Shown: positions 1 through 64,000 of the stretch, piece by piece | How the letters are laid out: every line of letters begins with the position of its first letter | Position numbering within the stretch: position 1 is the stretch's first letter | Origin: Escherichia coli | GTDB lineage: Bacteria; Pseudomonadota; Gammaproteobacteria; Enterobacterales; Enterobacteriaceae | NCBI RefSeq assembly: GCF_001677475.2 | Contig: NZ_CP015229.1 | DNA: 64,000 nucleotides | Direction: 5' to 3' (one strand) | Position numbers and translations under genes: made by a program | Notes under the pieces: generated by a model | Told to the model about the DNA's origin: nothing | The model's database searches: none | What the model saw: the letters and a program-made list of their open reading frames with translations, nothing else

Positions 1-1
1 C

Positions 2-280
2 CGTGAATATCGCCGCCGCCAGAAACAACTGAAATCTGCAACTAAAGCAGCCATTAAGGCGCAGAAACAAATGGACGCGCTGGAAGTTGCTGAACTGCTG
101 CCGCAGATAGCCGAACCAGCAGCACCAGAATCAAGGGTTGTTGGTATTTTCCGGCCTGTGGGTAACACAGTACGGGTTAAATATCGCACCCCCGATGATA
201 AATACGAACCCGCTCGTGATGAATATCTGAATCAGTCACTGGATATTCTGGAACAGAAAAGACGTAAAAAAGCCATTTAA
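2..280 (+). CDS. A: Mu-type DDE transposase A, C-terminal fragment (5' end upstream of window)
   Basis: Frame open from window edge to stop at 278-280; C-terminus ...LDILEQKRRKKAI matches the MuA tail as recalled; B-like gene follows. Confidence 0.75.
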   Translation, partial: REYRRRQKQLKSATKAAIKAQKQMDALEVAELLPQIAEPAAPESRVVGIFRPVGNTVRVKYRTPDDKYEPARDEYLNQSLDILEQKRRKKAI

Positions 281-318
281 TTAACGTTTAAACAAAATTT
301 AATTACGAGGTTATTTAG

Positions 319-1278
319 ATGAATATTTCCGATATTCGCGCAGGACTGCGCACGCTTGTAGACAATGGAGAAACCACGCTGACACGCATCGCCAGTGAAT
401 CAGGCGTGGCCCTGAGCACAGTCAGTGGTTTTGTGAATGATAAATATAACGGCAACATGGAATCAGTCGGGCGCACACTGGAACGCTGGCTGGAAAACTA
501 TCACCGCGCAGAAGAACTGCCGGAACCCCCGCGTTTTGTGGAAACTGCAACAGCCCGTCAAATCTGGACAAGTATGCGTTTTGCTAATCTGACCGGAACC
601 ATTGCTGTTATCTGTGGCAATCCAGGAGTGGGTAAAAGCGAAGCAGCCCGTGAATTTTGTCGCACTAATAATAATGTCTGGATGATCACCATCGCGCCAT
701 CCCGTGCCAGTACGCTGGAATGTCTGACTGAACTTGCCGAAGAGTTGGGAATGAATAATGCACCCTGTCGCAAAGGGCCGCTTTCCCGTAATCTGCGTCG
801 CCGCCTGAAAGGGACGCAGGGACTGGTCATTGTTGACGAAGCTGATCACCTTGACACCGAAGCGCTGGAAGAGCTCCGTCTGTTACAGGAGTCCGCCTGT
901 ATTGGTCTGGTTCTGATGGGGAATCACCGTGTTTATTCAAATATGACCGCTAATGGCGACAGAACAATTGAGTTTGCCCGTCTGTTTTCCCGTATTGCAA
1001 AGCGCACAGCAATTAATAAAACCAAAGAAGACGATGTAAACGCAATTGCGGATGCCTGGCAGATTACCGGGAAAAATGAACGGGAATTATTACAGCAGAT
1101 TGCACAAACGCCTGGTGCGCTCCGCATTATGAATCAAACGCTGCGCCTTGCTGTTATGAATGCCTTCGGTAAAGGCGAACGTGTTAATGAGGATTATCTG
1201 CGTGAGGCTTACAAAGAGTTAGACCAGGACGTTGATGTTTCGATGCTGCTGGGTGTGCAAGGGGATGCTGAATCATGA
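319..1278 (+). CDS. B: Mu B-like ATP-dependent target-DNA activator
   Basis: 319 aa; GAGG RBS; Walker A GNPGVGKS and VIVDEADHL; N-terminus [14 protein letters not shown] as in Mu B. Confidence 0.9.
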
Positions 1279-1502
1279 TGTCACGGAATATCAAAATGGC
1301 AACGGAAGTAAAGAGCTGGTTACAGGAGCGCGGCAGCCACGTCAACGAATCCTGGCTGGGCGTGGCCCGCCCGGTGCTTGAAATCACCTGCCCACCACCG
1401 GAGCTTGTCAGGAATGCTGTCAGGATTATGGAGCGTAAATCAGGGGTTGCCCGTTCAGTCTGGACGGCCCGCCTTAATGGTTGCCAGATTATCTGGCGTT
1501 AA
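1275..1502 (+). CDS. small early protein at the kil position (Kil-like by position only)
   Basis: 75 aa ORF; ATG overlaps B stop (ATGATG); position equals Mu kil. Confidence 0.45.
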
Positions 1503-1534
1503 TAACGGCTTATTTATTTGTGAGGAATAACAAA

Positions 1535-1804
1535 ATGGCAAAAGTAATCTTTGAATTTAACCGCATGGAAGATGTTGAGTTTCAGAAAAAAGGAGGTTTC
1601 TTTGTAGGAATGAGTGTGCAACTGGAAGAACAGTCTCCTAAGGAGCAAACCGGACCGCATGACGTGATGGCAGTCATTATCAAGAGCATGGCTCCTGAAA
1701 TTATTGAAAAAGCAACCCAGGAGTTGTTGAAGTCAGCCAGAGAACTTGGGCTGGAAGCCGAAGGCGAGTTATTCCGGTATAACCCGGATGCAGCTAAATA
1801 TTAA
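1535..1804 (+). CDS. hypothetical early-region protein
   Basis: 89 aa from ATG 1535 with GAGGAA RBS. Confidence 0.55.
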   Translation: MAKVIFEFNRMEDVEFQKKGGFFVGMSVQLEEQSPKEQTGPHDVMAVIIKSMAPEIIEKATQELLKSARELGLEAEGELFRYNPDAAKY

Positions 1805-1824
1805 TTCGCAAAGGAACGCTGACA

Positions 1825-2244
1825 ATGAAAGCCAAAATCAGAAACGAAATTCAGGCATTAATTCGGATTAAAGAGCGTAATAGCAATGGTGGAGACTTGC
1901 GCGAATTTATTTGCGCGCGCGAAGTTGAGGGATATGGCGAAAAGACTTACCTGATTGCATTCGACCATTACAGCATTTGTGCGCGTTATTGCGGGGAGGC
2001 GGTATTCCGCGCCATTACGTTTGGCAATGCCTTCAATGTGGATTTATGGGAATACGTCATGGACCGCGAATACATCAGCGCGTCAGACCCGGACGCACGG
2101 GAGCAGTGGAAGAACATCTGGCGCGATTACCGGCAAATGGCGAAAGGCTGGACGCAGGGGACGTATTCTTCCCTTGCCCTGAAAGCGGTTCAGCTATCTG
2201 TGCGGCATATGCTGTCGGCACGATTCGAACTCCCGGTGCACTGA
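1825..2244 (+). CDS. hypothetical early-region protein
   Basis: 139 aa; AAAGGAA RBS before ATG 1825. Confidence 0.55.
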   Translation: MKAKIRNEIQALIRIKERNSNGGDLREFICAREVEGYGEKTYLIAFDHYSICARYCGEAVFRAITFGNAFNVDLWEYVMDREYISASDPDAREQWKNIWRDYRQMAKGWTQGTYSSLALKAVQLSVRHMLSARFELPVH

Positions 2245-2260
2245 TAAGGAGGGCATCATC

Positions 2261-2548
2261 ATGATAATCCCTCGCAAAAGATGGTCACGTGAAGACCGGG
2301 AATTTATCGAAGCCAGTGTCGGGAAAATGACAGTTGAAGAAATGGCGAAAAAACTGAACGTTGCCACAAGCGCCCTGCGGGCACATGCCAGAAGGTACGG
2401 AATATCGTTGTGTGTATACAAAATCAGTGAGCACGACAAATATTTGTGTCGAGAACTTTATAAAGAAGGGGTGGCTATTCATGTCATTGCCCAAAAGATG
2501 GAATTAAGCAATCGGGCTGTATCCAGCGTTGTATACAGTGAATATTAA
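2261..2548 (+). CDS. hypothetical early-region protein, possible HTH
   Basis: 95 aa; strong AAGGAGG RBS. Confidence 0.55.
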   Translation: MIIPRKRWSREDREFIEASVGKMTVEEMAKKLNVATSALRAHARRYGISLCVYKISEHDKYLCRELYKEGVAIHVIAQKMELSNRAVSSVVYSEY

Positions 2549-2568
2549 TTAACAGGAGCTTTATTTAT

Positions 2569-3093
2569 ATGGCTAAACCAGCAAAACGAATCAGGAATGC
2601 CGCAGCAGCTTATGTTCCTCAATCCCGCGATGCCGTGGTGTGTGATATTCGCTGGATTGGTGACCTGCAACGCGAAGCGGTACGACTTGAAACGGAAATG
2701 AATGACGCTATTGCTGAAATTACGGAGAAATACGCCTCACGGATTGCGCCGCTTAAAACCCGTATTGAAACCCTTTCAAAAGGCGTTCAGGGGTGGTGTG
2801 AAGCGAACCGTGACGAACTGACGAACGGCGGCAAGGTGAAGACGGCCAACCTGGTAACCGGTGATGTGTCATGGCGTCAGCGCCCACCATCAGTAAGTAT
2901 TCGCGGTGTGGATGCGGTGATGGAAACGCTGGAGCGTCTTGGCCTGCAACGCTTTATTCGCACGAAACAGGAAATCAACAAGGAAGCGATTTTACTGGAA
3001 CCGAAAGCGGTCGCAGGTGTTGCCGGAATTACAGTTAAATCAGGCATTGAAGATTTTTCTATTATTCCGTTTGAACAGGAAGCCGGTATTTAA
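2569..3093 (+). CDS. gam: Gam host-nuclease inhibitor (DNA end-binding)
   Basis: 174 aa, same length as Mu Gam; MAKPAKRI...IIPFEQEAGI closely matches Mu Gam as recalled. Confidence 0.9.
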   Translation: MAKPAKRIRNAAAAYVPQSRDAVVCDIRWIGDLQREAVRLETEMNDAIAEITEKYASRIAPLKTRIETLSKGVQGWCEANRDELTNGGKVKTANLVTGDVSWRQRPPSVSIRGVDAVMETLERLGLQRFIRTKQEINKEAILLEPKAVAGVAGITVKSGIEDFSIIPFEQEAGI

Positions 3094-3191
3094 TACCACC
3101 ACGAATATTTAATTAGTTCACTTTCTTTTAATTATGGCGCGATGCGTCAGGGGATTGCTCGCGCCTGAATCTGATATACGGGATATAAAAA

Positions 3192-3734
3192 ATGATTAAT
3201 ACAAAAGTTCTGAGCGGCGTCAGCACATTATTACAGGTTTACGGGCGTCTGACCTGCGGCGTACTGGCTGAAAAAATGAAGATGCCACCTTCCTCAATGG
3301 TGTATTTCCTGCGTGATGCGGTTGATGCCGGAGTTCTCACTGAATGCAACGGATTTTATGACGTTCCGCGCCCTCGTCCGACGCCGCCAGTAATACGAAA
3401 CGCAACAACGGAGCACCCCGATGTTGATGATGCTCAATGGTGCGCGTTCCGCCGCTCTTTGCCCTGGCTGGAAGGCAATGCCATTCCGGCACTGGCAAAA
3501 GAATTTGCGACAGGCGTACTGACCTGCGAGTCGGTTTACATCGTTGCTGAAGTGGATGACGATATGTGCAAACAGGGAATGCCCCGTTTTGTGATGGCTT
3601 ATATCGATATCCGGCTGGGTCGTTTTATTTGTGGCTCCAGTGGCTGGAATATCACCGACCACATCCTGCGCTATCTCATTCTTGATTATTCACCAGCTCC
3701 GGCAGCAACACAGGAAGTCAGTGAACATGATTAA
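3192..3734 (+). CDS. hypothetical early-region protein
   Basis: 180 aa ORF; weak RBS. Confidence 0.5.
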   Translation: MINTKVLSGVSTLLQVYGRLTCGVLAEKMKMPPSSMVYFLRDAVDAGVLTECNGFYDVPRPRPTPPVIRNATTEHPDVDDAQWCAFRRSLPWLEGNAIPALAKEFATGVLTCESVYIVAEVDDDMCKQGMPRFVMAYIDIRLGRFICGSSGWNITDHILRYLILDYSPAPAATQEVSEHD

Positions 3735-3909
3735 GTCAACTGGCTTTGTCCTGCTGGTTGGCACCTGCGGGAATGATGCCTGCGATGCCATTCCGGTAAC
3801 GGAAAAAATCTGGCCCACAGAGCAGGCATGTATGCAGGTGATGGAGCGCATACAAAAACGTTATCCCAGTGAAATCTTTTATTGCGAAGAGGTATTACGA
3901 AATGAATAA
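3727..3909 (+). CDS. small hypothetical protein
   Basis: 60 aa from ATG 3727, overlapping previous stop. Confidence 0.4.
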   Translation: MIKSTGFVLLVGTCGNDACDAIPVTEKIWPTEQACMQVMERIQKRYPSEIFYCEEVLRNE

Positions 3910-4228
3910 ACCAGAGAATAAAGAAATGAAATTCACACCAGTTGATATTGATGGCGTCATGGCTAATTTAAAGATGCTGGAACGTATGCACGATATCGTT
4001 AAATATGGTATTGAGCATGACCTCACCGCCAGAGAAGTCCGGAGCATTATTAACCGTGAAATGAACCAGGTGGAAGCTGCCGTGGCGCTACAAAATGAAG
4101 CAGCCCGCGAGGAATACATTCGTCGCAGGCTGGGACTATCAAATAAAGATATTCTTACGGATGCTCAGATGGCTGAGGCTTTTGATATTCATCAGAATCT
4201 TGGTCTAACAAACGGATGGTATCAGTGA
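3902..4228 (+). CDS. hypothetical early-region protein
   Basis: 108 aa from ATG 3902 with GAGG RBS. Confidence 0.5.
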   Translation: MNKPENKEMKFTPVDIDGVMANLKMLERMHDIVKYGIEHDLTAREVRSIINREMNQVEAAVALQNEAAREEYIRRRLGLSNKDILTDAQMAEAFDIHQNLGLTNGWYQ

Positions 4229-4421
4229 TTAGCTGTGATATTTGCAGAATGGGATTATTCGTTGTTCTCAATGCCGGAGCCTCTGCCGCTCCGCTTGCTG
4301 CGGCTTCGAGGATCGTTTTGCCTTCCTCTGCGGTAATCAGCCCCTTTCTGACAAGGAGTATCAGCAACCTTGAAGCAATGACATACCCTGCAACATCATA
4401 AGGCTGTTCACTGTTTTTCAT
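4155..4421 (-). CDS. small convergent ORF in early region (88 aa), unknown function
   Basis: Minus-strand ATG at 4421 with AGGA RBS about 9 nt upstream; opposite to all surrounding Mu genes; overlaps 3' end of 3902..4228. Confidence 0.4.
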   Translation of the reverse strand: MKNSEQPYDVAGYVIASRLLILLVRKGLITAEEGKTILEAAASGAAEAPALRTTNNPILQISQLITDTIRLLDQDSDEYQKPQPSEHP

Positions 4422-4494
4422 AAAAAGTTTCCTCTGTTTAGTGAGTGGATTCTGGCGGTGTTGCCGCACCGCCCCCTTTTCTGGAGGTACGATA

Positions 4495-5046
4495 ATGAAT
4501 CGCACATCCCTGATTAAATTAATTCATGTCGCCCGTCGTGATCTACAACTCGACGATGACACTTACCGCGCCTTTCTGGTGCAGTGCACAGGCAAGACCA
4601 GCTGCCGCGAGCTGTCCGTTGCACAACTGGAACGTGTGCTCGATGCCATGAAAGAGTGCGGTTTTAAAAAGCAGAAAAAACATCCCCGCCGTCGCTTTAA
4701 GGGGCATGTCACACCGCGCGAGAAGATTTATAAAATCTGGCAGCAGATGTTTCAGGATGGCTTTATCGCTGATGGCAGCGATGTCGCGCTGGACAAATAC
4801 GTTGCACGCCTGACGGCCAGACGTAATGGCGGTCAGGGGGTTTCCACGCTGGCCTGGTGTCACGGGGAATCGTTGCAGGTTGTGCTCGAAACGCTCAAGC
4901 AGTGGCACATGCGCTGCATCCGGGAAGCCTTTGCCCGACATGGTGTGCCGTTACCTGCAAGCCCATCCGGGCGGGAACTACGCGGATATGATGCACTGAC
5001 CAGTGCATATGCCCGCGCACGAAACAGCGGGAGAATTGCTGTATGA
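4495..5046 (+). CDS. gemA: GemA-like protein (Mu gp16 family)
   Basis: 183 aa; GGAGG RBS; position before mor. Confidence 0.75.
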   Translation: MNRTSLIKLIHVARRDLQLDDDTYRAFLVQCTGKTSCRELSVAQLERVLDAMKECGFKKQKKHPRRRFKGHVTPREKIYKIWQQMFQDGFIADGSDVALDKYVARLTARRNGGQGVSTLAWCHGESLQVVLETLKQWHMRCIREAFARHGVPLPASPSGRELRGYDALTSAYARARNSGRIAV

Positions 5047-5492
5047 AACAGATGAAAGAGCAGGATTTATTCGAAGACCTTCGGGACGACAGCGTTCTGG
5101 AATATCTTCATGATTACCAGGAAAACACCGCTTATCCGGCGTTACTTTCTGAACTGAACGCACTGCTGCGTAAAGAGCTGGCCCGGATTGGCGCAGACCC
5201 TGCTCATTCCCTTGAGCTGGTTGTGGCGATTTGTCGCCATATCGGCGGGATGCAGGTTTATGTTCCGAGGGGGAATATTCTGGAGAATCTTGTCCGGGAT
5301 ATGCGTATCTGGCGTGATTTTAACGGTCATAATATTCCTGAACTGGTTCAGCGTTACGGGGTGACGTATAAAACCGTCTACAAGGCCATCAAACGGATGC
5401 GACGTCTGGAGCGCAATAAATACCAGCCGGATTTGTTTTACCCCTCCCCGAACCTGCCTCACCCCGTTCGTCGTCCACCACGACGCCCTTAA
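5043..5492 (+). CDS. mor: Mor-like middle operon regulator
   Basis: 149 aa; ATG overlaps gemA stop; ...GGMQVYVPRG...YGVTYKTVYKAIKRMRRL resembles Mu Mor with longer C-terminus. Confidence 0.8.
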   Translation: MKQMKEQDLFEDLRDDSVLEYLHDYQENTAYPALLSELNALLRKELARIGADPAHSLELVVAICRHIGGMQVYVPRGNILENLVRDMRIWRDFNGHNIPELVQRYGVTYKTVYKAIKRMRRLERNKYQPDLFYPSPNLPHPVRRPPRRP

Positions 5493-5498
5493 TCAATG

Positions 5499-5522
5499 AA
5501 GCCGGTAAATCCGGCTTTTTTT
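5499..5522 (+). terminator. rho-independent terminator-like hairpin (AAGCCGG-TAAAT-CCGGCTT plus T7)
   Basis: 7-bp stem, 5-nt loop, run of 7 T; 7 nt after mor stop; identical copy at 13234-13257. Confidence 0.55.
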
Positions 5523-5577
5523 ATGCCTCCGGCACCATGAAGCAGACCACGTTTAAATCTGCTTCACAGGTGCTTTT

Positions 5578-6174
5578 ATGGAAAATCAAAAATTCTCCCC
5601 GGCCTTTGAACATGCGCTGAATTTCATTCTGCGTCCCGATATCGAAGGCGTCTATGCCAATGACCCCACTGACCGTGGCGGTGAAACCAAATACGGCATT
5701 TCTGACCGCCGCGACGGTGTGACTGACGGCAAAACCGATGTCAACGGCGACGGCAAACCGGATACCCGCATCAGGGATTTAACCCGCGAACAGGTTGCTC
5801 AGATTTACTGGCGCGATTACTGGCTGCCTGCCGGATGTGACCAGTGGCCTGATGGCGTGGCGATGTTTGTGTTCGATGCGGCGGTTCAGCATGGCGTTAA
5901 AAAAGCTATCAGGATTTTGCAGGAAGCCGCGGATGTGGATGCTGACGGCATCATCGGCCCCCGTACCCGTAAGGCCGTGAGCCTGTCCACCCCGGACTGG
6001 CTGCTGGCCCGCTGCATTGTCCGTCGTTCCCGCTTTTATGCCGACATCATCAAGTCCAAACCCGCCCAGGGCAAATACCTGAACGGCTGGTTTAACCGCA
6101 TGGAAAAGCTGACCGACGCCTGTCTGGAAATCATCGATACCCCTCCAGGCATCATGTCCGCCACGCGGGGGTGA
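5578..6174 (+). CDS. endolysin, GH108-like N-terminal domain plus peptidoglycan-binding domain
   Basis: 198 aa; motif EGVYANDPTDRGGETKYGIS typical of GH108 muramidases. Confidence 0.8.
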   Translation: MENQKFSPAFEHALNFILRPDIEGVYANDPTDRGGETKYGISDRRDGVTDGKTDVNGDGKPDTRIRDLTREQVAQIYWRDYWLPAGCDQWPDGVAMFVFDAAVQHGVKKAIRILQEAADVDADGIIGPRTRKAVSLSTPDWLLARCIVRRSRFYADIIKSKPAQGKYLNGWFNRMEKLTDACLEIIDTPPGIMSATRG

Positions 6175-6175
6175 T

Positions 6176-6427
6176 ATGGGCAAAGGCTGGGATGCCTCTC
6201 TGAAAGCCGGGCGGCGCGACCGCCTGCGTCAGGAGGTTCTGCACCGCATGGCCGGAGGTCCGCCCCCGAAACCGCTGGACTATACCGGCCATGACGGCAC
6301 ACACGCCAGCTACTACATGCGTGGCTGGAACTCCGTGGATACACGGGACATTTTCTGGCAGTGCCAGAAGTACAGGGAAAAATTCAATGTGGAAAAAGGT
6401 TATGAACAAAATTTTAAAACTGTGTGA
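6176..6427 (+). CDS. hypothetical protein in lysis region
   Basis: 83 aa; ATG 2 nt after endolysin stop. Confidence 0.45.
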   Translation: MGKGWDASLKAGRRDRLRQEVLHRMAGGPPPKPLDYTGHDGTHASYYMRGWNSVDTRDIFWQCQKYREKFNVEKGYEQNFKTV

Positions 6428-6812
6428 CTGGCTGATTTGTTCCCGACTGATGAGAACCCCATGGCCGCTGGCCGGACTGACGCTCTGTATGTTCATCATC
6501 AGCATGTTATGTGGCTGGCGATCGTTCGTGTTGATGTTGTTGTCCTTTGCCGGGGTGGTGTTGTTTTCATACAGCGCAAGCCTCGGGAATGTGCCATTTC
6601 GCCTGCTGCCTGAGGTCCGTTACCGGGCTTTTGGTCGCCACATCATCGTGTGGTCATGGGTGGTCTGGGCGCTGGGATATTTCTGCTGCGTCTTCAGCAC
6701 GCTGATGATGATGTCACCGGCACACCCGGTGTTCTGGCTGTGTGGTGGCGGTTGCGGCGCTCTGCTCTGTCTTCAGCGTTATCTGTATGGAGGTTTCCCG
6801 TGGATCCGTTAA
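6387..6812 (+). CDS. multi-pass membrane protein, possible holin-like
   Basis: 141 aa, several hydrophobic segments, Cys-rich; next to endolysin. Confidence 0.45.
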   Translation: MWKKVMNKILKLCDWLICSRLMRTPWPLAGLTLCMFIISMLCGWRSFVLMLLSFAGVVLFSYSASLGNVPFRLLPEVRYRAFGRHIIVWSWVVWALGYFCCVFSTLMMMSPAHPVFWLCGGGCGALLCLQRYLYGGFPWIR

Positions 6813-7408
6813 CCCTTTCAGGCATCGCCTCCGTTCTGCTGAAAGCCGGGCCGGGGCTGATTCGTTCCGTCGGGCGCTGGTTTGGTGGCGGTACATCTGC
6901 CGCCGCTGACTCGGTGGCCGGTATGGTGGAAAGCGTCCGGGAAAGCCTGCCGGTGGCTGAACAGCAGCGCGTTCTGGAACAGAAGATGGCGATGTTACCA
7001 CCGGAACAACAGATACAACTGGAAACCCTGAAAATTCAGCTGCAACAACTGGAGGTGGAGCGGCAGAAGCTGGTGCTGGCTGACCAGCAGGCCGCACACC
7101 ACGAACAGCAGGAAACCATCCGCAATGGTGACAACGCCACGGACAGCTATGTGCGCCAGACGCGCCCGCTGCTGGCCCGCCTTTCCTGTTACAGCGGTCT
7201 GGCCTATGTGCTGTTGCTCTCCTGCGGCCAGATTGCCGGAGCCGTTGCCGGTGCCAGAGGTATCACGCTGCATATGCCAACACCGGACTGGGATATCACG
7301 CTGATGTTGCTTACCCCTGCGCTGGGCTATCTCGGCGTGCGAACCCTTGACGGCTTTGCCCGTTACAGCAAATCAAGCCGTCACAAAATGTCTGCGGGGC
7401 TGAAATGA
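6800..7408 (+). CDS. coiled-coil membrane protein (lysis or morphogenesis associated)
   Basis: GTG 6800 after GGAGG RBS; coiled coil QQIQLETLKIQLQQLEVERQKL and C-terminal hydrophobic segments; start uncertain. Confidence 0.45.
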   Translation: MDPLTLSGIASVLLKAGPGLIRSVGRWFGGGTSAAADSVAGMVESVRESLPVAEQQRVLEQKMAMLPPEQQIQLETLKIQLQQLEVERQKLVLADQQAAHHEQQETIRNGDNATDSYVRQTRPLLARLSCYSGLAYVLLLSCGQIAGAVAGARGITLHMPTPDWDITLMLLTPALGYLGVRTLDGFARYSKSSRHKMSAGLK

Positions 7409-7632
7409 CCGATGAAATCGACCGCATCAGTGAAGTGGTTCTGAACGAGCGTCAGTGCGTCGTTAAAGCCTGGCAGACGCGGACAAAAGAAGCGCCCCAC
7501 AGTCGGGGCTTCTGCAATGACTGCGGGAACGTTATTCCGGCACAGCGCCTTGCGGCGCTGCCGGATGTGGTGACCTGTATTGACTGCCAGCAGATGCGTG
7601 AGCGCAGGAGGAAGACATGTCCTGGGAAGTGA
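7405..7632 (+). CDS. TraR/DksA-family C4 zinc-finger protein
   Basis: 75 aa; CNDCGN...(17 aa)...CIDCQ. Confidence 0.75.
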   Translation: MTDEIDRISEVVLNERQCVVKAWQTRTKEAPHSRGFCNDCGNVIPAQRLAALPDVVTCIDCQQMRERRRKTCPGK

Positions 7633-7922
7633 TCCGGGCCAACTGGCCCATTTTATGGGCGCTGTTGATGACAGCGATAAATTTGCTTCAGCTGATTCTG
7701 GCAAAGACTTACGTCAAACGCGAAGAGTTTGATTCGCTGCGTTCCCGTGTGTCGGTGATGGAAGGTCTGGTGAATCAGCTCCCCGACCGCAATGAATTTC
7801 ACCGCCTGCAACTGGATATCAGCAACCTGCGGGGCGAAATCCGGGAACTGGGGCCATCCATACGCCAGGTTTCCCGCATCAGTGATTTGTTATTAGAGAA
7901 CGAGTTAAAGGTAAAAAATTAA
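7617..7922 (+). CDS. membrane-anchored coiled-coil protein (DUF2730-like)
   Basis: 101 aa; GGAGG RBS; N-terminal TM then heptad-rich region. Confidence 0.55.
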   Translation: MSWEVIRANWPILWALLMTAINLLQLILAKTYVKREEFDSLRSRVSVMEGLVNQLPDRNEFHRLQLDISNLRGEIRELGPSIRQVSRISDLLLENELKVKN

Positions 7923-8215
7923 TGGCGATGAAAGAGATCCTCACTGAAGACCGTCGTCTGGTGTTGCTGCGTTCCCTGCTGGACTGTGGCGACAGCGCGA
8001 ATGAATCCGTGTTGCAGACCTGCCTTCAGGCTTATGGTCATAAGGTATCCCGTGATGTGGTGCGCACCCAGCTTGCATGGCTTCGCGAGCAGGGGTTGGT
8101 TCGTCTGTCTGATGTGGGCGGCTGTTACGTGGCTGAAATCACCGGCAGCGGCGAGGATGTGGCAAACGGCCTGTCCAGCGTTCCGGGCGTTAAAAAACCC
8201 CGTGCGAGGGGCTGA
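7922..8215 (+). CDS. hypothetical protein, possible winged-helix regulator
   Basis: 97 aa; ATG at previous stop. Confidence 0.5.
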   Translation: MAMKEILTEDRRLVLLRSLLDCGDSANESVLQTCLQAYGHKVSRDVVRTQLAWLREQGLVRLSDVGGCYVAEITGSGEDVANGLSSVPGVKKPRARG

Positions 8216-8217
8216 GC

Positions 8218-8517
8218 ATGGCCCGAAAACTGAAGCCGTTAAGTCGCGGAGAACGGGCCGTCGTGCGGCAACTGGCGTACTGCCTTGTGCTGGCAGATAT
8301 TGAGCAAAACGCCATTGTCCGTGCATACGAACAACAGACCGGAAAGCCCTGGAGCCCGGATGCACCGGACAGCCCCATGAAACGCTTTCTGCGGTCATCA
8401 CCGGCATGTGCGCGGCTGTGGAAGCTGCTGGGTAAGGATATCCGGTCCGTTCGCGAAGAAATATACGCCGGTCTGAAAACACCGGGAACTGAAGACGGGG
8501 GCCGTCGTGAACCGTAA
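8218..8517 (+). CDS. hypothetical protein
   Basis: 99 aa; GAGGGG RBS. Confidence 0.5.
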   Translation: MARKLKPLSRGERAVVRQLAYCLVLADIEQNAIVRAYEQQTGKPWSPDAPDSPMKRFLRSSPACARLWKLLGKDIRSVREEIYAGLKTPGTEDGGRREP

Positions 8518-8654
8518 AAAGAATCCGATAAGTAAAGCGTCCCGTGATGAACTCCGCCGTCTGGCGCACAACCTGACATGGCGGGAAATCCAGAGCGGCG
8601 CGCTGAAATCTGCATACGAAAGTTTACAGCGTAGTGAGCAACAGGAGGGCAAAC

Positions 8655-9236
8655 ATGGAAAATGAACAACGCCCCACCCGTGGCCGTCTTTCCAAAGTGG
8701 ATTTACTCCCGGACAGCATCCGGGAGCAGTTGCATCAGATGCTGCGGGAAAAGCGGCACACGCAGGAAGAAATCCGCGAAGCCATCAACGCCCTGATTGA
8801 CGAACACAACCTGCCGGAAGAGATGCAGTTAAGCCGGACGGGTTTAAACCGTTATGCCAGCCGCATGGAAAAAGTCGGGGCCAAAATCCGCGCCTCCCGC
8901 GAAATGGCCGAAGTCTGGGCGGCAAAGCTGGGTTCCGCGCCAACATCAGACGTCGGCAGGCTGCTGATGGAGTTTGTAAAAACGCTGGCCTTTGAAACGT
9001 CCATGTCGATGGCAGAAGACGACAAACCTGTAGCACCAAAGGCGCTGGGGCAACTGGCGCTGGTTGCCCAGCGTCTGGAAGCGGCAGCCATGACCAGCCA
9101 TAAACGCGAGAAAGCGATCCGCGATGCGTTTGCACAGGAGATGGCTGAGAAAACCGAAGAGCTGGTCAGAACGGGTGGTCTGTCAGGCGGTGCGGCTGAC
9201 ACCATCAAACGAGACATTCTGGGGATTAGCGCATGA
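8655..9236 (+). CDS. terminase small subunit-like protein (Mu gp27 family)
   Basis: 193 aa from ATG 8655 with AGGAGG RBS; directly upstream of large terminase. Confidence 0.7.
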   Translation: MENEQRPTRGRLSKVDLLPDSIREQLHQMLREKRHTQEEIREAINALIDEHNLPEEMQLSRTGLNRYASRMEKVGAKIRASREMAEVWAAKLGSAPTSDVGRLLMEFVKTLAFETSMSMAEDDKPVAPKALGQLALVAQRLEAAAMTSHKREKAIRDAFAQEMAEKTEELVRTGGLSGGAADTIKRDILGISA

Positions 9237-10768
9237 CACAGATGAACACGTTCAGTGAATCCGATGTTCTGCTGCCGTATCAGAAACGCTGGGTGGCGGA
9301 TGATTCAAAACTGAAAATCGCCGAGAAATCACGCCGTACCGGGTTAACCTGGGCGGAAGCGGCAGATGCAGCACTGACCGCATCACTGAAGAAGGAAAAC
9401 GGCGGGCGCGATCACTTTTATATCGGTTCGAATAAGGAGATGGCCCGCGAATTTATCGACGCCGTAGCGATGTGGGCGAAAGCGTTTAATGCGGCAGCGG
9501 AAGAAATCCGCGAGGAAGTGATCACCGACGAAGACATGGACATTCTGACGTTCGTCGTGTACTTCGCCAGCGGTTTTAAGGTCAAGGCGCTGTCCAGCAA
9601 TCCGGGCAACATTCGCGGGATGCAGGGGAATGTCACCATCGACGAAGCGGCGTTTCATGAAAAACTGGATGAGGTACTCAAGGCGGTCACACCACTGACC
9701 ACGTGGGGCGGTAAGGTTCGCCTTATCTCCACCCATGACGGCGTGGACAACCCGTTTAACCAGCTGATTCAGGAGAGCCGCGCAGGCAAAAAAGATTACC
9801 GTATTCACACCATCACGCTGGATGACGCCTGCAGTGACGGGCTGTACCGGCGTATCTGTCAGGTACGCGGCATGGAGTGGTCACCGGAGGCCGAGGCGGA
9901 ATGGAAAGAAGGCCTGCTGCGAAATACCGCCACCCGCGAAGACGCCCTGGAGGAATATTACTGCGTCCCGAAAAACGGCGGCGGCACGTATATCCCCCGC
10001 TCAATGCGTGAACGTGCAGCCCGTGGCACCGGAAAAGTGTTGCGCTTTACCGGCACACCGGAATTTAACGCACTGACGGAAAGCCAGCGCCGGGCAGATA
10101 TCCGGGAATGGCTGGAAACGGTGGTGCGCCCTGAACTGGAAAAACTCCCACAGAACCTGCGCCACTGTCTGGGGGAAGACTTTGCGCGTTCGGGTGACCT
10201 GACTGTGCTGGCCCCGGTGACGGTGAACGACGACACCACCCGCGAGGTGCCGTTCCTGGTTGAGCTTGCCAATGTGCCGTTTAAACAGCAGGAGCAGGTA
10301 CTGTTCTGGCTTTGCGATCGTCTGCCCCGTCGTGACGGCATCAAAATGGATGCGCGGGGGAATGGTCAGTATCTGGCAGAACAGGCGGCGGAGCGGTACG
10401 GCGACGAGGTGGAACAGGTGATGCTGTCCGTGGCGTTTTACCGTGAAAACATGCCCCGTTTCCGTGCGGCGTTTGAAGATGATGAGCTGATCCTTCCGAA
10501 GCATGAAGACGTGATCAATGACCTCGGGGCCATTCAGTTACTGCGTGGCGTTCCCGGCATTGATGATTCACGAACCAGAGGCAGCGACGGTCACAAACGT
10601 CACGGCGACGCCGCTGTGGCCATTTTCCTGGGCTTCCTTGCCAGTAAAGATGACTGCCACCGTTACGAACTGCACCGTCTGAACCGCCCGGCGAAACCGG
10701 AAGAACGCAACGCGCGCCGCCAGCTGAAGCTGACGCGCGGCCTGAAAAATGAGGGAGGTTTACTGTGA
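9233..10768 (+). CDS. terminase large subunit
   Basis: 511 aa; overlapping ATGA start; Walker-like FYIGSNKE and nuclease-like motifs. Confidence 0.85.
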   Translation: MTQMNTFSESDVLLPYQKRWVADDSKLKIAEKSRRTGLTWAEAADAALTASLKKENGGRDHFYIGSNKEMAREFIDAVAMWAKAFNAAAEEIREEVITDEDMDILTFVVYFASGFKVKALSSNPGNIRGMQGNVTIDEAAFHEKLDEVLKAVTPLTTWGGKVRLISTHDGVDNPFNQLIQESRAGKKDYRIHTITLDDACSDGLYRRICQVRGMEWSPEAEAEWKEGLLRNTATREDALEEYYCVPKNGGGTYIPRSMRERAARGTGKVLRFTGTPEFNALTESQRRADIREWLETVVRPELEKLPQNLRHCLGEDFARSGDLTVLAPVTVNDDTTREVPFLVELANVPFKQQEQVLFWLCDRLPRRDGIKMDARGNGQYLAEQAAERYGDEVEQVMLSVAFYRENMPRFRAAFEDDELILPKHEDVINDLGAIQLLRGVPGIDDSRTRGSDGHKRHGDAAVAIFLGFLASKDDCHRYELHRLNRPAKPEERNARRQLKLTRGLKNEGGLL

Positions 10769-12336
10769 ACCAGAAACAACAGGCCGGGGCCGCACGCCGT
10801 CTGCTGAACCCGGCAACCGGTGAGGAAGACACGCTGAAAAAAGAGGCGCTCAACGAAGCACAGGCCCGTCCGCGTCAGGCTGGCGTGCGTCCGGCCTCGC
10901 CGGGCATCAGCATCGCCTCCGGGCTGAATCCCGGCAGGCTGGCAGGCATTCTGCGCAATGCCGCCAACGGTATCACGCGTGATTTTTTTATCCTTGCCGA
11001 AGAGATGGAAGAACGCGATTTGCATTACGCCTCGGTGCTGCGCACCCGCAAGCTGACGGTGGCGGGTATTGAACCGGTGGTGGTGGCTGCCAGTGATGAC
11101 GATGCCGACGTACAGCTGGCGGATGCCATACGTGCGCTGATGGAAGCCCCGCAAATCCCCGAGCTGATGTTTGATTTGCTCGACGGGCTGGGAAAAGGCG
11201 TGGCGGTCTGTGAAATTTTGTGGAACACCCGCAACAACCACTGGGTGCCCCGTGATTATGAGTGGGTTGATCCCCGTTTTCTGAAAGCCGAAAAGCCCAC
11301 TCTGCGCCGGTTCCGCCTGCTGACTGACGATGAACCGGTGGATGGCGTACCGCTGACACCGGGAAAATTCATTGTTCACCAGCCGCGTCTGAAATCCGGT
11401 CTGCCGCTGCGTAACGGTCTGGCCCGTCTGGTGGCTGTGATGTATATGCTGAAATCCTTTACCGTGCGTGACTGGTGGGCATTTGCGGAAAAATTCGGCA
11501 TTCCGGTTACGGTGGGGAAATACGGTCCCAACGCCACGGAGGAGCAAATCCGCGTGCTGATTGATGCGATTGCCTCCATTGCCTCAGATGCCGGGTGTGC
11601 CATTCCGCAGTCCATGCAACTGGAGATGCAGGAAACCGCCAGCCGGAATAACGGCGGCGCGCTGTTCCGTGAAATGGCTGAATGGTGCGATGCGCAAATC
11701 AGTAAAGCCGTACTGGGGCAGACCATGACCACAGATAATGGCAGTTCGCGTTCACAGGCGGACGTGCACAATCAGGTGCGCATGGACATTGTGCGCTGGG
11801 ACGCGCGACAGCTGGCTAACACGCTGAATGAATATCTGGTGCGTCCCTACATCGAGGCCAACTACGGGCCACAGGCGCACTATCCCCGTGTTGTTCTGCG
11901 TATCAGTGAAGCCGAAGATCTGAAGGCGCTGACTGATGCTCTGGTGCCACTGATTGACCGGGGGATGCGGGTTCAGGAATCGGAGCTGCGGGATCGGTTC
12001 GGCCTGGCGGAACCGGACGAAGGGGCTGATGTTCTGCATCCGGTGTCTGCCGGAATGTCAGGTGATATGGCGATGAACCACGAGCGCGTCGCCCTGAACC
12101 GGGAACACCCCGACGAACTGGCACAGATGGTGGATGATGCCCTGCGTGACTGGCAGAAAACCGGCGAGGCGTTCACAAACCCGGTGCTGACACTGGCGCA
12201 GGAATGCGACAGTTTTGATGACTTTCTGAAACGCCTGCCTGAGCTTCAGGAAACGCTGAACGCGGACGACTTTGCCCTGCAACTGGCGGAGGTGTGCTTT
12301 AAGGCCCGTGCGCTGGGAGACACTGGTCATGCGTGA
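10765..12336 (+). CDS. portal protein (Mu gp29 / DUF935 family)
   Basis: 523 aa; GTG start after GAGGGAGG RBS; after terminase. Confidence 0.8.
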   Translation: MNQKQQAGAARRLLNPATGEEDTLKKEALNEAQARPRQAGVRPASPGISIASGLNPGRLAGILRNAANGITRDFFILAEEMEERDLHYASVLRTRKLTVAGIEPVVVAASDDDADVQLADAIRALMEAPQIPELMFDLLDGLGKGVAVCEILWNTRNNHWVPRDYEWVDPRFLKAEKPTLRRFRLLTDDEPVDGVPLTPGKFIVHQPRLKSGLPLRNGLARLVAVMYMLKSFTVRDWWAFAEKFGIPVTVGKYGPNATEEQIRVLIDAIASIASDAGCAIPQSMQLEMQETASRNNGGALFREMAEWCDAQISKAVLGQTMTTDNGSSRSQADVHNQVRMDIVRWDARQLANTLNEYLVRPYIEANYGPQAHYPRVVLRISEAEDLKALTDALVPLIDRGMRVQESELRDRFGLAEPDEGADVLHPVSAGMSGDMAMNHERVALNREHPDELAQMVDDALRDWQKTGEAFTNPVLTLAQECDSFDDFLKRLPELQETLNADDFALQLAEVCFKARALGDTGHA

Positions 12337-13093
12337 AACCCTCATCCCGAAAGAGGCGCTGGCGTGGCTGAAGGCGAAGAAGCTGCGCCCCGGTTTTGAT
12401 TACCGGGATGTGTGGCGGGAAGAACACCGGAACAGCTTCACCGTGGCAAAAATGCTGCAACTGGATTTGTTGTCGGATGTGAAATCCCTTGTGGAAGACG
12501 CCCTGCAAAGCGGGCAGACGTTCAGCGAGTTCCGGGAGATGCTGCAACCGCTGCTGATAAAACGCGGATGGTGGGGCGTACAGGAGATGGATGATCCGCT
12601 GACGGGCGAAAGGCGCACCGTGCAACTGGGCAGCGACCGCCGCCTCCGCACGATTTTTGACACCAACATGCGCACCGCCCGCGCGGCGGGCCAGTGGGAA
12701 CGCATTCAGCGGACAAAGCGGGCCATGCCGTATCTGATTTATGAGCTGGGGCCATCCCGCGAGCACCGGGCGGAGCATGTGAAATGGGCGCGTCTGTGTC
12801 TGCCTGTAGACCACCCGTTCTGGCAGACGCATTTCGCCCCTAACGGCTGGGGCTGCAAATGCACCATCCGTCAGGTCAGCCGTGGTGAGTATGCGCAACT
12901 GGCGGCACAGGGCACCATTCACACCGAAGCGCCGGAAATCAGGACTGTCCGCTGGGTGAACAAACGTACGGGCGAAGAGGAAGAGGTGCCGGAAGGGATT
13001 GATCCGGGCTGGAACTACAATCCCGGTATAAACCGTGAGCAGGAGCTGGCGCGCCAGCTGGCGACAAAACAGGCCCGTTTTGACAGTGAGTAA
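12329..13093 (+). CDS. head morphogenesis protein (Mu F family)
   Basis: 254 aa from ATG 12329; after portal. Confidence 0.8.
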   Translation: MRETLIPKEALAWLKAKKLRPGFDYRDVWREEHRNSFTVAKMLQLDLLSDVKSLVEDALQSGQTFSEFREMLQPLLIKRGWWGVQEMDDPLTGERRTVQLGSDRRLRTIFDTNMRTARAAGQWERIQRTKRAMPYLIYELGPSREHRAEHVKWARLCLPVDHPFWQTHFAPNGWGCKCTIRQVSRGEYAQLAAQGTIHTEAPEIRTVRWVNKRTGEEEEVPEGIDPGWNYNPGINREQELARQLATKQARFDSE

Positions 13094-13115
13094 CCCTCCC
13101 GCCGTAAATCCCCCT

Positions 13116-13141
13116 GAAACGCATCAGAAACGCGTTTTTTA
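13116..13141 (+). terminator. terminator-like hairpin after F
   Basis: GAAACGC...GCGTTTT stem followed by T-run, 23 nt after F stop. Confidence 0.4.
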
Positions 13142-13168
13142 TTCTGATGGCGTGAATGTGCATTCTGA

Positions 13169-13210
13169 CGTTTTTGAAGATGCTGTGGCGTTTTTGAAGG
13201 GGTTTTGAAG
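13169..13210. repeat. three direct repeats of CGTTTTTGAAG-like motif
   Basis: Copies at 13169, 13189, 13202 between F and I. Confidence 0.4.
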
Positions 13211-13231
13211 GGGGTATTTCCCCGTTTTCAG

Positions 13232-13257
13232 TGAAGCCGGTAAATCCGGCTTTTTTT
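13232..13257 (+). terminator. second identical copy of the 26-bp hairpin plus T7 element
   Basis: TGAAGCCGGTAAATCCGGCTTTTTTT identical to 5497-5522; 50 nt upstream of I start. Confidence 0.55.
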
Positions 13258-13306
13258 CTGCCTTCCGCATACTGACCGTCGGTAACCCCAGACGACGGAG
13301 ACTGAC

Positions 13307-14263
13307 ATGCAACCGGAACTGCTGGCGCTGTGTTTTTCCCTGCCAGAACCCATCCCTGAGCTGACACCTGCTCAACTGCCGGAATGGCTCGAACTTGTCC
13401 CTGCGGGTGAGTTCACCGGGCGCGATGGCCGGACGTGGATTAACCGCAATCCGCATGAGGTGGTTGCCCGTTCGTCCGGCATCAAAATTCCGGTGGATAT
13501 TGAACACGCCACCGAAATTAAAGGCCCGCGTGGTGAAGATGCTCCGGCGTATGGCTGGGTGGAAGAACTGCGGGTGACGGACAGCAGCACCATTGAAGGG
13601 CGTGTTGTCTGGAGCGAGTCCGCCCGCTGGATGCTGAGCGAGCGCCGCTACCGCTATTACAGCCCGGCGTTTTTCTTTGACGCGGAAGGCGTAGTGACGC
13701 GCCTGTCCAGCGTCGGGCTGACCAACAAACCTAACCTGGATTTTCCTGCACTGAATACGGAGAAAAACCTGATGACAGTACCTGTGCAAATCACCGGCCT
13801 GCTTGGGCTGGCTGAATCTGCCACGGTGGACGATACCGTGGCCGCCATTAAACAACTTCAGGAGAACGAACAGGTGGCGCTGAACCGCGCACAGACACCT
13901 GATCTGACGAAGTTTGTGCCGGTGGAAACCCACAATCTGGCCCTGAACCGTGCCGAAACCGCAGAACAACGCCTTCAGCAACTTGAAGAGAAGGAAGCAG
14001 AAGCGCTTGTGGATGCGGCCATCGAAGCCGGAAAAGTGGCCCCGGCAAACCGTGACATGTTCCTTGCCACCTGCCGCACGGAAGAAGGCCGCAAACAGTT
14101 TGCGGAGTACACCAGAGGCGCACAGCCGCTGGTGAACAACGACAAGCCCAGCCAGGGCAAGGATAAACCCGCGCAGACACTGACCGACACCGAACTGGCG
14201 ATGTGCCGCAGCATGGGTATTACCGGGGAAGAGTTCCTCGCCGCTAAACCGAAACAGGAGTAA
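13307..14263 (+). CDS. head protease/scaffold protein (Mu I family)
   Basis: 318 aa; GGAG RBS; between F and major head gene. Confidence 0.8.
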   Translation: MQPELLALCFSLPEPIPELTPAQLPEWLELVPAGEFTGRDGRTWINRNPHEVVARSSGIKIPVDIEHATEIKGPRGEDAPAYGWVEELRVTDSSTIEGRVVWSESARWMLSERRYRYYSPAFFFDAEGVVTRLSSVGLTNKPNLDFPALNTEKNLMTVPVQITGLLGLAESATVDDTVAAIKQLQENEQVALNRAQTPDLTKFVPVETHNLALNRAETAEQRLQQLEEKEAEALVDAAIEAGKVAPANRDMFLATCRTEEGRKQFAEYTRGAQPLVNNDKPSQGKDKPAQTLTDTELAMCRSMGITGEEFLAAKPKQE

Positions 14264-14270
14264 GTAACAC

Positions 14271-15176
14271 ATGTCACAGACTATCAGTTCTGAAATCCTT
14301 CATGCACTGACCACCTGCCTGAGCGCCGCCTTTACCCGTGGACTGAGTGGTGTCGAACCGCAGTGGAATCGTATTGCTTCTGAGGTGCCGAGTTCGTCCG
14401 CCTCCAACACCTACGGCTGGATGAAAGATTTACCGGACATCAAAGAATGGGTCGGTGAGCGTCAGCTGGCAACGCTGGACGGTTATGGTTACACCATCAC
14501 CAACAAACTCTGGGAAAGTTCCATTCGCGTTAAGCGCGAACACATTGAAGATGACCAGATAGGTCAGTACAGCATTACCGCCGAACGCTATGGCCGTATG
14601 ACTGCTGTGTTCCCGGACAAGCTGTGTTACGCCCTGTTGTGTGCCGGGTTTAACACCCTGTGCTTTGACGGCCAGAACTTCTTTGATGAAGACCACCCGC
14701 TGGGCGACGGCACCTACAGCAACGTTGTCGGTACACCAGGAACGGACCAGGGCGAACCGTGGTTTCTGATTGATGAGTCGCAGGTGCTGAAACCCATCAT
14801 CTGGCAGACGCGACGCGCCTTTAAATTTGAAGCCCTGGACGATCTGAACAGCGAGCACACCTTCAAGAACCACGAGTTCCTGTACGGCGTGGACGGTCGC
14901 TGTAATGCGGGCTTCGGCTTCTGGCAGACCGCCGTCGGTTCCCGTGCAGCACTGACGGTGGAGAACTACAAAAAAGCCAATGAGTTGCTGCGGGGCATGA
15001 AGGGCACCAACGGTGAGCCGCTGGGCATCCGCCCGACCACCCTTGTGGTGGGGCCGAAAAACCGTGCGGACGCGAAGCTCATTATTGACGCCATGCTGGT
15101 TAACGGCGGCGATTCCAACATCTGGTACAAGGATGTGGAGATCGTGGACAGCCCGTACATCACCACCCCGGCATAA
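14271..15176 (+). CDS. major head subunit (Mu T family)
   Basis: 301 aa; AGGAG RBS; synteny. Confidence 0.85.
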   Translation: MSQTISSEILHALTTCLSAAFTRGLSGVEPQWNRIASEVPSSSASNTYGWMKDLPDIKEWVGERQLATLDGYGYTITNKLWESSIRVKREHIEDDQIGQYSITAERYGRMTAVFPDKLCYALLCAGFNTLCFDGQNFFDEDHPLGDGTYSNVVGTPGTDQGEPWFLIDESQVLKPIIWQTRRAFKFEALDDLNSEHTFKNHEFLYGVDGRCNAGFGFWQTAVGSRAALTVENYKKANELLRGMKGTNGEPLGIRPTTLVVGPKNRADAKLIIDAMLVNGGDSNIWYKDVEIVDSPYITTPA

Positions 15177-15210
15177 CCCGTCATCCGTAATCTGTAACCC
15201 GCAGTTAAAA

Positions 15211-15250
15211 GGCGCTGCGAATGCCCTTTTAACTGCCTTTTAAAAGGCAG
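15211..15250 (+). terminator. hairpin attenuator/terminator after major head gene
   Basis: 11-bp perfect stem CAGTTAAAAGG/CCTTTTAACTG then CTGCCTTTTAAAAGGCAG palindrome. Confidence 0.4.
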
Positions 15251-15254
15251 AGTC

Positions 15255-15566
15255 ATGAGTGAAAAAGCAGGAACCAAAGGCGCGAAAGCCGCAAAGAACA
15301 GCGCTGCACAGGAAAACCCGGCACCGCTGGCAGACGTTATTGTGGCTGACGGTCAGGCGAATGAACCACGTCCGGCTGAAGACCCGGTTGCTGTACAGGG
15401 TGACGCCCCTGTCCGGCTGAACGTCCGGGCCGTGTCTGAAAACGGGTTCTGGCGCTGTGGCCGTTTCTGGTCACATGCCGGTGAGAATGTGGCGGTGATC
15501 GCTGCGGTTGCCACCCGCCTGATGGCAGAGCCGAATCTGATTGTCCGGGAAGCGGAGAAAGGCTGA
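15255..15566 (+). CDS. hypothetical head-associated protein
   Basis: 103 aa; Ala/Pro-rich N-terminus. Confidence 0.55.
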   Translation: MSEKAGTKGAKAAKNSAAQENPAPLADVIVADGQANEPRPAEDPVAVQGDAPVRLNVRAVSENGFWRCGRFWSHAGENVAVIAAVATRLMAEPNLIVREAEKG

Positions 15567-16003
15567 TGGGGTACATCACGCAGGAAGACCTGTTACGCGC
15601 GGACGGCAATCTTGTCTGGAACATGGCGATTAACCGGGAAACCAACGGGCTGGACGAGGACAAAATCCGTCAGGCCATCAGTGATGCCGAAGCGGAAATT
15701 GATTCGTTTCTGTCCCGCCGCTACCAGCTGCCGCTGGGAGTGACGGAAATCCCGCGCCCGCTGCAACGCGTGGCAGTATCGCTGGCGTTTTACTGGTTGT
15801 CAGAGCGTGACAATCAAATCACTGAGCTGATCCAGAAACGCTACGACGACGCCATTAAAACCCTGCGTGAGATGGCGAACGGCACCCGTGACCTGGGTCT
15901 GCCGACGTATGCCACCCCGGCAGAAACCGACCACGGGAAGATCATTGTAGTGGGTGCCAATGCCCGGCTGTTCACCCGTAACAACCTGAAAGGGGTGCTG
16001 TGA
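15566..16003 (+). CDS. head-tail joining protein (Mu gp36-like)
   Basis: 145 aa; ATG overlaps previous stop. Confidence 0.6.
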   Translation: MGYITQEDLLRADGNLVWNMAINRETNGLDEDKIRQAISDAEAEIDSFLSRRYQLPLGVTEIPRPLQRVAVSLAFYWLSERDNQITELIQKRYDDAIKTLREMANGTRDLGLPTYATPAETDHGKIIVVGANARLFTRNNLKGVL

Positions 16004-16545
16004 TGGGGATTTCTGTACAGGTCAGCGGTGACCAGCGTCTGGAGGATATCCGCCGCGCCGTTGAAAAGCTGGCAGATGGTTCATTGCAGGCAGAGCTGCT
16101 GGAAAGCATCGGTGCGGTGGTGGAATCACAGACCCGCCGCCGCATCATCGATGAGAAAACCAGTCCGGGTGGCGAACGCTGGCCGGACTGGTCTGACGGG
16201 TACAAAAAGACCCGCCACGGCAACCAGAGTCTGCTGCGCGGTGAAGGCCATCTGCTGGAGAGTATCCAGTACATCGTGGAAAACCGTGTGGTGCGTATCG
16301 GTTCACCGCTGGATTATGCCCGCATCATGAATGACGGCTTTTCCGGCAGTGTGCCGGTCAGCGCCCACAAACGGCTTATCTCGCAGTGTTTCGGGCGGGC
16401 GCTGAAATATCCGGTCTGGCAGACCGTCGGCGCACATAACCGCATGATGAACATTCCACAACGTGAATTTCTGGGGCTGTCTTCTGCCAACCAGCAGGAG
16501 CTGCAACAGGTTATCAGTCATTTCTGGAAGGAGGTTCTGCCATGA
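16003..16545 (+). CDS. virion morphogenesis protein (Mu G-like)
   Basis: 180 aa from ATG 16003. Confidence 0.6.
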   Translation: MGISVQVSGDQRLEDIRRAVEKLADGSLQAELLESIGAVVESQTRRRIIDEKTSPGGERWPDWSDGYKKTRHGNQSLLRGEGHLLESIQYIVENRVVRIGSPLDYARIMNDGFSGSVPVSAHKRLISQCFGRALKYPVWQTVGAHNRMMNIPQREFLGLSSANQQELQQVISHFWKEVLP

Positions 16546-17153
16546 CAGAACAACGCCCTGAACTGCGCACACCGGGGAGCACCGTTGCGGCCGCAGAGCG
16601 CATTGTGGCCTGGCTGAAAACAGCACTTCAGGGGAAAACCCCTGACCGGGCCGACGTGGTGGAGCGTCACATCGGCCAGTTCAACAGCCCGGAAGAAGTG
16701 AAGCGCTATCTGTCCGGTCGTACCGGCTGTATCCGGGTAGCTGCCCTGCGTGTCCGGGATATCAACCCGCGCGGCGGGCTGTCCGGTCTGGTCACCTGGG
16801 TGGCTTACATCATGGCAACGGATTCGTGGGGGTATTCCCGCGACGTGCGCTGTGAAGTGCTGGCCGAAAAGGTGATCAAACGCCTGCTGTCGTCGGATGC
16901 CACAGCGGGCATGGGGGCTGAACGCATGGCCGCTGATGTGCGGGCAGACAACATTTACTCCGCCAGCCTCGACGGGCTGGGTGTCACCATGTGGGCGGTG
17001 ACGTGGGAGCAGGAATTTCAGCTGGATGAAGAGATTGATCTCGCCGCGCTCCCGGACTTCCTGCGCCTCGGAGCGACGCTGCGCAGCGGTGAACATACTG
17101 AGATTAACGACGTGATCCATGTACGGGGTGACGATGGAACAGAAACTGATTAA
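16542..17153 (+). CDS. tail completion-like protein
   Basis: 203 aa; GGAGG RBS. Confidence 0.6.
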   Translation: MTEQRPELRTPGSTVAAAERIVAWLKTALQGKTPDRADVVERHIGQFNSPEEVKRYLSGRTGCIRVAALRVRDINPRGGLSGLVTWVAYIMATDSWGYSRDVRCEVLAEKVIKRLLSSDATAGMGAERMAADVRADNIYSASLDGLGVTMWAVTWEQEFQLDEEIDLAALPDFLRLGATLRSGEHTEINDVIHVRGDDGTETD

Positions 17154-17337
17154 GCCAGCGCGGGAAAACGTCCGTGTCCGTAAACCGGATGGCGCGCATT
17201 TATCCCCGGAAGGGGAACGTCTCGACGTCGGGGCGTACTGGCGACGTCGTGAAGCCGAGGGGGATGTGGTGATTGCTGATGTTCCGGCAGAAACATCCCT
17301 CCCTGAAACCAAAAATCAGAAACGAAAGAGGAAGTAA
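17134..17337 (+). CDS. small hypothetical protein
   Basis: 67 aa from ATG 17134. Confidence 0.4.
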   Translation: MEQKLIKPARENVRVRKPDGAHLSPEGERLDVGAYWRRREAEGDVVIADVPAETSLPETKNQKRKRK

Positions 17338-17341
17338 ATCT

Positions 17342-18817
17342 ATGTCGCTGGGTTCAATTCCTGATGATATCCGCGTCCCGCTCGTCGTGATCGATATTGA
17401 CAATTCACAGGCGCTGGACAGTGCATCCGCGCAAAGCCGAAAAATTCTGGTCATGGGCCATGCGGTATCGTCCGGCAGCGCAGACGCCCTGTCACTGACC
17501 CGCATCACCAGTGACAGCCAGGCAGAGCAGCTTTATGGCAAAGGGTCTATGCTGGCTGAAATGCTCAAAATACTGCGTCGTGCCAACACGTACACGGAAA
17601 CCTGGGCAATGCCGGTTGCCGCACCTGTTGGCGCTGCCGCAAAAGCCACGCTGACCGTGCTGGGGACAGCAACAGAGGCCGGAACGGTGGCACTACTGAT
17701 TAACGGTGTCTCCGTTCAGGTGGGCGTGAGCGCCGGGGATACCAAAGAAAACATTGCAAAAGCCATTGCTGATGCGGTGACGAAAAAGCCTGCCACGCAG
17801 GTGGCCGCTGCGGTGAAGGATGATGCCACGGATACCGTGGAGCTGACCGTGAACTGGCACGGCGTCACCGGCAACGGTGCCGACGTTCGCCTGAACTACT
17901 ACACCGGTGAAGCCTTCCCGGCAGGTGTGAAGGTGACCGCAACCGCGTTTACCGGCGGCACCGGGACACCGGAAATGGCAGACGCCGTTGCGGCCATCGG
18001 CCCGGAGTGGTTTACCGATATCATCGCCCCGTTCACCGACACGCAAAGCCTGAACACCCTGCGTGATGAACTGCTGAACCGCTGGGGGCCGCTCAGGATG
18101 ATGGAAGCGCAGCTATGGACGGCGTTTCGTGGCACGCACGGCGAGACAGGCACGTTTGGTGAAACCCGCAATGACTGGCTGATTAGCTGTATCGGCACCA
18201 ACCTGTCACCGCATCCGGCGTGGATGTGGGCCGCGTCATACGGCGCAACGGCAGCGTATCACCTTGCCATTGACCCGGCGCGTCCGCTTCAGACGCTGGT
18301 CCTGACCGGCATTCTGCCGCCTGCGCGTAATGTTCGCTGGGATATGCCGGAACGTAACCTGCTGCTGCATGACGGCATTGCCACGCACATGGTGGACGCC
18401 GGGGATAACGTCTGCATAGAGCGTGAAATCACCATGTACCGGGTTAATCAGTACGGTGATGCGGATGTGTCGTACCTGGATGTGCAGTCGCCCGCCACGC
18501 TGGGCCGTATCCGTTACATCATCAAAAACCGTTTCTCGAACCGTTATCCGCGCCACAAGCTGGCGGATGATGACGTGCTGGACTCGCTGGATGCGGGGCA
18601 GCCGGTGATGACGCCGAAGCTGTGCACCGCAGAGCTGCTGGATATCTGCCAGACCGAACTTATCCCGGCAGGCCTTGTGGAGAACTTCAGCGATTACAGG
18701 GACACGCTTCAGGTGACACGCGACAGCAGCGATAAAAACCGCCTGAACTTTATCTGCCACCCGAATCTGGTGAACCAGCTGCGTGTGCTGGCAGGCCTGA
18801 TTCAGTTCAGAGTTTAA
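17342..18817 (+). CDS. contractile tail sheath protein (Mu L family)
   Basis: 491 aa; AGAGGAAG RBS; followed by tube gene. Confidence 0.85.
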   Translation: MSLGSIPDDIRVPLVVIDIDNSQALDSASAQSRKILVMGHAVSSGSADALSLTRITSDSQAEQLYGKGSMLAEMLKILRRANTYTETWAMPVAAPVGAAAKATLTVLGTATEAGTVALLINGVSVQVGVSAGDTKENIAKAIADAVTKKPATQVAAAVKDDATDTVELTVNWHGVTGNGADVRLNYYTGEAFPAGVKVTATAFTGGTGTPEMADAVAAIGPEWFTDIIAPFTDTQSLNTLRDELLNRWGPLRMMEAQLWTAFRGTHGETGTFGETRNDWLISCIGTNLSPHPAWMWAASYGATAAYHLAIDPARPLQTLVLTGILPPARNVRWDMPERNLLLHDGIATHMVDAGDNVCIEREITMYRVNQYGDADVSYLDVQSPATLGRIRYIIKNRFSNRYPRHKLADDDVLDSLDAGQPVMTPKLCTAELLDICQTELIPAGLVENFSDYRDTLQVTRDSSDKNRLNFICHPNLVNQLRVLAGLIQFRV

Positions 18818-18826
18818 GGGGGCCGC

Positions 18827-19183
18827 ATGGCAAAAATTCTTGGCATGGCGACCATTCGCGTGAATGGCCGCGAAATTAAAACCGAGGGGAAATCCACGCT
18901 GAATCCAGGCGGCTTCAGTCGCACCCAGCATATGGGCGGCGGCAAGGTCTGGGGCATCTCCAGCAAGATGGCCTCGCCGTCCATCAAAGTGACCATTGCG
19001 GCGGCTGCGGATATGGACGTGATTGAAATCAGCAGCTGGGAAGACGTCACGGTGATGTTCTACGGCGACAACGGCCTGAACTACATGATGACGGGGTCCG
19101 CCACGGATAACCCGGCGGAGCTGGACGAGGATTCCGGCACCATCAGTGCAAACTTTATCGGTGAAAAATGCGTGAAGGTGTGA
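18827..19183 (+). CDS. tail tube protein (Mu M family)
   Basis: 118 aa; directly after sheath. Confidence 0.8.
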   Translation: MAKILGMATIRVNGREIKTEGKSTLNPGGFSRTQHMGGGKVWGISSKMASPSIKVTIAAAADMDVIEISSWEDVTVMFYGDNGLNYMMTGSATDNPAELDEDSGTISANFIGEKCVKV

Positions 19184-19184
19184 C

Positions 19185-19580
19185 ATGGCCGCGATGGAAT
19201 TTGAACTGAAACACGGGCTTCTGACCGGCAAAGGCACGGCAGATGAAACCCTGCATAAAACCGTGAAGCTGCGCGAACTGACTGCCAGTGATGTGATTGA
19301 TGCGCAACTGGCCGCAGAACGCGTCGTCATGGGCGGGAACGGAAAGGCGGTGGCCTACTGCTCTGAAGTGCTGATGGGGCTGGAGATGATGCGCCGTCAG
19401 GTTGCGGCCATCGGCAGTATTCCCGGCCCGCTGGACATGAAACAGTTGCGAATGCTCCACCCCGCAGACCTTGAGCTTATCAGCACGAAAGCTGCTGCGC
19501 TGGATGACATGCTTGAGGAGGTGGCAACGCGGGGGCGAACTGATGCCGCTGGCGGCGGCACTGATGAACCTGCTGGTTAA
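19185..19580 (+). CDS. tail assembly chaperone-like protein
   Basis: 131 aa between tube and tape measure; overlapping ORF 19471..19680 in +1 frame. Confidence 0.55.
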   Translation: MAAMEFELKHGLLTGKGTADETLHKTVKLRELTASDVIDAQLAAERVVMGGNGKAVAYCSEVLMGLEMMRRQVAAIGSIPGPLDMKQLRMLHPADLELISTKAAALDDMLEEVATRGRTDAAGGGTDEPAG

Positions 19581-19666
19581 CCTGTCTTCGAGATTCAGCA
19601 TTCAGTACCTGGAACAGCTGCCCCTGCGGCAGCTGTTCCGCCTGATAAAGCAACTGGAGAAACAGC

Positions 19667-21514
19667 ATGGCAACAGGTAACCGTCTCAGCACGGAAATCA
19701 TGATCAACCTTGCCGGGAACCTGACCGCCAAAGCCCGGCAGTACGGCGCAAATATGTCGCAGTTCGCCCGGAACCATCAGAAGGCTATGAGCCTTGTCAA
19801 AGCCACAACGGAGGCCGCAGGACGCGGCCTTGATACGCTTGGTAACCGCTACACGGCAATGATAGCCGGGCTTGGCAGTAGTCTTACCATCAAACAGGTT
19901 GCCGATTTTGATGCGCAGATGCGCCGGATGGGTACGGATGCCCAGTTAACCACTGAACAGGTAAAGACGCTTCACGACAAAATCAGGGATGTATCGAACC
20001 AGAAAGATATTCGTATTGATGCTTCTGCGCTTGGTCAGGGGGCCAGCGAACTTCTGGGGAAAACCGGTGATTATCAGTATGTGGTGGACAACCTCCGCAA
20101 CATGGGGTTGATGATGCAGGCGTTCGGTGTTGACGGACAGGTTGCAGCCGGGCTGATGGCCCAGTTCTGGGAAAAAAACGTCCGGGGTGCTGAGGCGGTC
20201 AATAACATGATGGACAGGCTGTATTCGCAGTTCGCAGTGGGGTCTGTTAGCGTTGCCGATGTTGCCCGCGCTGCCCCGAAACTGTTTTCCATCATTCAGG
20301 ATCAGGGACCGGAAGCCATTGCCCAGATGGGGGCATTTGCTCAGGTGTTCGCCAAAAACAAAGGCAGCATTGATGAGACGGTAACCAGTATTCAGGCCAT
20401 GTATGCTTCCCTGTCGGACAAAAAGAACATCGAGTTCCTGAAAAAAAACGGCATTGACGTTTTTGTCAAAGGCACAAAAGACATCAAAAAGCCCTATGAG
20501 CTGATGATGGAAATCCTTAAACGGGCCAAATACGATCCGCTGAAACTTCAGGATGTGTTTGATCTGACCGGAATGCAGGGGATTAAGGCGCTGCTTAACC
20601 CTGAAAACCGGCAACTGATGGAACAAATGATTTACGGCACGATTGAGCTGGGTTCCACGCAAAAGGCCGCACAGACCAATGCCGAAGGCTTTAATGCCGC
20701 AATACAGTCACTGAATAACGAATGGCAACGTTTTGCTGAAGGACAACTGGCAAAACCCGTTCAGGAGCTGGCGGATGCGCTCAACAGCGTGGACCAGCAT
20801 ACCGTCCAGAACTGGTTGCAGGTCGGTAAATATATGGCGATTGCTGTGGGCGGCATTATCGCCATCAGAAAAACGTACCAGTTAGGTAAAACCCTCCACG
20901 ACATCATGAATCCCAAAGGGAAAGGCAAAGGAATACCCGGTGCCATTACTGACGTTTTTGGTTCCGGCGTGATACCTGTTTATGTGGTCAATATGGGCAG
21001 CTTTGGTCCGGGTAAGGACGGTGGTCTGCCGGATCTCCCTGACCTCCCGGAGTTACCGGAAAACTCCGGCGGTTCAGGTAACGGTCGGGGACGTTTTATA
21101 GGGAAAATCCTCGGTCCTGTGCTGGGGGCAATGGCTGTAAAAGAGCGTCTGGAAACACTATACGCCCTGCCGGATGAAACAGACTCACTCACGAAATCTG
21201 TGGCTGCTGACCCCAGCGCCAGCCCGTGGGAGCGCGAGTTCGCGCAACAAAGTCAGGACAACCAGAAAGCGCTCGAGTCCGTCTGGCGTAAGGTAACGGA
21301 CTGGTTCAGTTCGCTGGGTGACAAGAACATTGCTGACCCGCGACCGTGGGCAGGTATGCAGGGCACACAGAATTATCCTTTCCTTCCGCAGCAGTTGCAG
21401 GGGGAAATCCGTGTGGTGGTGGAAGGTGACGCCCGCGTGAAAAGTGTCAGAGTGGATCAACCCGGCGTCAGACTCAGTGCGCAGGCTGGCGTCACCAGCG
21501 TGGAGCAAGGGTAA
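19667..21514 (+). CDS. tail tape measure protein
   Basis: 615 aa, Ala/Gln-rich helical, Gly-rich C-terminal stretch. Confidence 0.8.
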   Translation: MATGNRLSTEIMINLAGNLTAKARQYGANMSQFARNHQKAMSLVKATTEAAGRGLDTLGNRYTAMIAGLGSSLTIKQVADFDAQMRRMGTDAQLTTEQVKTLHDKIRDVSNQKDIRIDASALGQGASELLGKTGDYQYVVDNLRNMGLMMQAFGVDGQVAAGLMAQFWEKNVRGAEAVNNMMDRLYSQFAVGSVSVADVARAAPKLFSIIQDQGPEAIAQMGAFAQVFAKNKGSIDETVTSIQAMYASLSDKKNIEFLKKNGIDVFVKGTKDIKKPYELMMEILKRAKYDPLKLQDVFDLTGMQGIKALLNPENRQLMEQMIYGTIELGSTQKAAQTNAEGFNAAIQSLNNEWQRFAEGQLAKPVQELADALNSVDQHTVQNWLQVGKYMAIAVGGIIAIRKTYQLGKTLHDIMNPKGKGKGIPGAITDVFGSGVIPVYVVNMGSFGPGKDGGLPDLPDLPELPENSGGSGNGRGRFIGKILGPVLGAMAVKERLETLYALPDETDSLTKSVAADPSASPWEREFAQQSQDNQKALESVWRKVTDWFSSLGDKNIADPRPWAGMQGTQNYPFLPQQLQGEIRVVVEGDARVKSVRVDQPGVRLSAQAGVTSVEQG

Positions 21515-22788
21515 TGACAACAAGCAACGGCAAATGGGACGGGCTGCGCGACGCTTCGTTTCGTGGCGTCCCCTTCTTTCTGGTGGATACGGAAGGCACC
21601 GGTGGCCGTCGTGCCATTCCCCGTGCGTATCCCCGGCGTGAAACCGCCTGGACGGATGATAACGGGGCCGTTCCGGGGCAACAGCAGATTAACGCAAAGC
21701 TGTTGGGTAAAAACTTCCAGGATGATTTAAACGCCCTTTTAGATGCACTCAATACCCCCGGCCCCGGTGAGCTTATCCACCCGTGGTTCGGAATACAGAC
21801 CGTACAGGTTGGCAAGGTCACCCATCGCCTCAGCACGGAGGAAGATGGCATTGCATATGTCACCTTTGAAGTGTTTGAGGCAGGCGAGCGCCTGTTCCCG
21901 TCTGCGGCGGATAACACGCAGCAGGAGGTGCTGACGGGTATTGATGCGGTAAAAGCGGCTATTGATGCTGGCGACTGGTTCGGTGTACCTGACGGGCTGG
22001 GTGACATGGCCGACAGCTTTCTGGCCGATATGGAAAACCTTGTGGCTAACCTGCCCACGTTACCGGCAGCACTGAATCAGTGGATGGACAGGCTGAACCA
22101 TTTTAAGGAGATGGCCGGAACCATCATTGCCACGCCGGGGCGTCTGGTCAGTGAGCTGTCCTCGTTCATTAACGGCGTGGTTGATCTGGTGACGGAAGCA
22201 CCCGAAGCACTGGCGGTTTACACGACATTACGCAACCAGTGGGCCGGAGAACGCTCCCGACAGGTTGCCACCGGCGCACTGCCGGAAGATATCACAGTGA
22301 AGCCAGGCAGCGTGGCAGACGGCGAACCTGGCTTTGCTATCGGGCTGTCACCGGATTATCAGCCTGTATCTGACAGCCTGCAAAAGAACATTGACGACTT
22401 CCGCCTGGTGGTTGTGCTGGAAACTCTGCTGGGACAGGCAAATGCCGTGGCCTCGATGACGTTCGATACCAGTGATGCGGCATTATCTGCCGGTGACGTG
22501 CTGGCGGCTGAACTGCATGAGCAGGCGGTGGCAGCAGTGGAAAATAACCAGCGGGCATTGTGGCGAACGCTGCGCGATTTACGGCAGGCCGTGATTACGG
22601 ATGCCCGCGAGCGTGCCGCCCGTCTGCCGGAAACCCGGCAGGTGACGCTGACCACAACCACATCTGCCGCATTGCTGGCATGGCGCGAGCATGGGGATAC
22701 AAGCCGACGGGATGAAATCGTGCAGCGTAACCGCCTGCGCCATCCATCATTCATTCTGCCGACGCAACCTGTGGAGATCACCGACTGA
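21514..22788 (+). CDS. DNA circularisation protein (Mu N family)
   Basis: 424 aa; ATG overlaps tape-measure stop. Confidence 0.75.
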   Translation: MTTSNGKWDGLRDASFRGVPFFLVDTEGTGGRRAIPRAYPRRETAWTDDNGAVPGQQQINAKLLGKNFQDDLNALLDALNTPGPGELIHPWFGIQTVQVGKVTHRLSTEEDGIAYVTFEVFEAGERLFPSAADNTQQEVLTGIDAVKAAIDAGDWFGVPDGLGDMADSFLADMENLVANLPTLPAALNQWMDRLNHFKEMAGTIIATPGRLVSELSSFINGVVDLVTEAPEALAVYTTLRNQWAGERSRQVATGALPEDITVKPGSVADGEPGFAIGLSPDYQPVSDSLQKNIDDFRLVVVLETLLGQANAVASMTFDTSDAALSAGDVLAAELHEQAVAAVENNQRALWRTLRDLRQAVITDARERAARLPETRQVTLTTTTSAALLAWREHGDTSRRDEIVQRNRLRHPSFILPTQPVEITD

Positions 22789-23858
22789 TGGGATCCGTGA
22801 TTCTTACCGTTGACGGTAAACTGTGGGAAGGCTGGACGGAAATGTCCGTCAGCCGTTCCCTGAAGGCGATTGCCGGTGAGTTTGATCTCAGTGTGACAAC
22901 ACGCTGGTCAGCGGCGGCACCGCGCGTGATTCGTGAGGGGCAACCCTGTACGGTCAGGCTGGGTGCGGATACCGTGCTGACGGGGTATATCGATGATTTT
23001 ATTCCCAGCTATGACGCGGACAATGTGGAAATTCGTGTCATGGGGCGCGACAAAACCGGCGACCTGGTGGACTGCTCTGTGGTGCATTCGTCCGGGAAAT
23101 GGAAAGGCGTGCGGCTTGAACAGGTGGCGGCGGATGTCTGCCGCCCGTTCGGAATAACCGTCATCACGGAAACCCCGACCGGGGAGGCGTTTGCGTCCGT
23201 TGTTCTGGAACAGGGTGAAACGGGTTTTGAACTGCTCGACCGGCTGGCAAAACAGCGCGGTGTTCTGCTGACGTCTGACGGAGCGGGTAACCTGATTATC
23301 ACCCGCGCTTCTTCCGTTCGCGCGGGCGTGTCACTGGTGCTGGGAAAAAATATCCTCGCCGCCCGTGGGCGCTTCAGCTGGCGGGAGCGTAACAGTCAGT
23401 ACATCATCAAGGGCACCACCAGTGCCGGTGGCAAACTGTGGGACAGCCAGCCTGCCCCGATGGTGGGCGGTCGCCAGTACATCACCGAAGACCCGGAAAT
23501 TAACCGTTACCGCCCGCGCATTCTGGTCAATGAAGACAGTCTGACCGTGGGCGGTGCCAGCATTCGCGGGGAATGGTACAAAGCCCGGATGCTGGGAGAG
23601 GCCCGCACGACGGAAATCACGGTGGCAGGCTGGCGCGAACAGGGCGACAGCGGTCCGCTGTGGCAGACCAACCGCCTTGTCGATATCGACGACAGCATTC
23701 AGAACCTGAAAACCACCTGGCTGATATCCGGGGTGACCTGGACGGATGGTGCACAGGGGCGGATGACGGTTCTGGCGCTGGTTCCGCCTGAATCACTGGA
23801 TATGCCGGAAATGAAAGCGAAGACGAAGAAAACAAAGGCGGTGGCCACATGGGATTAA
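22788..23858 (+). CDS. baseplate hub / tail protein (Mu P family)
   Basis: 356 aa; overlapping start. Confidence 0.75.
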   Translation: MGSVILTVDGKLWEGWTEMSVSRSLKAIAGEFDLSVTTRWSAAAPRVIREGQPCTVRLGADTVLTGYIDDFIPSYDADNVEIRVMGRDKTGDLVDCSVVHSSGKWKGVRLEQVAADVCRPFGITVITETPTGEAFASVVLEQGETGFELLDRLAKQRGVLLTSDGAGNLIITRASSVRAGVSLVLGKNILAARGRFSWRERNSQYIIKGTTSAGGKLWDSQPAPMVGGRQYITEDPEINRYRPRILVNEDSLTVGGASIRGEWYKARMLGEARTTEITVAGWREQGDSGPLWQTNRLVDIDDSIQNLKTTWLISGVTWTDGAQGRMTVLALVPPESLDMPEMKAKTKKTKAVATWD

Positions 23859-24385
23859 ACGCCATTGCCCGCCGTCTGCGACTGATGGTTGACCGTGCCA
23901 TTGTCCGCATGGTGTCTGACAGTCTGGAGCGGCAGAACCTGCAAATCCAGACGCTGGCAGATGCCACCGACGACGACGTGGAACGCTTCCAGAACTACGG
24001 TTTTACATCCGTGCCGCCGGAAGGTTCTGAAGCCATAGTGCTGGCCGTTAGCGGGCGGCGTGACGGGCTGGTTGCCATCGCGGTGGAGGACAAGCGATGT
24101 CGCCCGAAAGGGCTGTCCCCCGGCGACGTCCGGCTGTATCACCAGGACGGCAAATCACATATCACGTTAAGGAAAGGCGGAATTATTGAAATCACAGGGG
24201 AACAATTAAACGTTTCAGGGAAAACGGTAAATCTCACCGCCGACGAATTACTGGCTATAAATGCAGGAAATATGAAATTCGTCGGTCCCTGTGAGTTTAC
24301 TGAAGATGTCAGAATCAACGGCAAATCTTTCAGCGAACACATTCATAAGGACGGCGACAATGAGAATACATCACCGCCCGTATGA
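23849..24385 (+). CDS. baseplate spike protein (gpV-like)
   Basis: 178 aa. Confidence 0.65.
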   Translation: MGLNAIARRLRLMVDRAIVRMVSDSLERQNLQIQTLADATDDDVERFQNYGFTSVPPEGSEAIVLAVSGRRDGLVAIAVEDKRCRPKGLSPGDVRLYHQDGKSHITLRKGGIIEITGEQLNVSGKTVNLTADELLAINAGNMKFVGPCEFTEDVRINGKSFSEHIHKDGDNENTSPPV

Positions 24386-24834
24386 CGACAGGAATCCGCT
24401 GGAATAACATGCTCTCACGGGGTGACATCACCGTCACCCATAACGGCCTCTCACTGGATGAGGGGCTGGTCACTCAGGTTCTTATCTGCCTTTTCACCGA
24501 TGCCCGTGCTGATGACGATGATGTCATTCCTGATGGTTCCGGCGACCCGCGCGGATGGCCGGGCGACACGTACAGCGATTTTTCGTGGGGTTCCCGCCTG
24601 TGGCTGCTTGAGCGCGAAAAACTGACGGAAGATGTCCGCCTGCGCGTGGAAGACTACGCGCGGTTGTCCATGCAACCGCTGCTGCGGGCCGGTTACGCCC
24701 GTAACGCCACCGTCACGGCCAGAATCATCGTCCCTGACCGTATTGCCTTTCAGGTGGTGTTAACCCGCCCGGACAAAACCACGCTCACAATTGAAATCAC
24801 CCGCCGATGGGAGGCCACCATTAATGCCGTATGA
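24382..24834 (+). CDS. baseplate protein (gpW/gp25-like)
   Basis: 150 aa. Confidence 0.65.
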   Translation: MTTGIRWNNMLSRGDITVTHNGLSLDEGLVTQVLICLFTDARADDDDVIPDGSGDPRGWPGDTYSDFSWGSRLWLLEREKLTEDVRLRVEDYARLSMQPLLRAGYARNATVTARIIVPDRIAFQVVLTRPDKTTLTIEITRRWEATINAV

Positions 24835-25900
24835 AATCCCCACGCTGGGCAAACTGATTGCCGACGGCGAAAAAGATATTGCGTATGAACTCGGCCTGCA
24901 AAAGCTGCCGCCTGTCAGTGTTGAGCAGGCACTGAACGTGTCATTCAGCAGTCAGGTCCGGGATTTATACGACCATCAGAGCTGGATTAAGGACCAGATA
25001 ATTCCGTCCACCGCGTCTGATGATGAAACCATTATCAAAACAGCAACGTATGAAGGGGTTATCCGCAAGCAGGCCACCTTTGCCAGCGGGCCGGTGACCT
25101 TCACCAGTCAGTCCCCCATTCCGGCAGAAACCCGGATGCAGTACGACACGAATCAGGTGTATCAGGTACTCACATCCGGCGAGGTACAGAACGGCGAGGT
25201 CACTGTCATCGTGCAGGCTGAAGAAGCCGGTGTTGCGGGCAATCTTGCTGCCGGTGCCGTGCTGACCCTGCTGTCCCCGTTGCCCGGAACGGGCAGCACA
25301 GGCGCGGTGACTGAAAGTGGCATCACCGGTGGCGCAGATATCGAATCCATCGCAGAGCTGCTGGACCGTCTGCTGTATGTGCGCCGTAATCCCCCGGTAG
25401 GTGGTGCGCTGCATGACTACGTGATATGGGCGCGTGAAGTGCCGGGCGTCAGCCGTGCGTGGGCGTGGGATGCGTGGCACGGCCCCGGCACGGTCGGGCT
25501 GGCATGGCTTTATGATGACCGTGAAGACATTATCCCCACACGGGACGACCTGAAGACCATGGAGCAGTATCTGTTCTGCCACAAACACCCGGCCACCGGC
25601 GTGATGGTGGGCAAACCGGGCGGCATCGAGGTCTGGCCGGTACAGGTCAGGCTGAAGAAAATCGACCTGTCCATCCGTCTGACACCGGACAGCCAGGCGA
25701 ACAGGAACGCCGTCCGGGCAAACCTGACCGCATTACAGAAAACGCTGGCCCCCGGTCAGATGCTGCCGGTGTCCTCGCTGCGCACGGCCATCGGTATGAC
25801 GTCCGGTATCACGGATTACTTTCTTAACATCGGGGAAGACACCACCAGTGATGTGGATGAGCTTATCACCATCGGGGAGGTGACATGGCTCACAGCGTGA
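24824..25900 (+). CDS. baseplate J-like protein
   Basis: 358 aa from ATG 24824 after GGGAGG. Confidence 0.75.
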   Translation: MPYEIPTLGKLIADGEKDIAYELGLQKLPPVSVEQALNVSFSSQVRDLYDHQSWIKDQIIPSTASDDETIIKTATYEGVIRKQATFASGPVTFTSQSPIPAETRMQYDTNQVYQVLTSGEVQNGEVTVIVQAEEAGVAGNLAAGAVLTLLSPLPGTGSTGAVTESGITGGADIESIAELLDRLLYVRRNPPVGGALHDYVIWAREVPGVSRAWAWDAWHGPGTVGLAWLYDDREDIIPTRDDLKTMEQYLFCHKHPATGVMVGKPGGIEVWPVQVRLKKIDLSIRLTPDSQANRNAVRANLTALQKTLAPGQMLPVSSLRTAIGMTSGITDYFLNIGEDTTSDVDELITIGEVTWLTA

Positions 25901-26469
25901 CGGAATGGCTGACCGCACTGCAACAGGTCATGCCACGGGGTAAGGCATGGCCTCGTGATAACGACGCGGATTTAAACCGCTTTTTAAGGGCACTGGCAGA
26001 GCGTTTAACCCGCGTTGAATACGATGCCTCGCGCCTGCATGTGGAGATGCGACCGGAAACCACGCTCCAGCTGCTGCCGGAGTGGGAGCAATATCTGGCG
26101 CTGCCGGAATGCGGAATTGCCGCCACCACAACGGAAGCCCGCCGCCGGGCCGTTGTGGAGAAATACCGCCGCAAAGGCGGGCTGGCAACCTGGCAGATTG
26201 AAGCCGCTGCGGCGGCGCTGGGCTTCACCATTAAGGTGACGGCCGTTCTGCCGCACCACTGCCTGCGTGACTGCATGTACCCGCTGCATCCGGCACGGTA
26301 TCGCTGGCTGCTGAAAGTGGAAGTCCCGGACAACGATGCCGGGCGGTTTACCTGTATTGATGACGTCATGACGCCATTAATCAGCGAACGTACCCGCGAG
26401 CTGGAATGCCTGCTGAAGCATTACCGGCTGGCGGGTACGGAATATGAATATTATTACACCGGAGAATAA
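25885..26469 (+). CDS. tail protein (Mu gp48-like)
   Basis: 194 aa. Confidence 0.65.
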   Translation: MAHSVTEWLTALQQVMPRGKAWPRDNDADLNRFLRALAERLTRVEYDASRLHVEMRPETTLQLLPEWEQYLALPECGIAATTTEARRRAVVEKYRRKGGLATWQIEAAAAALGFTIKVTAVLPHHCLRDCMYPLHPARYRWLLKVEVPDNDAGRFTCIDDVMTPLISERTRELECLLKHYRLAGTEYEYYYTGE

Positions 26470-26472
26470 TTT

Positions 26473-27468
26473 ATGTTTCACGTGGACAATAATACGGGTG
26501 TGCCTGTTATGCCGCCTGTTGCGGCTGAATTAAGCAAAACAACGCTTTATTTCACCGAAGGCGGGAACGGTATTCCACCCACTTATCCAGGACCAGACTG
26601 GTTTAATATTATTCAGTCTGAATTACTGAAAATTCTCGAAGAAGCCGGAATAACGCCGGATAAAGCAGATACCGGTCAGATAATGGCAGCCCTGAAAAAA
26701 CAGTTTATTACGAACAGTGGTTCAGCCGGAGCTATTGCCGGATTAACCGGTGAGAATAATACGTTCCCGTATTTTACCGGCGAAGACACAATGGCATTAA
26801 CGCCGCTCAGTGCGTTTGTGCGCAGTATTCTTGGAAAAAACAGCGGCAGTGAGTTTATTAAAGCAATTGGCCTGTCACCGGACACCCTTTTATCATCAGG
26901 GCGAATAACAGCATTAAGCGGTGGCTCACAGGGAGCAACCGGACTTCAGATGTACGAAGCGTATAACAACGGCTATCCCATTCCATACGGCAATGTGCTG
27001 CATCTGAAGGGGGGGACAGCGTCAGGTGAAGGCGAATTACTGATTGGCTGGAGTGGCACAAGTGGTGCACATGCCCCGGTTTACATCCGCTCAAGACGAG
27101 ACAATGACGAGGCGGAATGGTCTGAATGGGCACAGGTTTTTACCTCAAAAGACAGTTTCAACGCAGCAACTGCTACAAAACTCCAGACAGCCCGCAAGAT
27201 TAATAATGTGGCATTTGATGGCACCAGCGATATCACCATCAGCAGTACCGATTCTGGTGCTGTGCGTGATTTCAGATACACCAGCGAAGTGTTTCACAAT
27301 CCCGGAGGTAACGAAATCACCTGGACGTTTCGCGCGCCCTCAGGTTGCGTTTTGTCAGGTATTTACGTTCAGGAAACGGGAAGAAGTTCTTCGGATAACA
27401 TCGGCGGCGTGTATTACAAACAAACTCAGGTTTATATCAATGGCTCATGGCGCACCGTATCCGGTTAA
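26473..27468 (+). CDS. tail fibre protein (short)
   Basis: 331 aa; GGAG RBS; followed by chaperone-like gene. Confidence 0.7.
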   Translation: MFHVDNNTGVPVMPPVAAELSKTTLYFTEGGNGIPPTYPGPDWFNIIQSELLKILEEAGITPDKADTGQIMAALKKQFITNSGSAGAIAGLTGENNTFPYFTGEDTMALTPLSAFVRSILGKNSGSEFIKAIGLSPDTLLSSGRITALSGGSQGATGLQMYEAYNNGYPIPYGNVLHLKGGTASGEGELLIGWSGTSGAHAPVYIRSRRDNDEAEWSEWAQVFTSKDSFNAATATKLQTARKINNVAFDGTSDITISSTDSGAVRDFRYTSEVFHNPGGNEITWTFRAPSGCVLSGIYVQETGRSSSDNIGGVYYKQTQVYINGSWRTVSG

Positions 27469-27482
27469 TTAAGGAGAAAATA

Positions 27483-28013
27483 ATGGAACTCAGAAACGTC
27501 ACGCGTTATTACCCGGAAGAAATGCCTTATGGTGAAAACATTCAGTATTTCCGCAGTGAAGACGGACAGGATTTTTATGAATCACTGGATAAATTCACGA
27601 AGAAATACAAATTGTGTATTCACCCTGACACAGGCGTGATTTTTTCGATGGCGGAAGATGTGTCCCGTCTTTATCCGGCTGGTTTCACTATTGTGGAAGT
27701 GGACGAACTGCCGGAGGGTTTTGGCATTGAAGCCTGCTGGTATTACCTGGATGGCGAAGTGCTGCCGGTTCCGGTTGATTATTCGCAACTGGCAGAAAAG
27801 CAACGCCAGCGTCTTCTGGCTGAAGCCAGGGACATCACCTCCGACTGGCGAACCGAGCTGGATCTGGGCACCATCAGCGACGATGACAAAGCCCGTCTTA
27901 CGCAGTGGATGGCATATATCAAAGCGGTGAAGGCGCTGGATTTAAGCACCGTTACTGATGAAGCCTCCTTTAATGCCATCAACTGGCCGGAGCGTCCCGA
28001 TGCCGCAGCTTAA
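27483..28013 (+). CDS. tail fibre assembly chaperone
   Basis: 176 aa; AAGGAG RBS. Confidence 0.7.
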   Translation: MELRNVTRYYPEEMPYGENIQYFRSEDGQDFYESLDKFTKKYKLCIHPDTGVIFSMAEDVSRLYPAGFTIVEVDELPEGFGIEACWYYLDGEVLPVPVDYSQLAEKQRQRLLAEARDITSDWRTELDLGTISDDDKARLTQWMAYIKAVKALDLSTVTDEASFNAINWPERPDAAA

Positions 28014-30249
28014 AGGTGTGATTAAAACGCCCACGGGAGAAGCGCTGGGCGGCGCAACCATTACTCTGACCTCCCTGCACAACCGTGCAGGGATCCTGAA
28101 AGGTGTTTTCAGCCACGTAACCACACAGAGCGGGGAGTACGACTTTTCCGTTCAGCCGGGTGTGTACAGCGTTCGCCTGACACAAAGCGAACAGCGCCTT
28201 TCAGAAATCGGTGTCATTCGTGTTTATGAAGATTCACAGGACGGTTCACTGAATGATTTTCTGGGTGCAACCGATATTGACCTGCGCCCGGAAGCCCTGA
28301 AGAAATTCGAAGAACTGGCGCAACAGGCGCAGCAAAGCGCGGAAGAAGCCGGAGAGCACGCGGACGCGGCTGAACAGGCCCGCCAGGATACAGAAACCCT
28401 CGCCGGGGAAATACGGCAGGATGCAGAAGAAATTGCAGGCAATGTGCAGAAAGCTGAAGAGCTTGCCTCTGAAACCAGTCAGAATGCAGCCCGCGCAGAG
28501 CAGGCCGTTAAGGATGCCGACACGATAGTCCGGAAAGCGGTCGATAAACTTGCTGATGCTGCAACGCTGACCGGCGAGGCAAAAGCCAGTGCCAAAGCTG
28601 CCGCACAAAGCGAACAGAATGCGGAAAATCACGCTGATAATGCAGCACAAAGCGCACAGCAGACCGCACAGGATGTGCAGGCAACGGTAACAGCCCGCAG
28701 TGATGCGGAACGTTTTGCGGGTGAGGCAGAAAACAGCGCACAGTCATCAGGCACAGCGCGGGACGAATCAGTCGATGCCGCCGAACGCGCCCGCCTTTAT
28801 CATAATGCCGCATCATCAGCTGCAACCAGCGCGGAAAATGCAGCAAATGCTGCACTCGGGCATGAAAACAGCGCCGCCGAATACGCCCGACAGGCTAAAG
28901 CCAGCCAGGATGCAGGTGCAGACAATGCGCAGGAAGCGAAACAGTACAGGGATGAGGCGCAGCAGATAGTTGATGACCTGAATGCAACAAATGCCTCCAC
29001 GACAGAAAAAGGTCTGGTGCAACTGTGTAGTGATACGGACAACGACAGCGAGGAACTGGCTGCCACGCCAAAGGCTGTCAAAACCGTCATGGACGAGACG
29101 AAAACAAAAGCGCCACTGGACAGCCCGGCCTTCACCGGCACCCCAACCACCCCAACCCCACCGGATGATGCCGCCGGTCTGGAAGCAGCGAACGCAGCGT
29201 TTGTGCGCAAACTGCTTGCTGCGCTGGTTGGCTCATCGCCGGAAGTTCTGGACACCCTGAACGAGCTGGCAGCGGCGCTGGGCAATGACCCGAACTTTGC
29301 GACGACAATCACAAACGCGCTGGCAGGCAAACAACCGCTTAATGACGTCTTAACGGCAATCAGCGCACTGACGCAACGGGCAGATAATCTTCTGTACTTC
29401 AATACAGACGGGAATGCCTCACTGTCTCTGCTGTCAGAGAAGGGCCGCGCATTGCTGGCGCATGACACGGCTGAAGCCATGCGCACGGAGCTTGAGCTGA
29501 GCACGGCTGCGACGATGGAACCCCAGAGTGATATCCGTGACCGCACACCGGGCAGGCTGGCCCTGTCCGGGATGTATGGGTTTGGACAGGCATTCACCAG
29601 CGCCGAAGCTCTGTCATTTAACGGACAGGCTGATTTCGTTATATGGCTGCAGACAGTCACCCCGGGGCGTTATGCGGTCAGTATTGCGGACTCCTCCACG
29701 CTGCTGGTGGGCACCACGAAATTTAACGGTATCATTGATGTGATGTGGTCACCCTCTGATAACGATGGTTCAGACTCAGCGCGTAAATTCAAAACGCTGC
29801 TGTACTACAACCAGTATTACGAGGATGAGCACAGCATACATTGTATGCGTTATCGCTACAGTGGTAACAGCTGGAATGCAACATCAAGCCTTATTGTGTA
29901 TGACGGCAACTCCCTGGCATATCTGATGTCCTCAACCGCCGGTAATGGTCCGTTCTCATATTACCAATACCCGGCCGTCGGTGTGCCGATTATGGCGGTA
30001 TATCAGGGAGAAAGTTTTGGTGAAAATGCTTCTCTGGGACTCGGTGATACTGTGCCGGGTTCCCGTCTTGGTCCTCTGGCCATGAGTGCACAGGTTAGTG
30101 ATACAGGGACATACGCATCCTCACCGCAGGTTGTGATTGGCGGTGCCGGTGAATACAACTTCCCCGGTCGTTACACGGCGCTTTCGGGCCTGGGTAACAA
30201 TTATGGTACTCAGCGTGGCTTTATCGGTCTTTTTGTACGCATTGAGTAA
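28000..30249 (+). CDS. tail fibre protein (long, Ala-rich helical shaft)
   Basis: 750 aa from ATG 28000; long Ala/Glu/Gln-rich region and C-terminal receptor-binding-like region. Confidence 0.8.
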   Translation: MPQLKGVIKTPTGEALGGATITLTSLHNRAGILKGVFSHVTTQSGEYDFSVQPGVYSVRLTQSEQRLSEIGVIRVYEDSQDGSLNDFLGATDIDLRPEALKKFEELAQQAQQSAEEAGEHADAAEQARQDTETLAGEIRQDAEEIAGNVQKAEELASETSQNAARAEQAVKDADTIVRKAVDKLADAATLTGEAKASAKAAAQSEQNAENHADNAAQSAQQTAQDVQATVTARSDAERFAGEAENSAQSSGTARDESVDAAERARLYHNAASSAATSAENAANAALGHENSAAEYARQAKASQDAGADNAQEAKQYRDEAQQIVDDLNATNASTTEKGLVQLCSDTDNDSEELAATPKAVKTVMDETKTKAPLDSPAFTGTPTTPTPPDDAAGLEAANAAFVRKLLAALVGSSPEVLDTLNELAAALGNDPNFATTITNALAGKQPLNDVLTAISALTQRADNLLYFNTDGNASLSLLSEKGRALLAHDTAEAMRTELELSTAATMEPQSDIRDRTPGRLALSGMYGFGQAFTSAEALSFNGQADFVIWLQTVTPGRYAVSIADSSTLLVGTTKFNGIIDVMWSPSDNDGSDSARKFKTLLYYNQYYEDEHSIHCMRYRYSGNSWNATSSLIVYDGNSLAYLMSSTAGNGPFSYYQYPAVGVPIMAVYQGESFGENASLGLGDTVPGSRLGPLAMSAQVSDTGTYASSPQVVIGGAGEYNFPGRYTALSGLGNNYGTQRGFIGLFVRIE

Positions 30250-30263
30250 TGAGGAAATCAGGC

Positions 30264-30839
30264 ATGAAAATCAGAGCGGTGAAAGGTATCAGAAACGCAC
30301 ATTATCTTGAAAATGGTGCGGTTGACTGCGAGGTGTTATTTGAAGGTGAAACGGAGTTCGCCCTGTATACTGCCATACAGGATGATATGGCCCCGACAGG
30401 CCAGCACATCTGGCAGGAGCTGCAAAGCGGGAAATGGGGCGAAATCGCCCCGTTCACCGTCACGCCGGAACTTATTGCAGCGGCAAAGGATGCCAAAAGG
30501 CGGGAAATTGAGGCATGGCGCGACAGTCAGGAAAACGTTGAGTTTATTTTCACGTTTGATGGCCGTCGTTTTGATGGCGGAAAAACCTCGCAGTCACGCC
30601 TTGCCCCCGTGGTTGCAGCAGCGCAGGCCGGACTGCTTCCGGAGGGATTTTTCTGGACTGATGCGGATAATAACAACGTCGTACTGACCAGGGAGAAACT
30701 TATTGCGCTGAACGATGCCATGATGGTGGCCATGGTGGCGGAGGGCTTTAAAATCCACGAACGCCAGCGCGAGATGAAAGAGCAACTTTCCCTGCTGTCC
30801 ACACTGAGCGATATAAGAGCGTTAACGCCCGGTTATTAA
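30264..30839 (+). CDS. tail fibre assembly chaperone (second copy)
   Basis: 191 aa; GAGGAA RBS. Confidence 0.7.
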   Translation: MKIRAVKGIRNAHYLENGAVDCEVLFEGETEFALYTAIQDDMAPTGQHIWQELQSGKWGEIAPFTVTPELIAAAKDAKRREIEAWRDSQENVEFIFTFDGRRFDGGKTSQSRLAPVVAAAQAGLLPEGFFWTDADNNNVVLTREKLIALNDAMMVAMVAEGFKIHERQREMKEQLSLLSTLSDIRALTPGY

Positions 30840-30863
30840 GTCATCATTTTGTATAGTTTATAA

Positions 30864-30887
30864 CGATCGATACAATCGTATCGATCG
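30864..30887. promoter_or_regulatory. palindrome with two GATC sites upstream of com-mom (candidate Dam-sensitive operator)
   Basis: CGATCGATA-CAATCG-TATCGATCG, perfect 9-bp inverted repeat, GATC at 30865 and 30883. Confidence 0.5.
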
Positions 30888-30961
30888 TCAGTTTGCATCA
30901 TCTGTGATTAAATACCCTGGCCCTCAGGGCTATCGTATCTGGTTAATACACAGGTGGGATC

Positions 30962-31147
30962 ATGGATGCTGTTCGTTGTAAAAACTGCAATAAATTGCTG
31001 TTTAAAGGAAGTTTTAAGCATATAGAAATCAAATGCCCTCGTTGTAAACGTTACATTGTCATGTCGAGTGCCCGGGAGCATCCCACGGAGCTGTATTGTG
31101 GGAAAAGAGAAGAAATCACGCATCCTTACAAAACCCTGCGTTATTGA
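30962..31147 (+). CDS. com: Com zinc-finger translational activator of mom
   Basis: 61 aa; [33 protein letters not shown]...THPYKTLRY closely resembles Mu Com. Confidence 0.85.
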
Positions 31148-31793
31148 GTATGAAGGCCGTATTGTCGGCTATGGTTCAAGGGAACTGCGCGTTGAAACCA
31201 TATCCTGCTGGCTGGCCCGCACAATCATTCAGACAAAGCACTATTCCCGCCGTTTTGTGAATAACTCCTGGTTGCATCTGGGGGTATTCAGCGGACGTGA
31301 TCTGGTTGGCGTTCTCCAGTGGGGATACGCCCTTAATCCCAACTCAGGGCGTCGGGTCGTGCTGGAAACGGATAACCGGGGCTATATGGAACTGAACCGC
31401 ATGTGGTTACACGACGACATGCCCCGCAACTCTGAATCACGGGCTATCAGCTACGCACTGAAAACCATCAGGTTACTGTATCCATCAGTGGAGTGGGTTC
31501 AGTCCTTTGCAGACGAACGCTGCGGACGTGCAGGTGTTGTGTATCAGGCATCTAATTTTGATTTTATTGGTAGCCATGAAAGCACGTTCTACGAGCTGGA
31601 CGGCGAGTGGTATCACGAGATAACGATGAACGCGATTAAGCGTGGAGGACAACGAGGCGAGTATTTGCGGGCTAATAAGGAGCGGGCGGTGGTACACAAA
31701 TTTAATCAGTATCGCTACATCAGATTCCTGAACAAGCGCGCAAAAAAGCGACTAAATACTAAGCTATTCAGGATTCAGCCATACCCGAAGTGA
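31098..31793 (+). CDS. mom: Mom DNA adenine modification protein
   Basis: No in-frame ATG near 5' end; GTG 31098 (GGAG 9 nt upstream) gives 231 aa; overlaps com by 50 nt. Confidence 0.8.
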
Positions 31794-31814
31794 TCCCACG
31801 TAATGAATAAAAAA

Positions 31815-31837
31815 GCAGCGGCCAATGCCGCTGTTTT

Positions 31838-31838
<1 letters not shown>
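31815..31838 (+). terminator. rho-independent terminator after mom
   Basis: GCAGCGGC-CAAT-GCCGCTG then TTTT. Confidence 0.55.
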
Positions 31839-32244
<406 letters not shown>

Positions 32245-32356
32245 TTGTCATTTGTTACCGGTCAGTCTACACATTTCAGATGCTGCGTTAAAAAACCCAA
32301 GTACTTCAAGTAGCACATCGTCATCAACACCCAGCCCCAAGATACGGTGATAAAAT

Positions 32357-33390
32357 TCAAGCCTTAAGAGGCTTTGTGTATGTTCGTGTAATCCATCCAG
32401 TAATAAACTCGTCCCCTGATTTAACCTGCACGAAAAGCCATTGGCGATCTTTTTTATCTAAAACAGCCACTATAGTATTTTTGCCAATGCATTCAATCAC
32501 CTCACTATTTATAGAAGGACTGACGTGTAATCTTACGTTCTCACCAGTTATAAAACGAAAACCATTGAGATCTTCCCAACTAATTTCTTTGTTTTCTTTA
32601 ATTAATTGTTGTTTTGATATTGGTTTATCCTCAAACAGAGATATAAAATATGATTCTGCCTTGTGTATTCCCAGCAAGGTTTTCTCTTTTCCGTAATCAA
32701 TAAAAGCACCAAACACAACTTGAGAAAATATAACCATTAGTAACCATTGCAGTGGATAAGGAAGCTCTTTAAATGAATCAACAAACTTTGAGCTAGGTTT
32801 ATTTAATCCTTTATTTTGAACATTACTTTTGGTGTGTGATGTTTCAGTAGCACCTTCAGCATAAGCCTGCGCAATAGATGAAATCCCCTGCTCTATTATT
32901 TGATGTAATGAAGCATTTCTTGTTCTAGCATAGTGATCTAGTACTTTCTTTATGTCTTGGCTTACATCTGTTTTATAACTTGCACTTTGTTGTAATTCTT
33001 TAAGTATCGCTTGCATGTTATTTAAACCAGCTTGCTTATTAAGCACCTCAAGCTGTTTTCGTAATGGCATAGCTATTTCGGCCTGTTTCCTTAGCATTTG
33101 AATATATCTATTTGCGTCATGAGGGAAAAGAGCCTGAGTCTGTTTCTGTAAAATCGCGATATGTTCACGATACTTGCTGCCTATTCCAGCCAAGTTCGGC
33201 ATACTAGCCAATTGTTTTCGAAGAGAGTTACTAATTACAGCTTGTCTATTCAATCTTGTCATATTTTGAAAAGAATGTTTTTCTATTCCTAATTGTTTTT
33301 GCAAGATCGCTACGTGATCTTTGTATGATGGAATGAGCACTGACTGTTTATACAGTAACTTCAACTCATTAGAATTAGTAATTTTTGTCA
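32357..33390 (-). CDS. membrane protein with internal repeats and SH3-like C-terminal domain (sim-region)
   Basis: AT-rich; repeats HVAILQKQ / EHIAILQKQ, one TM, C-terminal beta-rich domain; start uncertain. Confidence 0.45.
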
Positions 33391-33465
33391 TATTATTCCA
33401 TTTATATAATAGAATATTACGCAACCAATGTTTTATTGATTGCGTTAATCTTTAACACAGAAAGA

Positions 33466-33942
33466 TCATTTGCCTCGTTTAATACATCCATCCATTTTGG
33501 CTTGTTGATACAACTTACTTAGCCCAGAAAGAGGGAATGTAGCAATTTTTTCATTATCAACATAAGCATCAATCATATTAGCATTTGAATCTGCTGCATC
33601 TTGCCAAAAGGCATACCACCAAGAATCTCCAACCATTGATCCAAGATTGCTAAAAGGATATTGCTCACCATCTATAGTTAATACTATTTTATTCTTGTCA
33701 GCATTATACTCTTTTTTATTATTCGACGAACTTAGCAACAAGCCTAAACTACCTGCACTATCTGGTGAACCATACATGAATCCCATATCACATAAAAAAC
33801 TTATCTTATCACCATTATGATTATGGATTGTATATTCTCTCCCCCCTCTCTCTTCAATTACATTCCATTGTAGAGGATCAATTTTTGCAAATGTTCCTGC
33901 TGAAACTAACGATACAAATAATAAAAACCATCTCATATTCAT
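33466..33942 (-). CDS. secreted protein with signal peptide (sim-region)
   Basis: 158 aa; N-terminus MNMRWFLLFVSLVSAGTFA; AT-rich. Confidence 0.55.
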   Translation of the reverse strand: MNMRWFLLFVSLVSAGTFAKIDPLQWNVIEERGGREYTIHNHNGDKISFLCDMGFMYGSPDSAGSLGLLLSSSNNKKEYNADKNKIVLTIDGEQYPFSNLGSMVGDSWWYAFWQDAADSNANMIDAYVDNEKIATFPLSGLSKLYQQAKMDGCIKRGK

Positions 33943-33964
33943 TCTTTTCGCTTCTTATCTGTAA

Positions 33965-34315
33965 TTATTCTGCAATATCATTTGCCCATTGCACGGCAGC
34001 AAAATGAGTACCCAAACCACTCAGGAAAGCAATTACCCCCAAAACAATACTTGCTGCTGTTGATTCAAACAAAGTACCAATACTATAGCCAATAGCTCCC
34101 CATACTAAGCTAAATACAATCATCAATGGTATTGCCAGAAATTTTATTCTTAAACTAAAAATCAGTCCAAGAAAAGAACCGCCAAAGGCCCACCATGATT
34201 TAGACATTAAACCTATCAGTATTGACAGAATTCCTATTTCAATAAAGAGAATATTAGATTGCTCTTCATTGAATTTCGCATTTGTTACACCTTTACGAAC
34301 ATGTTCAGATGACAT
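33965..34315 (-). CDS. small multi-pass membrane protein (sim-region)
   Basis: 116 aa; AGGAG RBS; 3 hydrophobic segments. Confidence 0.55.
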   Translation of the reverse strand: MSSEHVRKGVTNAKFNEEQSNILFIEIGILSILIGLMSKSWWAFGGSFLGLIFSLRIKFLAIPLMIVFSLVWGAIGYSIGTLFESTAASIVLGVIAFLSGLGTHFAAVQWANDIAE

Positions 34316-34453
34316 GATTAACTATCTCCTGCCACAGATAAAACGCCTTAAAATAACATTTTGTAGCATAAAGTTTCACCATGCAATGGTCAAAATCTTT
34401 GACCCATATCAATTAAACTCATACATTTTAGTTACCAGGGAAATAATTTACAT

Positions 34454-34470
34454 GGTTACAAGTTGCTCTA
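34454..34470. promoter_or_regulatory. C1 repressor operator-like 17-mer upstream of immI
   Basis: GTTGCTCTAATTATTTT versus P1 consensus ATTGCTCTAATAAATTT. Confidence 0.45.
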
Positions 34471-34654
34471 ATTATTTTATTTTTTTAGCTTCATATGCTA
34501 CATTAACTTGCTTGCGTGCTAATGCATTTTCGGTTTATCCTAAACAGGCATCTTAGTAAAATGGATGCCGGGATTGGAACCCCGGATAATGCAAAAGGCG
34601 ACACAGACGCCAAAAGCGTCTTTTTTTGTGTCATGCCATCGCACAGCCATACGT

Positions 34655-34745
34655 AGCACATAGCTCCGAGATCAATGGTAGTGCTGGCTGGGCTGCCGAA
34701 AGGCAGGCCGGTTCCCTTTTGCGCCGGTAGTTCCAACCCAGTCAG
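34655..34745 (+). ncRNA. c4: c4-like antisense regulatory RNA region of immI (boundaries approximate)
   Basis: Segments complementary to GATTGGAACC / CCATTGAG elements present upstream (34571) and at the icd RBS (34754-34770); position between operator and icd. Confidence 0.4.
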
Positions 34746-34812
34746 TGCTACCGCCATTGAGATTGGAACCTCACGCGGTAGCTCCTTAAATTAGCAAAAG
34801 GAGGCTGCCATT

Positions 34813-35034
34813 GTGGCTACTATCCCTACCCCTACTCATCCTGAATTTATCTGGCGCTTTTACTCCTGCCAAAAACACCACTATCACTTCGTTATCGCAG
34901 CAACAGAAGACGAAGCACGCTCTCAATTGCCTGATGGCCCCTGCATTTTTACTGCCCGTTTTTCAACTAACTCGCGCAATTCACTTAGTTACTGGAACCT
35001 CCCCTTCTCTGCCGACGTTCAGGGGGGTTTATGA
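34813..35034 (+). CDS. icd: Icd-like cell-division interference protein
   Basis: 73 aa; GTG start after AAAGGAGG; stop overlaps ant start. Confidence 0.6.
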   Translation: MATIPTPTHPEFIWRFYSCQKHHYHFVIAATEDEARSQLPDGPCIFTARFSTNSRNSLSYWNLPFSADVQGGL

Positions 35035-36074
35035 AAAAACCTCTCGTCACCCGGAATGAAATAGCCGAAGCGATCGCCCTGCATACTGCCTGTATGCCGA
35101 CACGGGAGATCCCCGGCGCAATTGCCAACTATTTCATGATAACCAAGCGTTTTTATACCCGGATAGATAAGGCTGTGATCAACAGGCTACTGATAGCCGA
35201 GATCAGGGATTATTTGATTGAACAAGGACGTCTACGTTACGCAACAGTGGCAGCAGAAATGAGAAAGGAGGCACATAGAATGACCGGTAATAATTTGAAT
35301 GTTGAAAAACCAGCACCTGTTGCTTCAGCTACGCCAGCACCAGCCGTGAATGTCATCCCCAACACCGGAGACACAATCGACAGCCAAACATTGTTGAAGA
35401 TGGTCAATGAGGCACGCAAGTTATGTGGAGAACCATTGGTTAGAAACAATAAATTCATCGAAAAAATACTCGACGAATTAGAAGGTGAGGACGGTTACAC
35501 AAAAAGTGCAACCGTGCCGCCAGGTGGCGGTACGCCTATGGTTGTCATAACCATGACCTACAAACAAGCCCTGCGAGTTGCCGCGCGCGAGTCAAAAGCG
35601 GTCCGCCGTTCGCTGATCGACAAACTGGAAGAATTGCAGCAGGCAAACTCCCCTGCCCCATCGATCCCCCAAACATTACCAGAAGCTCTACGCCTGGCTG
35701 CCGAGTTGGCAGAACAGAAAATGCAGTTGGAACAACAGCTGGTGGCCGCAGCCCCTAAAGTCGATTTTGCCGACCGGGTATCAGTGGCCAATGGAATCCT
35801 GATCGGGAACTTTGCAAAGGTCGTTGGACTTAAGCAAAACGCCCTTTTCTCATGGTTGCGCCAGAGCGGCATTCTCATGGCTTTTGGTGAGCGCAAAAAC
35901 GTACCGCGCCAGCAATACATTAATGCCGGGTATTTCACGGTGAAAGAAGTGGTGCTGGATGATGAAAATGGCTACCAGATACGGCTGACGCCCCAATTAA
36001 CGGGTAAAGGCCAGCAGTGGTTAACTCGCAAGCTACTTGATGCTGGTTTGTTAAAACCAGTAGCAATAGGTTAA
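35031..36074 (+). CDS. ant: antirepressor Ant (KilAC-type C-terminal domain)
   Basis: 347 aa; C-terminal block AAPKVDFADRVSVANGILIGNFAKVVGLKQN; in-frame internal Met for a shorter form. Confidence 0.75.
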   Translation: MKKPLVTRNEIAEAIALHTACMPTREIPGAIANYFMITKRFYTRIDKAVINRLLIAEIRDYLIEQGRLRYATVAAEMRKEAHRMTGNNLNVEKPAPVASATPAPAVNVIPNTGDTIDSQTLLKMVNEARKLCGEPLVRNNKFIEKILDELEGEDGYTKSATVPPGGGTPMVVITMTYKQALRVAARESKAVRRSLIDKLEELQQANSPAPSIPQTLPEALRLAAELAEQKMQLEQQLVAAAPKVDFADRVSVANGILIGNFAKVVGLKQNALFSWLRQSGILMAFGERKNVPRQQYINAGYFTVKEVVLDDENGYQIRLTPQLTGKGQQWLTRKLLDAGLLKPVAIG

Positions 36075-36085
36075 TAAAAGAAAAA

Positions 36086-36112
36086 AACCTGCCAGCAAAC
36101 TGGCAGGTTTCT
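36086..36112 (+). terminator. terminator after ant
   Basis: AACCTGCCAG-CAAA-CTGGCAGGTT then T-rich. Confidence 0.5.
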
Positions 36113-36152
36113 GAGCAGATCGTCCAACCCGATCTGGATCGAGTTAGAAAAA

Positions 36153-36169
36153 TTTGCTCTAATAAATTT
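36153..36169. promoter_or_regulatory. C1 operator-like 17-mer upstream of kilA-repL
   Basis: TTTGCTCTAATAAATTT, 16/17 to P1 consensus. Confidence 0.55.
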
Positions 36170-36238
36170 CGTTTTATAAGTGCAAATAATCACCATTTCG
36201 AGCTGGTGATTGAAGGTTGATGCAAATTTGGAGAAAAA

Positions 36239-37039
36239 ATGCAACAAACATTCAATGCGGATATGAATATATCAAACCTTCATCAAAATGTCGATCCTTC
36301 AACCACTCTGCCCGTTATTTGTGGTGTTGAAATTACGACCGACCGCGCTGGCCGTTACAACCTTAATGCTCTACACAGAGCGAGCGGACTCGGTGCCCAT
36401 AAAGCGCCAGCTCAATGGCTAAGAACGCTGTCAGCCAAACAGCTCATCGAAGAGCTTGAAAAAGAAACTATGCAGAATTGCATAGTTTCGTTCGAAGGCC
36501 GTGGCGGCGGCACGTTTGCCCATGAATTGCTCGCTGTGGAGTACGCAGGCTGGATTTCTCCCGCGTTTCGGCTGAAGGTAAACCAGACATTTATCGACTA
36601 TCGAGCCGGAAGATTACAACCTGCTATTCCGCAGAGTCTCCCTGAAGCTCTCCGTTTGGCTGCCGACCTGGCAGAGCAAAAGCAACGGCTGGAGCAAAAA
36701 ATGCTTATGGATGCACCTAAAGTCGAATTCGCCGAACGCGTTGCTACCGCCAGCGGGGTTCTAATCGGCAACTATGCCAAAGTGCTCGGCCTGGGCCAAA
36801 ACTATCTCTTCACCTGGTTGCGTGATAACGGAATTCTGATCGCAACCGGTGAACGCAGGAACGTCCCCAAACAAGAATACATATCCCATGGGTATTTCAC
36901 CCTTAAAGAAACCGTGATCGATACAAGCAATGGAAGCAGGATTTCTTTCACGACTCGTATAACCGGCAAAGGTCAGCAGTGGCTGATGAAGCGATTGCTT
37001 GATGCTGGTGTGCTGGTACCTGTCGCGGCAACGCGCTAA
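36239..37039 (+). CDS. kilA: KilA (KilA-N plus KilAC domains)
   Basis: 266 aa; C-terminal half paralogous to Ant C-terminus. Confidence 0.7.
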   Translation: MQQTFNADMNISNLHQNVDPSTTLPVICGVEITTDRAGRYNLNALHRASGLGAHKAPAQWLRTLSAKQLIEELEKETMQNCIVSFEGRGGGTFAHELLAVEYAGWISPAFRLKVNQTFIDYRAGRLQPAIPQSLPEALRLAADLAEQKQRLEQKMLMDAPKVEFAERVATASGVLIGNYAKVLGLGQNYLFTWLRDNGILIATGERRNVPKQEYISHGYFTLKETVIDTSNGSRISFTTRITGKGQQWLMKRLLDAGVLVPVAATR

Positions 37040-37068
37040 CAGACGTAGTAAGAACCACCAGCATTGTA

Positions 37069-37914
37069 ATGCTGGCTAAAGTCACTTTCCTGAGCTGTAT
37101 AACGATGAGCGATTTTACTTTTTCTGGCTATGAATTGGCCTGCTTTGTAACACACTCCGGTCTATCCCGTAGCGCCGGGCATATCCTGTCGCAATGTGCA
37201 AATCTCGCGGCAACAACCAGTGAATACTTCATTCACAAGCCTCACCGCCTGATCGCGGCAGAAACTGGTTATAGCCAATCAACCGTCGTTCGTGCATTCC
37301 GTGAAGCTGTAAACAAAGGAATCCTGTCGGTAGAGATTGTTATCGGCGATCACCGTGAACGCCGCGCTAACCTGTACCGGTTTACACCATCCTTTTTAGC
37401 CTTTGCTCAACAAGCCAAAAATGCGCTAATTGAAAGCAAATTAAAGATCTCTTCAGCCGCAACCAAGGTTAAAGCTGTTCTCGCTAACACATTGGCTTTA
37501 TTTGATTTTTTATCCACACCCCCATGTCAAAATGATACCCCCTCCCCCTGTCAGGATGACGTGGCAATAAAGAATAAGAAGTCACAAATTAAAAAAACAA
37601 AAAGATCAGTTTCCGGCGGTACCGGAACGACCAGCCTCAAAAAACTGACTTCATGGATCGCTGAGGCAAAAGCAAAGGCTGACAATCTGCGGTTATCCAA
37701 AAAACGCGCTCAAAAACATGAGTTCAAGCAGAAAGTAGAGGCGGCAGCGCGGAAATATGCTTACCTGAAGAACAAGCGTTCTCCTGATATTGGCGGGATA
37801 TCAAACTTCGATAATCTGCCGCATTGCATGACGGTAAACGAAGCTCTTAATGAGGTTTTAGCCAAAAATAAAGATAACGAACAATGGGGTATACCGGCAG
37901 GATTCAGAGGTTAA
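37069..37914 (+). CDS. repL: RepL-like lytic replication initiator
   Basis: 281 aa; follows kilA; start uncertain (alternative ATG 37105). Confidence 0.65.
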   Translation: MLAKVTFLSCITMSDFTFSGYELACFVTHSGLSRSAGHILSQCANLAATTSEYFIHKPHRLIAAETGYSQSTVVRAFREAVNKGILSVEIVIGDHRERRANLYRFTPSFLAFAQQAKNALIESKLKISSAATKVKAVLANTLALFDFLSTPPCQNDTPSPCQDDVAIKNKKSQIKKTKRSVSGGTGTTSLKKLTSWIAEAKAKADNLRLSKKRAQKHEFKQKVEAAARKYAYLKNKRSPDIGGISNFDNLPHCMTVNEALNEVLAKNKDNEQWGIPAGFRG

Positions 37915-38082
37915 TGAATTGCTCTAATTAGAACTATACATACTTTCAACACTTCTAGTTTGCCATGAGGCAAACTCATAGGCGTCTTGGTAAGAGGACA
38001 CAGTTGCCAAAACTGGACGTCCCATTATTGCAATTAATAAACAACTAACGGACAATTCTACCTAACAATAAGTGGAGTTAAC

Positions 38083-38787
38083 ATGTTGAACCGAAGAACA
38101 TTTAATGTATTCTGCGATGAATCCTGTCACCTACTAAATGATCATAATAAAGTCATGGTATTGGGTGCGCTTTGGTGTCCAGGCACTATCACAAAAAAAA
38201 TTGCTAGAGACATCAAGGAATTAAAATTAAAACACAATCTAAAACCTGATTTCGAAATCAAGTGGACTAAAGTATCTGCGTCCAAAGTTGAATTTTACTT
38301 AGATGTCGTAGATTACTTCTTCAGCAACCCAGCATTGCGCTTTAGAGGTGTTGTTGTTCCTGATAAAGAGCAACTGGACCATGCTCGATTCCATCAAGAT
38401 CATAATACTTTCTATTATAAGATGTTTTTTTATGTCTTAAAAAACATAATAGAAAGTAACAACACATACAATATCTACCTAGATATAAAAGATACTTTAG
38501 GTATTGAAAAAATTGAGAAATTAAGAGGGGTTCTTCACAATGATCGCTATGATTACAATCATGAGTCGATAAACAGAATTCAACATATACGATCTCATGA
38601 AGTGCAACAATTGCAGCTAACGGATCTTTTCATTGGTGCGTTAGGCTACGTTCATCGAGGAATGAATAGCAACGCGGGAAAAATCCAAGTCATAAACAGG
38701 ATAAAATCACATACAAACAGGGAGTTACTAAAAAGCACTCTTCCAACAGAAAGTAAATTTAATATTTTCGTGTGGGAGGCTCGCTGA
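38083..38787 (+). CDS. DUF3800-like protein with N-terminal DES motif (rlfA position)
   Basis: 234 aa; GGAG RBS; MLNRRTFNVFCDESCHLLND; strongly AT-rich. Confidence 0.65.
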   Translation: MLNRRTFNVFCDESCHLLNDHNKVMVLGALWCPGTITKKIARDIKELKLKHNLKPDFEIKWTKVSASKVEFYLDVVDYFFSNPALRFRGVVVPDKEQLDHARFHQDHNTFYYKMFFYVLKNIIESNNTYNIYLDIKDTLGIEKIEKLRGVLHNDRYDYNHESINRIQHIRSHEVQQLQLTDLFIGALGYVHRGMNSNAGKIQVINRIKSHTNRELLKSTLPTESKFNIFVWEAR

Positions 38788-39251
38788 TGCTTCAAATGCC
38801 AGATTTATTGTACTTCAATGGAAGTTGGCAAGAGTATATAGACGATGTATATGATGTTGTCAGAGAAGATATTTTAATCTCTAATATAACGTTTAAGGGT
38901 CTCCCTGTTCGATTACGTTATTCACCGGAATATGATGGGAAAGAGTTCGGATTTTGGCATTTAGTATCAGAGGGAAAAATAGAAGAAGAACGTATACCCG
39001 ATCTTGAACGGTGCAAACGAATTCGCTGGATCGCGCATATGATAAGGAATTATAACCATTGCGATATATCATGTTGGTCTGAAAGACGAGGACCAACTGA
39101 AGAGTGGGTAATCTGGAATGAGTATGAAAACTACGTTGTTGTGCTATCCGCACGTAGAGACTATTGGCTTCTCAAAACAGCCTATGTTGTAACCTATGAC
39201 AGTAAAATCAGAACACTCAAACAAAGCAGAAAAAGAGCACTTGGGACATAA
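38787..39251 (+). CDS. partner protein of the DUF3800-like gene (rlfB position)
   Basis: 154 aa; ATG overlaps upstream stop (TGATG); GGGAGG RBS. Confidence 0.6.
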   Translation: MLQMPDLLYFNGSWQEYIDDVYDVVREDILISNITFKGLPVRLRYSPEYDGKEFGFWHLVSEGKIEEERIPDLERCKRIRWIAHMIRNYNHCDISCWSERRGPTEEWVIWNEYENYVVVLSARRDYWLLKTAYVVTYDSKIRTLKQSRKRALGT

Positions 39252-39257
39252 AAAGCT

Positions 39258-39289
39258 GAACCCGACACATATTACTATGTATCGGGTTC
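39258..39289. terminator. stem-loop between convergent genes
   Basis: GAACCCGA...TCGGGTTC 8-bp stem, 16-nt loop, no clear T-run. Confidence 0.35.
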
Positions 39290-39416
39290 GATCGCTCTTT
39301 CTACACATGGTAGATGAGTAAGGCAAATCTAACCGATCTACTTTAGCTTTTCAATAGCTAGCTATAACTTTCCGCACATATTCTTCTGATAATTACGGGA
39401 GAGCGGTTGGGTTTTC

Positions 39417-39713
39417 TCATGCTTTTCTGCGCAGAGAAGCACACTTATTCAGCAATAATAAATGCAATTCTTTGTTATCACTAAGTATTTCTACACACCA
39501 ATATCGTAACGTGTTCACTTCAAGTGTAGCCAGCACCTTATGTCGAAAAGCCCCCTCCCCTACACATAACGATGCCTGACATTCTGCTAAGGCACATAAC
39601 CATGTATTGGCATCATAGAGAATCCAATAATGCTCATCTGAAATAGTTATGCATCCAATTATTTCGAATCTTCTTTCTATCGTCTCAGGAGAGTATGAAA
39701 AATCAATTTCCAT
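39417..39713 (-). CDS. hypothetical small protein
   Basis: 98 aa ORF convergent with the AT-rich module. Confidence 0.45.
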   Translation of the reverse strand: MEIDFSYSPETIERRFEIIGCITISDEHYWILYDANTWLCALAECQASLCVGEGAFRHKVLATLEVNTLRYWCVEILSDNKELHLLLLNKCASLRRKA

Positions 39714-39796
39714 AACATGCTCAAAATCTATCTATACCGGCATAATTTAAGCACAAAAAAGCTCCCGTAGGAGCTTTAAAATACAAGGGATGACTT

Positions 39797-40306
39797 TTAA
39801 TCCCACTCAATCCAGTTGTAGACGATACGAAGTGACGGGCGCACAGCAGCATTCACATCTTCGGTACTAAAGTCGATTGCATCACTGTAGATTTTGCAGT
39901 CCAACATTTCAATTGTTGTAGCAGCTTTTGTCACGGCGTTAACCCCGGAAGATTTGGATTCAGGGGTCGCAGCCATCGTGATATCAACATAGTCCTTCGC
40001 CGCAATGCGATCTTTAATGAACTGAAGAATATCGCCTTCGATAGTCTCCACGCACTGGACCTGGATTTCCCCGGAGTTACGGATTGGACCGTGCTGGTTG
40101 AACTTCACACCATTCGGGCCATAGTCCTCCACATCCTCGCGGGTCATTTCAGGGATTTGCGACGTGCGAACCAGTACGCTGATATCTTCATGGCCTGCAA
40201 AAGTGAGCTGGAATTCAGAAGATACCAGTCGTTCGCCTTTGGCCGCGTTGGCAGTATAGCGGCCCTTAATAAATTTACGGTTTCCCTTAGTGTTATTGTG
40301 CCCCAT
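39797..40306 (-). CDS. virion structural protein, tail-tube candidate
   Basis: 169 aa; same operon and strand as sheath. Confidence 0.45.
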   Translation of the reverse strand: MGHNNTKGNRKFIKGRYTANAAKGERLVSSEFQLTFAGHEDISVLVRTSQIPEMTREDVEDYGPNGVKFNQHGPIRNSGEIQVQCVETIEGDILQFIKDRIAAKDYVDITMAATPESKSSGVNAVTKAATTIEMLDCKIYSDAIDFSTEDVNAAVRPSLRIVYNWIEWD

Positions 40307-40317
40307 ATAAAATCCTT

Positions 40318-40899
40318 TTACTGGAACGCCCGAACAATATCGGAGCTGTTATATATCGAAGAACCGGTCAACTGGAGGTTGACGGTGTTTTTCAGGAAAT
40401 ATCCATTACTGTCCCTTGGCGCATCGAGATCAAAACTTAAGTCCTGGATGGCGACATCGGTGATGTTGATCCGGCGACCAATGTTTAGCGTCACGCGCTC
40501 CGGGATTCGACCACCAACATTGGCCGCTTTTAGTTCCGGGCTAATCATGGCTGTCAACGCGGCGATAGCGCCTGAAACTTCAATGAATGGATTGTTCAAA
40601 GCAATGAAAGTTACAGGCAGCGTGAACGTCGGCGGAGTCCCCCCTTCCCAAACCATTAAGCTATTCCAACGGGCAACCGACGTTGTTTCAGTACCTACTT
40701 GCACAAAACCACCCAGAGCACCAGAAACAGATCCCATGGACATACCGGTAAACGGCGCTTCCCAATTCTGGGCCATGTTCATTGCCGCTCCCTGGCTGAT
40801 ATATCCGGTAACCTGGTACTGAGAGTTCGTTAAAGTAACTTTCAGATATGGCGATACACCGTCAGCCTGGCTGTAAACCCCATAAGCTATAGGAGCCAT
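40318..40899 (-). CDS. virion structural protein
   Basis: 193 aa; beta-rich, Gly/Ser/Thr-rich. Confidence 0.5.
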   Translation of the reverse strand: MAPIAYGVYSQADGVSPYLKVTLTNSQYQVTGYISQGAAMNMAQNWEAPFTGMSMGSVSGALGGFVQVGTETTSVARWNSLMVWEGGTPPTFTLPVTFIALNNPFIEVSGAIAALTAMISPELKAANVGGRIPERVTLNIGRRINITDVAIQDLSFDLDAPRDSNGYFLKNTVNLQLTGSSIYNSSDIVRAFQ

Positions 40900-40934
40900 T
40901 CAAGTTAAAGGCCGGAGTTCTCCGGCCTCCTCCT

Positions 40935-41750
40935 TTAGCCAAGGCGCTTACGGCGCAGTTTCATTGACTTTTTGCGGGCAAGTTTTGCCGCGCCGGTCTG
41001 GGCTTTTCGACGAGCTTTTTTCAGCGCCGATTTTTGAGCCGCAGTCAGACGTTTTTTACGCAGGCGTTTACGGATGAGTTTGATCTCACCGTTACGAACA
41101 ACCTTCTTAAATGCTTCAGTCAGCATTTCATCAGAAGTGCCAGCAACAACAAACGCCGCTTCCAGTTCGTCGCGGTCGTCGCTATCTAAACCAGCGATAG
41201 AGGCACCAACATCAGCAGCTGCGTCGTCGTCCTCATCGTCAGCCAGTGCTTCGATCAGGTCATCATCTACACCGCATGCTGCGAGGAAGTCAGCAACATT
41301 TGCCCATGCTTCGTTATAGGCATCGTCCTGTTCTTCTGTAACTTCGGAGTCGTCGTCGTCAGAGATACCAGCGATAGCTTGAACGAAACCATCAAGGGAG
41401 TCGAAAGTCAGATCACCGCTATCAGCCCAGGCGAAAACGGCGTCGGCCGCATCACTCAACGCATTCTGCATAGCACTTCGATTTGCAGCTTCCAGAATCA
41501 TCTGGTGCGCCTGTTCGACGGTCCATTCTTTACCGTCTTTCCCTTCCAGAATTTGCTCAGGAGCCGGGTCAGATGGAACGTTATCGTTAGTCTGTGCCGC
41601 CGGTTCCGGATTATTATTAATAACAGGATCTGTTAGCGGTTCGGCGCTTGCTCGGGCAGACTCCATCAGCTGCACAGGATCAGAGTTCAAAGCGAAACGG
41701 GACAGTCCATTCCCCAAAAATGCCCCGGATTGAAAAAAGTTTTTGCTCAT
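40935..41750 (-). CDS. acidic protein with highly basic C-terminus
   Basis: 271 aa; AGGGA RBS; Asp/Glu-rich centre, C-terminal KRLRKKRL...RRKRLG. Confidence 0.55.
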   Translation of the reverse strand: MSKNFFQSGAFLGNGLSRFALNSDPVQLMESARASAEPLTDPVINNNPEPAAQTNDNVPSDPAPEQILEGKDGKEWTVEQAHQMILEAANRSAMQNALSDAADAVFAWADSGDLTFDSLDGFVQAIAGISDDDDSEVTEEQDDAYNEAWANVADFLAACGVDDDLIEALADDEDDDAAADVGASIAGLDSDDRDELEAAFVVAGTSDEMLTEAFKKVVRNGEIKLIRKRLRKKRLTAAQKSALKKARRKAQTGAAKLARKKSMKLRRKRLG

Positions 41751-41759
41751 TGTATTCCC

Positions 41760-43349
41760 TTACTTAATAAGCAGCGGTACGCCCTGGATACGACGGGCTA
41801 CGCCAGTCGGGCAGCAGGCCCAGACTACTTCCCATTTATCGAATTCCGCCTGCGTAACTTTCAGCACATACGGTTCTGTACCGTCAGCATCAGGATCACG
41901 AGGAGCCACCAGAGCGCCGGAGGCGACAAAGCGATCTAAAAGTTTGGTCATCCCTTTAGTCAGTCCAGACTCAGTAATGCCGTCCGGGTTATGCTTCATC
42001 TGTCGGGCTAACTGGACAAAGAAACGGCTGATTGCGTTCATCAGGGATGGTACGTGCTGGAAATGCAGATAGTTGTCCTGCGTGCAACAAGTTAAAGCAT
42101 CATCGATGATCATCTGGCCCGAAGTACCTACAGATACTTTATTGAGTCGGCCCTTGACCATAGCTTCTTCGTCCGGGGTGTCTTCAGGATACAGCGGCTG
42201 AAGTGATGCACGAGCAATGACGGCACGTTCTTCACCAGCCGGTGAGTAATGCCAACCGCCGACATCGGAGTTTTTCTTAACGCCACGAGCTTTCGCCGCA
42301 TACGCCGCGCCAGACAGACCGAAGACCACACGGGATTGGGTCCATTTGTCTTTGCAGGAGAACGGGAAGTGATAGACAGAACAGCTTACATAATCGGTAC
42401 CAAGTAAACCGGTATCCTCAACAGCTGGTAGTGCTTCTGCGTACGTTAATGTCGGTTTGACATCAAAGAAGCCATCAATCAGGCGATCTGCACAGATTTT
42501 ACCTAATGCGGTGATAGCCGCATTGTCATAGCAGCCCAGGCCAAGAACAGCGGTGTACATGTACGGCGCATTGTTCAGCACTTTCACCGCACGCAGGTAC
42601 GCAGCGGTTGAGATTTTCGACTGATCACCGTTGGTACCACCAGTGAACGCCAACGATTTTTTATTTGTTACTTTCGCCGTCGAAATCAGCTCTTCATTAA
42701 CAACCGCGCGCAGATATTTAGAACGGGCTTCCAGAGCCGTAGGCAGATAACACAAGCGGCCCATGTCATCTTTCGCTTCTTCCGCCAAAGACACAGTGTG
42801 TGTCTCCAGGGTCGTTACCACGCCGAGCGAAGTCGTCTGGGTCAGTTTCAGGAGGAAGCGTTCATTACCTGCGCTGTCCGCTGTTGCCGTTTCGATGGTT
42901 AACTCACGGGTAGGTGAAATACACGGATCACCATCATCAACGTAGATAGCAAAGGCTTCGCCGCTATCAAGTTCAATTTCAGAACCGTATGGCAACGCAC
43001 TGTAAGCCGGTTCGCCTGATTCATCGAACATAATAACCGGGAACTTCGCATCATCCGGAACAGCACGGACAACATAACCAGACGTTTGCTGAATAGCTTC
43101 GTATACATGGCGAATTGGTTCGAACTGTGAGCCGGAAGACGGCTTCAGCGGTTCGCCGAGAACATCTTCGTAATTGGACTCAGTAACCGCAAGAACAGTA
43201 AACGGCTTGCCACGCGCAAATACGCCAATACCAGCCCACAAGCTGCTATTTAATGCAACACCGGTAGATAACGTCGCATCTGCATTGATCGGGCTAACCG
43301 CGACGCCGGATGCATTACCTAATGACTGTTGAATTGAATATTGAGACAT
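41760..43349 (-). CDS. contractile tail sheath protein (P1 gene 22 position)
   Basis: 529 aa; AGGGA RBS; size and position as P1 sheath. Confidence 0.7.
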   Translation of the reverse strand: MSQYSIQQSLGNASGVAVSPINADATLSTGVALNSSLWAGIGVFARGKPFTVLAVTESNYEDVLGEPLKPSSGSQFEPIRHVYEAIQQTSGYVVRAVPDDAKFPVIMFDESGEPAYSALPYGSEIELDSGEAFAIYVDDGDPCISPTRELTIETATADSAGNERFLLKLTQTTSLGVVTTLETHTVSLAEEAKDDMGRLCYLPTALEARSKYLRAVVNEELISTAKVTNKKSLAFTGGTNGDQSKISTAAYLRAVKVLNNAPYMYTAVLGLGCYDNAAITALGKICADRLIDGFFDVKPTLTYAEALPAVEDTGLLGTDYVSCSVYHFPFSCKDKWTQSRVVFGLSGAAYAAKARGVKKNSDVGGWHYSPAGEERAVIARASLQPLYPEDTPDEEAMVKGRLNKVSVGTSGQMIIDDALTCCTQDNYLHFQHVPSLMNAISRFFVQLARQMKHNPDGITESGLTKGMTKLLDRFVASGALVAPRDPDADGTEPYVLKVTQAEFDKWEVVWACCPTGVARRIQGVPLLIK

Positions 43350-43409
43350 AACTTTCCCTGTTATGCGCCCCGCACGGGGGCGCTATGTTAAACGGAGAAC
43401 TTCCCCTGA

Positions 43410-45137
43410 TTACTCAGAGTCACCGGCATCAATCGTGTCGCCGCTTATGAAGTTAAGCCCGCCTTTTTTGGCCATTGTCAGCGTTACACGAGTGAAGTAA
43501 TCAGCGCCGTTGCGTGGGTGCATATCGTTGATAGCCGAACCCCACAGCGTGGTACGGTTGACCAGCGCCGGAGTGGTCGGATGCTGGAACGGGATGGCCG
43601 GGACAGCATCACCAGTCACGAAGCCTGCTTTACCCGGATTTTCATCACGGACGTAGCACAGCACATCCATCGAGCTGAACTGAATGTTCTCTGTCGTTAA
43701 GTTCTTACAAATACCAGCAGGTACTTCGTACACTTTCACGTTACCGAACAGGGTACCGATGTAGTGAACATACGGAGTCTGGATATAGTCTTCGGCTGGC
43801 TGGAAGAAATCCTTCGGCAACTGTTTGAAGAAAGATGCTGCATCAGCACCAGCAAACATCCCCATCGCACCAGAAGATTTAACGCGCTCAATAATGTCGC
43901 GATATACAGTCTGGAATTTGCCACGAATGATGGTTGCCCATACATCAAAGGACTGGTTAACCGGCAGAGCGATGTCAAAGGTGTCGGTCGCAAGAGTGCG
44001 CCAGATCATGATGCGAAGACGCAGCATATCCTGTTCATGAGACAGGTATTCCTTCAGGGTGCGGAACTGTAGGGAACCCAGGTCCAGACCAAATTCACGC
44101 TGTGCTTCATACGCCGCCTGTACCGTGTGCTCAGCCGCGATAACGAACTGGCTTGGGAACAGGGTGTATTTCTTCATTTCGTGGTTGATCAGCGGGATCA
44201 GCTCAGGAGCGGCTTCAATATTGATTTCCGTCTCAATTGCGATCTCAGTGCCTTTATCCGGCGCTTTGGAGAACGACAGGGCAATCTGACCAATGTTGTA
44301 GTTCAGAGAGCAAGTAACAGTGATTTGCTCACCAGCAGCATTAGTAAACGAGTGAAGTAGGCTGCCGGAACCGTTATCAACAACAGACTTAATACGGTTA
44401 ACGTAGATGTTAGTGCGACCTTTTCGGATTGGTACATTCTGGCCTTCGAAGTCTTCCATCTTGAAGGTTGCGGTTTTGCTGGTGCCATCGGAGCTTGCCA
44501 CCAGCACATAGCGGCGGCGTAACTGGCTGTACACACCGACGGATTGCATGTCCAGAACATCACCAGCAGCATAAGAACCAAAAGAGGAACCTGCCACGTT
44601 AAAGACTTCATAGATGTCGGACTGGTCACGCGTAACCGGAATGAAGGTACACGCATCAGCGGTAGCTGCCCCCAACTGAACAGGCAGGATCATCGCGAGG
44701 AATAAAGGCAGACGCATAACACCGTCAGAAACGCTCATCATCTCTGCTGCGACGGATTCCAGCATCGCTTTATTAGTGGCATCCATGCTATTGCGGGTGG
44801 ACTCAATCAGGCAGTTTTCCAGCGTCTGGTGGCAGGAGGCCAGAATTTCCGGACGCGGCATAGATTTATGTGCTGCGGCGTAGTCAGCCAGTGCACTTGC
44901 CCACGCTGTAGCGATTTGAGCGGTGGCATTATCAGAGATACCCGCAAAAATCGGGTCTTTGCGTGCAGCTTCAAGGATAGATGCGGCACGCGCGGCATCA
45001 TCTTTGATGAATTGGTTATCAGTACCGAACTGTGCTGCACTTGCCCAGCCAAGAACGGCTTTAGAGCGTTTTGCGATATCTGCAATACGATTCTGGTATT
45101 CGCGTAAGTTACTCAAGTTACTCTTCCTTAAACACAA
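43410..45137 (-). CDS. major structural protein, capsid candidate (P1 gene 23 position)
   Basis: 575 aa ORF next to par locus; start is TTG, true start uncertain. Confidence 0.55.
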   Translation of the reverse strand: MCLRKSNLSNLREYQNRIADIAKRSKAVLGWASAAQFGTDNQFIKDDAARAASILEAARKDPIFAGISDNATAQIATAWASALADYAAAHKSMPRPEILASCHQTLENCLIESTRNSMDATNKAMLESVAAEMMSVSDGVMRLPLFLAMILPVQLGAATADACTFIPVTRDQSDIYEVFNVAGSSFGSYAAGDVLDMQSVGVYSQLRRRYVLVASSDGTSKTATFKMEDFEGQNVPIRKGRTNIYVNRIKSVVDNGSGSLLHSFTNAAGEQITVTCSLNYNIGQIALSFSKAPDKGTEIAIETEINIEAAPELIPLINHEMKKYTLFPSQFVIAAEHTVQAAYEAQREFGLDLGSLQFRTLKEYLSHEQDMLRLRIMIWRTLATDTFDIALPVNQSFDVWATIIRGKFQTVYRDIIERVKSSGAMGMFAGADAASFFKQLPKDFFQPAEDYIQTPYVHYIGTLFGNVKVYEVPAGICKNLTTENIQFSSMDVLCYVRDENPGKAGFVTGDAVPAIPFQHPTTPALVNRTTLWGSAINDMHPRNGADYFTRVTLTMAKKGGLNFISGDTIDAGDSE

Positions 45138-45189
45138 GGCACTTGTGTGAATCCCTTTTCGGAAGAGATTTTATTGAAAGTCACTTGTT

Positions 45190-45345
45190 GACTTTCTCGC
45201 GAAAAGTAATTTTTTAAATTTTTTATGCGGGGAAGTGGACGGTGAAAGCAGGCGTTAAATCGTGGGAATTTCAGTCTGAAATTTTTCTAAAAAATATATT
45301 TAAATCATAATGTTATCAATGAAATTGGCGCAGGACATTTTAGGC
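45190..45345. other. parS: parS-like centromere region
   Basis: AT-rich region downstream of parB with ATTTCAG/CTGAAAT heptamers and TGGCGC box; boundaries approximate. Confidence 0.4.
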
Positions 45346-45381
45346 AGGGGAGGAGGCTAAAACCACCTCCCACCAGCGGGA

Positions 45382-46347
45382 TTATTCCCCAGCAGACATT
45401 TTCCCAATGATTTTTTTTATTGCTTCGTCAATTTCAGTTTGCACTTCAGACGGGAGTCTGGAGAACTCGTAGGCGACTACCCGTTTTTTCGGATCGGACT
45501 TCTTTCTGGCGTATTGACGACGGTCAGAGAAGTCTCGCAGCTTCTCAATCACCACAGATTTAACCGGCGCGGGCTTCAGGCTTTTGCTTTCCGCTTTGAA
45601 GATAGCCAGTATCTTCGATTTATCCTCTTTCGCGCCCTCAGTCTCTGCAATTCGTTCGCGCACCGTATCAACCAGCTCTTCAATCGGCACGCTTTTAGCG
45701 TTAGCATCCTCGGCGATCTGGAGCAGTAACTGGTAATCTGGCAGGGCGAGATCGCTGGCAACAGGGAAGACAGCAATCATCTCATCCGGCACCGCGGCAG
45801 CCTGGAAAGCTCGCGTCACTTTAGCCTTTGAGATGTTCTCAGCTCGGGCGATCTCTTCTTTGGTCATATTCTTACCGTACATAACCTCGAAGCGTTTACC
45901 CAGCTCGCGCAGAGTGTGTTCGCGGGCTGTCTGGATATCAATGGCCAGCTGGCGGGCATCTGCCAGGCTGATCTCATCTTTCGTCACCAGAATCTCAAAT
46001 TTCGTTTCATTGAAGATACACGCAGCGCGGCGACGTGATCCGTCCAATACCTCAATGCGCTCCCCAACCATACGACCGATAGCCGGGAAGAACTGTTGCA
46101 ATTTAATGGTGCGGGAAATATCGCTTACCGACTCAGGGGTGAGCAGAGACTGATCGCGGCCGTTAACTGCCGGGTCAACGAACGTGCGCGACTCAATCTC
46201 ACCACTCAGCACAACGGTAAGCAAAAATTTAGCCTGGCGGCCAGATTTTAGGGTAAAGGTTTTGGTGCCTTCACTGCCTTCAAGCATGCGAGCAAACTCG
46301 GAGCTATTCTTGCCCAGCACTCGTCCACGGGAAACTATTTTTTTCAT
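45382..46347 (-). CDS. parB: partition protein ParB
   Basis: 321 aa; ParB/Spo0J-like; overlaps parA stop. Confidence 0.8.
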   Translation of the reverse strand: MKKIVSRGRVLGKNSSEFARMLEGSEGTKTFTLKSGRQAKFLLTVVLSGEIESRTFVDPAVNGRDQSLLTPESVSDISRTIKLQQFFPAIGRMVGERIEVLDGSRRRAACIFNETKFEILVTKDEISLADARQLAIDIQTAREHTLRELGKRFEVMYGKNMTKEEIARAENISKAKVTRAFQAAAVPDEMIAVFPVASDLALPDYQLLLQIAEDANAKSVPIEELVDTVRERIAETEGAKEDKSKILAIFKAESKSLKPAPVKSVVIEKLRDFSDRRQYARKKSDPKKRVVAYEFSRLPSEVQTEIDEAIKKIIGKMSAGE

Positions 46348-47555
46348 GCCGCCTCACCCCTAACAAACTCAATTCGATCAAACACAGCCTTAGTGAAACG
46401 CTCGGCCTCGGTTCGTGCCTTCTTCAGCGCCTCTGCACTGCCTGGATACGATTGCGGGTTGGCACTGATTACGGTGTCGAAAGACTCGCCGCATCGCTCA
46501 AAGCCATCCAGACGAGGCAGAGAAGAGTCCAGAATGTTGCTGGCGTAAACCTCACGCGCAAGGCTGTGTGATGTCTCGTGATCGCGCTTGCCGGTCATCT
46601 TCGACATAAAACCAATGCTGGCGCTCAAACGCGGTTCTACGCCTTCCTCCTCCAGTTGCTCCAGCATTTCTGGCAGACGGGTGAGATATTTCAGTGTTGA
46701 GTGGAAGTCAACCTGGGCTGGTGGGGTAGGGGTAAGCAGCAAATCGCTGGCCGCCAGACCGTTGAGCAGGAACGGATCCAGGTGTGGACCGGTATCAATA
46801 AAGATAAAGTCATAATCATCCGCAACACGATCAATGATATTGCGTCGAAGGATTTCGTACTGATTTTGTCCGGGAAGATGCTCTTCAACCAGCTCTTTCC
46901 ATTGGCTGGCAACAAAGCCATCGTCGATAGAGGCTGGAATCACGTCTACGCCAGGAACGATGGTCGGACGAATCACCTCTTTGCGTAGCGTCTCCGCGTC
47001 CAGGTCGTTCAGCATCGCCTGCGCGGCGGTTTCCAGGATGGAACCAATACTGTGAGTATGGTCGAGGAACATTGTGCTGGATGCCTGAGGGTCAAGGTCA
47101 ATTACCAGAATGCGCAGATCGTGACGCAGTAAATCCTGATGCACACGCAGAGCGTGCGCCAACGTAACTGTGGAAACCGTTTTGGATACGCCACCCTTCA
47201 GGTTTACGACAAAAATAACGTAAGGCGATTTGTGAATGTCGCGATATTTGGGGATCTTACGGTGGGCATAGATATCAATGACGTTCTGGATGGTCAGCGC
47301 GTACTGTTCAACGTTACCGACCTGTTTCTTGTTGAACTGGTACCCATCATCTTCCATCTCTTTGATGGCCTGCTCCACAATGCGGCGGCTCAGCTTCGGC
47401 AACTTTGCCACAGCGTTACGAGTGAACGTCTGATAATACTCGGTCTGATTGAACTCTTTGCGCTGATCTTCAATATCCTGACTCATGGCCTTAAGTAATG
47501 CGCTTGCACGAAGAGCTATGGTGCCAACACCGCCGTAATCGCGTTTCATCATCAT
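46344..47555 (-). CDS. parA: partition ATPase ParA (type Ia, N-terminal extension)
   Basis: 403 aa; deviant Walker A NLKGGVSKT; architecture as P1 ParA but sequence divergent. Confidence 0.85.
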   Translation of the reverse strand: MMMKRDYGGVGTIALRASALLKAMSQDIEDQRKEFNQTEYYQTFTRNAVAKLPKLSRRIVEQAIKEMEDDGYQFNKKQVGNVEQYALTIQNVIDIYAHRKIPKYRDIHKSPYVIFVVNLKGGVSKTVSTVTLAHALRVHQDLLRHDLRILVIDLDPQASSTMFLDHTHSIGSILETAAQAMLNDLDAETLRKEVIRPTIVPGVDVIPASIDDGFVASQWKELVEEHLPGQNQYEILRRNIIDRVADDYDFIFIDTGPHLDPFLLNGLAASDLLLTPTPPAQVDFHSTLKYLTRLPEMLEQLEEEGVEPRLSASIGFMSKMTGKRDHETSHSLAREVYASNILDSSLPRLDGFERCGESFDTVISANPQSYPGSAEALKKARTEAERFTKAVFDRIEFVRGEAA

Positions 47556-47659
47556 CTCCTTATCATTTCGTATGAGTGAATTGTACGTTTGATTCTGCTA
47601 CGTGCAACTTTTTTTGATTCGTGCGTCAATTATTGCACGTAAAGAAATGGCGATGAGGC

Positions 47660-47952
47660 TATTAGATGTGTGCTGGAGGGATGATGCAGGACCAGAATGT
47701 GCGATAGAGGGAAGTCGCATTGAATTATGTGCTGTGGAGGGATCGCTGGTATCAAATATGTGTGCTGGAGGGAAAGGCAGAGAATTACATGTGCACTGGA
47801 GGGAAAAACGGATGGACAGATGTGTGCTGGAGGGAAAGTCTGGGCAAACTGCGGGGCGTCCCCCTCCAGCGCACATCAAAAACAGGAAATTGGACAAGCC
47901 TTCCCGTCAGCACACATTTTTTTAATGCAGCTTCCCTCCAGCACACACTTAT
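47660..47952. repeat. incA-like iteron array downstream of repA
   Basis: About 8-9 copies of GATGTGTGCTGGAGGGAAA-type 19-mers in both orientations. Confidence 0.7.
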
Positions 47953-48809
47953 TCGGGAAGTTTCAGCTTTGGATTGCGAGAATGGACGATTACAAAACTT
48001 TCCCGGCCTTTCTTCTCAATTGAACAGTCGAGATAGCCGATTGTTTTAAGCTGTTCTATCGCTTTCTTAATGATACGGTTTTGCTCGCCAACAGCTGACT
48101 GCAAAGCCAAGCGCTCACGGATTCGCGCGAACGATAGGGGCAACGGGTTCTGCGGAAGGCTTTCGATGAAAGTGTAAATGGCTTGTGCAGCTTCTTTCTT
48201 CGGAAGGGCACGCAAGGCGTGGTGTTGCAACAGAACGCGATAATCAAGCTGGAACAGCTCCCACAGCTTCGAATCAGCCTCCAGCTCTATCAGATCAAGG
48301 TCAGCATCAAAACGCCCGACCTTCAGCAGACCAGTCTGATAGCCGCCTTTAGCATCTTTTCCGCGCTTAAAGGCGATACCCTTGTTACGCAAGCGACCAA
48401 GTGATTCATGAATGGTTAAACGCAGTTTCGCATCCAGACGTTTTGAGGGGAAACCACAGGCTTTAGCGAATTCCTGAAACGATAACTGGATGGTGTTTGA
48501 GGACAAGCCGTATTTGCTGAACGCGTAGATGACACCGATCCACGTTTTGAAATCAGTATCCATATCGAGTCGAGGACCAGTGATTTTAATATCATCGTAA
48601 CCCTCGGCTTTAGCTATCTCCAGCTGGGAAAACGCTTTGGTGGCATCAATCTCTTTACTTTCTCCTTTGCTCTTTGATGGCTTCGGCACGAATACCCCCA
48701 AGCGCATCAACGCTACAGGCTGCACAGTGTTGTTTGAATTAACTGTTAGTTCTTTTGCCTTACTTTCAATGTCTGCGTAAAGAATATCGGAGATAAATGA
48801 TTGATTCAT
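47949..48809 (-). CDS. repA: plasmid replication initiator RepA
   Basis: 286 aa; flanked by iteron arrays; matches P1 RepA as recalled. Confidence 0.85.
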   Translation of the reverse strand: MNQSFISDILYADIESKAKELTVNSNNTVQPVALMRLGVFVPKPSKSKGESKEIDATKAFSQLEIAKAEGYDDIKITGPRLDMDTDFKTWIGVIYAFSKYGLSSNTIQLSFQEFAKACGFPSKRLDAKLRLTIHESLGRLRNKGIAFKRGKDAKGGYQTGLLKVGRFDADLDLIELEADSKLWELFQLDYRVLLQHHALRALPKKEAAQAIYTFIESLPQNPLPLSFARIRERLALQSAVGEQNRIIKKAIEQLKTIGYLDCSIEKKGRESFVIVHSRNPKLKLPE

Positions 48810-48865
48810 ATTACTTTTTCCGAATTATGTGGATAGTTTTTATTAGTGGTGATAACTACCCAGGC

Positions 48866-48972
48866 TTTCCCGTCAGCACACATCCTATATCCCGCCAGCA
48901 CACATTAGCAACCCGTCAGCACACATTTTTATCCCTCCAGCACACATCGTTTTCCCTCCAGCACACATCGCG
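48866..48972. repeat. incC-like iterons (5 direct copies) within origin
   Basis: CCCKYCAGCACACAT repeated 5 times at 21-22 bp spacing. Confidence 0.7.
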
Positions 48973-48999
48973 ATACACTTCTAAGCCAGACGTGACGCG

Positions 49000-49090
49000 G
49001 CCTGCAACGATCAGGGATCTATATGGATCTAATTGGGATCTGTATGGACCTAATTATTGGATCTACCCAGTGGATAATGTGGATAAGTGA
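49000..49090. other. oriR-like plasmid origin core: five GATC sites plus tandem DnaA boxes
   Basis: GATC at 49009, 49016, 49026, 49037, 49060; TGTGGATAA at 49078-49086 with a second box adjacent. Confidence 0.6.
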
Positions 49091-49113
49091 AAAACCGGCC
49101 AACATAGCCGGTT
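49086..49113 (-). terminator. rho-independent terminator of minus-strand operon
   Basis: AACCGGC-CAACATA-GCCGGTT with T-run on minus strand. Confidence 0.45.
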
Positions 49114-49126
49114 GGAAGGAAGGGTA

Positions 49127-49519
49127 TTATTCTACGCTTTCGATAAGAAGACCATGTTCATAACATTTAAGCTCATCGCCTTCGTACAGGAATTGGTATC
49201 CAATACCACCATTTTCATGGACATTAGGGAATAACTCATAACTCACTGAAGAGCAAATCACACCAATGCAACGATCAACGCCTTCTCGTTCTTCAGTGCT
49301 GAAAAAATCCTCTTCGGTAAGAACATGAGTACATTGCTCATCAGCATAGGTCGGAAATACATGCTCGATGCAATCCGGGTGTTTTAAACCAAGCTGATCG
49401 GCAAGCTCGAAAGCATGACGGTATTGTTCAGATCCTGGCTTGCCAACAGTGATGTGCTCAATTTTGTAGATTGAAGTCGCTTTGTTGATAGTTTGCTTTA
49501 CTGTTACTTTATCAGACAT
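49127..49519 (-). CDS. hypothetical protein
   Basis: 130 aa ORF. Confidence 0.55.
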   Translation of the reverse strand: MSDKVTVKQTINKATSIYKIEHITVGKPGSEQYRHAFELADQLGLKHPDCIEHVFPTYADEQCTHVLTEEDFFSTEEREGVDRCIGVICSSVSYELFPNVHENGGIGYQFLYEGDELKCYEHGLLIESVE

Positions 49520-49530
49520 AAAAATCCCTT

Positions 49531-49782
49531 TTAGTTACCGCTGATAGCGCGGTTGTAATCATTAACGTTGCGATTCTTCCTGTTAATCCCCATCAGCATC
49601 GTTTCTGTATCGAGGATATACGCTGGCAGATCATCAAAATATTCACTGCTAAACTCTGGCATTCTGCACATAAATGCACTTTTGGGGGCAGGGTGGTTAA
49701 CCTTTGTCGGCGTCGGCGTTAAATTCGCTGATCGACTCCCGGAGCAACCGCTGAGTGTCAGCAGGAATGCGCTGGCGAACAT
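49531..49782 (-). CDS. putative lipoprotein
   Basis: ATG 49782; MFASAFLLTLSGC with lipobox LSGC. Confidence 0.5.
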   Translation of the reverse strand: MFASAFLLTLSGCSGSRSANLTPTPTKVNHPAPKSAFMCRMPEFSSEYFDDLPAYILDTETMLMGINRKNRNVNDYNRAISGN

Positions 49783-50119
49783 TACCCGCCGCAACCAGTT
49801 GTTTCTGAACTTCAGCTTTTCGTTCCATTTGCCTGTCAGCATATTTGGCTTGTTCTGATTCATTTTTCACTTCCTGGCTGTGAAAATGTTGCTCTGCTTT
49901 GTTCATCGTCTCAATGGTCTGGTTAAGATCCATTATTGACTTATCACGTTCCTTAACAGCCTGATCAAGACTGCCAATTTTCTCCATGGCTTGCTTTAGC
50001 TGATGACGTTCCCATGCAAACCCAGCACCAACAAGTGCGCAAATCAGAACAAGAACACCAGTAGCAGCAAGTTTCTCCTTCAAAGACAAAGCTGTTTTTA
50101 ACGTAGAAAAGAATGACAT
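49697..50119 (-). CDS. membrane-anchored coiled-coil protein
   Basis: ATG 50119 after AGGAGGA RBS; TM then helical region; overlaps lipoprotein gene out of frame. Confidence 0.55.
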   Translation of the reverse strand: MSFFSTLKTALSLKEKLAATGVLVLICALVGAGFAWERHQLKQAMEKIGSLDQAVKERDKSIMDLNQTIETMNKAEQHFHSQEVKNESEQAKYADRQMERKAEVQKQLVAAGNVRQRIPADTQRLLRESISEFNADADKG

Positions 50120-50418
50120 GTCTTCCTCCTGAAGAAAAATTATCAATGAAGTCCTTTGTTACTGTGCCGCTTTGTTTAATTCATCAAGAACAGAATCAGG
50201 AACCAAAGCGGCGACTGCGCTGGCTGTGCTGGTCTTATTTGCTGATGCTTCCGCAAGCGCGGTACCAATAGCATGGCCATAAGCAGTTATGGCTATGCTG
50301 GCGCTTTCCTTCGCCCGTTCATACTGCTGTTGCAATGCAACAGTGGGCGCTGTTGTTTGGTTGAAAACTCCCCCAAACTGTTCAGTTGCTACTTTCAGAG
50401 CTTCAATTTGCTTTTCTG

Positions 50419-50946
50419 TTAGTGCTGGTGGGGGAATGGCAGTGCCGCCGCCTGAACCAGTGCCTGACGAGCTTTCAGAGCCAGTGTTAAGGGTCTGGTT
50501 AATCTCCCCATAGCAGCGACTAAACTTGATGTATTAAGCGCGTTTACAGCGTCCTCAAGCGATTTAGTAATAGTCACATCACCAATGGCAATAGAGATTG
50601 GCAGTTCTGAAACTTCTCGCTCATTAGCACGGCAGTAAACATCCCAACCAATATCGAGTTGAAGCAGCATTGACAGATCTGCATAACCAGCCAACAGGTC
50701 CGCGTGCTTAGTTGCCAGTTCTCCAATGTTCGTTAAGCCGGTTGTGGTTGTTCTGATCGTTGAAACATAGCTGGTAATAGTGTCAGGATAGACAATTGTA
50801 TCCAAAATTAATCCGGTCAATTCTTCTGCAAGCTGTTTTGCCGTGTTAGCACTGCTTCGTGCCGATGTTATGGCACCTGGTGTTTTCATCCCACCGGCTG
50901 CGGCCAATTTTTTATATGCGGATAATTGGTAGTCTTTTTCCAGCAT
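50419..50946 (-). CDS. hypothetical protein, possibly frameshifted with downstream open frame to 50159
   Basis: 175 aa ORF; the -1 frame stays open about 124 further codons with no start codon. Confidence 0.45.
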   Translation of the reverse strand: MLEKDYQLSAYKKLAAAGGMKTPGAITSARSSANTAKQLAEELTGLILDTIVYPDTITSYVSTIRTTTTGLTNIGELATKHADLLAGYADLSMLLQLDIGWDVYCRANEREVSELPISIAIGDVTITKSLEDAVNALNTSSLVAAMGRLTRPLTLALKARQALVQAAALPFPHQH

Positions 50947-50954
50947 GATATCTC

Positions 50955-51239
50955 CTAACTTACCTGAACCAGGCCGTCACCTGACGCTACGGTAGAGCCG
51001 CATGAAACAGGGTCACCAACGCATACGATCCCTTTACCATTGACGGTAAACCATGCCCTGGTTGATATAGCTTGCCCACCGTGCGTACTGTTTCCATCGG
51101 TATGCTGTGCATATTGCTTACCATCAACTAACACTTCGACTCCGTTGACTTTAAGTAGTGGTTCACTCTCTACAGGAGGCCTGGATGGGAATCCTCCGTG
51201 CCCCGAACAAATGCTGTCTTTTGTTGCAATACTTGCCAC
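50955..51239 (-). CDS. PAAR-like small protein
   Basis: 94 aa; Gly/His/Cys-rich with ...VCVGDPVSCGSTVASGDGLVQV resembling PAAR repeats. Confidence 0.6.
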   Translation of the reverse strand: MASIATKDSICSGHGGFPSRPPVESEPLLKVNGVEVLVDGKQYAQHTDGNSTHGGQAISTRAWFTVNGKGIVCVGDPVSCGSTVASGDGLVQVS

Positions 51240-51319
51240 GTAATCACCAATTATTTGCTCTGGTTTTCGTTATTTTAACCTATGTTACTTGTGGTCTACA
51301 TAGCGTTCACTATTGCATA

Positions 51320-51336
51320 ATTGCTCTAATGAATAT
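51320..51336. promoter_or_regulatory. C1 operator-like 17-mer in divergent promoter region
   Basis: ATTGCTCTAATGAATAT, 15/17 to consensus. Confidence 0.45.
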
Positions 51337-51407
51337 TGTTTTTTATGTAGTATTTTCGGTACCATTCAGCCATCGCCCTTCAATGGGCATTTGTTTGGAG
51401 TCGTCAG

Positions 51408-51692
51408 ATGCAGATGGAGCTAATAAGCCGCAAGGAGTTCGATAGCCGTGTAACCAGCGGTGAACTCGACAACTTGCAGGCTATCAAGGTGAAAGAAGGC
51501 TTTTGCCTCATTGGGAATCAGAGCGGAACAAATCGCGTTTTTATGCTTCGCCGTACGGATTTGAAGCCATTTGTCTGGAAGAACGAAATTGGTCCCAGCT
51601 CATACGCTCAAACGAGGGGGTGCCACAACTTGGCCTTTTTCTACAAAGACGAGCTTTCTGTGGTTGATATTCAAGGGTTACAACATGTTTAA
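51408..51692 (+). CDS. hypothetical protein
   Basis: 94 aa ORF upstream of RdgC-like gene. Confidence 0.45.
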
Positions 51693-52590
51693 GCACTGGA
51701 AAAACATTACTATTTATAAACTTTCTCGTGAGGCGGATCTGACCGACTTAGAAGATAAAAAGAAAATGATCCTTTTCACGCCATGCGGTAGTCAGGATAT
51801 GGCCAAGTTCGGTTTTGTATCGCCATTTGGTGATAATTCCGAAGTTATCGCTATGCATGGAAATGGTTTTATCCTTGTTGAAGCAAAGCGCGAAACAAAA
51901 ATTCTTCCCCCGCCGGTTATCCAGCGAGCTATTCAAGAAAAAATTGAAAAACTTGAGCAAGAACAAGCGCGTAAACTGAAGAAAACAGAGAAGGATTCCC
52001 TGAAAGACGAAGTTCTGCATTCTCTTCTGCCACGGGCTTTTTCAAAGTTTTCTGTTATCCAGGCGATCTACGATGGTTCAACTAAACGTATCTATATCAA
52101 TGCCAGCGCGCGGCAGGCAGAGGATATGCTCGCACTTATGCGTAAGTCTCTGGGTTCTCTTCCTGTTGTTCCCCTAAGTGTTGAAAATCCCATTGAATTA
52201 ACGCTGACCGACTGGGTACGTGATGGTAGTGCTCCACAGGGATTTCAAATGGGGGATGCGGCAGAACTTAAGGCAGTGCTTGAGGATGGCGGTATTGCCC
52301 GAGTGAAAAAGCAGGATTTGGGAAGCGATGAAATTTCCACACACCTGGAAGCTGGCAAGCTCGTCACTAAGTTGGCACTCGACTGGCAGAACCGCATTAA
52401 ATTTACACTGGACCATAACTTCAGCCTTACCAGCGTCAAATTTGCGGATGAATTGCTTGAGCAGAACTCTGATATTGATAGTGAAGATGTTGCGCAGCGA
52501 CTGGACGCAGATTTCTTCCTGTTGACCAGTGAAATTTCGTGCCTGGTTGATGCTCTGGTAAATGCCCTTGGCGGAGAGGCTAAGCAGTGA
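51685..52590 (+). CDS. RdgC-like recombination-associated protein (hrdC position)
   Basis: 301 aa from ATG 51685; N-terminus [15 protein letters not shown] like RdgC MLWFKNLMVYRL. Confidence 0.7.
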
Positions 52591-55500
52591 AAGAGCTGTG
52601 CTATGGATCTGTTTGCAGTGGAATTGAAGCCGCGAGTATTGCCTGGGAACCGTTGGGTATGCGTCCGGCGTGGTTTGCTGAAATCGAGCCTTTTCCATCT
52701 GCCGTTCTTGCGCTCCGCTGGCCCCATGTCGCCAACCTTGGCGACATGACAAAACTTGCCAAAAAAGTCTTGGCTGGGGAAATCGAATCCCCTGACGTGC
52801 TCGTCGGGGGAACACCATGTTTTACCGCGGGGCATATGGTTCTTTGTAAAAATGGTTATAAACCAATAGAAGATGTTTGCCCTGGCGATTACGTAGTCAG
52901 TCATCTCGGGCGGTTACAACAAGTAAAAAGAGTTGGTTCAAAAATAGCTAATACGGGGTTACTTAATGCCGTTGGGCAGCCTTTAGGTATAAGAACAACC
53001 AATGACCATCCCTTCCTGGCTGTTCGGTGGAAAGCCCAAAACACCCGGAAAAATGGCACATATTTTAAGAGAGAGTTGTTGTCTGAACCGGAATGGCGAG
53101 CAGCATGTGATATGCCGGGATATCAATGGTGCGCTCTAACTAATTTCAATATTGCATCTCCAGATATTTGTTCTCGGTTCTTGTCTGAAGAACAGGCTAT
53201 GTATCTTGCGGGCGCTTATGTTGGCGATGGATATATTAGGAGATGGAGAGGTAAATCTAAGAAGGCGGTTGTTTTTGGCATAAATTGCCAGAAATTGAGA
53301 AAGTTTCATTGCCGCATACCAGAAAACATATTTTCCGTGGCAAGCGAAATCCGAGGGAGCATCAAAGTAACCTTGAATGATACGTGTTATGCCAATTGGC
53401 TTAATGAACATTTTGGCGAGTTAAGCCATGCTAAGCGTATCCCTGCATGGGTGATGTCGCATCCATTGCGTCATGTGTTTTTACAAGGCTATCTTGATAC
53501 TGATGGGACACCAAGTGGTAAAGCGGGATTTAGAATTAATAGTGTTAGTCCTGCGCTTGCTTGGGGCGTTGCGGGGTTGTCACAGACTTGTGGTTATGTT
53601 TCTTCGGTCAGCTTTATTGAAGTTGAGCCCAAAAAAGTGATCGAGGATCGCGTGGTAAATCAACGGAATTATTATCAGGTAACAATCTGCCCGCAGAAAT
53701 TGTCACGTAAATCAAGATTGGCTCATGGAATGCTTTTACGAACAGTCAAAGAGTTTAAATCGGTAGGCCTAGATACTGTATACAACATAGAAGTCGAAGG
53801 TGATCATTCCTATATCCTCAATGGTGCGGTGGTCCATAACTGTCAGGCATTCAGTATCGCGGGCTTACGTGGTGGGCTTGATGATGAACGCGGCGCGCTA
53901 ACTTTGAAGTATGTGGAGCTTGCAAATGCAATTGACGACAAACGGTCTGAGTCCTTCCTCAAACCGACAGTTATCGTCTGGGAAAATGTCCCAGGAGTCC
54001 TGTCATCGGCAGATAACGCCTTCGGATGTTTCCTTGCCGGATTGGCTGGAGAAGATGCGCCATTTGAACCAGGTGATCGACCTGAATCAGGAAAAAGTAA
54101 CGCGTTCTGGCGGTGGGATGGCAAAACCGGTTGCCATGCTCCAAAGTGGCCGCAGTGTGGTTGTATTTATGGACCGCAGCGAAAGGTGGCCTGGAGAATC
54201 CTTGATGCCCAATACTTCGGAGTGGCACAACGACGCCGACGCGTGTTTGTTGTCGCAAGTGCTCGAACAGACCTCGATCCCGCAACGGTACTTTTTGAGT
54301 TCGAAGGCGTGCGCCGGAATATTGCGCCGAGCCGAAAAAAGAAGGAAATCGCTTCCGCCATTATTGCAAATGGCGCTGCAATCAGTGGCGAAAGCCTAAA
54401 TCCATGCCTACACGCTGACATGCCACCCGGTATGAAATCGACGAAAGCCGTAAACGCTTTCAGGATGGCGGCATTTGGGGAATATATTGACGATGAAACC
54501 GCATCGACAGTAAAGGCAAGAGATTTTAAAGATGCCACTGACCTTGCCGTTTTTAGCAGCACAGGAGCAGGTTTTTGGTCAGAAGGGCATGGTACATTGC
54601 GGGCACGTGAGCAAGAAAGCCATGAGCATCTTGTTACATTGGCTTTTCCTGAGCGTATGAGCGGTACACAACATGCTGCAACTAAGAATACTTCACCATC
54701 TCTAATGGCTAAAAATCCAACAGCTGTTTGCTATGAAGTAAGAAACGCAGAAGTAGCTGTCCGCCGTCTTACCCCTGTCGAATGTGAAAGGCTGCAAGGT
54801 TTTCCTGATGGGCATACGTTGATCCCGACGGAAAAGCGTAAAAAAGTTAATTCAGATGAACTGGCATATCTTCGCAATCACTATCCAGATTTAAGCGAAG
54901 AAGAGGCCGCGATGCTTGCAGCTGACGGACCGCGTTACAAAGCGATCGGCAATAGTATGGCAATACCAGTAATGCGCTGGATTGGCGATCGGATTACTAA
55001 GGCCGTATGTCGGCAGAAAGAAGGAAGTGAAACAAAAGAGCGAAAAGTTAAACCAGCGGCAGAATTCGAACGGTCCATATTCAAATGGGCTGGTGGAAAA
55101 TTTGGTGTTCTGGAACAAATCTTTCGCTATTTGCCAGAAGGGAAGCGCCTGATTGAACCTTTCGTTGGTGGCGGAGCTGTCTTCATGAATGCCGGATACC
55201 AGGAAAATCTGCTAAATGATGTGAATGCTGACCTGATTAACTTTTACAAGACTCTGCAACGCGAGGCGCATTCACTTATCACTCTGGCACATCGTTTCTT
55301 CCAGGACTACAACACACAGGAAGGATACCTGGCAGTACGGAATGCGTTTAACAAACAAGTCTATGATGATTTACATCGCGCAGCGGCGTTTTTGTTCCTG
55401 AACCGACATTGTTTTAACGGATTGACGCGTTACAACCAGGCCGGTGAGTTCAATGTCGGTTACGGGAAGTATAAAACTCCGTATTTCCCATTACAGGAGA

Positions 55501-55844
55501 TGGAAGCCTTCCTCGGTGCGGAAGGGCGGTCTGAGTTTGTATGCGGTGATTTTGCAGCGGTGATTGAAGCTGCCGGAGAAGGAGATGTCATCTTTTGCGA
55601 TCCGCCGTATGAACCGCTTCCAAATACAGAGGGATTCACGAACTATTCCGGTCATGACTTTAAGTTTGAAGAGCAAAAACGCCTGGTGTCTCTGTTGACG
55701 GATGCTCATCGTCGAGGTGCAAAGGTTCTCATTACTAACAGTGGCGCGCCAAACATCAGAGAGCTTTATCATGACAGTGGCTTCAGAGTGGAACCTCTTT
55801 TTGCCAGACGTTCTGTGTCTTGTAAGGGGACACTCGAGGTGTAG
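52587..55844 (+). CDS. bifunctional DNA methyltransferase: C5-cytosine domain (interrupted by intein) fused to Dam-like N6-adenine domain
   Basis: 1085 aa; C5 motifs GGTP/CQAFS, ENV, QRRRR, RLQGFP, GNS; Dam motifs [10 protein letters not shown] and DPPY. Confidence 0.8.
52818..53840 (+). other. intein with LAGLIDADG homing-endonuclease domain inside the methyltransferase
   Basis: 341 aa from CFTAGHMV to GAVVHN followed by +1 Cys; TTNDH block; [11 protein letters not shown] and [11 protein letters not shown]. Confidence 0.7.
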
Positions 55845-55863
55845 CTCATGACGTTTTGGGTAT

Positions 55864-55880
55864 ATTGCTCTAATAAATTT
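55864..55880. promoter_or_regulatory. C1 operator 17-mer, perfect consensus, upstream of tRNA-tci-ban operon
   Basis: ATTGCTCTAATAAATTT. Confidence 0.55.
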
Positions 55881-56053
55881 ATTAGTGTAATATCGCCTCA
55901 ATGAATCGTGATTTATAGAGCGATTTAGCTGTTAGCCGCGACAGGCGCGGCGGTAAGCATGGCTGGGCCTAGTCCTCCCAGACAAACCACCGAGTTGCCA
56001 GGTTGACCATGCGCCTAAGTGGCAACGCCGAAGTGCGTTACGAGCTTCCAGTT

Positions 56054-56080
56054 TGCCCATCTTCGGGTGGGCGTTTTTTT
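56054..56080 (+). terminator. terminator-like hairpin in operon leader
   Basis: GCCCATC-TTCG-GGTGGGC then T7. Confidence 0.4.
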
Positions 56081-56545
56081 CAGGGTTTTCGTCATAGTTA
56101 GCGACTTTGCGGCGGTTTAGAAACTGACCATTAAAGTAAATGCAAACGATGATCTGATGATGGTAGCGGCCTAAGAAGCCAGATGCCACGGGGTATGAGT
56201 CGTCCCCCGTCAAAAAATCGACCGCAGAGTGTCCCCGTCTGTGTATTAGGGAACGGGGAGGCACAACAGGTAAGGGCGCTGGTGTGATTAACCAGATGAA
56301 CGAGAAGGGGCCATCTGTTGGTCAGCGTCCTTTCCTGTTGCGTTTTCTTTTCAGCGTAACAGCGGTGCTTAACAGCACTTTGGGTACAGTTCCACGAATT
56401 TACGGGTATATCCCGTCATGCTGAAGGCGCTAATCACGCTGGAAGCCAGGGTTGTGCATCCCCTGTTACCGAATTGCAGCCAGGGCGCGGTGCGCCGAAA
56501 AGCATACGGAGGTGGAAGCCCTCGCCGGAGACGTACCCGGCAAGT

Positions 56546-56621
56546 GATGGTGTAGCTCAGCGGTTAGAGCGGTTGACTGTTAATCAACGGGTCGATGGTT
56601 CAAATCCATCCACCATCGCCA
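56546..56621 (+). tRNA. tRNA-Asn (anticodon GTT)
   Basis: Cloverleaf folded by hand; anticodon loop CTGTTAA; T-loop GGTTCAAATCC; encoded CCA. Confidence 0.85.
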
Positions 56622-56623
56622 AT

Positions 56624-56699
56624 GCCGGTTTAGCTCAGTTGGTAGAGCGCCTGCCTTGTAAGCAGGATGTCAGCGGTTCGAGTCCGTTAATCGGCACCA
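56624..56699 (+). tRNA. tRNA-Thr (anticodon TGT)
   Basis: Cloverleaf folded by hand; anticodon loop CTTGTAA; T-loop GGTTCGAGTCC; encoded CCA. Confidence 0.85.
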
Positions 56700-57626
56700 G
56701 CACAACAGGTAAGGGTATTTTGCGACGTCGGAGATCGCCGAGCTTGGCAGAGGGTTCGAATCCCTACGAAGTACCCTTACCGTTGTGATGAATGCGCAGG
56801 CTGATGCGCGAAAGACATTGCAGCTATTGCGGAAAAGAGCTGTTCGGCGGGGCAATTAAACGCCCGTGAGAGTCTGAAATAACCGCAAGCCGGAGATCAG
56901 CACCGGTCATCACAACACAACAGGTAAGGGCATTCTCCCTTATGGGGCTTGGCTTAAATGCATCGAGTGCTCTTACCGTTGTGATGAAGTGCAGCTCTTT
57001 GAAGCAACCAGAAGATAAGCATCTGGCTTCACAACATAAACCGCAGGAACGACCAATAAACGGTAGTCCGTATGGAGAACACCCCGTTGAGGAAGAGGCC
57101 TGGCCGGAACCGTAACCGGCACTACAACGTTGAGAACACTGGCGTAACGGGGTCATATCCCAATCTACGAATAAATGTTGCGTTGCAGCGTGACAACCAG
57201 TGTTCTCAACATTGTGGTGAATGCACAGGCTGATGTGCCGCAACTACAGTAGTGCGCGCTTTGCGGGGCTTGCTACAACCCTGTGTCGGAGTTCAGCACC
57301 GACCATCACAGTTTGATTCTCTGGCATGAGCATAACGCTGAAATAAGTCCAGTCTGGTGCGGCCCGATCACCCGCCGTTAGCTCCACGAAACGGAGCACG
57401 TAACAGGTAAGAGCATTCTCCTGTAACGGGTTCATATCCCAATCTACAGGTCCACCAGGAATGCTCTTTCCGTTGCGGTGAATGCGGCTAAGCGCACGCG
57501 GGGAAATGGTTATATCTGTCCATTATTTCTCCTTATTTCCCCGTCCACGGTGGATAACCAGCCAAAGGACACCGGGAGGCACCCGGCACCGCAACCTTAT
57601 TTCCCAACCAGTAATGAGGTTAATAA

Positions 57627-58052
57627 ATGCTCGGTATTCTCAAAAAGAAATTCCGCAAAGCGGCTGGCGGAGTCAAGAAGATGGAAAACCGTGATGCGGT
57701 GGAAGCGACTGTCTGGGGCGCATATTCCATTGCATACTCTGACGGCACCTGCGATGCGAAAGAAATTGCAGTATTGGAAAAAACCATTGCAGCACTTCCT
57801 GCCTTTGCGCCGTTCTCCGGTGAAATTGCCCAGATGAGCGCCAATATTCGCGCTCAATATGAAGCCTCGCCGCGCCGAGCGAATGCCCAGGCTTTACGTG
57901 AACTGGCTGACGTGTCTGGAACTAATGATGCGGTAGATGTTCTGTGCCTATGCATTGATATTGCTGACCAGGATGGCATTGGGGCAGAAGAGCAGGAGCA
58001 ATTGAAGAAAATTGCCCAGGCTCTTCAATTGCCACTGGAACAGTATATCTGA
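57627..58052 (+). CDS. TerB-like domain protein (tciA position)
   Basis: 141 aa; GAGG RBS; helical, acidic. Confidence 0.65.
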   Translation: MLGILKKKFRKAAGGVKKMENRDAVEATVWGAYSIAYSDGTCDAKEIAVLEKTIAALPAFAPFSGEIAQMSANIRAQYEASPRRANAQALRELADVSGTNDAVDVLCLCIDIADQDGIGAEEQEQLKKIAQALQLPLEQYI

Positions 58053-58216
58053 TGGTTATAAAAGCACGTCTAATTCTGGCTTTGGTTTTTCTCGTGCTAT
58101 CTGTGCTGGTGGATTTCACCAGCACAATCCTGTCGGTTTTATCCGACGGGGCGTTGGTAGCAGTAGCTGTAACATTGGTATGGCCGATATTTAAACCAGC
58201 CTCGAAGGATCAGTGA
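58052..58216 (+). CDS. small hydrophobic membrane peptide
   Basis: 54 aa; ATG overlaps previous stop; two hydrophobic helices. Confidence 0.45.
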   Translation: MVIKARLILALVFLVLSVLVDFTSTILSVLSDGALVAVAVTLVWPIFKPASKDQ

Positions 58217-58323
58217 TGAGCTTCTGGGATTTTGCAGATAAGTATCCAATTGTTCTCATTATCATTGTTGCCATAGTTGTAGGCGGTATTGTTAGCGCCA
58301 TTGAAGCACTTAGGAAACAGTAA
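58216..58323 (+). CDS. small hydrophobic membrane peptide
   Basis: 35 aa; ATG overlaps previous stop (TGATG); one TM. Confidence 0.4.
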   Translation: MSFWDFADKYPIVLIIIVAIVVGGIVSAIEALRKQ

Positions 58324-58326
58324 TCC

Positions 58327-58402
58327 GGCCCTTTAGCTCAGTGGTTAGAGCTGGCGACTCATAATCGCACGGTCACCGGTTCAAGTCCGGTAGGGGCCAC
58401 CA
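58327..58402 (+). tRNA. tRNA with CAT anticodon (Met or lysidine-dependent Ile)
   Basis: Cloverleaf folded by hand; anticodon loop CTCATAA; T-loop GGTTCAAGTCC; encoded CCA. Confidence 0.8.
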
Positions 58403-58687
58403 TATTTGGTTGTAACACGGCGTCTGGCACATGCGTCGTTAGCGGTCTGGTAACGTTAAAGGGGTTACCTTTTCCCCTAGCTCAGGCAACAAACCAGGTA
58501 GCCGAAATGTGCAAGTCACCGTTGGAGGGATAGCGGATACAGGGACTCACCATCCTGGCGATTCGGTGTGACAGCCGGGAAGAGTCCGGCGCATTAATCC
58601 TGATTTTCTGGTGATGACTCATATCGTTAGGAGTGATTTGAGTATGCCGATTATATCTGACATTCAGCACGCCTGGGTGGAGTGCTA

Positions 58688-60052
58688 ATGTCTGCATCCC
58701 CTCTTGAATCCATGCCAAATTCCCTTAGTGCAGAACAAGCTGTACTTGGTGGCTTAATGCTTGATAACTGCCGCTGGGATGAAGTTGCAGATCGTATAGT
58801 TGCTGATGATTTTTATACCAGTGCTCATCGTGAAATTTTCAGTGAGATGGAGAGGTTATTAAGTCATGGCAAACCGATTGATTTGATAACACTTGCTGAA
58901 GCACTTGAACAGAACGGTAAATTAGAACGCGCCGGTGGTTTTGCGTACCTTGCGGAGATGTCAAAGAACACGCCCAGCGCGGCAAATATTTGTGCTTATG
59001 CGGATATCGTTCGTGAACGCGCGGTTGTTCGTGAAATGATTTCCGTCGCAAATGAAATAGCTGAAGCTGGATATGCGCAGGATGGCAGGGGCAGCAATGA
59101 ATTGCTGGATATGGCCGAGCGCCGCGTTTTTGAAATAGCTGAAAAACGACAAAAGAGCGGTAGTGGTCCAAAAGATATCGCCAGCATTCTCGATGCAACG
59201 GTATCTCGCATAGAAGAGTTGTTTCAGCGACCGCATGATGGTGTAACGGGGCTTGATACCGGATTTACCGATCTCAATAAGAAGACGGCAGGACTTCAGG
59301 CGTCCGATCTCATTATTGTCGCCGCCCGCCCATCGATGGGGAAGACTACGTTTGCGATGAATCTCGTCGAAAATGCCGCAGTCCGTAACGATAAGCCCGT
59401 ATTGGTTTTTAGCCTTGAGATGCCGAGCCACCAGCTGATGATGCGCTCACTGGCTTCTCTTGCACGCGTTGATCAGACTCGTATTCGAACAGGGCAACTT
59501 AACGACGAGGATTGGGCGCGGGTTTCTGGCGCAATGGGGATTCTGTTGGACAAGCAGAATATTTTTATTGATGACTCAAGCGCCCTGACACCTACAGAGC
59601 TTCGTTCCCGCGCTCGTCGTGTTTATAAAGAAAATGGTGGTTTGAGCATGATTATGATCGACTACCTGCAACTTATGCGCGTCCCCGAGCTGCAAGATAA
59701 CCGAACGCTGGAAATTGCCGAGATTTCTCGCTCACTGAAGGCTTTGGCGAAGGAATTACAAGTACCGGTGGTGGCATTGTCACAACTTAATCGATCGCTT
59801 GAACAGCGTGCGGACAAACGACCGGTAAATTCAGATTTACGTGAATCAGGAGCAATTGAGCAGGACGCAGACCTGATCATGTTTCTGTATCGTGACGAAG
59901 TTTATCACCCGGATAGCGAAATGAAGGGCATTGCCGAGGTAATTATCGGTAAGCAACGAAATGGCCCAATTGGCACGGTGAGATTGGCTTTTAACGGCCA
60001 ATACTCACGGTTTGATAACTATGCCGGTGCTGACTGGCAAGAGGATTATTAA
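58688..60052 (+). CDS. ban: DnaB-like replicative helicase Ban
   Basis: 455 aa from ATG 58688; Walker A GKT, DnaB-family C-terminal motifs. Confidence 0.85.
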   Translation: MSASPLESMPNSLSAEQAVLGGLMLDNCRWDEVADRIVADDFYTSAHREIFSEMERLLSHGKPIDLITLAEALEQNGKLERAGGFAYLAEMSKNTPSAANICAYADIVRERAVVREMISVANEIAEAGYAQDGRGSNELLDMAERRVFEIAEKRQKSGSGPKDIASILDATVSRIEELFQRPHDGVTGLDTGFTDLNKKTAGLQASDLIIVAARPSMGKTTFAMNLVENAAVRNDKPVLVFSLEMPSHQLMMRSLASLARVDQTRIRTGQLNDEDWARVSGAMGILLDKQNIFIDDSSALTPTELRSRARRVYKENGGLSMIMIDYLQLMRVPELQDNRTLEIAEISRSLKALAKELQVPVVALSQLNRSLEQRADKRPVNSDLRESGAIEQDADLIMFLYRDEVYHPDSEMKGIAEVIIGKQRNGPIGTVRLAFNGQYSRFDNYAGADWQEDY

Positions 60053-60075
60053 TGCAATGGAATGAGGAAAAGCCG

Positions 60076-61050
60076 ATGAACATCCTGATCATTGGGCGAA
60101 AATTTGAAGCTATCAGTGATGTGAAAACATATACGGAAATGTGGGCTTATAACCTGGCCTGCGCCTTTAGTGAGGCAGGGGTAACATTGCAATACCATCG
60201 TCCATATTCCCCCAGCGTCGAAAGCCCGGAGGATTATGTTGAAGCTGTGTTGACCGCTGCGACCTCGTGTTCTGCGAAAGCCATTTTAGCGCCAGGATTG
60301 CGGTATTTTACTACGGTGCCCAGGGAAATAGGCGTGCAACTGCGTCGTCGATTCACTGGATGGGTAGCCCAGGTATACGACGGTTCTATGCTGGATTCGG
60401 CACCAGTCGATATTACTTTTACTGTCCGCGATGATACCTGGCGGTACCTGGATAATCCCGGCAGGTTAGAGCGTCATAATCGCTTTAACAAACATGTTGG
60501 ATGGGCAGCGAATCAGGATCTGTTCCATCTGGAAACCAAAACAGACGATGTTCTGCGTATTTTTGTAGACCACGCTGCATTTGATGTTAGTGGTTTTGAT
60601 CACTCCTTAAGTATCCTTATGAACCTTCAGCGTCTGACCGTTCCGTATGAGGCCAGAACGTTGACTGATGACGGATTGGTTACCATTGATCCGGGGAATA
60701 TTTCGGTAATTCCATACAGACGGACGCCGGTGCCAGCAACCGAATTTGCAGCTGAATTGCGTAAGAGTGACGTTTTTATCGTTACGCATCCCGAAAGCCT
60801 TGGATTAACTGTTCTTGAGGCGGCAATGTGCGGGGCGTTGGTATTAACGCCTCCCGATTGCCTTCCGCCAGATCGCCTGGCTTTGGTGAACCATATGGTT
60901 ATCAAGTCGCGGATTGATTGGGATGAGGTTATTGCTCGCGTTGATCGCGTGAAAAATGCTGAAAAGGTCCAGTGTCACACCTGGTCGGCAATTGCGGAAA
61001 AGATGCTTGAGACGTTTATCACGCAGAAACCGTCGTGCGGTAACGGATAA
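60076..61050 (+). CDS. glycosyltransferase-like protein (GT-B C-terminal domain), downstream of ban
   Basis: 324 aa from ATG 60076 with GAGGAA RBS (alternative ATG 60052); motif HPESLGLTVLEAAMCGALVLTPP. Confidence 0.55.
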   Translation: MNILIIGRKFEAISDVKTYTEMWAYNLACAFSEAGVTLQYHRPYSPSVESPEDYVEAVLTAATSCSAKAILAPGLRYFTTVPREIGVQLRRRFTGWVAQVYDGSMLDSAPVDITFTVRDDTWRYLDNPGRLERHNRFNKHVGWAANQDLFHLETKTDDVLRIFVDHAAFDVSGFDHSLSILMNLQRLTVPYEARTLTDDGLVTIDPGNISVIPYRRTPVPATEFAAELRKSDVFIVTHPESLGLTVLEAAMCGALVLTPPDCLPPDRLALVNHMVIKSRIDWDEVIARVDRVKNAEKVQCHTWSAIAEKMLETFITQKPSCGNG

Positions 61051-61071
61051 AAATTGAACCCATTATAAAAG

Positions 61072-61095
61072 AAAAGCCCGATCGCCGGGCTTTTC
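61072..61095. terminator. bidirectional rho-independent terminator
   Basis: AAAAGCCCG-ATCGC-CGGGCTTTT between convergent genes. Confidence 0.5.

Positions 61096-64000
<2,905 letters not shown>

What the first reader, a model, noticed from the sequence alone, without database searches (positions are those of the whole stretch)
19185..19680. Tail chaperone gene with overlapping +1-frame ORF ending at the tape-measure start
A 131-aa chaperone-like ORF is overlapped from 19471 by a 69-aa ORF in the +1 frame that ends just after the tape-measure ATG. Many tailed phages make a chaperone fusion by programmed frameshifting at this position; here the geometry would need a +1 (or -2) shift.
Basis: inference. 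Interest (0 to 1): 0.3.

Follow-up and report, generated by a model that had tools for sequence, protein, structure and literature searches.

The report
Mu-type −2 frameshift in tail chaperone
This is the tail-assembly chaperone gene of a Mu-like prophage of E. coli. It carries the same rare "slip back two bases" signal (GG GGG CGA) already shown in phage Mu to make a longer chaperone, so it is a real but already understood feature.

Summary
A 131-aa ORF (19185-19580, Pfam Gp41_Mu, E 4e-37) lies between the tail tube gene and the tape-measure gene of a Mu-like E. coli prophage. A +1-frame ORF overlaps it and stops at 19678-19680, 11 nt past the tape-measure ATG (19667).

At 19530-19538 the zero frame reads CGG GGG CGA. 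This is the same signal, in the same frame, as in phage Mu, where a −2 ribosomal frameshift is documented (GenBank Mu_56, UniProt P0DJY4, Xu et al. 2004).

In 124 related loci (82 distinct sequences, chaperones down to 40% identity) the nonamer [C/A]GGGGGCGA is invariant. The +1 frame is always open from the G-run to the tape-measure start. The TTG at 19471 is irrelevant, because a 99%-identical relative has a +1-frame stop 6 nt before the G-run. The predicted products are 131 aa and a 165-aa fusion. RefSeq does not annotate the fusion.

Two things appear to be new:
- An internal Shine-Dalgarno-like GGAG lies 12 nt upstream of the slip codon and is conserved at nucleotide level outside the Mu group.
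- A 13-bp RNA hairpin (19610-19640) just upstream of the tape-measure ribosome-binding site is supported by covariation.

Verdict: a new member of a known kind, of low to moderate interest.

The parts
18827..19183 (+). Tail tube gene (118 aa), directly upstream of the chaperone
   Evidence: PF10618 Tail_tube E 4e-38. PGAP calls the 97%-identical STEC719 copy 'phage tail tube protein'.
19185..19580 (+). Zero-frame tail assembly chaperone gene (131 aa, Mu gp41 homologue), stop TAA 19578-19580
   Evidence: PF23746 Gp41_Mu E 4.4e-37 and phrog_508 'tail assembly chaperone' E 7e-37. The exact 131-aa sequence occurs on 175 contigs named 'phage tail assembly protein [Escherichia coli]'.
19515..19523 (+). 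Internal Shine-Dalgarno-like GAGGAGGUG (core GGAG 19517-19520), 12 nt 5' of the P-site GGG codon. Candidate 5' stimulator (inferred).
   Evidence: Duplex with the 16S 3' end is -14.9 kcal/mol, stronger than every background window. Codon -4 is GAG in 32/39 distinct sequences and never GAA. The third base of codon -5 is G in 38/39, across T, S, A, G, E, Q, K and M codons. The baseline G-ending product is 1.5e-4 and GAG is 35% of Glu codons. The element is absent in Mu, SfMu and L043.
19530..19538 (+). Slip site CGG GGG CGA (zero frame). The published Mu -2 signal GG GGG CGA corresponds to 19531-19538.
   Evidence: It is the only occurrence in the 64-kb window. It is identical to Mu in sequence and frame. 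[C/A]GGGGGCGA is invariant in 82/82 distinct sequences from 124 loci. CGA is 5%, CGG 15% and GGG 20% of their synonymous sets in this prophage.
19534..19680 (+). -2/+1-frame extension (48 codons plus stop TAA 19678-19680), read only after the shift. The fusion product is 165 aa.
   Evidence: 48 distinct extension peptides of 47-52 aa carry a conserved LP[LI]R motif. phrog_38797 E 3e-33. BLASTP of the window fusion against Mu FS-gp41 is collinear through the junction to residue 157. Substitutions favour codon position 3 over position 2.
19544..19560 (+). Possible proximal hairpin (7 bp, loop GGC), 5 nt after CGA. Unproven.
   Evidence: It is in the centroid of the fold. It has no covariation (0 double changes, no better than shuffles). 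The z-score is about 0, and Mu, Vibrio and Pasteurella relatives have no equivalent.
19610..19640 (+). Conserved 13-bp RNA hairpin (19610-19622 pairs with 19628-19640, loop CCUGC) inside the extension. It ends 15 nt before the tape-measure SD.
   Evidence: In 33 distinct sequences, 95.8% of cells are paired, 5 pairs have changes on both sides (51 cells), 0/500 shuffles reach this, and slid controls give 18-60% paired. G-U pairs point to RNA on the + strand. It is not terminator-like and has no Rfam family.
19656..19669 (+). Tape-measure ribosome-binding site GGAG (19656-19659) and ATG (19667-19669)
   Evidence: Read from the sequence. ORF 19667..21514.
19667..21514 (+). Tape measure protein gene (615 aa)
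   Evidence: phrog_973 'tail length tape measure protein' E 3e-126. PGAP names in E. coli relatives include 'phage tail tape measure protein'.

Best explanation
The region is the tail-assembly chaperone gene of a Mu-like transposable myovirus prophage of E. coli. It makes two proteins from one start codon.

Most ribosomes read 19185-19580 and release a 131-aa chaperone. A minority slip back two nucleotides when peptidyl-tRNA-Gly sits on GGG (19533-19535) and CGA (19536-19538) is in the A site. tRNA-Gly re-pairs perfectly with GGG at 19531-19533. In the published tandem model, tRNA-Arg (anticodon ICG) re-pairs with GGC at 19534-19536. Reading then continues at GAA (19537) to the TAA at 19678-19680.

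This gives a 165-aa fusion: 117 N-terminal chaperone residues, one junction residue, and a 47-residue helical C-terminal module. The junction residue is Gly if only the P-site tRNA slips and Arg if both slip.

By analogy with lambda gpG/gpGT, the shared N-domain would coat the tape-measure protein and the extension would recruit the tube protein. The low shift frequency would set the ratio of the two forms.

Shown here: the anatomy, the identity of the signal with Mu, and its conservation. Taken from the literature on Mu: that the shift is -2 and ribosomal. Inferred: that it happens in this prophage, the roles of the two domains, and any role for the upstream SD-like GGAG as a stimulator.
For: Gene order is sheath-tube-chaperone-TMP, with Gp41_Mu at E 4e-37.

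CGG GGG CGA is in the same frame as in Mu. Mu_56 is annotated 'verified -2 translational frameshift'. Reviews state that -2 is used in Mu, and the signal is described as tandem -2 slippage on GG GGG CGA. The -2 model reproduces UniProt P0DJY4 exactly, while the +1-type 187-aa sequence does not occur exactly in the collection.

The nonamer is invariant in 82/82 distinct sequences from E. coli, Klebsiella, Vibrio, Shewanella, Pasteurella and Alteromonadaceae phages, although the flanks diverge and all three codons are minority codons. R116-G117-R118 are invariant, while the zero-frame tail after them varies in length (1-13 aa) and sequence.

The +1 frame is always open from the G5 run to the TMP start. 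The extension peptides are homologous. The AF2 model places the slip site in a low-confidence linker between a folded N-domain and a helical C-module.

No conserved start codon exists in the extension. Mu (GEWLRC), Shewanella (GDLKAL) and the GELTPL lineages lack one.
Against: - There are no protein or ribosome-profiling data for this prophage. The experimental evidence comes from Mu, whose chaperone is only 48% identical.
- No conserved downstream stimulatory structure was found across the family.
- The G5 run also allows a -1 slip, which here would end after two codons (GCG AAC TGA).
- In this clade an ATG at 19543 lies 7 nt after the G-run, so some independent initiation of a 45-aa peptide cannot be excluded by sequence alone.
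- The functional split (N-domain binds TMP, extension binds tube) is carried over from lambda. It is not tested in any Mu-like phage that I could find.
Confidence: 0.87

Rival explanations
1. The +1-frame ORF is a separate small gene, translated by its own initiation (TTG 19471, or ATG 19543 with the G-run acting as a ribosome-binding site). It would give a free 45-69-aa protein rather than a fusion.
For: Gene callers do annotate it this way. D108 gp42 is a 48-aa 'hypothetical protein' and PHROGs holds phrog_38797, 12783 and 10716 as small ORFs of unknown function. In the window ATG 19543 lies 7 nt after GGGGG.
Against: The TTG 19471 start cannot be general. L003 (99% identical) has a +1-frame TAG 6 nt before the G-run, and Mu and L038 close the frame 6-9 nt before it. 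No start codon is conserved at or after the G-run; Mu, Shewanella, Vibrio and the GELTPL and GEFKQL lineages have none near the conserved N-terminus. This reading does not explain why all nine bases including CGA are invariant. Mu has a verified fusion.
Confidence: 0.04
2. The shift to the +1 frame is made at the RNA level. RNA polymerase slips on the G5 run (deleting one G or adding two), and normal translation of the edited mRNA gives the fusion.
For: The site is a homopolymer run. Insertion of two G would give the same protein as a P-site -2 slip. One Logan contig encodes a directly fused 164-aa protein with one G fewer (P0001).
Against: Known bacterial transcriptional slippage needs longer runs, mostly of A or T; runs of 9 are cited. 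Slippage does not explain the invariance of CGA or of the reading frame of the run. The Mu record and the reviews call the event translational. P0001 is a single 1.6-kb contig and is most simply a homopolymer error.
Confidence: 0.04
3. The shift is +1 rather than -2, for example tRNA-Gly moving from GGG to GGC. This would give a 164-aa fusion with one residue fewer.
Against: A +1 move gives mismatched re-pairing (GGG to GGC, or CGG to GGG). A -2 move gives perfect GGG to GGG re-pairing. A run of exactly five G placed at xGG GGG is conserved in all 82 distinct sequences, which is what -2 needs. Mu is annotated and reviewed as -2.
Confidence: 0.04
4. The overlap is a chance open frame in G+C-rich DNA and only the 131-aa protein is made.
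For: The G+C-rich region has many shadow ORFs on both strands. None of the minus-strand ones has a family match.
Against: The frame is open in 124/124 loci with 48 distinct but alignable peptides. The slip nonamer is invariant, and the codon-position pattern is that of coding sequence.
Confidence: 0.01

Closest known systems
Phage Mu gp41 / FS-gp41 (Mu_41 / Mu_56; UniProt P0DJY4), -2 programmed ribosomal frameshift on GG GGG CGA (Xu, Hendrix & Duda 2004, PMID 15469818)
   Same: The Pfam family (Gp41_Mu) and the position between tube and tape-measure genes are the same. The nonamer CGG GGG CGA is identical and in the same frame near the 3' end. The extension is of similar size (48 vs 51 aa), has a shared LPL motif, and ends near the TMP start. 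The fusion proteins align collinearly across the junction.
   Different: Chaperone identity is only 48% and there is no megablast DNA similarity. The zero-frame tail after the site is longer (13 vs 8 aa). The extension stop overlaps the TMP start here (-11 nt) but precedes it in Mu (+17 nt). The window clade has an upstream SD-like GGAG and a covarying 13-bp hairpin, both of which Mu lacks. There is no experimental proof for this prophage.
Lambda gpG / gpGT (-1 frameshift at G GGA AAG; Levin et al. 1993; Xu et al. 2013, 2014)
   Same: The logic is the same: a chaperone gene just upstream of the tape-measure gene, a low-frequency frameshift near its 3' end, and two products sharing an N-terminus, neither found in the virion (review text).
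   Different: The shift direction and size differ (-1 vs -2), as do the slippery sequence and the protein family. Lambda has a siphovirus tail and its T extension is larger. The functional roles are demonstrated for lambda only.
P2 gpE / gpE+E' and other Phage_TAC_7 (PF10109) chaperones of contractile-tail phages
   Same: The window protein also matches PF10109 (E 1.5e-7). Both belong to contractile-tail phages with the same gene order.
   Different: From my own knowledge, P2 uses a -1 shift on a T-rich heptamer. I did not test this here.
E. coli dnaX and IS-element -1 frameshift cassettes (5' Shine-Dalgarno stimulator plus 3' stem-loop)
   Same: An internal SD-like element lies about 10-12 nt upstream of the slip codon. 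A 5' SD is 'a major feature' of dnaX and of about 56% of IS elements.
   Different: Those are -1 shifts on A AAA AAG. The SD-like element here has not been tested functionally and is missing in Mu itself.

Membership tests
Mu-type tail assembly chaperone with -2 programmed frameshift (gp41 / FS-gp41) | The protein belongs to the Gp41_Mu family | tested here: met
   PF23746 E 4.4e-37, 126.9 bits against a cut-off of 27. 48% identity to Mu gp41 by tblastn.
Mu-type tail assembly chaperone with -2 programmed frameshift (gp41 / FS-gp41) | The gene lies between the tail tube gene and the tape-measure gene of a contractile-tail phage | tested here: met
   Sheath, tube, chaperone and TMP run in order. 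A full Mu-like prophage context is seen in the 97%-identical STEC719 locus: transposase, Gam, Mor, gpT, Com and Mom.
Mu-type tail assembly chaperone with -2 programmed frameshift (gp41 / FS-gp41) | [quoted passage not shown] | tested here: met
   19531-19538, in the same frame as Mu L001:1850-1857. The signal as published is quoted. It is the only copy in the window.
Mu-type tail assembly chaperone with -2 programmed frameshift (gp41 / FS-gp41) | The -2/+1 frame is open from the slip site to about the tape-measure start and encodes a conserved extension | tested here: met
   19534-19680. 124/124 loci are open. The alignment runs through the junction with Mu FS-gp41.
Mu-type tail assembly chaperone with -2 programmed frameshift (gp41 / FS-gp41) | The fusion protein is actually produced by ribosomal -2 slippage | not testable with these tools
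   This needs mass spectrometry or a reporter assay. It is documented only for Mu (annotation).
Lambda G/GT-type chaperone function (N-domain binds tape measure, extension binds tube protein, ratio critical) | The two products bind TMP and tube protein respectively and are absent from virions | not testable with these tools
   There is only a monomer AF2 model showing two modules joined by a linker at the slip site. The Mu cryo-EM study could not resolve gp41 in the virion.
dnaX-like frameshift cassette (5' SD plus slippery site plus 3' stem-loop) | Conserved internal SD-like element 10-14 nt 5' of the shift site | tested here: inconclusive
   GGAG is conserved at nucleotide level in all non-Mu lineages. 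It is absent in Mu, SfMu and L043, and no functional test was possible.
dnaX-like frameshift cassette (5' SD plus slippery site plus 3' stem-loop) | Conserved 3' stem-loop 5-9 nt after the slippery site | tested here: not met
   The 7-bp hairpin 19544-19560 has no covariation and is not above shuffles. Distant relatives have no equivalent.

The most novel reading that the evidence does not exclude
In the enterobacterial branch of Mu-like phages, the -2 frameshift cassette may carry two cis elements that I did not find described. The first is an internal Shine-Dalgarno-like GGAG 12 nt upstream, which could raise or tune -2 slippage. The second is a covarying 13-bp RNA hairpin (19610-19640), lying in the stretch translated only by shifted ribosomes and ending 15 nt upstream of the tape-measure ribosome-binding site. 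The hairpin could couple chaperone, fusion and tape-measure output. It could do this by shaping re-initiation or mRNA stability in the ribosome-poor gap after the zero-frame stop.
Probability: 0.3. Interest if true: 0.45.

Novelty: new member of a known kind. Interest (0 to 1): 0.25.

Why it matters
Minus-two ribosomal frameshifts are rare. In 2012 Mu was called the only documented case. Here the exact Mu signal is invariant across 124 Mu-like loci from at least six host genera. This shows the mechanism is a fixed trait of the whole gp41 family rather than a peculiarity of Mu.

There is also a practical point. RefSeq/PGAP annotation of these E. coli prophages leaves the 165-aa fusion unannotated. 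PHROGs files the extension as three separate small families of unknown function. A simple rule would fix many annotations: a Gp41_Mu gene, plus GGGGGCGA in frame, plus an open +1 frame to the tape-measure gene.

The SD-like element and the covarying hairpin give recoding specialists two testable handles on how a -2 shift is tuned.

Tried and rejected
- Megablast of 18800-19800 against phage records found nothing. Relatedness to Mu shows only at protein level.
- The original Xu et al. 2004 paper is not held. I relied on the GenBank note and on three papers that cite it.
- A downstream stimulatory structure shared by the family was sought by folding 52 nt after the site in 12 lineages. The z-scores run from -2.0 to +1.0 and no common element appeared.
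- The proximal 7-bp hairpin in the window clade has no covariation, so I do not claim it.
- Sequence search of the PDB and Foldseek of the AF2 model against the PDB gave no meaningful match, so there is no structural analogue for either domain.
- NCBIfam has no model for the fusion or the TMP.
- Rfam has no family in 19000-19900. The distal hairpin is not terminator-like.
- Minus-strand ORFs over the region (148, 364 and 83 aa) have no Pfam match and are treated as shadow ORFs.
- The second IMG/VR scan with an alignment kept only the best 80 of 193 hits. The most distant gp41 relatives were therefore not sampled, and the outer limit of the GGGGGCGA signal in the family is not defined.
Full report
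**1. What is in the sequence**

One search confirms both ORFs. One is a 131-aa ORF at 19185-19580. The other is a 69-aa ORF at 19471-19680 in the +1 frame. Its TAA (19678-19680) lies 11 nt beyond the ATG (19667) of a 615-aa ORF.

The 131-aa protein matches Pfam Gp41_Mu (PF23746, E 4.4e-37) and more weakly Phage_TAC_7. The gene upstream is a tail tube protein (PF10618) and before it a sheath protein. The 615-aa ORF is a tape-measure protein (phrog_973, E 3e-126).

The window is 94-97% identical to prophages in 48 complete E. coli genomes. In strain STEC719 the same module sits in a complete Mu-like prophage with transposase, AAA ATPase, Gam, Mor, gpT head protein, Com and Mom. Minus-strand ORFs across the region have no family match.

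**2. The slip site**

At 19530-19538 the zero frame reads CGG GGG CGA, and this is the only copy of the nonamer in 64 kb. Phage Mu has no detectable DNA similarity to the window, and its gp41 is 48% identical. Even so, it has the same nonamer in the same frame near the end of gp41 (L001:1849-1857).

The evidence that Mu shifts by -2:
- The curated Mu record annotates a two-piece CDS, Mu_56, as 'verified -2 translational frameshift in PMID 15469818; tail assembly chaperone frameshift product'.
- The review of Atkins et al. lists Mu among users of -2 frameshifting.
- Lin et al. 2012 describe the signal as tandem -2 slippage on GG GGG CGA. In their account the A-site tRNA-Arg (anticodon ICG) re-pairs better in the -2 frame than in the -1 frame.

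I modelled the shift as follows: read through GGG, step back two bases, then continue. Applied to Mu, this reproduces exactly the 188-aa UniProt entry P0DJY4, 'Probable tail assembly protein FS-gp41'. It falls in the same cluster as GenBank UIW09302.1. The alternative +1-type 187-aa sequence does not occur exactly in the collection.

Applied to the window, the model gives a 165-aa fusion. That exact sequence is in no database. PGAP leaves the equivalent of 19581-19666 unannotated.

**3. Conservation**

I collected 124 loci. They came from two IMG/VR scans and from annotated phages: Mu, SfMu, Klebsiella Kp4866-3, Vibrio martha and 1.028.O, Shewanella MuM16-2, Pasteurella Pmp9, Alteromonadaceae B23, and a Mu-like insert in an Stx phage.

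- Every locus has [C/A]GGGGGCGA in the same frame near the chaperone 3' end. Among 82 distinct sequences, 80 have CGG and 2 have AGG.
- The first base varies and the other eight never do, which matches the published GG GGG CGA signal.
- The flanks diverge freely.
- In the protein alignment R116-G117-R118 are invariant, while the zero-frame tail after them varies from 1 to 13 residues.
- In this prophage's own genes CGG, GGG and CGA make up 15%, 20% and 5% of their synonymous sets. Amino-acid conservation alone would therefore not fix these codons.
- The +1 frame is open from the G-run to within -20 to +17 nt of the tape-measure start in all loci. The -1 frame closes after 2-32 codons.
- The 48 distinct extension peptides (47-52 aa) align, with a conserved LP[LI]R motif.
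- BLASTP of the window fusion against Mu FS-gp41 runs collinearly across the junction to residue 157.
- Between clades, substitutions in the extension frame are fewest at codon position 2, and many are synonymous.

**4.

The TTG at 19471 is irrelevant. In L003 (99% identical) a +1-frame TAG lies 6 nt before the G-run. In Mu and Shewanella MuM16-2 the +1 frame opens only 6-9 nt before it.

No start codon is conserved after the G-run either. Mu (GEWLRC), Shewanella and Vibrio martha (GDLKAL), and the GEFKQL and GELTPL lineages have none. This argues against a separately initiated small gene, although gene callers and PHROGs treat it that way. The small-ORF entries are phrog_38797, 12783 and 10716 (all 'unknown function') and D108 gp42.

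**5. Mechanism**

- **Shown:** the anatomy and the conservation described above.
- **From the literature:** the -2 ribosomal slippage, demonstrated in Mu.
- **Inferred for this prophage:** peptidyl-tRNA-Gly on GGG (19533-35) re-pairs with GGG (19531-33). The A-site tRNA-Arg on CGA either has not yet bound, which puts Gly (from GGC) at the junction. Or it slips in tandem onto GGC, which puts Arg at the junction. Decoding resumes at GAA (19537).

The conceptual join in UniProt and GenBank shows Gly. The tandem model implies Arg. Only a junction peptide can decide between them.

An AF2 model of the fusion has mean pLDDT 82. It shows a folded N-domain (residues 1-115), a low-confidence linker exactly at the slip site, and three short helices at 121-162. 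This fits a two-module protein. Neither sequence search nor fold search found a solved relative.

The division of labour (N-domain on the tape measure, extension on the tube protein, low shift rate setting the ratio) is carried over from lambda gpG/gpGT. It is not tested here.

**6. Possible stimulators**

No downstream structure is shared across the family. In the window clade a 7-bp hairpin starts 5 nt after CGA (19544-19560). Its core never varies and it shows no covariation, so I leave it as unproven.

Upstream, the window has GAGGAGGUG (19515-19523):
- Its predicted pairing to the 16S 3' end is -14.9 kcal/mol, stronger than any background window.
- A GGAG core sits at the same place in every lineage except the Mu, SfMu and L043 group.
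- Codon -4 is GAG in 32 of 39 distinct sequences and never GAA, although GAA is the commoner Glu codon here (65%).
- The third base of codon -5 is G in 38 of 39, across codons for eight different amino acids.

That is nucleotide-level selection. The spacing is 12 nt to the P-site codon. A 5' Shine-Dalgarno stimulator is a known feature of dnaX and of many IS-element -1 shifts. No start codon follows at initiation distance, so this is not a ribosome-binding site for a gene. I propose it as a candidate stimulator, but only as an inference.

**7. Seen in passing**

A 13-bp hairpin (19610-19622 pairing with 19628-19640) lies inside the extension, over the codons LEQLPLRQLF. It ends 15 nt before the tape-measure SD (GGAG, 19656-19659).

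In 33 distinct sequences of the enterobacterial clade, 95.8% of cells are paired. Five pairs change on both sides (51 cells), including coupled non-synonymous changes (E...F to Q...L). No shuffle in 500 reaches this, and slid controls fall to 18-60% paired. G-U pairs point to RNA on the sense strand.

It is not terminator-like, has no Rfam family, and is absent from the Mu, Vibrio and Pasteurella relatives. At 72 nt past the end of the slip site it is too far downstream to be a classical frameshift stimulator. Its position suggests a role in tape-measure translation or mRNA stability, but I have no test of that.

**8. Verdict**

This is a Mu-type -2 programmed frameshift on GG GGG CGA, in a Mu-like E. 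coli prophage. It is a new member of a known kind.

Interest is low to moderate. The phenomenon has been known in Mu since 2004. The family-wide invariance of the signal, the missing annotation, and the two candidate cis elements add modest value.

Noticed in passing
window 19610-19640 (+): A 13-bp RNA hairpin (loop CCUGC) lies inside the frameshift extension and ends 15 nt before the tape-measure ribosome-binding site. It has strong covariation in the enterobacterial clade: 95.8% paired, 5 pairs with double changes, 0/500 shuffles. It is absent in Mu, Vibrio and Pasteurella relatives. It is not a terminator and has no Rfam family. Its function is unknown.
   Followed up: partly
window 19515-19523 (+): An internal Shine-Dalgarno-like GAGGAGGUG lies 12 nt 5' of the slip codon. 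The GGAG core is kept at nucleotide level in all non-Mu lineages (GAG never GAA; the preceding codon always ends in G across eight amino acids). No start codon follows at initiation distance.
   Followed up: partly
window 19536-19538; Mu L001:1855-1857: The database fusion sequences (UniProt P0DJY4, GenBank UIW09302.1) show Gly at the junction, taken from the conceptual join. The published tandem-slippage model (A-site tRNA-Arg moves onto GGC) would instead put Arg there. The true junction residue is not settled by anything I could read.
   Followed up: no
protein P0001 (Logan contig, 1580 nt), equivalent to window 19531-19535: One public contig encodes a directly fused 164-aa chaperone-extension protein with one G fewer in the run (junction ...TRGELMPL...). 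It is probably a homopolymer sequencing error. It could also be a natural fused allele or a slipped transcript.
   Followed up: no
window 19535-19543 (+): The G5 run would also allow a -1 slip. In the window that frame reads GCG AAC TGA and would give a truncated 119-aa product. In Mu the -1 frame runs on for 12 codons past the gp41 stop. Whether any -1 product forms is unknown.
   Followed up: no
L125:34764-38587 (E. coli STEC719, downstream of the Mu-like prophage): In strain STEC719 a second, P2-like tail gene remnant follows the Mu-like prophage: 'phage tail assembly protein', tail protein X and late control protein. It has its own chaperone gene, which may carry its own frameshift. I did not check whether the window has it.
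   Followed up: no
PHROGs phrog_38797, phrog_12783, phrog_10716: Three PHROG families of 'unknown function' (45-58 aa) are the frameshift extensions of Mu-like chaperones called as stand-alone ORFs. They are the same feature split across families.
   Followed up: partly

Follow-up and report, generated by a model that had tools for sequence, protein, structure and literature searches.

The 64,000-nucleotide window of Escherichia coli DNA analysed here (contig NZ_CP015229.1) carries part of a Mu-like prophage with a Mu-type contractile tail, for which sheath, tube and wedge genes are present. Four intact fibre and helper genes lie on the + strand between its wedge gene and the com/mom genes, at coordinates on which the open reading frame list and the PGAP calls in an E. 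coli relative of 97% identity agreed:

25885..26469, + strand, gp48-like baseplate wedge protein (BW3; PF10076 Phage_Mu_Gp48, E 6e-32; phrog_203, baseplate wedge)
26473..27468, + strand, fibre 1, 331 aa, Mu S-type baseplate fibre
27483..28013, + strand, helper 1, 176 aa, U-like tail fibre assembly protein
28000..30249, + strand, fibre 2, 749 aa, lambda Stf-type side fibre
28000-28284, + strand, putative collar anchor domain of fibre 2, aa 1-95
30264..30839, + strand, helper 2, 191 aa, DUF4376 protein, presumed assembly/tip protein of fibre 2
30840..30961, + strand, 122-bp spacer with the com/mom control region, too small for a gene
30962-31147, + strand, com
31068-31793, + strand, mom

The prophage itself lies within a P1-like phage-plasmid, where it is inserted in pmgC; the right flank of the window is 97–98% identical to P1.

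A preliminary description of this region had reported two tandem fibre/chaperone pairs, all on the + strand, with which the open reading frame list, the PGAP calls and the profile matches agree. The sizes it gave for fibre 1 and the two helpers (331, 176 and 191 aa) were borne out, whereas fibre 2 has 749 rather than 750 residues; com, said to follow within 120 bp, is indeed close downstream, at a measured gap of 122 bp. Gaps between the genes of the fibre module are 3–14 nt, the last 14 nt of helper 1 are shared with the start of fibre 2, and an SD-like sequence is present at each start (AAGGAG stands 7 nt upstream of the helper 1 ATG). Given these short gaps and overlaps and their own ribosome-binding sites, the four genes, which follow one another in the late tail operon, would be made together.

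In genome position, from gp48 to com/mom, the module resembles the G segment of Mu, D108 and SfMu with its Gin and the C segment of P1 with its Cin. The likeness to the Mu G segment extends to fibre 1, which has the S N-terminal docking domain, and to helper 1, a homologue of U/U′. Unlike Mu and P1, the prophage lacks an invertase, 34-bp inverted repeats and an Sv′/U′ set in opposite orientation; where Mu has gin immediately upstream of com/mom, only the 122-bp spacer is found, and in place of the constant N-terminus shared by the alternative fibres of Mu and P1, fibre 2 begins at a start codon of its own and bears an unrelated anchor.

The absence of an invertase gene, remarked on in the preliminary description, held up: tblastn with Mu Gin over the 64 kb gave nothing better than E = 5, and the 66 related loci yielded no Gin match at E ≤ 0.01 (Mu positive control, 2e-129). 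The left end of the prophage, outside the window, was examined in the relative RM9088 only, whose whole prophage contains no recombinase besides the Mu transposase and IS elements. The gix sequence had 0 matches at up to 3 mismatches, and the core AAACCNNGGTTT is as frequent as expected by chance. Flanking inverted repeats, likewise said to be missing, were not found either; the longest exact one within 24000–33000 measures 12 nt, compared with 11–15 nt in shuffled sequence, by a script that recovers the 34-nt gix repeats of Mu. A relic crossover at the junction of Mu S and P1 Sv homology in fibre 1 (~26842) was considered and rejected: the 18-nt inverted pair 26834/31823 is not gix/cix-like, and its exact core is only 12 nt, the chance level. 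Also rejected was a DGR, whose hallmark would be paired template and variable repeats, at least ~100 bp long, close to a fibre gene 3′ end; the longest direct-repeat family within 24000–33000 is 41 nt, at 61–71% identity, and lies within the coiled-coil region. A shufflon or phase variation fared no better, with neither long repeats nor simple-sequence tracts besides a single G7 run in fibre 1 at 27009, the lone candidate phase-variable tract, whose flanks had no exact match in other loci.

Were the two pairs nonetheless alternatives, selected by differential translation, by slipped-strand phase variation or by an invertase acting in trans (Cin), the G7 run would be one possible device and the P1-like carrier replicon another, since P1 has its Cin gene ~10–15 kb from the insertion point, beyond the window. 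We regard this as very improbable: one G7 run makes a short tract for phase variation, long direct repeats of the DGR type were not found, neither a gix/cix-like site nor an above-chance inverted repeat offers a substrate for any invertase, and all four genes lie on the same strand with complete, separate N-termini, the differing anchors making a choice between the fibres unnecessary. The ‘different switching mechanism’ that the preliminary description offered as one option has no support, as neither recombination sites nor long DGR-like direct repeats were found, nor any phase-variable tract beyond the G7 run. Its framing by analogy with Mu and P1 was also slightly off, in that pair 2 is not an alternative S/U set minus its invertase; fibre 2 belongs to a different fibre class with its own start and anchor, for which no switch is expected.

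The whole of fibre 1 matches the tail fibre family phrog_1833 (E 3e-107). Its residues 1–124 share 39.5% identity with the Mu S N-terminus (residues 1–78 match the Mu S chains 5yvq/9ki1 in the PDB, E 2e-22) and residues 124–248 share 64% identity with part of P1 Sv. Homology to the gp49 docking region, a gene position right after gp48 and a Caudo_TAP helper gene next in line place it among the Mu S-type fibres. That helper (Caudo_TAP, E 2e-21; phrog_136, E 5e-57) shares 24–31% identity along its full length with U and U′ of Mu. Cryo-EM has the N-terminus of the Mu S fibre docking on a loop of gp48 (PMC11915804), and by analogy the gp48-like wedge protein, with 30% amino acid identity to Mu gp48, is the protein on which fibre 1 should dock, its conserved N-terminus attaching to this product of the gene directly upstream. 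Among close relatives, residues 1–125 of fibre 1 are 84–98% identical and the distal part is mosaic (33–89% identity, or absent).

Behind its collar, fibre 2 continues with a coiled coil rich in Ala and Gln, then a Phage_fiber_2 repeat, and ends in a variable tip. Its profile matches are to PF08400 (E 3e-26; 92.5 bits against a Pfam gathering cut-off of 26.6) and PF03406 Phage_fiber_2 (E 2.5e-16). Alignment to Ur-lambda StfN (PDB 9e7m, E 3e-10) includes the VYEDSQxGxLNDFL motif, and residues 3–186 align to residues 4–187 of the XM1 collar spike gp40 (7kjk, E 2e-10); these sequence E-values of ~1e-10 point to a collar fold for the N-terminal domain. With Ur-lambda Stf/Tfa the pair shares a homologous collar, a coiled-coil shaft, a Phage_fiber_2 repeat and a downstream helper gene, but here the tail is contractile and Mu-type, the helper is a DUF4376 rather than a Caudo_TAP protein and the collar is ≤43% identical to any lambdoid Stf (50,697 phage records). 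Across 24 family loci, collar residues 1–95 are 80–99% identical (median 93%); within the family, identity falls to 44–100% over residues 96–150, a mosaic break right behind the collar that coincides with the structural boundary in Ur-lambda Stf, where residues 1–91 form the collar and 92–101 the linker (PMC12617516). Both fibre anchors are under purifying selection across the prophage family, with dN/dS values of 0.19 for fibre 1 and ~0.21 for the collar of fibre 2.

Helper 2 matches PF14301 DUF4376 (E 9e-20) and phrog_1141 (E 5e-80). Across 18 loci its similarity rises and falls with that of the fibre 2 tip (Spearman 0.86) but shows no such link to the fibre 1 tip (Spearman −0.24), while the fibre 2 tip correlates only weakly and non-significantly with helper 1 (rho 0.32), the p-values of these co-variation analyses being optimistic because the loci are phylogenetically related. 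The tips of fibres 1 and 2 assort independently across loci. From its position and co-variation, helper 2 is presumed to be the helper of fibre 2.

The two-fibre layout recurs in a prophage family present in ~1% of complete E. coli genomes at many insertion sites, among them flhA, mdtO and yehQ. The gene order gp47–gp48–F1–helper–F2–helper–com–mom is kept in the E. coli prophages and in ~24 IMG/VR loci. The family backbone was found in 48–53 E. coli genomes and fibre 2 collar DNA in 45 of 5426, always adjoining the helper 1 gene; fibre 2 is intact (at least 450 aa) in 16 of the 21 evaluable loci. Several copies bear IS insertions or pseudogenes, and in an apparently clonal sublineage at yehQ fibre 2 is cut to 155 aa and helper 2 is missing, so that loss of fibre 2 can occur, at least in a resident prophage. 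The phage collection held no isolated phage of this family, the best match to baseplate protein J reaching 57% amino acid identity. In Mu-like phages of Vibrio and Shewanella, which are more distant, gp48 is followed by just one fibre or spike gene.

That single gene in the distant relatives, the truncation in one sublineage and the 84–86% nucleotide identity of the fibre 2 shaft to lambdoid stf genes would all suit a reading in which fibre 2 and helper 2 are lambdoid passenger DNA with no place in the Mu-like virion, leaving fibre 1 as the only working fibre. We consider this improbable, because the collar is specific to the Mu-like family (80–99% identity within it, ≤43% to lambdoid proteins), is under purifying selection and has its DNA restricted to one context among the 5426 E. 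coli genomes. The fibre and helper genes are, moreover, translationally coupled in the tail operon, and the layout persists at many independent insertion sites despite ongoing exchange of distal modules.

The first ~95 residues of fibre 2 would form a collar able to grip ring-shaped proteins of the virion. Such a collar is made by 12 StfN domains on the gpV/gpM rings of the non-contractile tail of Ur-lambda (PMC12617516), and the neck of the Vibrio myophage XM1 carries six gp40 trimers, bound to its proteins gp4 and gp5 (PMC10457771). XM1 resembles the prophage in its contractile tail, in the homology of the gp40 Ig-like N-terminal domain and coiled-coil start over ~185 residues, and in the co-existence of this collar spike with separate baseplate receptor-binding proteins, as we propose here; unlike fibre 2, gp40 has a tailspike-like end and its gene lies away from the baseplate genes. 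As the tube of a contractile tail is covered by the sheath, the neck is the likeliest collar site, and by analogy with XM1 we favour docking of fibre 2 there. In sequence searches the prophage adaptor matches Mu gp36 and not XM1 proteins, and the tail terminator had no PDB match, XM1 chains included. Neck and wedge proteins are 92–99% identical across the family (terminator 96–99% in close relatives; IMG/VR neck regions), and this near-identity leaves a docking co-variation test without power.

Alternatively, both fibres may be displayed with fibre 2 at the baseplate end, held by a wedge or hub ring or branching from fibre 1; 80alpha FibL and branched tailspike systems would be parallels. The fibre genes adjoin the baseplate genes, the prophage neck proteins lack sequence similarity to those of XM1, and collar-type Ig-like N-terminal domains are fixed at the distal end in lambda Stf, at the tip complex (PMC12617516), and, as cited in PMC10457771, in 80alpha FibL. 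In a contractile tail, however, the tube and tube-initiator rings that StfN uses in lambda are hidden by sheath and wedges, and XM1, the only myophage of solved structure that has a homologous domain, uses the neck; we judge docking at the baseplate end rather unlikely.

The reading we prefer, and hold to be probable though well short of certain, is that of one Mu-like virion with two complete, co-transcribed and constitutive fibres that dock separately and have no switchable tips. With unrelated anchors the fibres would not be rivals for a single site, and both should therefore be present on every virion; with both displayed at once, a DNA-inversion switch is unneeded. Display of both fibres was the other option of the preliminary description, and it is favoured by the unrelated anchors, the single operon and the purifying selection. 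The long, highly mosaic fibre 2 would be the first to touch the cell, at a surface glycan or porin, after which the short baseplate fibre 1 would bind the terminal receptor and trigger contraction. Two receptor-binding proteins that are always present, for a primary and a terminal receptor, are known from T5 (lateral and central fibres) and T4 (long and short fibres), among others, and the concept of two acting in succession is reviewed in the BASEL preprint; for the prophage, the corresponding roles are putative. Changes of host range would then come from exchanging distal modules with other prophages instead of from DNA inversion.

Should the virion bear both fibres, two separately anchored and always displayed specificities would give Mu-type phages a second route to a broader host range in place of flipping a DNA segment. 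More tentatively, and a shade short of an even chance in our estimation, the ~95-residue collar may serve as a portable adaptor that mounts lambda-type side-fibre shafts and tips, taken from the large stock in siphovirus prophages, on the neck of a contractile Mu-like virion, with constitutive dual specificity and simultaneous display replacing the stochastic inversion of Mu, and with receptor-binding modules exchanged between tail morphotypes. The sharp mosaic boundary behind the collar would be a natural ‘plug point’ for lambdoid side-fibre modules on a contractile-tailed phage, useful for host-range engineering, and the assignment may help to annotate ‘prophage tail fiber N-terminal domain’ proteins outside the lambdoid phages. 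Phages with several fibres, and fibres anchored by collars, have been described before, and the prophage is a modest variant on them rather than the opening of a new field.

Downstream of the fibre module, com–mom DNA is 89% identical to that of Mu and Mom is 95% identical in amino acids. The right end of the prophage lies at ~31919, homology with other family members ending at 31918–31922. The spacer ahead of com contains GATC sites at 30865 and 30883, a closely spaced pair that we take to resemble the methylation-controlled mom promoter (Pmom) of Mu.

The fibre region belongs to the late tail operon of a Mu-like prophage, in which two tail-fibre/helper pairs lie in tandem on the + strand, an arrangement given accurately in the preliminary description and recovered both in an ORF listing of the window and in the PGAP calls of RM9088, a 97%-identical E. 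coli relative. Judged by their profile matches, the ORFs listed here are no doubt genuine genes, and an SD-like sequence stands at every gene start. Helper 1 runs 14 nt into fibre 2, com follows helper 2 after 122 bp and the remaining junctions span 3-14 nt.

Genes of the fibre region and its surroundings
24824-25900, + strand: gp47-like baseplate J protein, 358 aa
25885-26469, + strand: gp48-like wedge protein, 194 aa
26473-27468, + strand: fibre 1, 331 aa
27483-28013, + strand: helper 1, 176 aa
28000-30249, + strand: fibre 2, 749 aa
30264-30839, + strand: helper 2, 191 aa
30962-31147, + strand: com, 61 aa
31068-31793, + strand: mom, 241 aa

The two fibres begin with different anchors. Residues 1-124 of fibre 1 share 39.5% identity with the N-terminus of Mu S, its residues 1-78 match Mu S chains of known structure (E 2e-22) and helper 1 is a U/U' homologue along its full length; by sequence criteria, fibre 1 belongs to the S-type fibre family. 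In the cryo-EM structure of Mu, the N-terminal part of S docks on a loop of the wedge protein gp48 (PMC11915804). Fibre 2 opens instead with the 'prophage tail fibre N-terminal' domain PF08400 (score 92.5 bits; cut-off 26.6), which assigns it to the PF08400 fibre family on the same kind of criterion, and its N-terminus matches Ur-lambda StfN (PDB 9e7m, E 3e-10) and the collar spike gp40 of XM1 (7kjk, E 2e-10, approximately 185 aligned residues). Residues 1-91 of Ur-lambda Stf form a collar domain, twelve copies of which ring the gpV/gpM junction (PMC12617516), while in the Vibrio myophage XM1, which has a contractile tail, gp40 attaches as six trimers to neck proteins gp4 and gp5 (PMC10457771) through a domain homologous to the fibre 2 N-terminus. 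Since one anchor is of the Mu S type and the other a PF08400 collar, the second pair is not an S/U alternative stripped of its invertase; it is a side fibre that brings its own anchor.

Searches for a switch agree with the earlier statement that neither an invertase nor flanking inverted repeats are present. Using tblastn, Mu Gin found no match better than E = 5 in the 64-kb window and none reaching E <= 0.01 among 66 related loci (approximately 1 Mb in total), compared with 2e-129 for Mu itself as positive control. The crossover site of Gin, gix, had zero matches in the window with up to three mismatches, and its palindromic core occurred at the chance rate. Between 24000 and 33000, exact inverted repeats reached at most 12 nt (11-15 nt in shuffled sequence), using a script that recovered the 34-nt repeats of Mu. 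The complete RM9088 prophage, which includes repressor, Ner-like, MuA, MuB, Gam, Mor, lysis, head and tail genes, contains no recombinases other than MuA and those of inserted IS elements. With all three of the defining features that we examined missing, the fibre region falls outside the Gin/Cin switch class. Other switching mechanisms were sought as well: no direct repeats long enough for a diversity-generating retroelement were found, and the only simple-sequence tract in the fibre region is a single G7 run at 27009-27015 inside fibre 1, the sole homopolymer of at least 7 nt across the four genes. This run probably lacks the length needed for phase variation, and its flanks have no exact matches in the related loci.

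An invertase might also be supplied by the carrier replicon. The prophage ends on the right at approximately 31919, and the DNA beyond (31919-64000) is 97-98% identical to P1/P7 and likewise to E. coli plasmids of approximately 100 kb, with the insertion point near P1 position 46293, within pmgC; the prophage therefore sits inside a P1-like phage-plasmid. A 110-aa ORF at 31871-32203 (- strand) is probably the truncated pmgC. In P1, cin and the C segment occupy 31660-36480, 10-15 kb from the insertion point, and by analogy their equivalent here would lie outside the window, to its left. Should the replicon encode Cin, the enzyme still has no site to act on in the fibre region of the Mu-like prophage. 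At 31837-31908, shortly before the right prophage end, TATCTTGAATAAnTT is present in three direct copies, likely transposase-binding sites of the attR end. Further into the flank, a 1085-aa ORF (52587-55844, + strand), which overlaps the region annotated dmt in P1, carries Hint and LAGLIDADG (intein-like) domains together with those of a C5-cytosine and a D12 N6-adenine methyltransferase, and resembles a Dmt that contains an intein.

The 122-bp spacer, in which two GATC sites lie close together 5' of com (30865 and 30883), presumably corresponds to a mom control region. In Mu, gin sits just upstream of the matching position. The com-mom DNA (30962-31793) is 89% identical to Mu, with Mom 95% identical in amino acids, whereas the proteins of the structural region (6000-30000, whose DNA has 56-60% GC) share only 24-40% identity with those of Mu, a contrast that points to strong mosaicism relative to Mu.

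Comparison with relatives speaks for functional retention of both fibres. Of 5426 complete E. coli genomes, 48-53 contain the backbone of gp47, gp48 and the fibre 1 N-terminus, and 45 contain fibre 2 collar DNA, each time adjoining a tail fibre assembly gene. These prophages, as transposition would predict, occupy varied chromosomal sites (flhA, mdtO, yehQ and others) and share the order fibre 1, helper, fibre 2, helper, com, mom, as do approximately 24 IMG/VR loci. Fibre 2 is intact (452-1054 aa) in 16 of the 21 evaluable loci. On the opposing side, more distant Vibrio and Shewanella Mu-like phages have one fibre or spike gene after gp48, and the phage collection contained no isolated phage from this family; its closest baseplate J protein, from Klebsiella phage Kp4866-3, is 57% identical.

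Across 24 loci, the collar (fibre 2 residues 1-95) is 80-99% identical (median 93%), and over residues 96-150 identity spreads across 44-100%; it thus falls directly past the collar, which puts the mosaic break at the position of the Ur-lambda collar/linker boundary. Among 50,697 phage records, no lambdoid Stf exceeded 43% identity to the fibre 2 N-terminus, and the fibre 2 shaft is 84-86% identical in nucleotides to lambdoid stf genes. The anchor is inherited together with the tail of the Mu-like phage, and its distal parts are traded with other prophages. Both anchors are under purifying selection: measured against the window sequence, dN/dS is approximately 0.21 in the collar and 0.19 in the fibre 1 anchor. 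Over 18 loci, whose relatedness makes p-values optimistic, variation in the fibre 2 tip goes together with variation in helper 2 (Spearman 0.86) and shows a weak, non-significant correlation with helper 1 (0.32); the fibre 1 tip and helper 1 are weakly correlated (0.46), and the two tips vary independently.

The prophage carries two complete fibre/helper modules in one operon, with unrelated anchors, no recombination machinery and modular exchange distal to both anchors. We postulate that every virion would carry both fibres, fibre 1 seated on the wedge, whose proteins are encoded at 24382-26469, and the fibre 2 collar clamping an exposed ring, for which the neck would be the most plausible site because the sheath covers the tube and XM1 provides a precedent. 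Neck protein sequences gave no pointer to the docking site: the adaptor (15566-16003) matched Mu gp36, the terminator (16000-16545) had no PDB hit, neither found XM1 chains, and across the family the neck proteins vary too little for co-variation to discriminate. By analogy, fibre 2 may make first contact and fibre 1 act as the trigger, in line with the two-receptor scheme that the BASEL preprint outlines for phages in general, and the set would work like those of other multi-RBP phages. No Mu-like phage with an Stf-type second fibre was described in the literature searched; the fibre-region genes themselves are already auto-annotated in RefSeq.

Variant loci fit a receptor-binding role for the second position. 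At L004 (E. coli STEC719, 4813-7539), fibre 2 takes the form of a 301-aa collar-plus-shaft protein, with a 100-aa ORF, a 456-aa SGNH/GDSL hydrolase and then a 50-aa helper 2 remnant downstream, which suggests an O-antigen-modifying enzyme in that position; at L015, fibre 2 has 605 aa and no recognisable helper 2. An apparently clonal set inserted at yehQ (L067 8062-12113 from E. coli RIVM_C037134, approximately 20 similar genomes and L018) counts against such a role: fibre 2 is cut to 155 aa (collar and short coil) and helper 2 is absent, alongside a longer gp48 of 324 aa and an additional 352-aa phrog_8291 gene that precedes fibre 1. Fibre 2 can therefore be lost, at least in a resident prophage. 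Also on the opposing side, several family copies contain IS elements or pseudogenes.

A sister lineage with gp48 about 60% identical (L036 9585-14505; also L028, L030, L031 and L034) lacks a PF08400 fibre, com/mom and Gin, and would represent two fibres sharing one anchor type with no inversion switch. Its two tandem + strand fibres both begin with a Mu S-like N-terminal domain, in the order 251-aa fibre with a lambda-like C-terminus, 294-aa Caudo_TAP helper and 790-aa fibre.

Follow-up and report, generated by a model that had tools for sequence, protein, structure and literature searches.

A com-mom operon of the phage Mu family with a variant control region in a Mu-like prophage of Escherichia coli

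The com-mom genes and their prophage

The window analysed here is a stretch of 64,000 nucleotides of Escherichia coli DNA (NZ_CP015229.1). It carries a com gene and a mom gene close to the end of a Mu-like prophage, and the genes and their right-hand border are made up of the following features.

30952-30957, + strand: Shine-Dalgarno sequence of com, AGGTGG
30962-31147, + strand: com, ATG start, 61 amino acids, with a CxxC...CxxC zinc ribbon
31098-31793, + strand: mom, GTG start, 231 amino acids
31812-31837, + strand: intrinsic terminator AAAGCAGCGGC-CAAT-GCCGCTGTTTT, 3' of mom
31837-31919: right end of the prophage, with three TATCTTGAA(T/A)(A/G)A repeats and two TGCGCGCTT repeats

Com is a small zinc-ribbon protein with four cysteines, encoded directly 5' of mom. 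It matches the Pfam family Zn_ribbon_Com (PF10122, E=2e-7, over the gathering score) and is 69% identical at the protein level to Com of Mu, and the four cysteines of both CxxC pairs align. The open mom frame extends from TTG 31056 to 31793 and matches the Pfam family Mom (PF25680, E=1e-75). Its product shows 97% protein identity to Mom of Mu and matches the solved Mom structure, PDB 8bv8, with E=2e-154. At the level of DNA, the identity to com-mom of Mu, SfMu, D108 and further related phages is 88-89% over 30972-31818 (blastn), with 88.7-89% for Mu. A first-pass annotation of this DNA had placed a com-mom cassette at 30841-31147, and the Pfam matches of both proteins together with the orthology to Mu bear this out.

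Mom is a GNAT-fold enzyme and its product, N6-carbamoylmethyl-adenine, blocks many restriction enzymes. It moves glycine from Gly-tRNA(Gly) onto the N6 of adenine in double-stranded DNA, and the residues W48, H58, Y59, R111, S124, D149, R151, Y159 and W181 are important for it (PMC13219725). These numbers belong to a protein of 241 amino acids and are ten higher than those of the 231-residue product, in which the corresponding W38, H48, Y49, R101, S114, D139, R141, Y149 and W171 are invariant. The catalytic residues R111, S124, D149 and R151 are among them (R101, S114, D139 and R141 here). The retention of these residues and the near-identity to the Mu protein agree well with the earlier proposal that Mom is an anti-restriction DNA modification, which this copy would also carry out. 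The biochemistry and regulation of Mu mom are taken from PMC13219725, PMC7261163 and PMC3378877.

Positions 1-31919 of the window are the right-hand ~32 kb of the Mu-like prophage, which encodes MuB, Gam, gp11, GemA, Mor, a GH108 endolysin, gp27 and head and tail genes in the order of Mu. The early region is ~83% identical to Mu/SfMu and the morphogenesis region is without a close match in the phage collection. The gin gene and the G segment are absent from the prophage. It ends at 31919, 126 bp past the mom stop, and com-mom is thus placed at its right end, as in operons of the Mu type; homology to P1 begins at 31920 and related E. coli prophages cease to match at 31919/31920. Two related E. 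coli prophages, of ETEC1732 and SA53-3, share this layout.

Judged from its sequence, the com-mom pair is a true copy of the com-mom of phage Mu, near the end of a Mu-like prophage. The cassette is a known system, a further member of the family with a variant control region, and not a new kind of system. What sets it apart is the presence of two GATC sites and not three, a perfect palindrome, the absence of the C operator and of the C gene, and a codon other than ATG at the place of the upstream ATG of Mu.

The com/mom junction and the start of mom

The end of com overlaps the beginning of mom, and two RNA hairpins are predicted in the 3' part of com.

31068-31081, + strand: Com-target RNA hairpin, 4-bp stem GUGC/GCAU, hexaloop CCGGGA with a CC-N2-3-GAG motif
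31082-31102, + strand: translation-inhibition hairpin, 7-bp stem CCCACGG/UUGUGGG

It had been proposed in the first-pass annotation that mom lacks an ATG near its 5' end and begins at GTG 31098, 50 nt inside com, to give a product of 231 amino acids. The coordinates agree with this proposal: with a start at GTG 31098-31100, mom and com share exactly 50 nt, the earliest in-frame ATG is codon 97 of the 231-aa product, and the Mu record AF083977 annotates the same GTG, the same GGAG and the same 50-nt overlap. The GGAG described earlier is present at 31087-31090, while its distance of 9 nt from the GTG was approximate, as the spacer to GTG 31098 is 7 nt. A second in-frame GTG, overlooked at that time, lies at 31068, ten codons 5' of GTG 31098, and gives a form of 241 amino acids. 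Mu has an ATG at this place, and in the Mu mom frame stop codons are followed by this ATG ten codons 5' of the GTG.

A start further 5', at GTG 31068 (241 aa) or at TTG 31056 (245 aa), has to be weighed. Mu and most relatives carry an in-frame ATG at the position of 31068. PGAP starts mom at this ATG if there is one (241 aa, as in ETEC1732 and SA53-3) and otherwise at the GTG (as in RM9088). In addition, the 241-aa protein of Mu is the 'full-length' form of PMC13219725, where the 241-aa and delta-10 forms are both active. However, no Shine-Dalgarno sequence was found before GTG 31068 or TTG 31056, and GGAG stands 7 nt ahead of 31098. The upstream in-frame codon is ATG, GTG or GCG across the variants, GCG being found in a lineage with 75-79% Mom identity, and it is therefore not conserved as a start. 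In contrast, none of 12 sequence variants, which reach down to 75% Mom identity (L117 lineage), departs from GUG in the hairpin. It has been reported that the GUG start codon of Mom sits in the stem of the translation-inhibition hairpin (PMC6483171). For these reasons GTG 31098 is the best-supported start of mom, and initiation at either upstream codon appears improbable. This is of consequence for annotation, since pipelines switch between 231-aa and 241-aa models of Mom according to an upstream ATG that is not conserved.

In the predicted structure the ribosome-binding signals of mom are sequestered within the 3' end of com. GGAG 31087-31090 lies half in the stem and half in the loop of the inhibitory hairpin, and GUG 31098-31100 falls within its 3' arm. 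Directly 5' of it lies the putative Com-target hairpin with the CC-N2-3-GAG motif in its loop. It has been shown by SELEX and SHAPE that the target of Com is CC-N2-3-GAG in the loop of the first hairpin and that the GA is essential (PMC6483171). When the 45 nt of 31064-31108 and the matching segment of Mu were folded, the same dot-bracket structure with two hairpins was predicted for both. Folds of 61 and 86 nt over the junction gave other minimum-energy structures that were not consistent with each other and had non-significant z-scores, so that the two-hairpin model is backed by the 45-nt fold, the centroid and the comparative data. Searching 30700-32000 against Rfam (evalue mode) gave two chance-level matches only, and neither the Com hairpin nor the inhibitory hairpin has a family there.

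The comparative data come from the 12 variants. The loop of the Com hairpin reads C-NNN-GA in them, with a free middle; the stem of the inhibitory hairpin is invariant, and its loop varies in sequence and length. The closing pair of the Com hairpin covaries, being A-U in Mu, G.U in the window and G-C in a distant lineage (positions 5:18 of the 45-mer). The pair that extends the inhibitory stem covaries between U-A and C-G (positions 18:40). The covariation rests on these two positions, as the stems are invariant among close relatives. Both covarying pairs use nucleotide 31081, and because they share it, the two helices would compete for it. From this three-way covariation, U31081 may switch from the one hairpin to the other. 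Such competition fits the published idea that binding of Com destabilises the inhibitory hairpin, the final step of which we infer.

The translational gate can thus be pictured as follows. The GGAG and GUG of mom would be held in the hairpin 31082-31102. Com, which would be translated first off the same mRNA, would bind the hairpin 31068-31081 through the CC-N2-3-GAG loop, and the inhibitory hairpin would open. As U31081 could pair in either helix, stabilising one would weaken the other. The covariation at U31081 provides in this way a testable model of how Com opens the inhibitory hairpin. The Com-dependent design suggested in the first-pass annotation is backed by the homology to Mu and by the comparative data, and would probably operate here.

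The control region upstream of com

The gene that precedes com is a DUF4376 tail-fibre assembly gene (30249-30839). It has the same orientation, and the intergenic region of 122 nt (30840-30961) contains the following.

30853-30889: 37-bp site resembling the OxyR consensus, ATAGTTTATAACGAT-N7-ATCGTATCGATCGTC, placed as is the Dam/OxyR region of Mu Pmom
30863-30888: perfect palindrome ACGATCGATAC-AATC-GTATCGATCGT, with 11-bp arms at 30863-30873 and 30878-30888 and a 4-nt centre
30865-30868 and 30883-30886: GATC1 and GATC2, inside the arms of the palindrome
30906-30929: conserved block GATTAAATACCCTGGCCCTCAGGGC, likened to the right half of the C box of the Mu type, with a GCCC-N3-GGGC dyad
30931-30936, + strand: candidate -10 hexamer TATCGT, aligned to the Mu -10 TAAGAT and +1, of low confidence

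A perfect 9-bp inverted repeat with two GATC sites had been noted 5' of com. Both of its arms, CGATCGATA (30864-30872) and TATCGATCG (30879-30887), are present, and the repeat extends to arms of 11 bp. A count of perfect inverted repeats in the window (arms of 11 bp or more, loop of 10 nt or less) gave 6 loci, and a mean of 0.2 was obtained with first-order Markov resamples. As a class such repeats are non-random, and most of the 6 loci resemble terminators. One more GATC of the cassette lies at 30958, just 5' of the com ATG, and is not kept in relatives.

The first-pass annotation had also likened the palindrome to the Dam-sensitive OxyR site of Mu Pmom. The OxyR consensus is ATAGnTnnnAnCTAT-N7-ATAGnTnnnAnCTAT (PMC2909390). 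The 37-bp site scores 14/20 against it and is the joint top of the 64-kb window, but resamples give ~1.9 such positions per 64 kb; the score alone is not significant genome-wide, and the case for an OxyR site would rest on its position and on the homology to Mu. The first half-site matches at 9/10 (background frequency 2e-5) and the second at 5/10. The Mu site at -99 to -63, read in the same register, reaches 12/20. The 37-mer begins at a conserved ATAG in both phages, with GATC1 and GATC2 at motif positions 13 and 31 in the window as in Mu. The blastn match stops short of the promoter. In a MAFFT alignment the window sequence ATAGTTTATAACGATCGATACAATCGTATCGATCGT is aligned with ATAGAAAACGACGATCGAATCAATTAAATCGATCGG of Mu, and the palindrome aligns base for base with Mu ACGATCGAATCAATTAAATCGATCGG, which carries GATC sites 1 and 2 with the same 18-bp spacing. 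The likeness first suggested therefore holds in sequence and register, and the locus has a putative cluster of Dam sites in an OxyR-type region 5' of the promoter, with two of the three sites of Mu at identical positions. The GATCs of Mu are at -87, -69 and -56; the third is outside the 37-mer and is missing here. These positions are counted from the Mu +1 (L001:1169), which was derived from a primer statement in PMC3378877. According to that paper, Pmom is under the control of Dam and OxyR upstream of the mom start site, and has a poor pair of -35 and -10 elements, suboptimal spacing, a T-stretch and a dependence on the activator C (PMC3378877).

Two other readings of the palindrome were considered. 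It could act as an RNA hairpin at the 3' end of the tail-fibre operon, as a terminator, a stabiliser or a processing site. It begins 24 nt past the stop of the DUF4376 gene, and as RNA it would form an 11-bp hairpin of -16 kcal/mol (z = -4.0, with none of 200 shuffles as good). In 17 distinct class-B sequences including the window (class B, the promoter class of the window, is described below) the centre varies and the arms do not, which is the pattern of a stem-loop too, and shorter hairpins are possible at this place in Mu and in a third lineage. On the other hand, the sequence after the hairpin (CAGUUUGCAUC) has no U-tract, and the hairpin was not called by the terminator scan, so that its use as an intrinsic terminator was rejected. 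The conserved ATAG half-site (9/10) lies outside the hairpin. Since CGATCG and ATCGAT, of which the arms are made, are self-complementary, an inverted repeat is the automatic outcome of two copies of a Dam/OxyR-type motif. Moreover, the Dam and OxyR control of Mu acts upstream of the mom start site (PMC3378877), where the region aligns. A role as an RNA element is thus highly improbable.

The palindrome could alternatively be the operator of another dimeric regulator, of phage or host, with its OxyR likeness incidental. The repeat is far more perfect than an OxyR site requires, and its dyad (centre at 30875.5) and the OxyR 37-mer (centre at 30871) are offset by 4.5 bp. Matches to the OxyR consensus at this level arise by chance about twice per 64 kb, and in a phage without C another factor must control the promoter. 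Against this, the prophage has a single copy of the palindrome, which is therefore no shared operator. In Mu these positions are occupied by GATC sites 1 and 2 (-87 and -69), in the region where PMC3378877 puts the Dam and OxyR sites, and the arms are kept between phages whose other regulators differ. A different regulator is hence an unlikely explanation, and the palindrome is best read as part of a Dam/OxyR element of the Mu type.

The footprint limits on Mu are reportedly about -104 to -59 for OxyR and -57 to -28 for C. From these limits and from the register of the consensus we take the aligned stretch of Mu to be the OxyR/Dam element itself. By analogy, the site 30853-30889 would bind OxyR when both GATCs are un- or hemimethylated, and full Dam methylation would exclude OxyR and permit expression. 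Together with the Com switch, expression would be gated twice because Mom is toxic.

Related loci were collected from viral contigs (n=43) and sorted into two main classes, with a few divergent loci of the Mu type with 85-87% Mom identity (L039-L041) kept apart.

Class A (Mu type): three GATCs; imperfect repeat with 7-bp arms; TTAT-N6-ATAA present; T6 run present
Class B (window type): two GATCs; invariant arms ACGATCGATA/TATCGATCGT with a variable centre; no C operator and no T6 run
Other block of class B: GATTAAATACC(C)... together with the GCCC-N3-GGGC dyad

The distance from the OxyR-like site to com is 11-12 bp shorter in class B than in class A. In both classes conservation starts a few bases 5' of the ATAG even when the upstream gene differs, and the control region therefore appears to travel with the cassette. 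A third lineage has AATCGATCG-N7-CGATCGATT 5' of com, which is also a palindrome with two GATCs. Pairs of CGATCG that bear GATC would thus be a general hallmark of com-mom operons. Class B was found in 48 of 5426 complete E. coli genomes (~1%). The exact version of the window was found among these genomes only in strain RM9088, where mom is truncated by insertion sequences. To our knowledge the control region of class B has not been studied before.

No TTAT-N6-ATAA dyad, which as the C operator lies over the -35 region, was found in 30890-30935. Nor was a C gene found among the prophage ORFs at 319-9236, where the sole Mor-family ORF encodes a homolog of Mor. This only Mor-family protein of the prophage is 63% identical to Mor of Mu and 32% to C. 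In the relatives ETEC1732 and SA53-3, one Mor gene and no C was found. An ORF of 165 amino acids 3' of mor in ETEC1732 was considered as an analog of C and rejected, as it has a signal-peptide-like N-terminus, no Pfam match and no homolog in the window. No sigma-70-like promoter was called by a scan of 30780-31950. The stretch where a -10 is expected is the least conserved part of the intergenic region in class B, and the hand-picked hexamers TATCGT, TATCTG and GTTAAT were dropped as they are not conserved across the class. The block at 30906-30929 is conserved across class-B sequences and may be an activator or promoter element. It occurs once in the prophage, and no second copy of it and no C-box-like motif was found before the other late operons. 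The prophage has near-copies of the Pm dyad AAGCCGGTAAATCCGGCTTTTTTT as sites for Mor, before the lysis genes at 5501 and before the head genes at 13236; upstream of com no Pm-like dyad was found.

Without C and its operator, late transcription of com-mom would come from elsewhere. It could come from a weak promoter at ~30931-30945 with another factor, possibly the Mor homolog of the phage, or from read-through out of the Mor-driven late tail operon, or from both. In the extreme case the cassette has no promoter of its own, com and mom are the last genes of a Mor-driven late transcript, and the Mu-like sequence upstream is a relic. Such a reading accounts for the lack of a called sigma-70-like promoter, for the variable -10 segment and for the absent C operator. 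It agrees also with the position of com, which follows the tail-fibre assembly gene in the same orientation after 122 nt. Furthermore, the stretch from the Pm-like site at 13236 to com yielded no call of a + strand terminator with a stem longer than 5 pairs; the calls with 5 pairs lie in coding sequence and are about as frequent as in shuffles. However, the OxyR-like site and the block 30906-30929 vary hardly or not at all in 17 variants, unlike the non-coding bases around them, and they do so in three contexts with different upstream genes; this argues for selection on the site and the block. In class A and class B alike, the boundary of the cassette falls where the OxyR motif starts. The absence of any promoter of its own is therefore a serious possibility, yet not the one we favour.

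A retained control region is the reading we prefer. Within it, we tentatively suggest that class B is a C-independent form, belonging to a family of Mor-only Mu-like prophages, in which the C operator, the third GATC and the T-run were lost, the OxyR/Dam module with its two GATCs was sharpened to a perfect palindrome, and the Com switch was kept; this remains a conjecture. If true, a toxic gene otherwise carried along by read-through from the late tail operon would have the OxyR/Dam palindrome as its sole dedicated checkpoint at transcription. Such a checkpoint might act as a methylation-sensitive roadblock or through a factor at 30906-30929.

Considered as a whole, the locus is probably a functional-looking ortholog of Mu com-mom, predicted to be gated at translation by the Com switch and at transcription by the OxyR/Dam site. 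The palindrome, its GATC sites, the buried GTG start and the Com-dependent design all find support in the homology to Mu and in the comparative data.

Comparison with known systems

The com-mom operon of Mu is transcribed from Pmom under the control of Dam, OxyR, C, Fis and Com, and is found also in D108 and SfMu. The cassette described here resembles these in gene order, in the 50-nt overlap of com and mom, in the GUG and GGAG within an inhibitory hairpin and in a Com-target hairpin with a CC-N2-3-GAG loop. Upstream it shares the ATAG...CGATCG...ATCGATCG block with GATC1 and GATC2 18 bp apart, and downstream a terminator after mom and a distance of ~120 bp to the right end of the prophage. 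It differs from Mu in having two GATCs only, as the site at -56 is lost, and in a perfect palindrome whose arms are lengthened to 11 bp. Neither the TTAT-N6-ATAA operator nor the T6 run is present, and there is ~12 bp less between the OxyR-like site and com. Unlike Mu, the phage is without a C gene, the cassette is preceded by a DUF4376 tail-fibre assembly gene and not by gin and the G segment, and the upstream in-frame ATG of Mu is a GTG here.

In Mu, Mor drives only Pm and thereby C, and C drives the late promoters including Pmom. The prophage is like Mu in having a Mor that is 63% identical to that of Mu and two near-copies of the dyad AAGCCGG-N5-CCGGCTTTTTTT, at 5501 and 13236. In contrast to Mu, these Pm-like sites stand directly before the lysis and head operons, and there is no such dyad 5' of com-mom.

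The two GATCs of the present case, in a candidate site that matches the OxyR consensus, recall agn43 (flu) of E. coli and gtr of Salmonella/P22. In agn43 and gtr the GATCs are embedded in OxyR half-sites, and methylation and binding of OxyR are mutually exclusive (PMC2909390). In gtr, three half-sites provide alternative activating and repressing positions. However, agn43 and gtr phase-vary and have three or four GATCs, and phase variation is not indicated for the cassette here; it is not established even for mom of Mu (PMC2909390).

Mom is a textbook case of an anti-restriction hypermodification and its control circuit is among the most layered for a single phage gene, to which the present copy adds no new principle. 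What the comparison shows is that the circuit is modular. The Com switch and the OxyR-type module with two GATCs accompany the cassette into phages that lack C, and the C operator does not. The variant would thus allow one to test which layers suffice to silence a toxic gene.

Insertion into a P1-like phage-plasmid

Homology to P1 (97.6%) begins exactly at window position 31920, which corresponds approximately to coordinate 46293 of P1 (NC_005856), and on the P1 side this point falls within pmgC, a morphogenetic gene. One phage has therefore been disrupted by another, transposable phage. The host replicon of the Mu-like prophage is a P1/P7-like phage-plasmid. Its part of the window includes simC, c4/icd/ant, repA/par and dmt, together with two dense clusters of GATC sites.

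Boundary and GATC clusters of the P1-like part
31919/31920: boundary between Mu-like prophage and P1-like part (31920-64000)
36118-36137: three GATCs in 20 bp
47949-48809, minus strand: 286-aa ORF, RepA-sized, beside the five-GATC cluster
49009-49060: five GATCs in 52 bp, adjoining the 286-aa ORF

The five-GATC cluster is presumably the Dam-dependent oriR of P1. Elsewhere in the P1-like part, the long ORF at 52587-55844 holds a second match to the 37-bp OxyR consensus (54698-54734, 14/20). Chance would be expected to yield a match of this level.

mom in RM9088 and the annotation of com and mom

Among E. coli genomes, only RM9088 (L046) matches the control region upstream of com at 100%. In that genome, ISEc12 and IS66 elements have shortened mom (L046 3759-4178) to about 140 codons, a loss that could reflect counter-selection against a toxic gene. 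In the RefSeq annotations of L046 and the related loci L047 and L122, the Mom length of 231 or 241 aa tracks the presence of a non-conserved upstream ATG, and the product name that PGAP gives to Com, 'DNA-binding transcriptional regulator', is at odds with the literature, where Com is an RNA-binding translational activator.

Prophage architecture compared with Mu

Features of the prophage
5501-5525: near-identical copy 1 of the dyad and terminator of Pm, the middle promoter of Mu, AAGCCGGTAAATCCGGCTTTTTTT, preceding the lysis operon
13236-13260: near-identical copy 2, AAGCCGGTAAATCCGGCTTTTTTT, preceding the head operon
26473-30839: two tandem pairs of tail fibre and assembly protein
27447-28013: Caudo_TAP of pair 1 (fibre of 331 aa)
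30249-30839: DUF4376 of pair 2 (fibre of 763 aa)
31837, 31872, 31894: three direct repeats, TATCTTGAA(T/A)(A/G)A
31857, 31909: two repeats, TGCGCGCTT

Both types of repeat at the right end (31837-31919) are candidate transposase end-binding sites with sequences other than those of Mu R1-R3, and the prophage terminates in ...GCGCGCTTTA, not CA. In place of the invertible G segment of Mu stand the two tail-fibre/assembly pairs, and no invertase gene is present. The phage with both Pm-like copies, a pair also found in E. coli ETEC1732, has the middle-promoter activator Mor and lacks the late-gene activator C. This combination suggests a two-tier cascade, in which early expression would be followed by Mor-driven late expression, whereas the cascade of Mu has three tiers.

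Follow-up and report, generated by a model that had tools for sequence, protein, structure and literature searches.

A three-gene cassette of predicted envelope proteins occupies the sim site of a P1-like phage-plasmid in Escherichia coli

Introduction

What do P1-like phage-plasmids carry at the site of the superimmunity (sim) genes when these genes have been replaced, and could the replacements play a similar part? SimC of P1 is reportedly processed, resides in the periplasm and, when over-expressed, stops P1 infection at a post-adsorption step. Small membrane, periplasmic or lipoprotein products encoded by a resident element are also known from T4 (Imm and Sp), P22 (SieA), T5 (Llp), phi80 (Cor) and the F plasmid (TraT). 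The P1 sim genes are dispensable for growth of the phage (PMC10695390), as expected of accessory or exclusion genes, and P1-like phage-plasmids have eight variable regions of low GC, the sim region among them (PMC9603915). Here, we analyze an AT-rich block found at this position in a window of 64,000 nucleotides from an E. coli contig (NZ_CP015229.1, assembly GCF_001677475.2). A preliminary description of this DNA had noted three genes for envelope-associated products next to immI and had likened them, by position, to sim.

Boundaries and composition of the cassette

The block comprises three minus-strand ORFs in the ORF list of the window (32357-33424, 33466-33942 and 33965-34315), which we call gene 3, gene 2 and gene 1, respectively. 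It holds the slot of P1 simCBA, between LPsit and pmgC on one side and immI (c4-icd-ant) on the other, and is transcribed away from immI. In blastn comparisons, similarity to P1, P7 and other relatives stops at 32255-32264 on the left and restarts at 34840-34843 on the right. The alignment with P1, gap-free and 96% identical over 31920-32256, includes LPsit, ends at 32256 and restarts at 34840, at icd. The segment between these breakpoints (32257..34839) stands in place of P1 simC-simB-simA and of the c4 leader of P1 type, and consists of a variable cassette plus a variant immI leader.

The left flank retains the P1 late promoter LPsit (32235..32253, minus strand), mapped from the P1 annotation through this alignment, which drives pmgC and the genes downstream. 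Of pmgC itself a remnant is left (31919..32203, minus strand): the tblastn match to P1 PmgC is 96% identical and confined to residues 1-95, and the junction sequence shows that the gene is cut after codon 95 by the end of a Mu-like prophage. The block sits directly upstream of the late operon, which includes a tail-associated transglycosylase. The right flank carries the C4 antisense RNA of immI (34671..34758, plus strand; Rfam RF01695, 76.7 bits, E 1.5e-14), followed on the same side by icd (34813-35034) and then ant1 (35031-36074), both located by tblastn. Breakpoints and neighbors thus bear out the earlier placement of three minus-strand genes beside immI and in the sim position.

The block was described as markedly AT-rich, and it has 34.3% GC against a mean of 51.1% (sd 5.7%) for window segments of equal length; it includes the lowest-GC segment of the window, and equally low segments make up 0.5%. 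The flanking pmgC remnant, icd and ant1 have 48-49% GC. The contrast between block and window mean supports a foreign origin, and the cassette was probably acquired horizontally by a P1-like phage-plasmid at its hypervariable sim site. All three ORFs are, on the evidence of their substitution patterns, real genes, because dN/dS against diverged copies is 0.07-0.36, indicating purifying selection on each, and because homologs are conserved down to 26-45% identity.

Expression signals

The three genes appear to form a transcription unit of their own, which has a promoter-like site at its head, ribosome-binding sites and a terminator-like hairpin at its end. The sigma-70-like promoter candidate (TTGACC, 17 nt, TATGCT; 34365..34393, minus strand), a consensus match only, precedes gene 1 by about 50 nt; the region is AT-rich, and promoter-like sites are no more numerous there in the consensus scan than expected by chance. 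Its −35 hexamer is followed 69 bp further on by a C1-operator-like site of the immI leader in the right flank (34462..34478, plus strand; three mismatches to the P1 operator consensus); a search with the P1 consensus pattern finds six such sites in the window against 0.16 expected by chance. At the far end, a terminator-like hairpin (32359..32374, minus strand) starts inside the stop codon of gene 3 and has a 6-bp stem followed by GAATTTTATC; the scan finds seven terminator-like sites in the region against 1.6 expected. The terminator-like scan also reports a hairpin of 11 pairs (33419..33445, minus strand) in the 74-nt spacer between genes 2 and 3, a spacer that we regard as a module junction because L004, a relative, has another downstream gene from window position 33472 on. 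The unit is probably expressed from the resident plasmid-prophage.

Three predicted envelope proteins

Gene 1 (33965..34315, minus strand), preceded at 8 nt by the ribosome-binding site AGGAG, encodes a predicted small inner-membrane protein of 116 aa. In keeping with the three-TM protein described earlier, hydropathy gives it 3-4 hydrophobic segments, which would make it a protein with several membrane passes; about 20 residues at its N-terminus are conserved, and its dN/dS is 0.07. The product matches phrog_15014 (unknown function), an orphan family, and nothing in Pfam, NCBIfam or PADLOC. The gene is present in 52 plasmids and has scattered homologs in Salmonella, Vibrio, an Anoxybacillus plasmid and metagenomes; the family is also seen in ordinary chromosomal neighborhoods. 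We considered whether YfjT has a conserved small membrane partner and rejected the idea, as the 116-aa gene that precedes a YfjT homolog in L009 (Enterobacter/Serratia) is unrelated.

Gene 2 (33466..33942, minus strand) encodes a 158-aa protein of the YfjT/YkfB family (PF27224; phrog_3429). The signal-peptide protein of the preliminary description is recognizable here: an N-terminal signal-like segment, of which residues 1-20 are of low confidence in the AlphaFold2 model, precedes what is most likely a soluble periplasmic domain. The model (pLDDT 88, pTM 0.80) has about nine strands and two helices, like the beta-rich mature domain of about 135 aa that marks the family, and has no informative structural neighbor; sequence and profile searches of solved structures likewise returned nothing for the YfjT family. 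A word-indexed homolog search with the 158-aa protein yields near-identical matches only. Distant members emerged from an exhaustive HMMER scan of the full library, in which profile A1 recovers about 30 representatives of about 150 aa, including a cluster named YkfB (E 5e-5). The precomputed PF27224 tag stands on an identical or 99%-identical protein, and the L014 homolog scores 99.9% in hhalign. In alignment A2, W109 is invariant, W26, G33 and C51 are kept in at least 90% of sequences, and a C-terminal Cys is present in most; the gene 2 product has two conserved Cys. By these profile and alignment results the protein belongs to the YfjT/YkfB family over its full length. It resembles E. coli K-12 YfjT (CP4-57) and YkfB (CP4-6) in length (about 150 aa), in its signal peptide and in the conserved Cys pair and Trp residues, but is only about 20-25% identical to K-12-type members, and its gene lies in a phage-plasmid sim site whereas theirs lie in a GTPase/WYL/YfjS...KlcA/RadC/CbtA island. 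The gene is under constraint (dN/dS 0.12-0.21).

Gene 3 (32357..33391, minus strand; phrog_7086) encodes a predicted single-pass membrane protein. Its ORF (32357-33424) gives 355 aa from the first possible TTG; we use the ATG at 33391, as in RefSeq and the protein collection, which gives 344 aa. Repeats, a TM segment and a beta-rich C-terminus had been proposed for this product, and counterparts of all three are present. Residues 1-213 form a helical-repeat, Q/K/L-rich and fast-evolving region with an internal duplication of about 51 residues (SYKDHVAILQKQ / KYREHIAILQKQ) and further h-x-K-Q motifs; residues 214-231 of the 344-aa form are the single hydrophobic segment (hydropathy); and a linker of about 50 residues connects this segment with the conserved bacterial SH3 domain at the C-terminus, where about 55 residues match SH3_3 (PF08239) at 26.0 bits (E 1e-5; cut-off 27). 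The homolog L016 scores 32.9 bits, and the precomputed PF08239 tag stands on most homologs and on the identical protein, marked weak for the window sequence, so that the domain call looks sound for the family and borderline for the window sequence. The SH3 domain weakly resembles a phage-amidase SH3 module (phrog_1794, E 0.008), and sequence and profile searches found no detectably related solved structure for the C-terminus; a single-sequence AlphaFold model of the protein reaches pLDDT 35.

The two ends of the gene 3 product evolve differently. Among homologs, identity is 49-96% over the last 135 aa and 13-60% over the N-terminus, and dN/dS is 0.13-0.31 and 0.36-0.61, respectively. We considered positive selection on the repeat domain and rejected it, as the N-terminal values are relaxed and not above 1. 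Repeat periods vary by lineage in this family (13, 17/34, 19 and 28 residues). We infer an N-in/C-out topology because the N-terminus has no signal peptide and 213 residues separate it from the single membrane segment, the flanking charges being uninformative. The product would then be an inner-membrane protein whose conserved SH3 domain is most likely periplasmic and whose variable helical-repeat N-terminus is cytoplasmic. Bacterial SH3 domains typically bind peptidoglycan. All three products look envelope-targeted, as the preliminary description had it.

Distribution among relatives

The cassette genes are common in P1-like plasmids. YfjT-family occupants of the site are found in 181 plasmids of PLSDB against 141 for the textbook simC, the SH3 gene is present in 63 of about 669 P1-like plasmids, and the block is missing from P1, P7 and most relatives. 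Gene combinations vary between relatives and the genes also occur singly, so they do not make up an obligate three-part system and probably act as individual modules, not as a single machine. Wherever E. coli-type P1-like elements carry the SH3 gene, a YfjT-family gene immediately precedes it, and diverged types of one are paired with diverged types of the other.

All three families are essentially confined to mobile elements, the SH3 family to phage-plasmids. The YfjT family is found only on mobile elements, among them strictly lytic jumbo Serratia and Pectobacterium phages, where a secreted protein can serve only the phage. It also occurs in CP4-57-like integrative islands beside anti-restriction and toxin-antitoxin genes, a neighborhood that fits a role in establishment or another role just as well.

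Comparison with Sim and known defense systems

The cassette and the P1 sim operon share slot, orientation, low GC and exported or membrane products. Together with the equal number of genes (three) and the signal-peptide or membrane character of the proteins, this could mean that the block encodes highly diverged true homologs of SimA, SimB and SimC, an explanation that the comparisons effectively refute. The preliminary description could not match the products to SimABC, and direct alignment comes to the same result: BLASTP of the three products against SimA, SimB and SimC gives E > 0.8, hhalign of a 27-sequence YfjT alignment gives probabilities of 1.0% for SimC and 0.4% for SimB, confined to the signal peptides, and tblastn of the Sim proteins against the whole window finds no homolog. 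Sizes and architectures differ as well, and true SimA relatives (long SimA) sit beside cassette genes in L002 and L007 as a fourth gene. Since no product matches SimABC, the "sim-like" label is positional only. Direct and profile comparison found no homology to P7 Upf50.0/50.5 either. Every characterized or annotated occupant of the site in relatives is a secreted, lipoprotein or membrane protein: SimA/B/C, P7 Upf50.0/50.5 (Upf50.5 with a sub-threshold TraT match), long SimA, a DUF4760 membrane protein and YfjT-family proteins.

Searches for a known function were negative throughout. PADLOC-DB v2 gave no defense-system match at E up to 1 for the three proteins, or at E up to 0.1 for eight other locus occupants of relatives. 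For the three proteins, Pfam (E up to 1) and PHROGs (E up to 0.1) together gave only SH3_3, matches at chance level and three "unknown function" PHROGs, and neither these two nor NCBIfam gave an exclusion, defense or immunity family. Across the family-library scans of the three proteins and the eight other occupants, only SH3_3, DUF4760 and DUF5384 appeared as families. Homology to housekeeping proteins, which would have spoken against an exclusion role, was looked for and did not appear. Literature searches on simC, yfjT, ykfB and phage-plasmid hotspots returned no functional or experimental data for the cassette families.

Other known systems resemble the cassette in part. The envelope exclusion proteins Imm/Sp, SieA, Llp, Cor and TraT share its general design, a likeness of category and not of sequence, as the three proteins match none of these families in Pfam or PHROGs. 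The C-terminus of the gene 3 product recalls the SH3_3 wall-binding modules of phage and bacterial peptidoglycan hydrolases, but in place of a hydrolase domain the protein has a long N-terminal region rich in repeats and a membrane anchor. Bartonella invasion-associated protein B (IalB, PDB 3dtd) also counts among the closest known systems.

Possible functions

The block is an ordinary accessory cassette of hypothetical cargo genes, and an anti-phage role for it is only a reasonable guess. Our preferred reading, held tentatively and at somewhat short of an even chance, is envelope protection expressed by the prophage, analogous to Sim and unrelated to it. The products would most likely modify or occupy the envelope so that incoming phages or other invaders are stopped after adsorption, and the cassette would fill the functional slot of Sim with different proteins. 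The argument from position is a weak one, since a variable site takes up cargo of any kind. Alternatively, the genes may change the envelope to the benefit of the host, through stress tolerance, colonization or cell-wall handling, with no role against phages or toxins and at a site that simply tolerates insertions. The general variable, low-GC character of the sim region, the lack of defense annotation in all three families, the fixation of YfjT/YkfB homologs in CP4-57/CP4-6-type islands on many Enterobacterales chromosomes and the ordinary chromosomal surroundings of some 116-aa genes agree with a host benefit, which we nevertheless consider unlikely: the families hardly occur outside mobile elements, the SH3 family was found only on phage-plasmids, and YfjT homologs carried by lytic jumbo phages cannot aid long-term host fitness.

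A little less likely again is that these are orphan immunity genes, the 116-aa protein (perhaps also the YfjT protein) neutralizing an envelope-acting toxin whose gene has been lost here. The size and 3-4 membrane segments of the 116-aa protein resemble those of pore-forming colicin immunity proteins. A 65%-identical homolog lies 13 nt downstream of a gene for a secreted long-SimA-domain protein on an unrelated contig, and long SimA directly precedes the 116-aa gene in L002/L007, a layout resembling a pair of secreted protein and small membrane protein of which the window would retain the membrane partner only. Yet none of the products matches a colicin or other immunity family at E up to 1, long SimA shows no sign of being a toxin, and many elements (L006, L014, JK004) have long SimA without the 116-aa gene, so it is not an unguarded toxin. 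The genes could instead be accessories of the lytic cycle, acting in lysis timing or in crossing the peptidoglycan, with no part in protecting the lysogen; the likeness to a phage-amidase SH3 module, the late operon with its transglycosylase directly downstream and the YfjT homologs of lytic phages all point that way. We think this improbable, given that the block lies upstream of LPsit and not behind it and ends in a terminator-like hairpin, that P1, P7 and most relatives lyse normally without it, that the equivalent P1 genes are non-essential and that all three proteins lack a catalytic domain. Slimmer still is the chance that the SH3 protein is a new, phage-plasmid-specific sensor or tether that spans the inner membrane and is anchored to the wall, with the co-diverging YfjT-family protein as its partner. 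The periplasmic SH3 domain may then grip peptidoglycan while the diversifying cytoplasmic repeats recognize a component of the invader or of the plasmid itself, in concept like the Zorya stator, which is anchored to the wall and has a long tail in the cytoplasm.

Taken together, the YfjT-family and simC counts make the textbook "P1 superimmunity" a minority allele at its own site. E. coli from clinical and animal sources commonly carries P1-like phage-plasmids, which spread resistance genes, and the cargo of the sim site may decide which phages can enter these hosts, including therapeutic phages and P1-based tools. Two members of the YfjT/YkfB family are uncharacterized genes of E. coli K-12, and a phenotype for the cassette, if found, would be the first function for this family.

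A low-GC cassette in place of sim

The window is a P1-like phage-plasmid, and its block at 32357-34315 carries the three minus-strand ORFs that the preliminary description had placed there: gene 1 (33965-34315, 116 aa), gene 2 (33466-33942, 158 aa) and gene 3 (called mechanically at 32357-33424; 344 aa from its accepted ATG at 33391). The AT-richness noted earlier is borne out, with 34.3% GC against a window mean of 51.1% (sd 5.7%, equal-length segments), 48-49% in the flanking pmgC remnant, icd and ant1, and the lowest-GC point of the whole window inside the block.

To the left, the late promoter LPsit and pmgC codons 1-95 lie in a stretch (31920-32256) that is 96% identical to P1; to the right lies immI, with a C1-operator-like site (34462-34478), an isrK-like sRNA, the C4 antisense RNA (34671-34758, 76.7 bits), icd and ant1. 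Because these P1-like flanks enclose the interval that holds simC-simB-simA in P1 and upf50.0/upf50.5 in P7, the block replaces sim in position, as had been proposed. The simABC genes form one of eight low-GC, highly variable regions in P1-like phage-plasmids (PMC9603915), and P1 growth does not need them (PMC10695390). The immI leader of the window diverges from both P1 and P7 across 34362-34839. Its isrK-like, Hfq-binding sRNA (58.9 bits) lies upstream of the C4 RNA, with features at 34548-34626 and 34675-34794; the RefSeq annotation of relatives has a 39-aa "ash family protein" overlapping C4, so an RNA gene was probably mistaken for a coding sequence.

A Mu-like transposable prophage, inserted within pmgC, terminates at the junction 31919/31920. 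Its end (30962-31919) comprises com (30962-31147) and mom (31056-31793; 89% identical to Mu and SfMu), followed by terminal repeats of the form AAGCGCGCA...TTATTCAAGATA. Other E. coli carry the same end at unrelated chromosomal sites, and the pmgC/Mu-like junction was not found among 5426 complete genomes. Since the insertion reduces pmgC, required for P1 plaque formation, to codons 1-95, the phage function of the P1-like element is probably defective.

A TTGACC-17-TATGCT match about 50 nt upstream of gene 1 is a promoter candidate only, as such sequences turn up in this AT-rich stretch no more often than expected by chance. The C1-operator-like site lies 69 bp beyond its -35 hexamer, so repression of the cassette by C1 would not be expected. 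Gene 1 has an AGGAG ribosome-binding site and genes 2 and 3 weaker ones; one hairpin occupies the spacer between genes 2 and 3, and another, terminator-like, follows the gene 3 stop.

Three envelope-associated products

The gene 1 product, described earlier as a three-TM protein, has three to four hydrophobic segments, and its family matches were limited to one PHROG of "unknown function". Salmonella, Vibrio and metagenomes yield homologues of 58-72% identity, whose gene neighbourhoods are unrelated, and an Anoxybacillus plasmid carries a 45%-identical copy. In two relatives (L002 and L007) a 212-aa gene for a secreted protein, "long SimA", immediately precedes gene 1. Metagenome contig L018 (439-1608) encodes a secreted DUF4431 protein that shows homology to long SimA over its C-terminal 117 residues (E 2e-10), and 13 nt downstream of it comes a homologue of gene 1 with 65% identity. 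Long SimA was not found in the window, whose similarity to L002 breaks off 46 nt upstream of the gene 1 start. These contexts suggest that a small membrane protein and a secreted one form a conserved pair, and that the secreted member has been lost here.

Gene 2, whose product begins with the signal-peptide-like segment first reported, belongs to the YfjT family (Pfam PF27224; an identical protein bears this tag in precomputed tables). HMMER, run exhaustively with the family over 1.84 billion representatives, returned only 31 matches, nearly all of about 150 aa with a signal peptide, including a cluster that sources name YkfB; one 571-aa repeat protein looked spurious and was excluded from the alignment. 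Trp109 is invariant and Trp26, Gly33 and Cys51 nearly so, and a confident AlphaFold2 model from the family alignment (pLDDT 88, pTM 0.80) has about nine strands and two helices. Relatives occur in CP4-57-type islands (between a WYL regulator or YfjS-like gene and DUF932/KlcA/RadC/CbtA), in other P1-like phages, and in lytic jumbo phages of Serratia and Pectobacterium. A literature search found no function for yfjT or ykfB. A weak tblastn match to this family within the Mu-like prophage (5548-5772, minus strand; 85 residues at 31% identity, E 0.012 with the window as the only target) is probably due to chance.

Gene 3 has the architecture originally outlined: a degenerate duplication of about 51 residues (SYKDHVAILQKQ / KYREHIAILQKQ) with additional h-x-K-Q motifs, a single membrane segment, and a beta-rich C-terminus with a borderline match to Pfam SH3_3. 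Its homologues form 48 clusters from Escherichia, Citrobacter, Salmonella, Pseudocitrobacter and Yersinia, almost all on 90-100-kb contigs, and the family is absent from GenBank phage records. Across the family, identity is 49-96% over the C-terminal 135 residues, which comprise the membrane segment, linker and SH3 domain, and 13-60% over the N-terminal part, which is about 210-350 residues long and built of tandem repeats that differ by lineage (periods of 13, 17/34, 19 and 28 residues). The dN/dS values, 0.13-0.31 in the C-terminal module and 0.36-0.61 in the N-terminal one, speak for relaxed constraint on the N-terminus and give no support to positive selection there. Following the general behaviour of membrane-protein insertion, we infer a cytoplasmic N-terminus and a periplasmic SH3 domain, since the sole membrane segment begins after 213 residues and no signal peptide precedes it; the flanking charges do not settle the orientation, and a single-sequence AlphaFold model reached a pLDDT of only 35. 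In a highly speculative picture, this protein would be anchored in the wall and span the membrane as a sensor or tether, its cytoplasmic repeat array diversifying.

A modular site and a cassette unrelated to Sim

By sequence, the block is unrelated to Sim. The preliminary description had found no match to SimABC, and this holds: the best BLASTP hit between the three proteins and SimA/B/C or Upf50.0/50.5 had an E of only 0.87, a profile of 27 gene 2 family sequences reached 1.0% probability with SimC and 0.4% with SimB (signal peptides only), and the entire 64-kb window contains no Sim homologue. P1 SimA (52 aa; L003, 3120-3278) is identical through ...GHVY to long SimA proteins of 172-215 aa (L002, 3961-4599; L006, 2371-3018; L014, 1709-2227; L023, 2401-2970) and divergent thereafter, and so looks like a 5' remnant of them. 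In several P1-like elements, among them Cronobacter phage JK004, an isolated phage, a YfjT-family gene comes after long SimA; from this order and the apparent remnant, the P1 simCBA arrangement may be a secondary replacement. In P7 (L005), the lipoprotein Upf50.5 (2408-2929) resembles TraT, the F-plasmid lipoprotein for surface exclusion and serum resistance, below the Pfam threshold (E 7e-5; 23 bits, cut-off 31); its RefSeq label, "DNA methyltransferase", looks like a mis-annotation.

The three genes assort as separate modules, because relatives hold differing sets in differing numbers. The order 116-YfjT-SH3 is shared by the window, L001 and IMG/VR loci; L002 and L007 add long SimA in front; L004 has, in place of SH3 and right after the YfjT stop codon, an opposite-strand DUF4760 gene. 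Phages Ro157c2YLVW and JK004 carry long SimA-YfjT, and L014, L015 and related IMG/VR loci long SimA-YfjT-SH3 (YfjT 28% and SH3 62-78% identical) with abutting or overlapping frames. PLSDB plasmids number 669 with the P1-like flank, 267 with a long or short SimA domain, 181 with YfjT, 141 with SimC, 63 with SH3 and 52 with the 116-aa gene (nearly all at least 95% identical). A single linkage recurs: in every E. coli-type P1-like element with SH3, a YfjT-family gene stands before it, and diverged versions of the two genes co-occur. A lone SH3-family gene (454-481 aa; L016, 2484-3929; L042, 3071-4435) is divergently transcribed from neighbouring VRR-NUC, HNH and SNF2 genes in a second, non-P1 phage-plasmid type of about 90-100 kb from Citrobacter and relatives; the range of the family seems to be phage-plasmids and not P1 alone.

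Possible roles of the cassette

The anatomy of the block is secure; its function is not. We tentatively favour a Sim-analogous role, in which the prophage expresses unrelated, separately modular proteins that protect the envelope against incoming phage. The cassette is an exact positional substitute for an exclusion operon, every alternative occupant of the site is envelope-directed, the families are essentially confined to mobile elements, lytic phages included, and the genes are under purifying selection; against this, searches turned up no structural clue and no relative among exclusion, defence or immunity families. Envelope cargo benefiting the host is an unlikely alternative, and orphan immunity against an envelope toxin, suggested by the long SimA/116-aa pairing, somewhat less likely still. 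A role as an accessory of the lytic cycle is improbable, and descent from true Sim genes through high divergence is effectively refuted.

Hundreds of records already listed the genes as hypothetical proteins, as did PHROGs, and the variability of the site is published. New here are the unrelatedness of the block to Sim, the assignment of gene 2 to the YfjT/YkfB family, the finding that YfjT-type alleles are commoner than simC at the sim site, and an SH3 family that seems phage-plasmid-specific and is modular, with repeat turnover. The cassette is thus an accessory envelope set at a prophage immunity-adjacent site.
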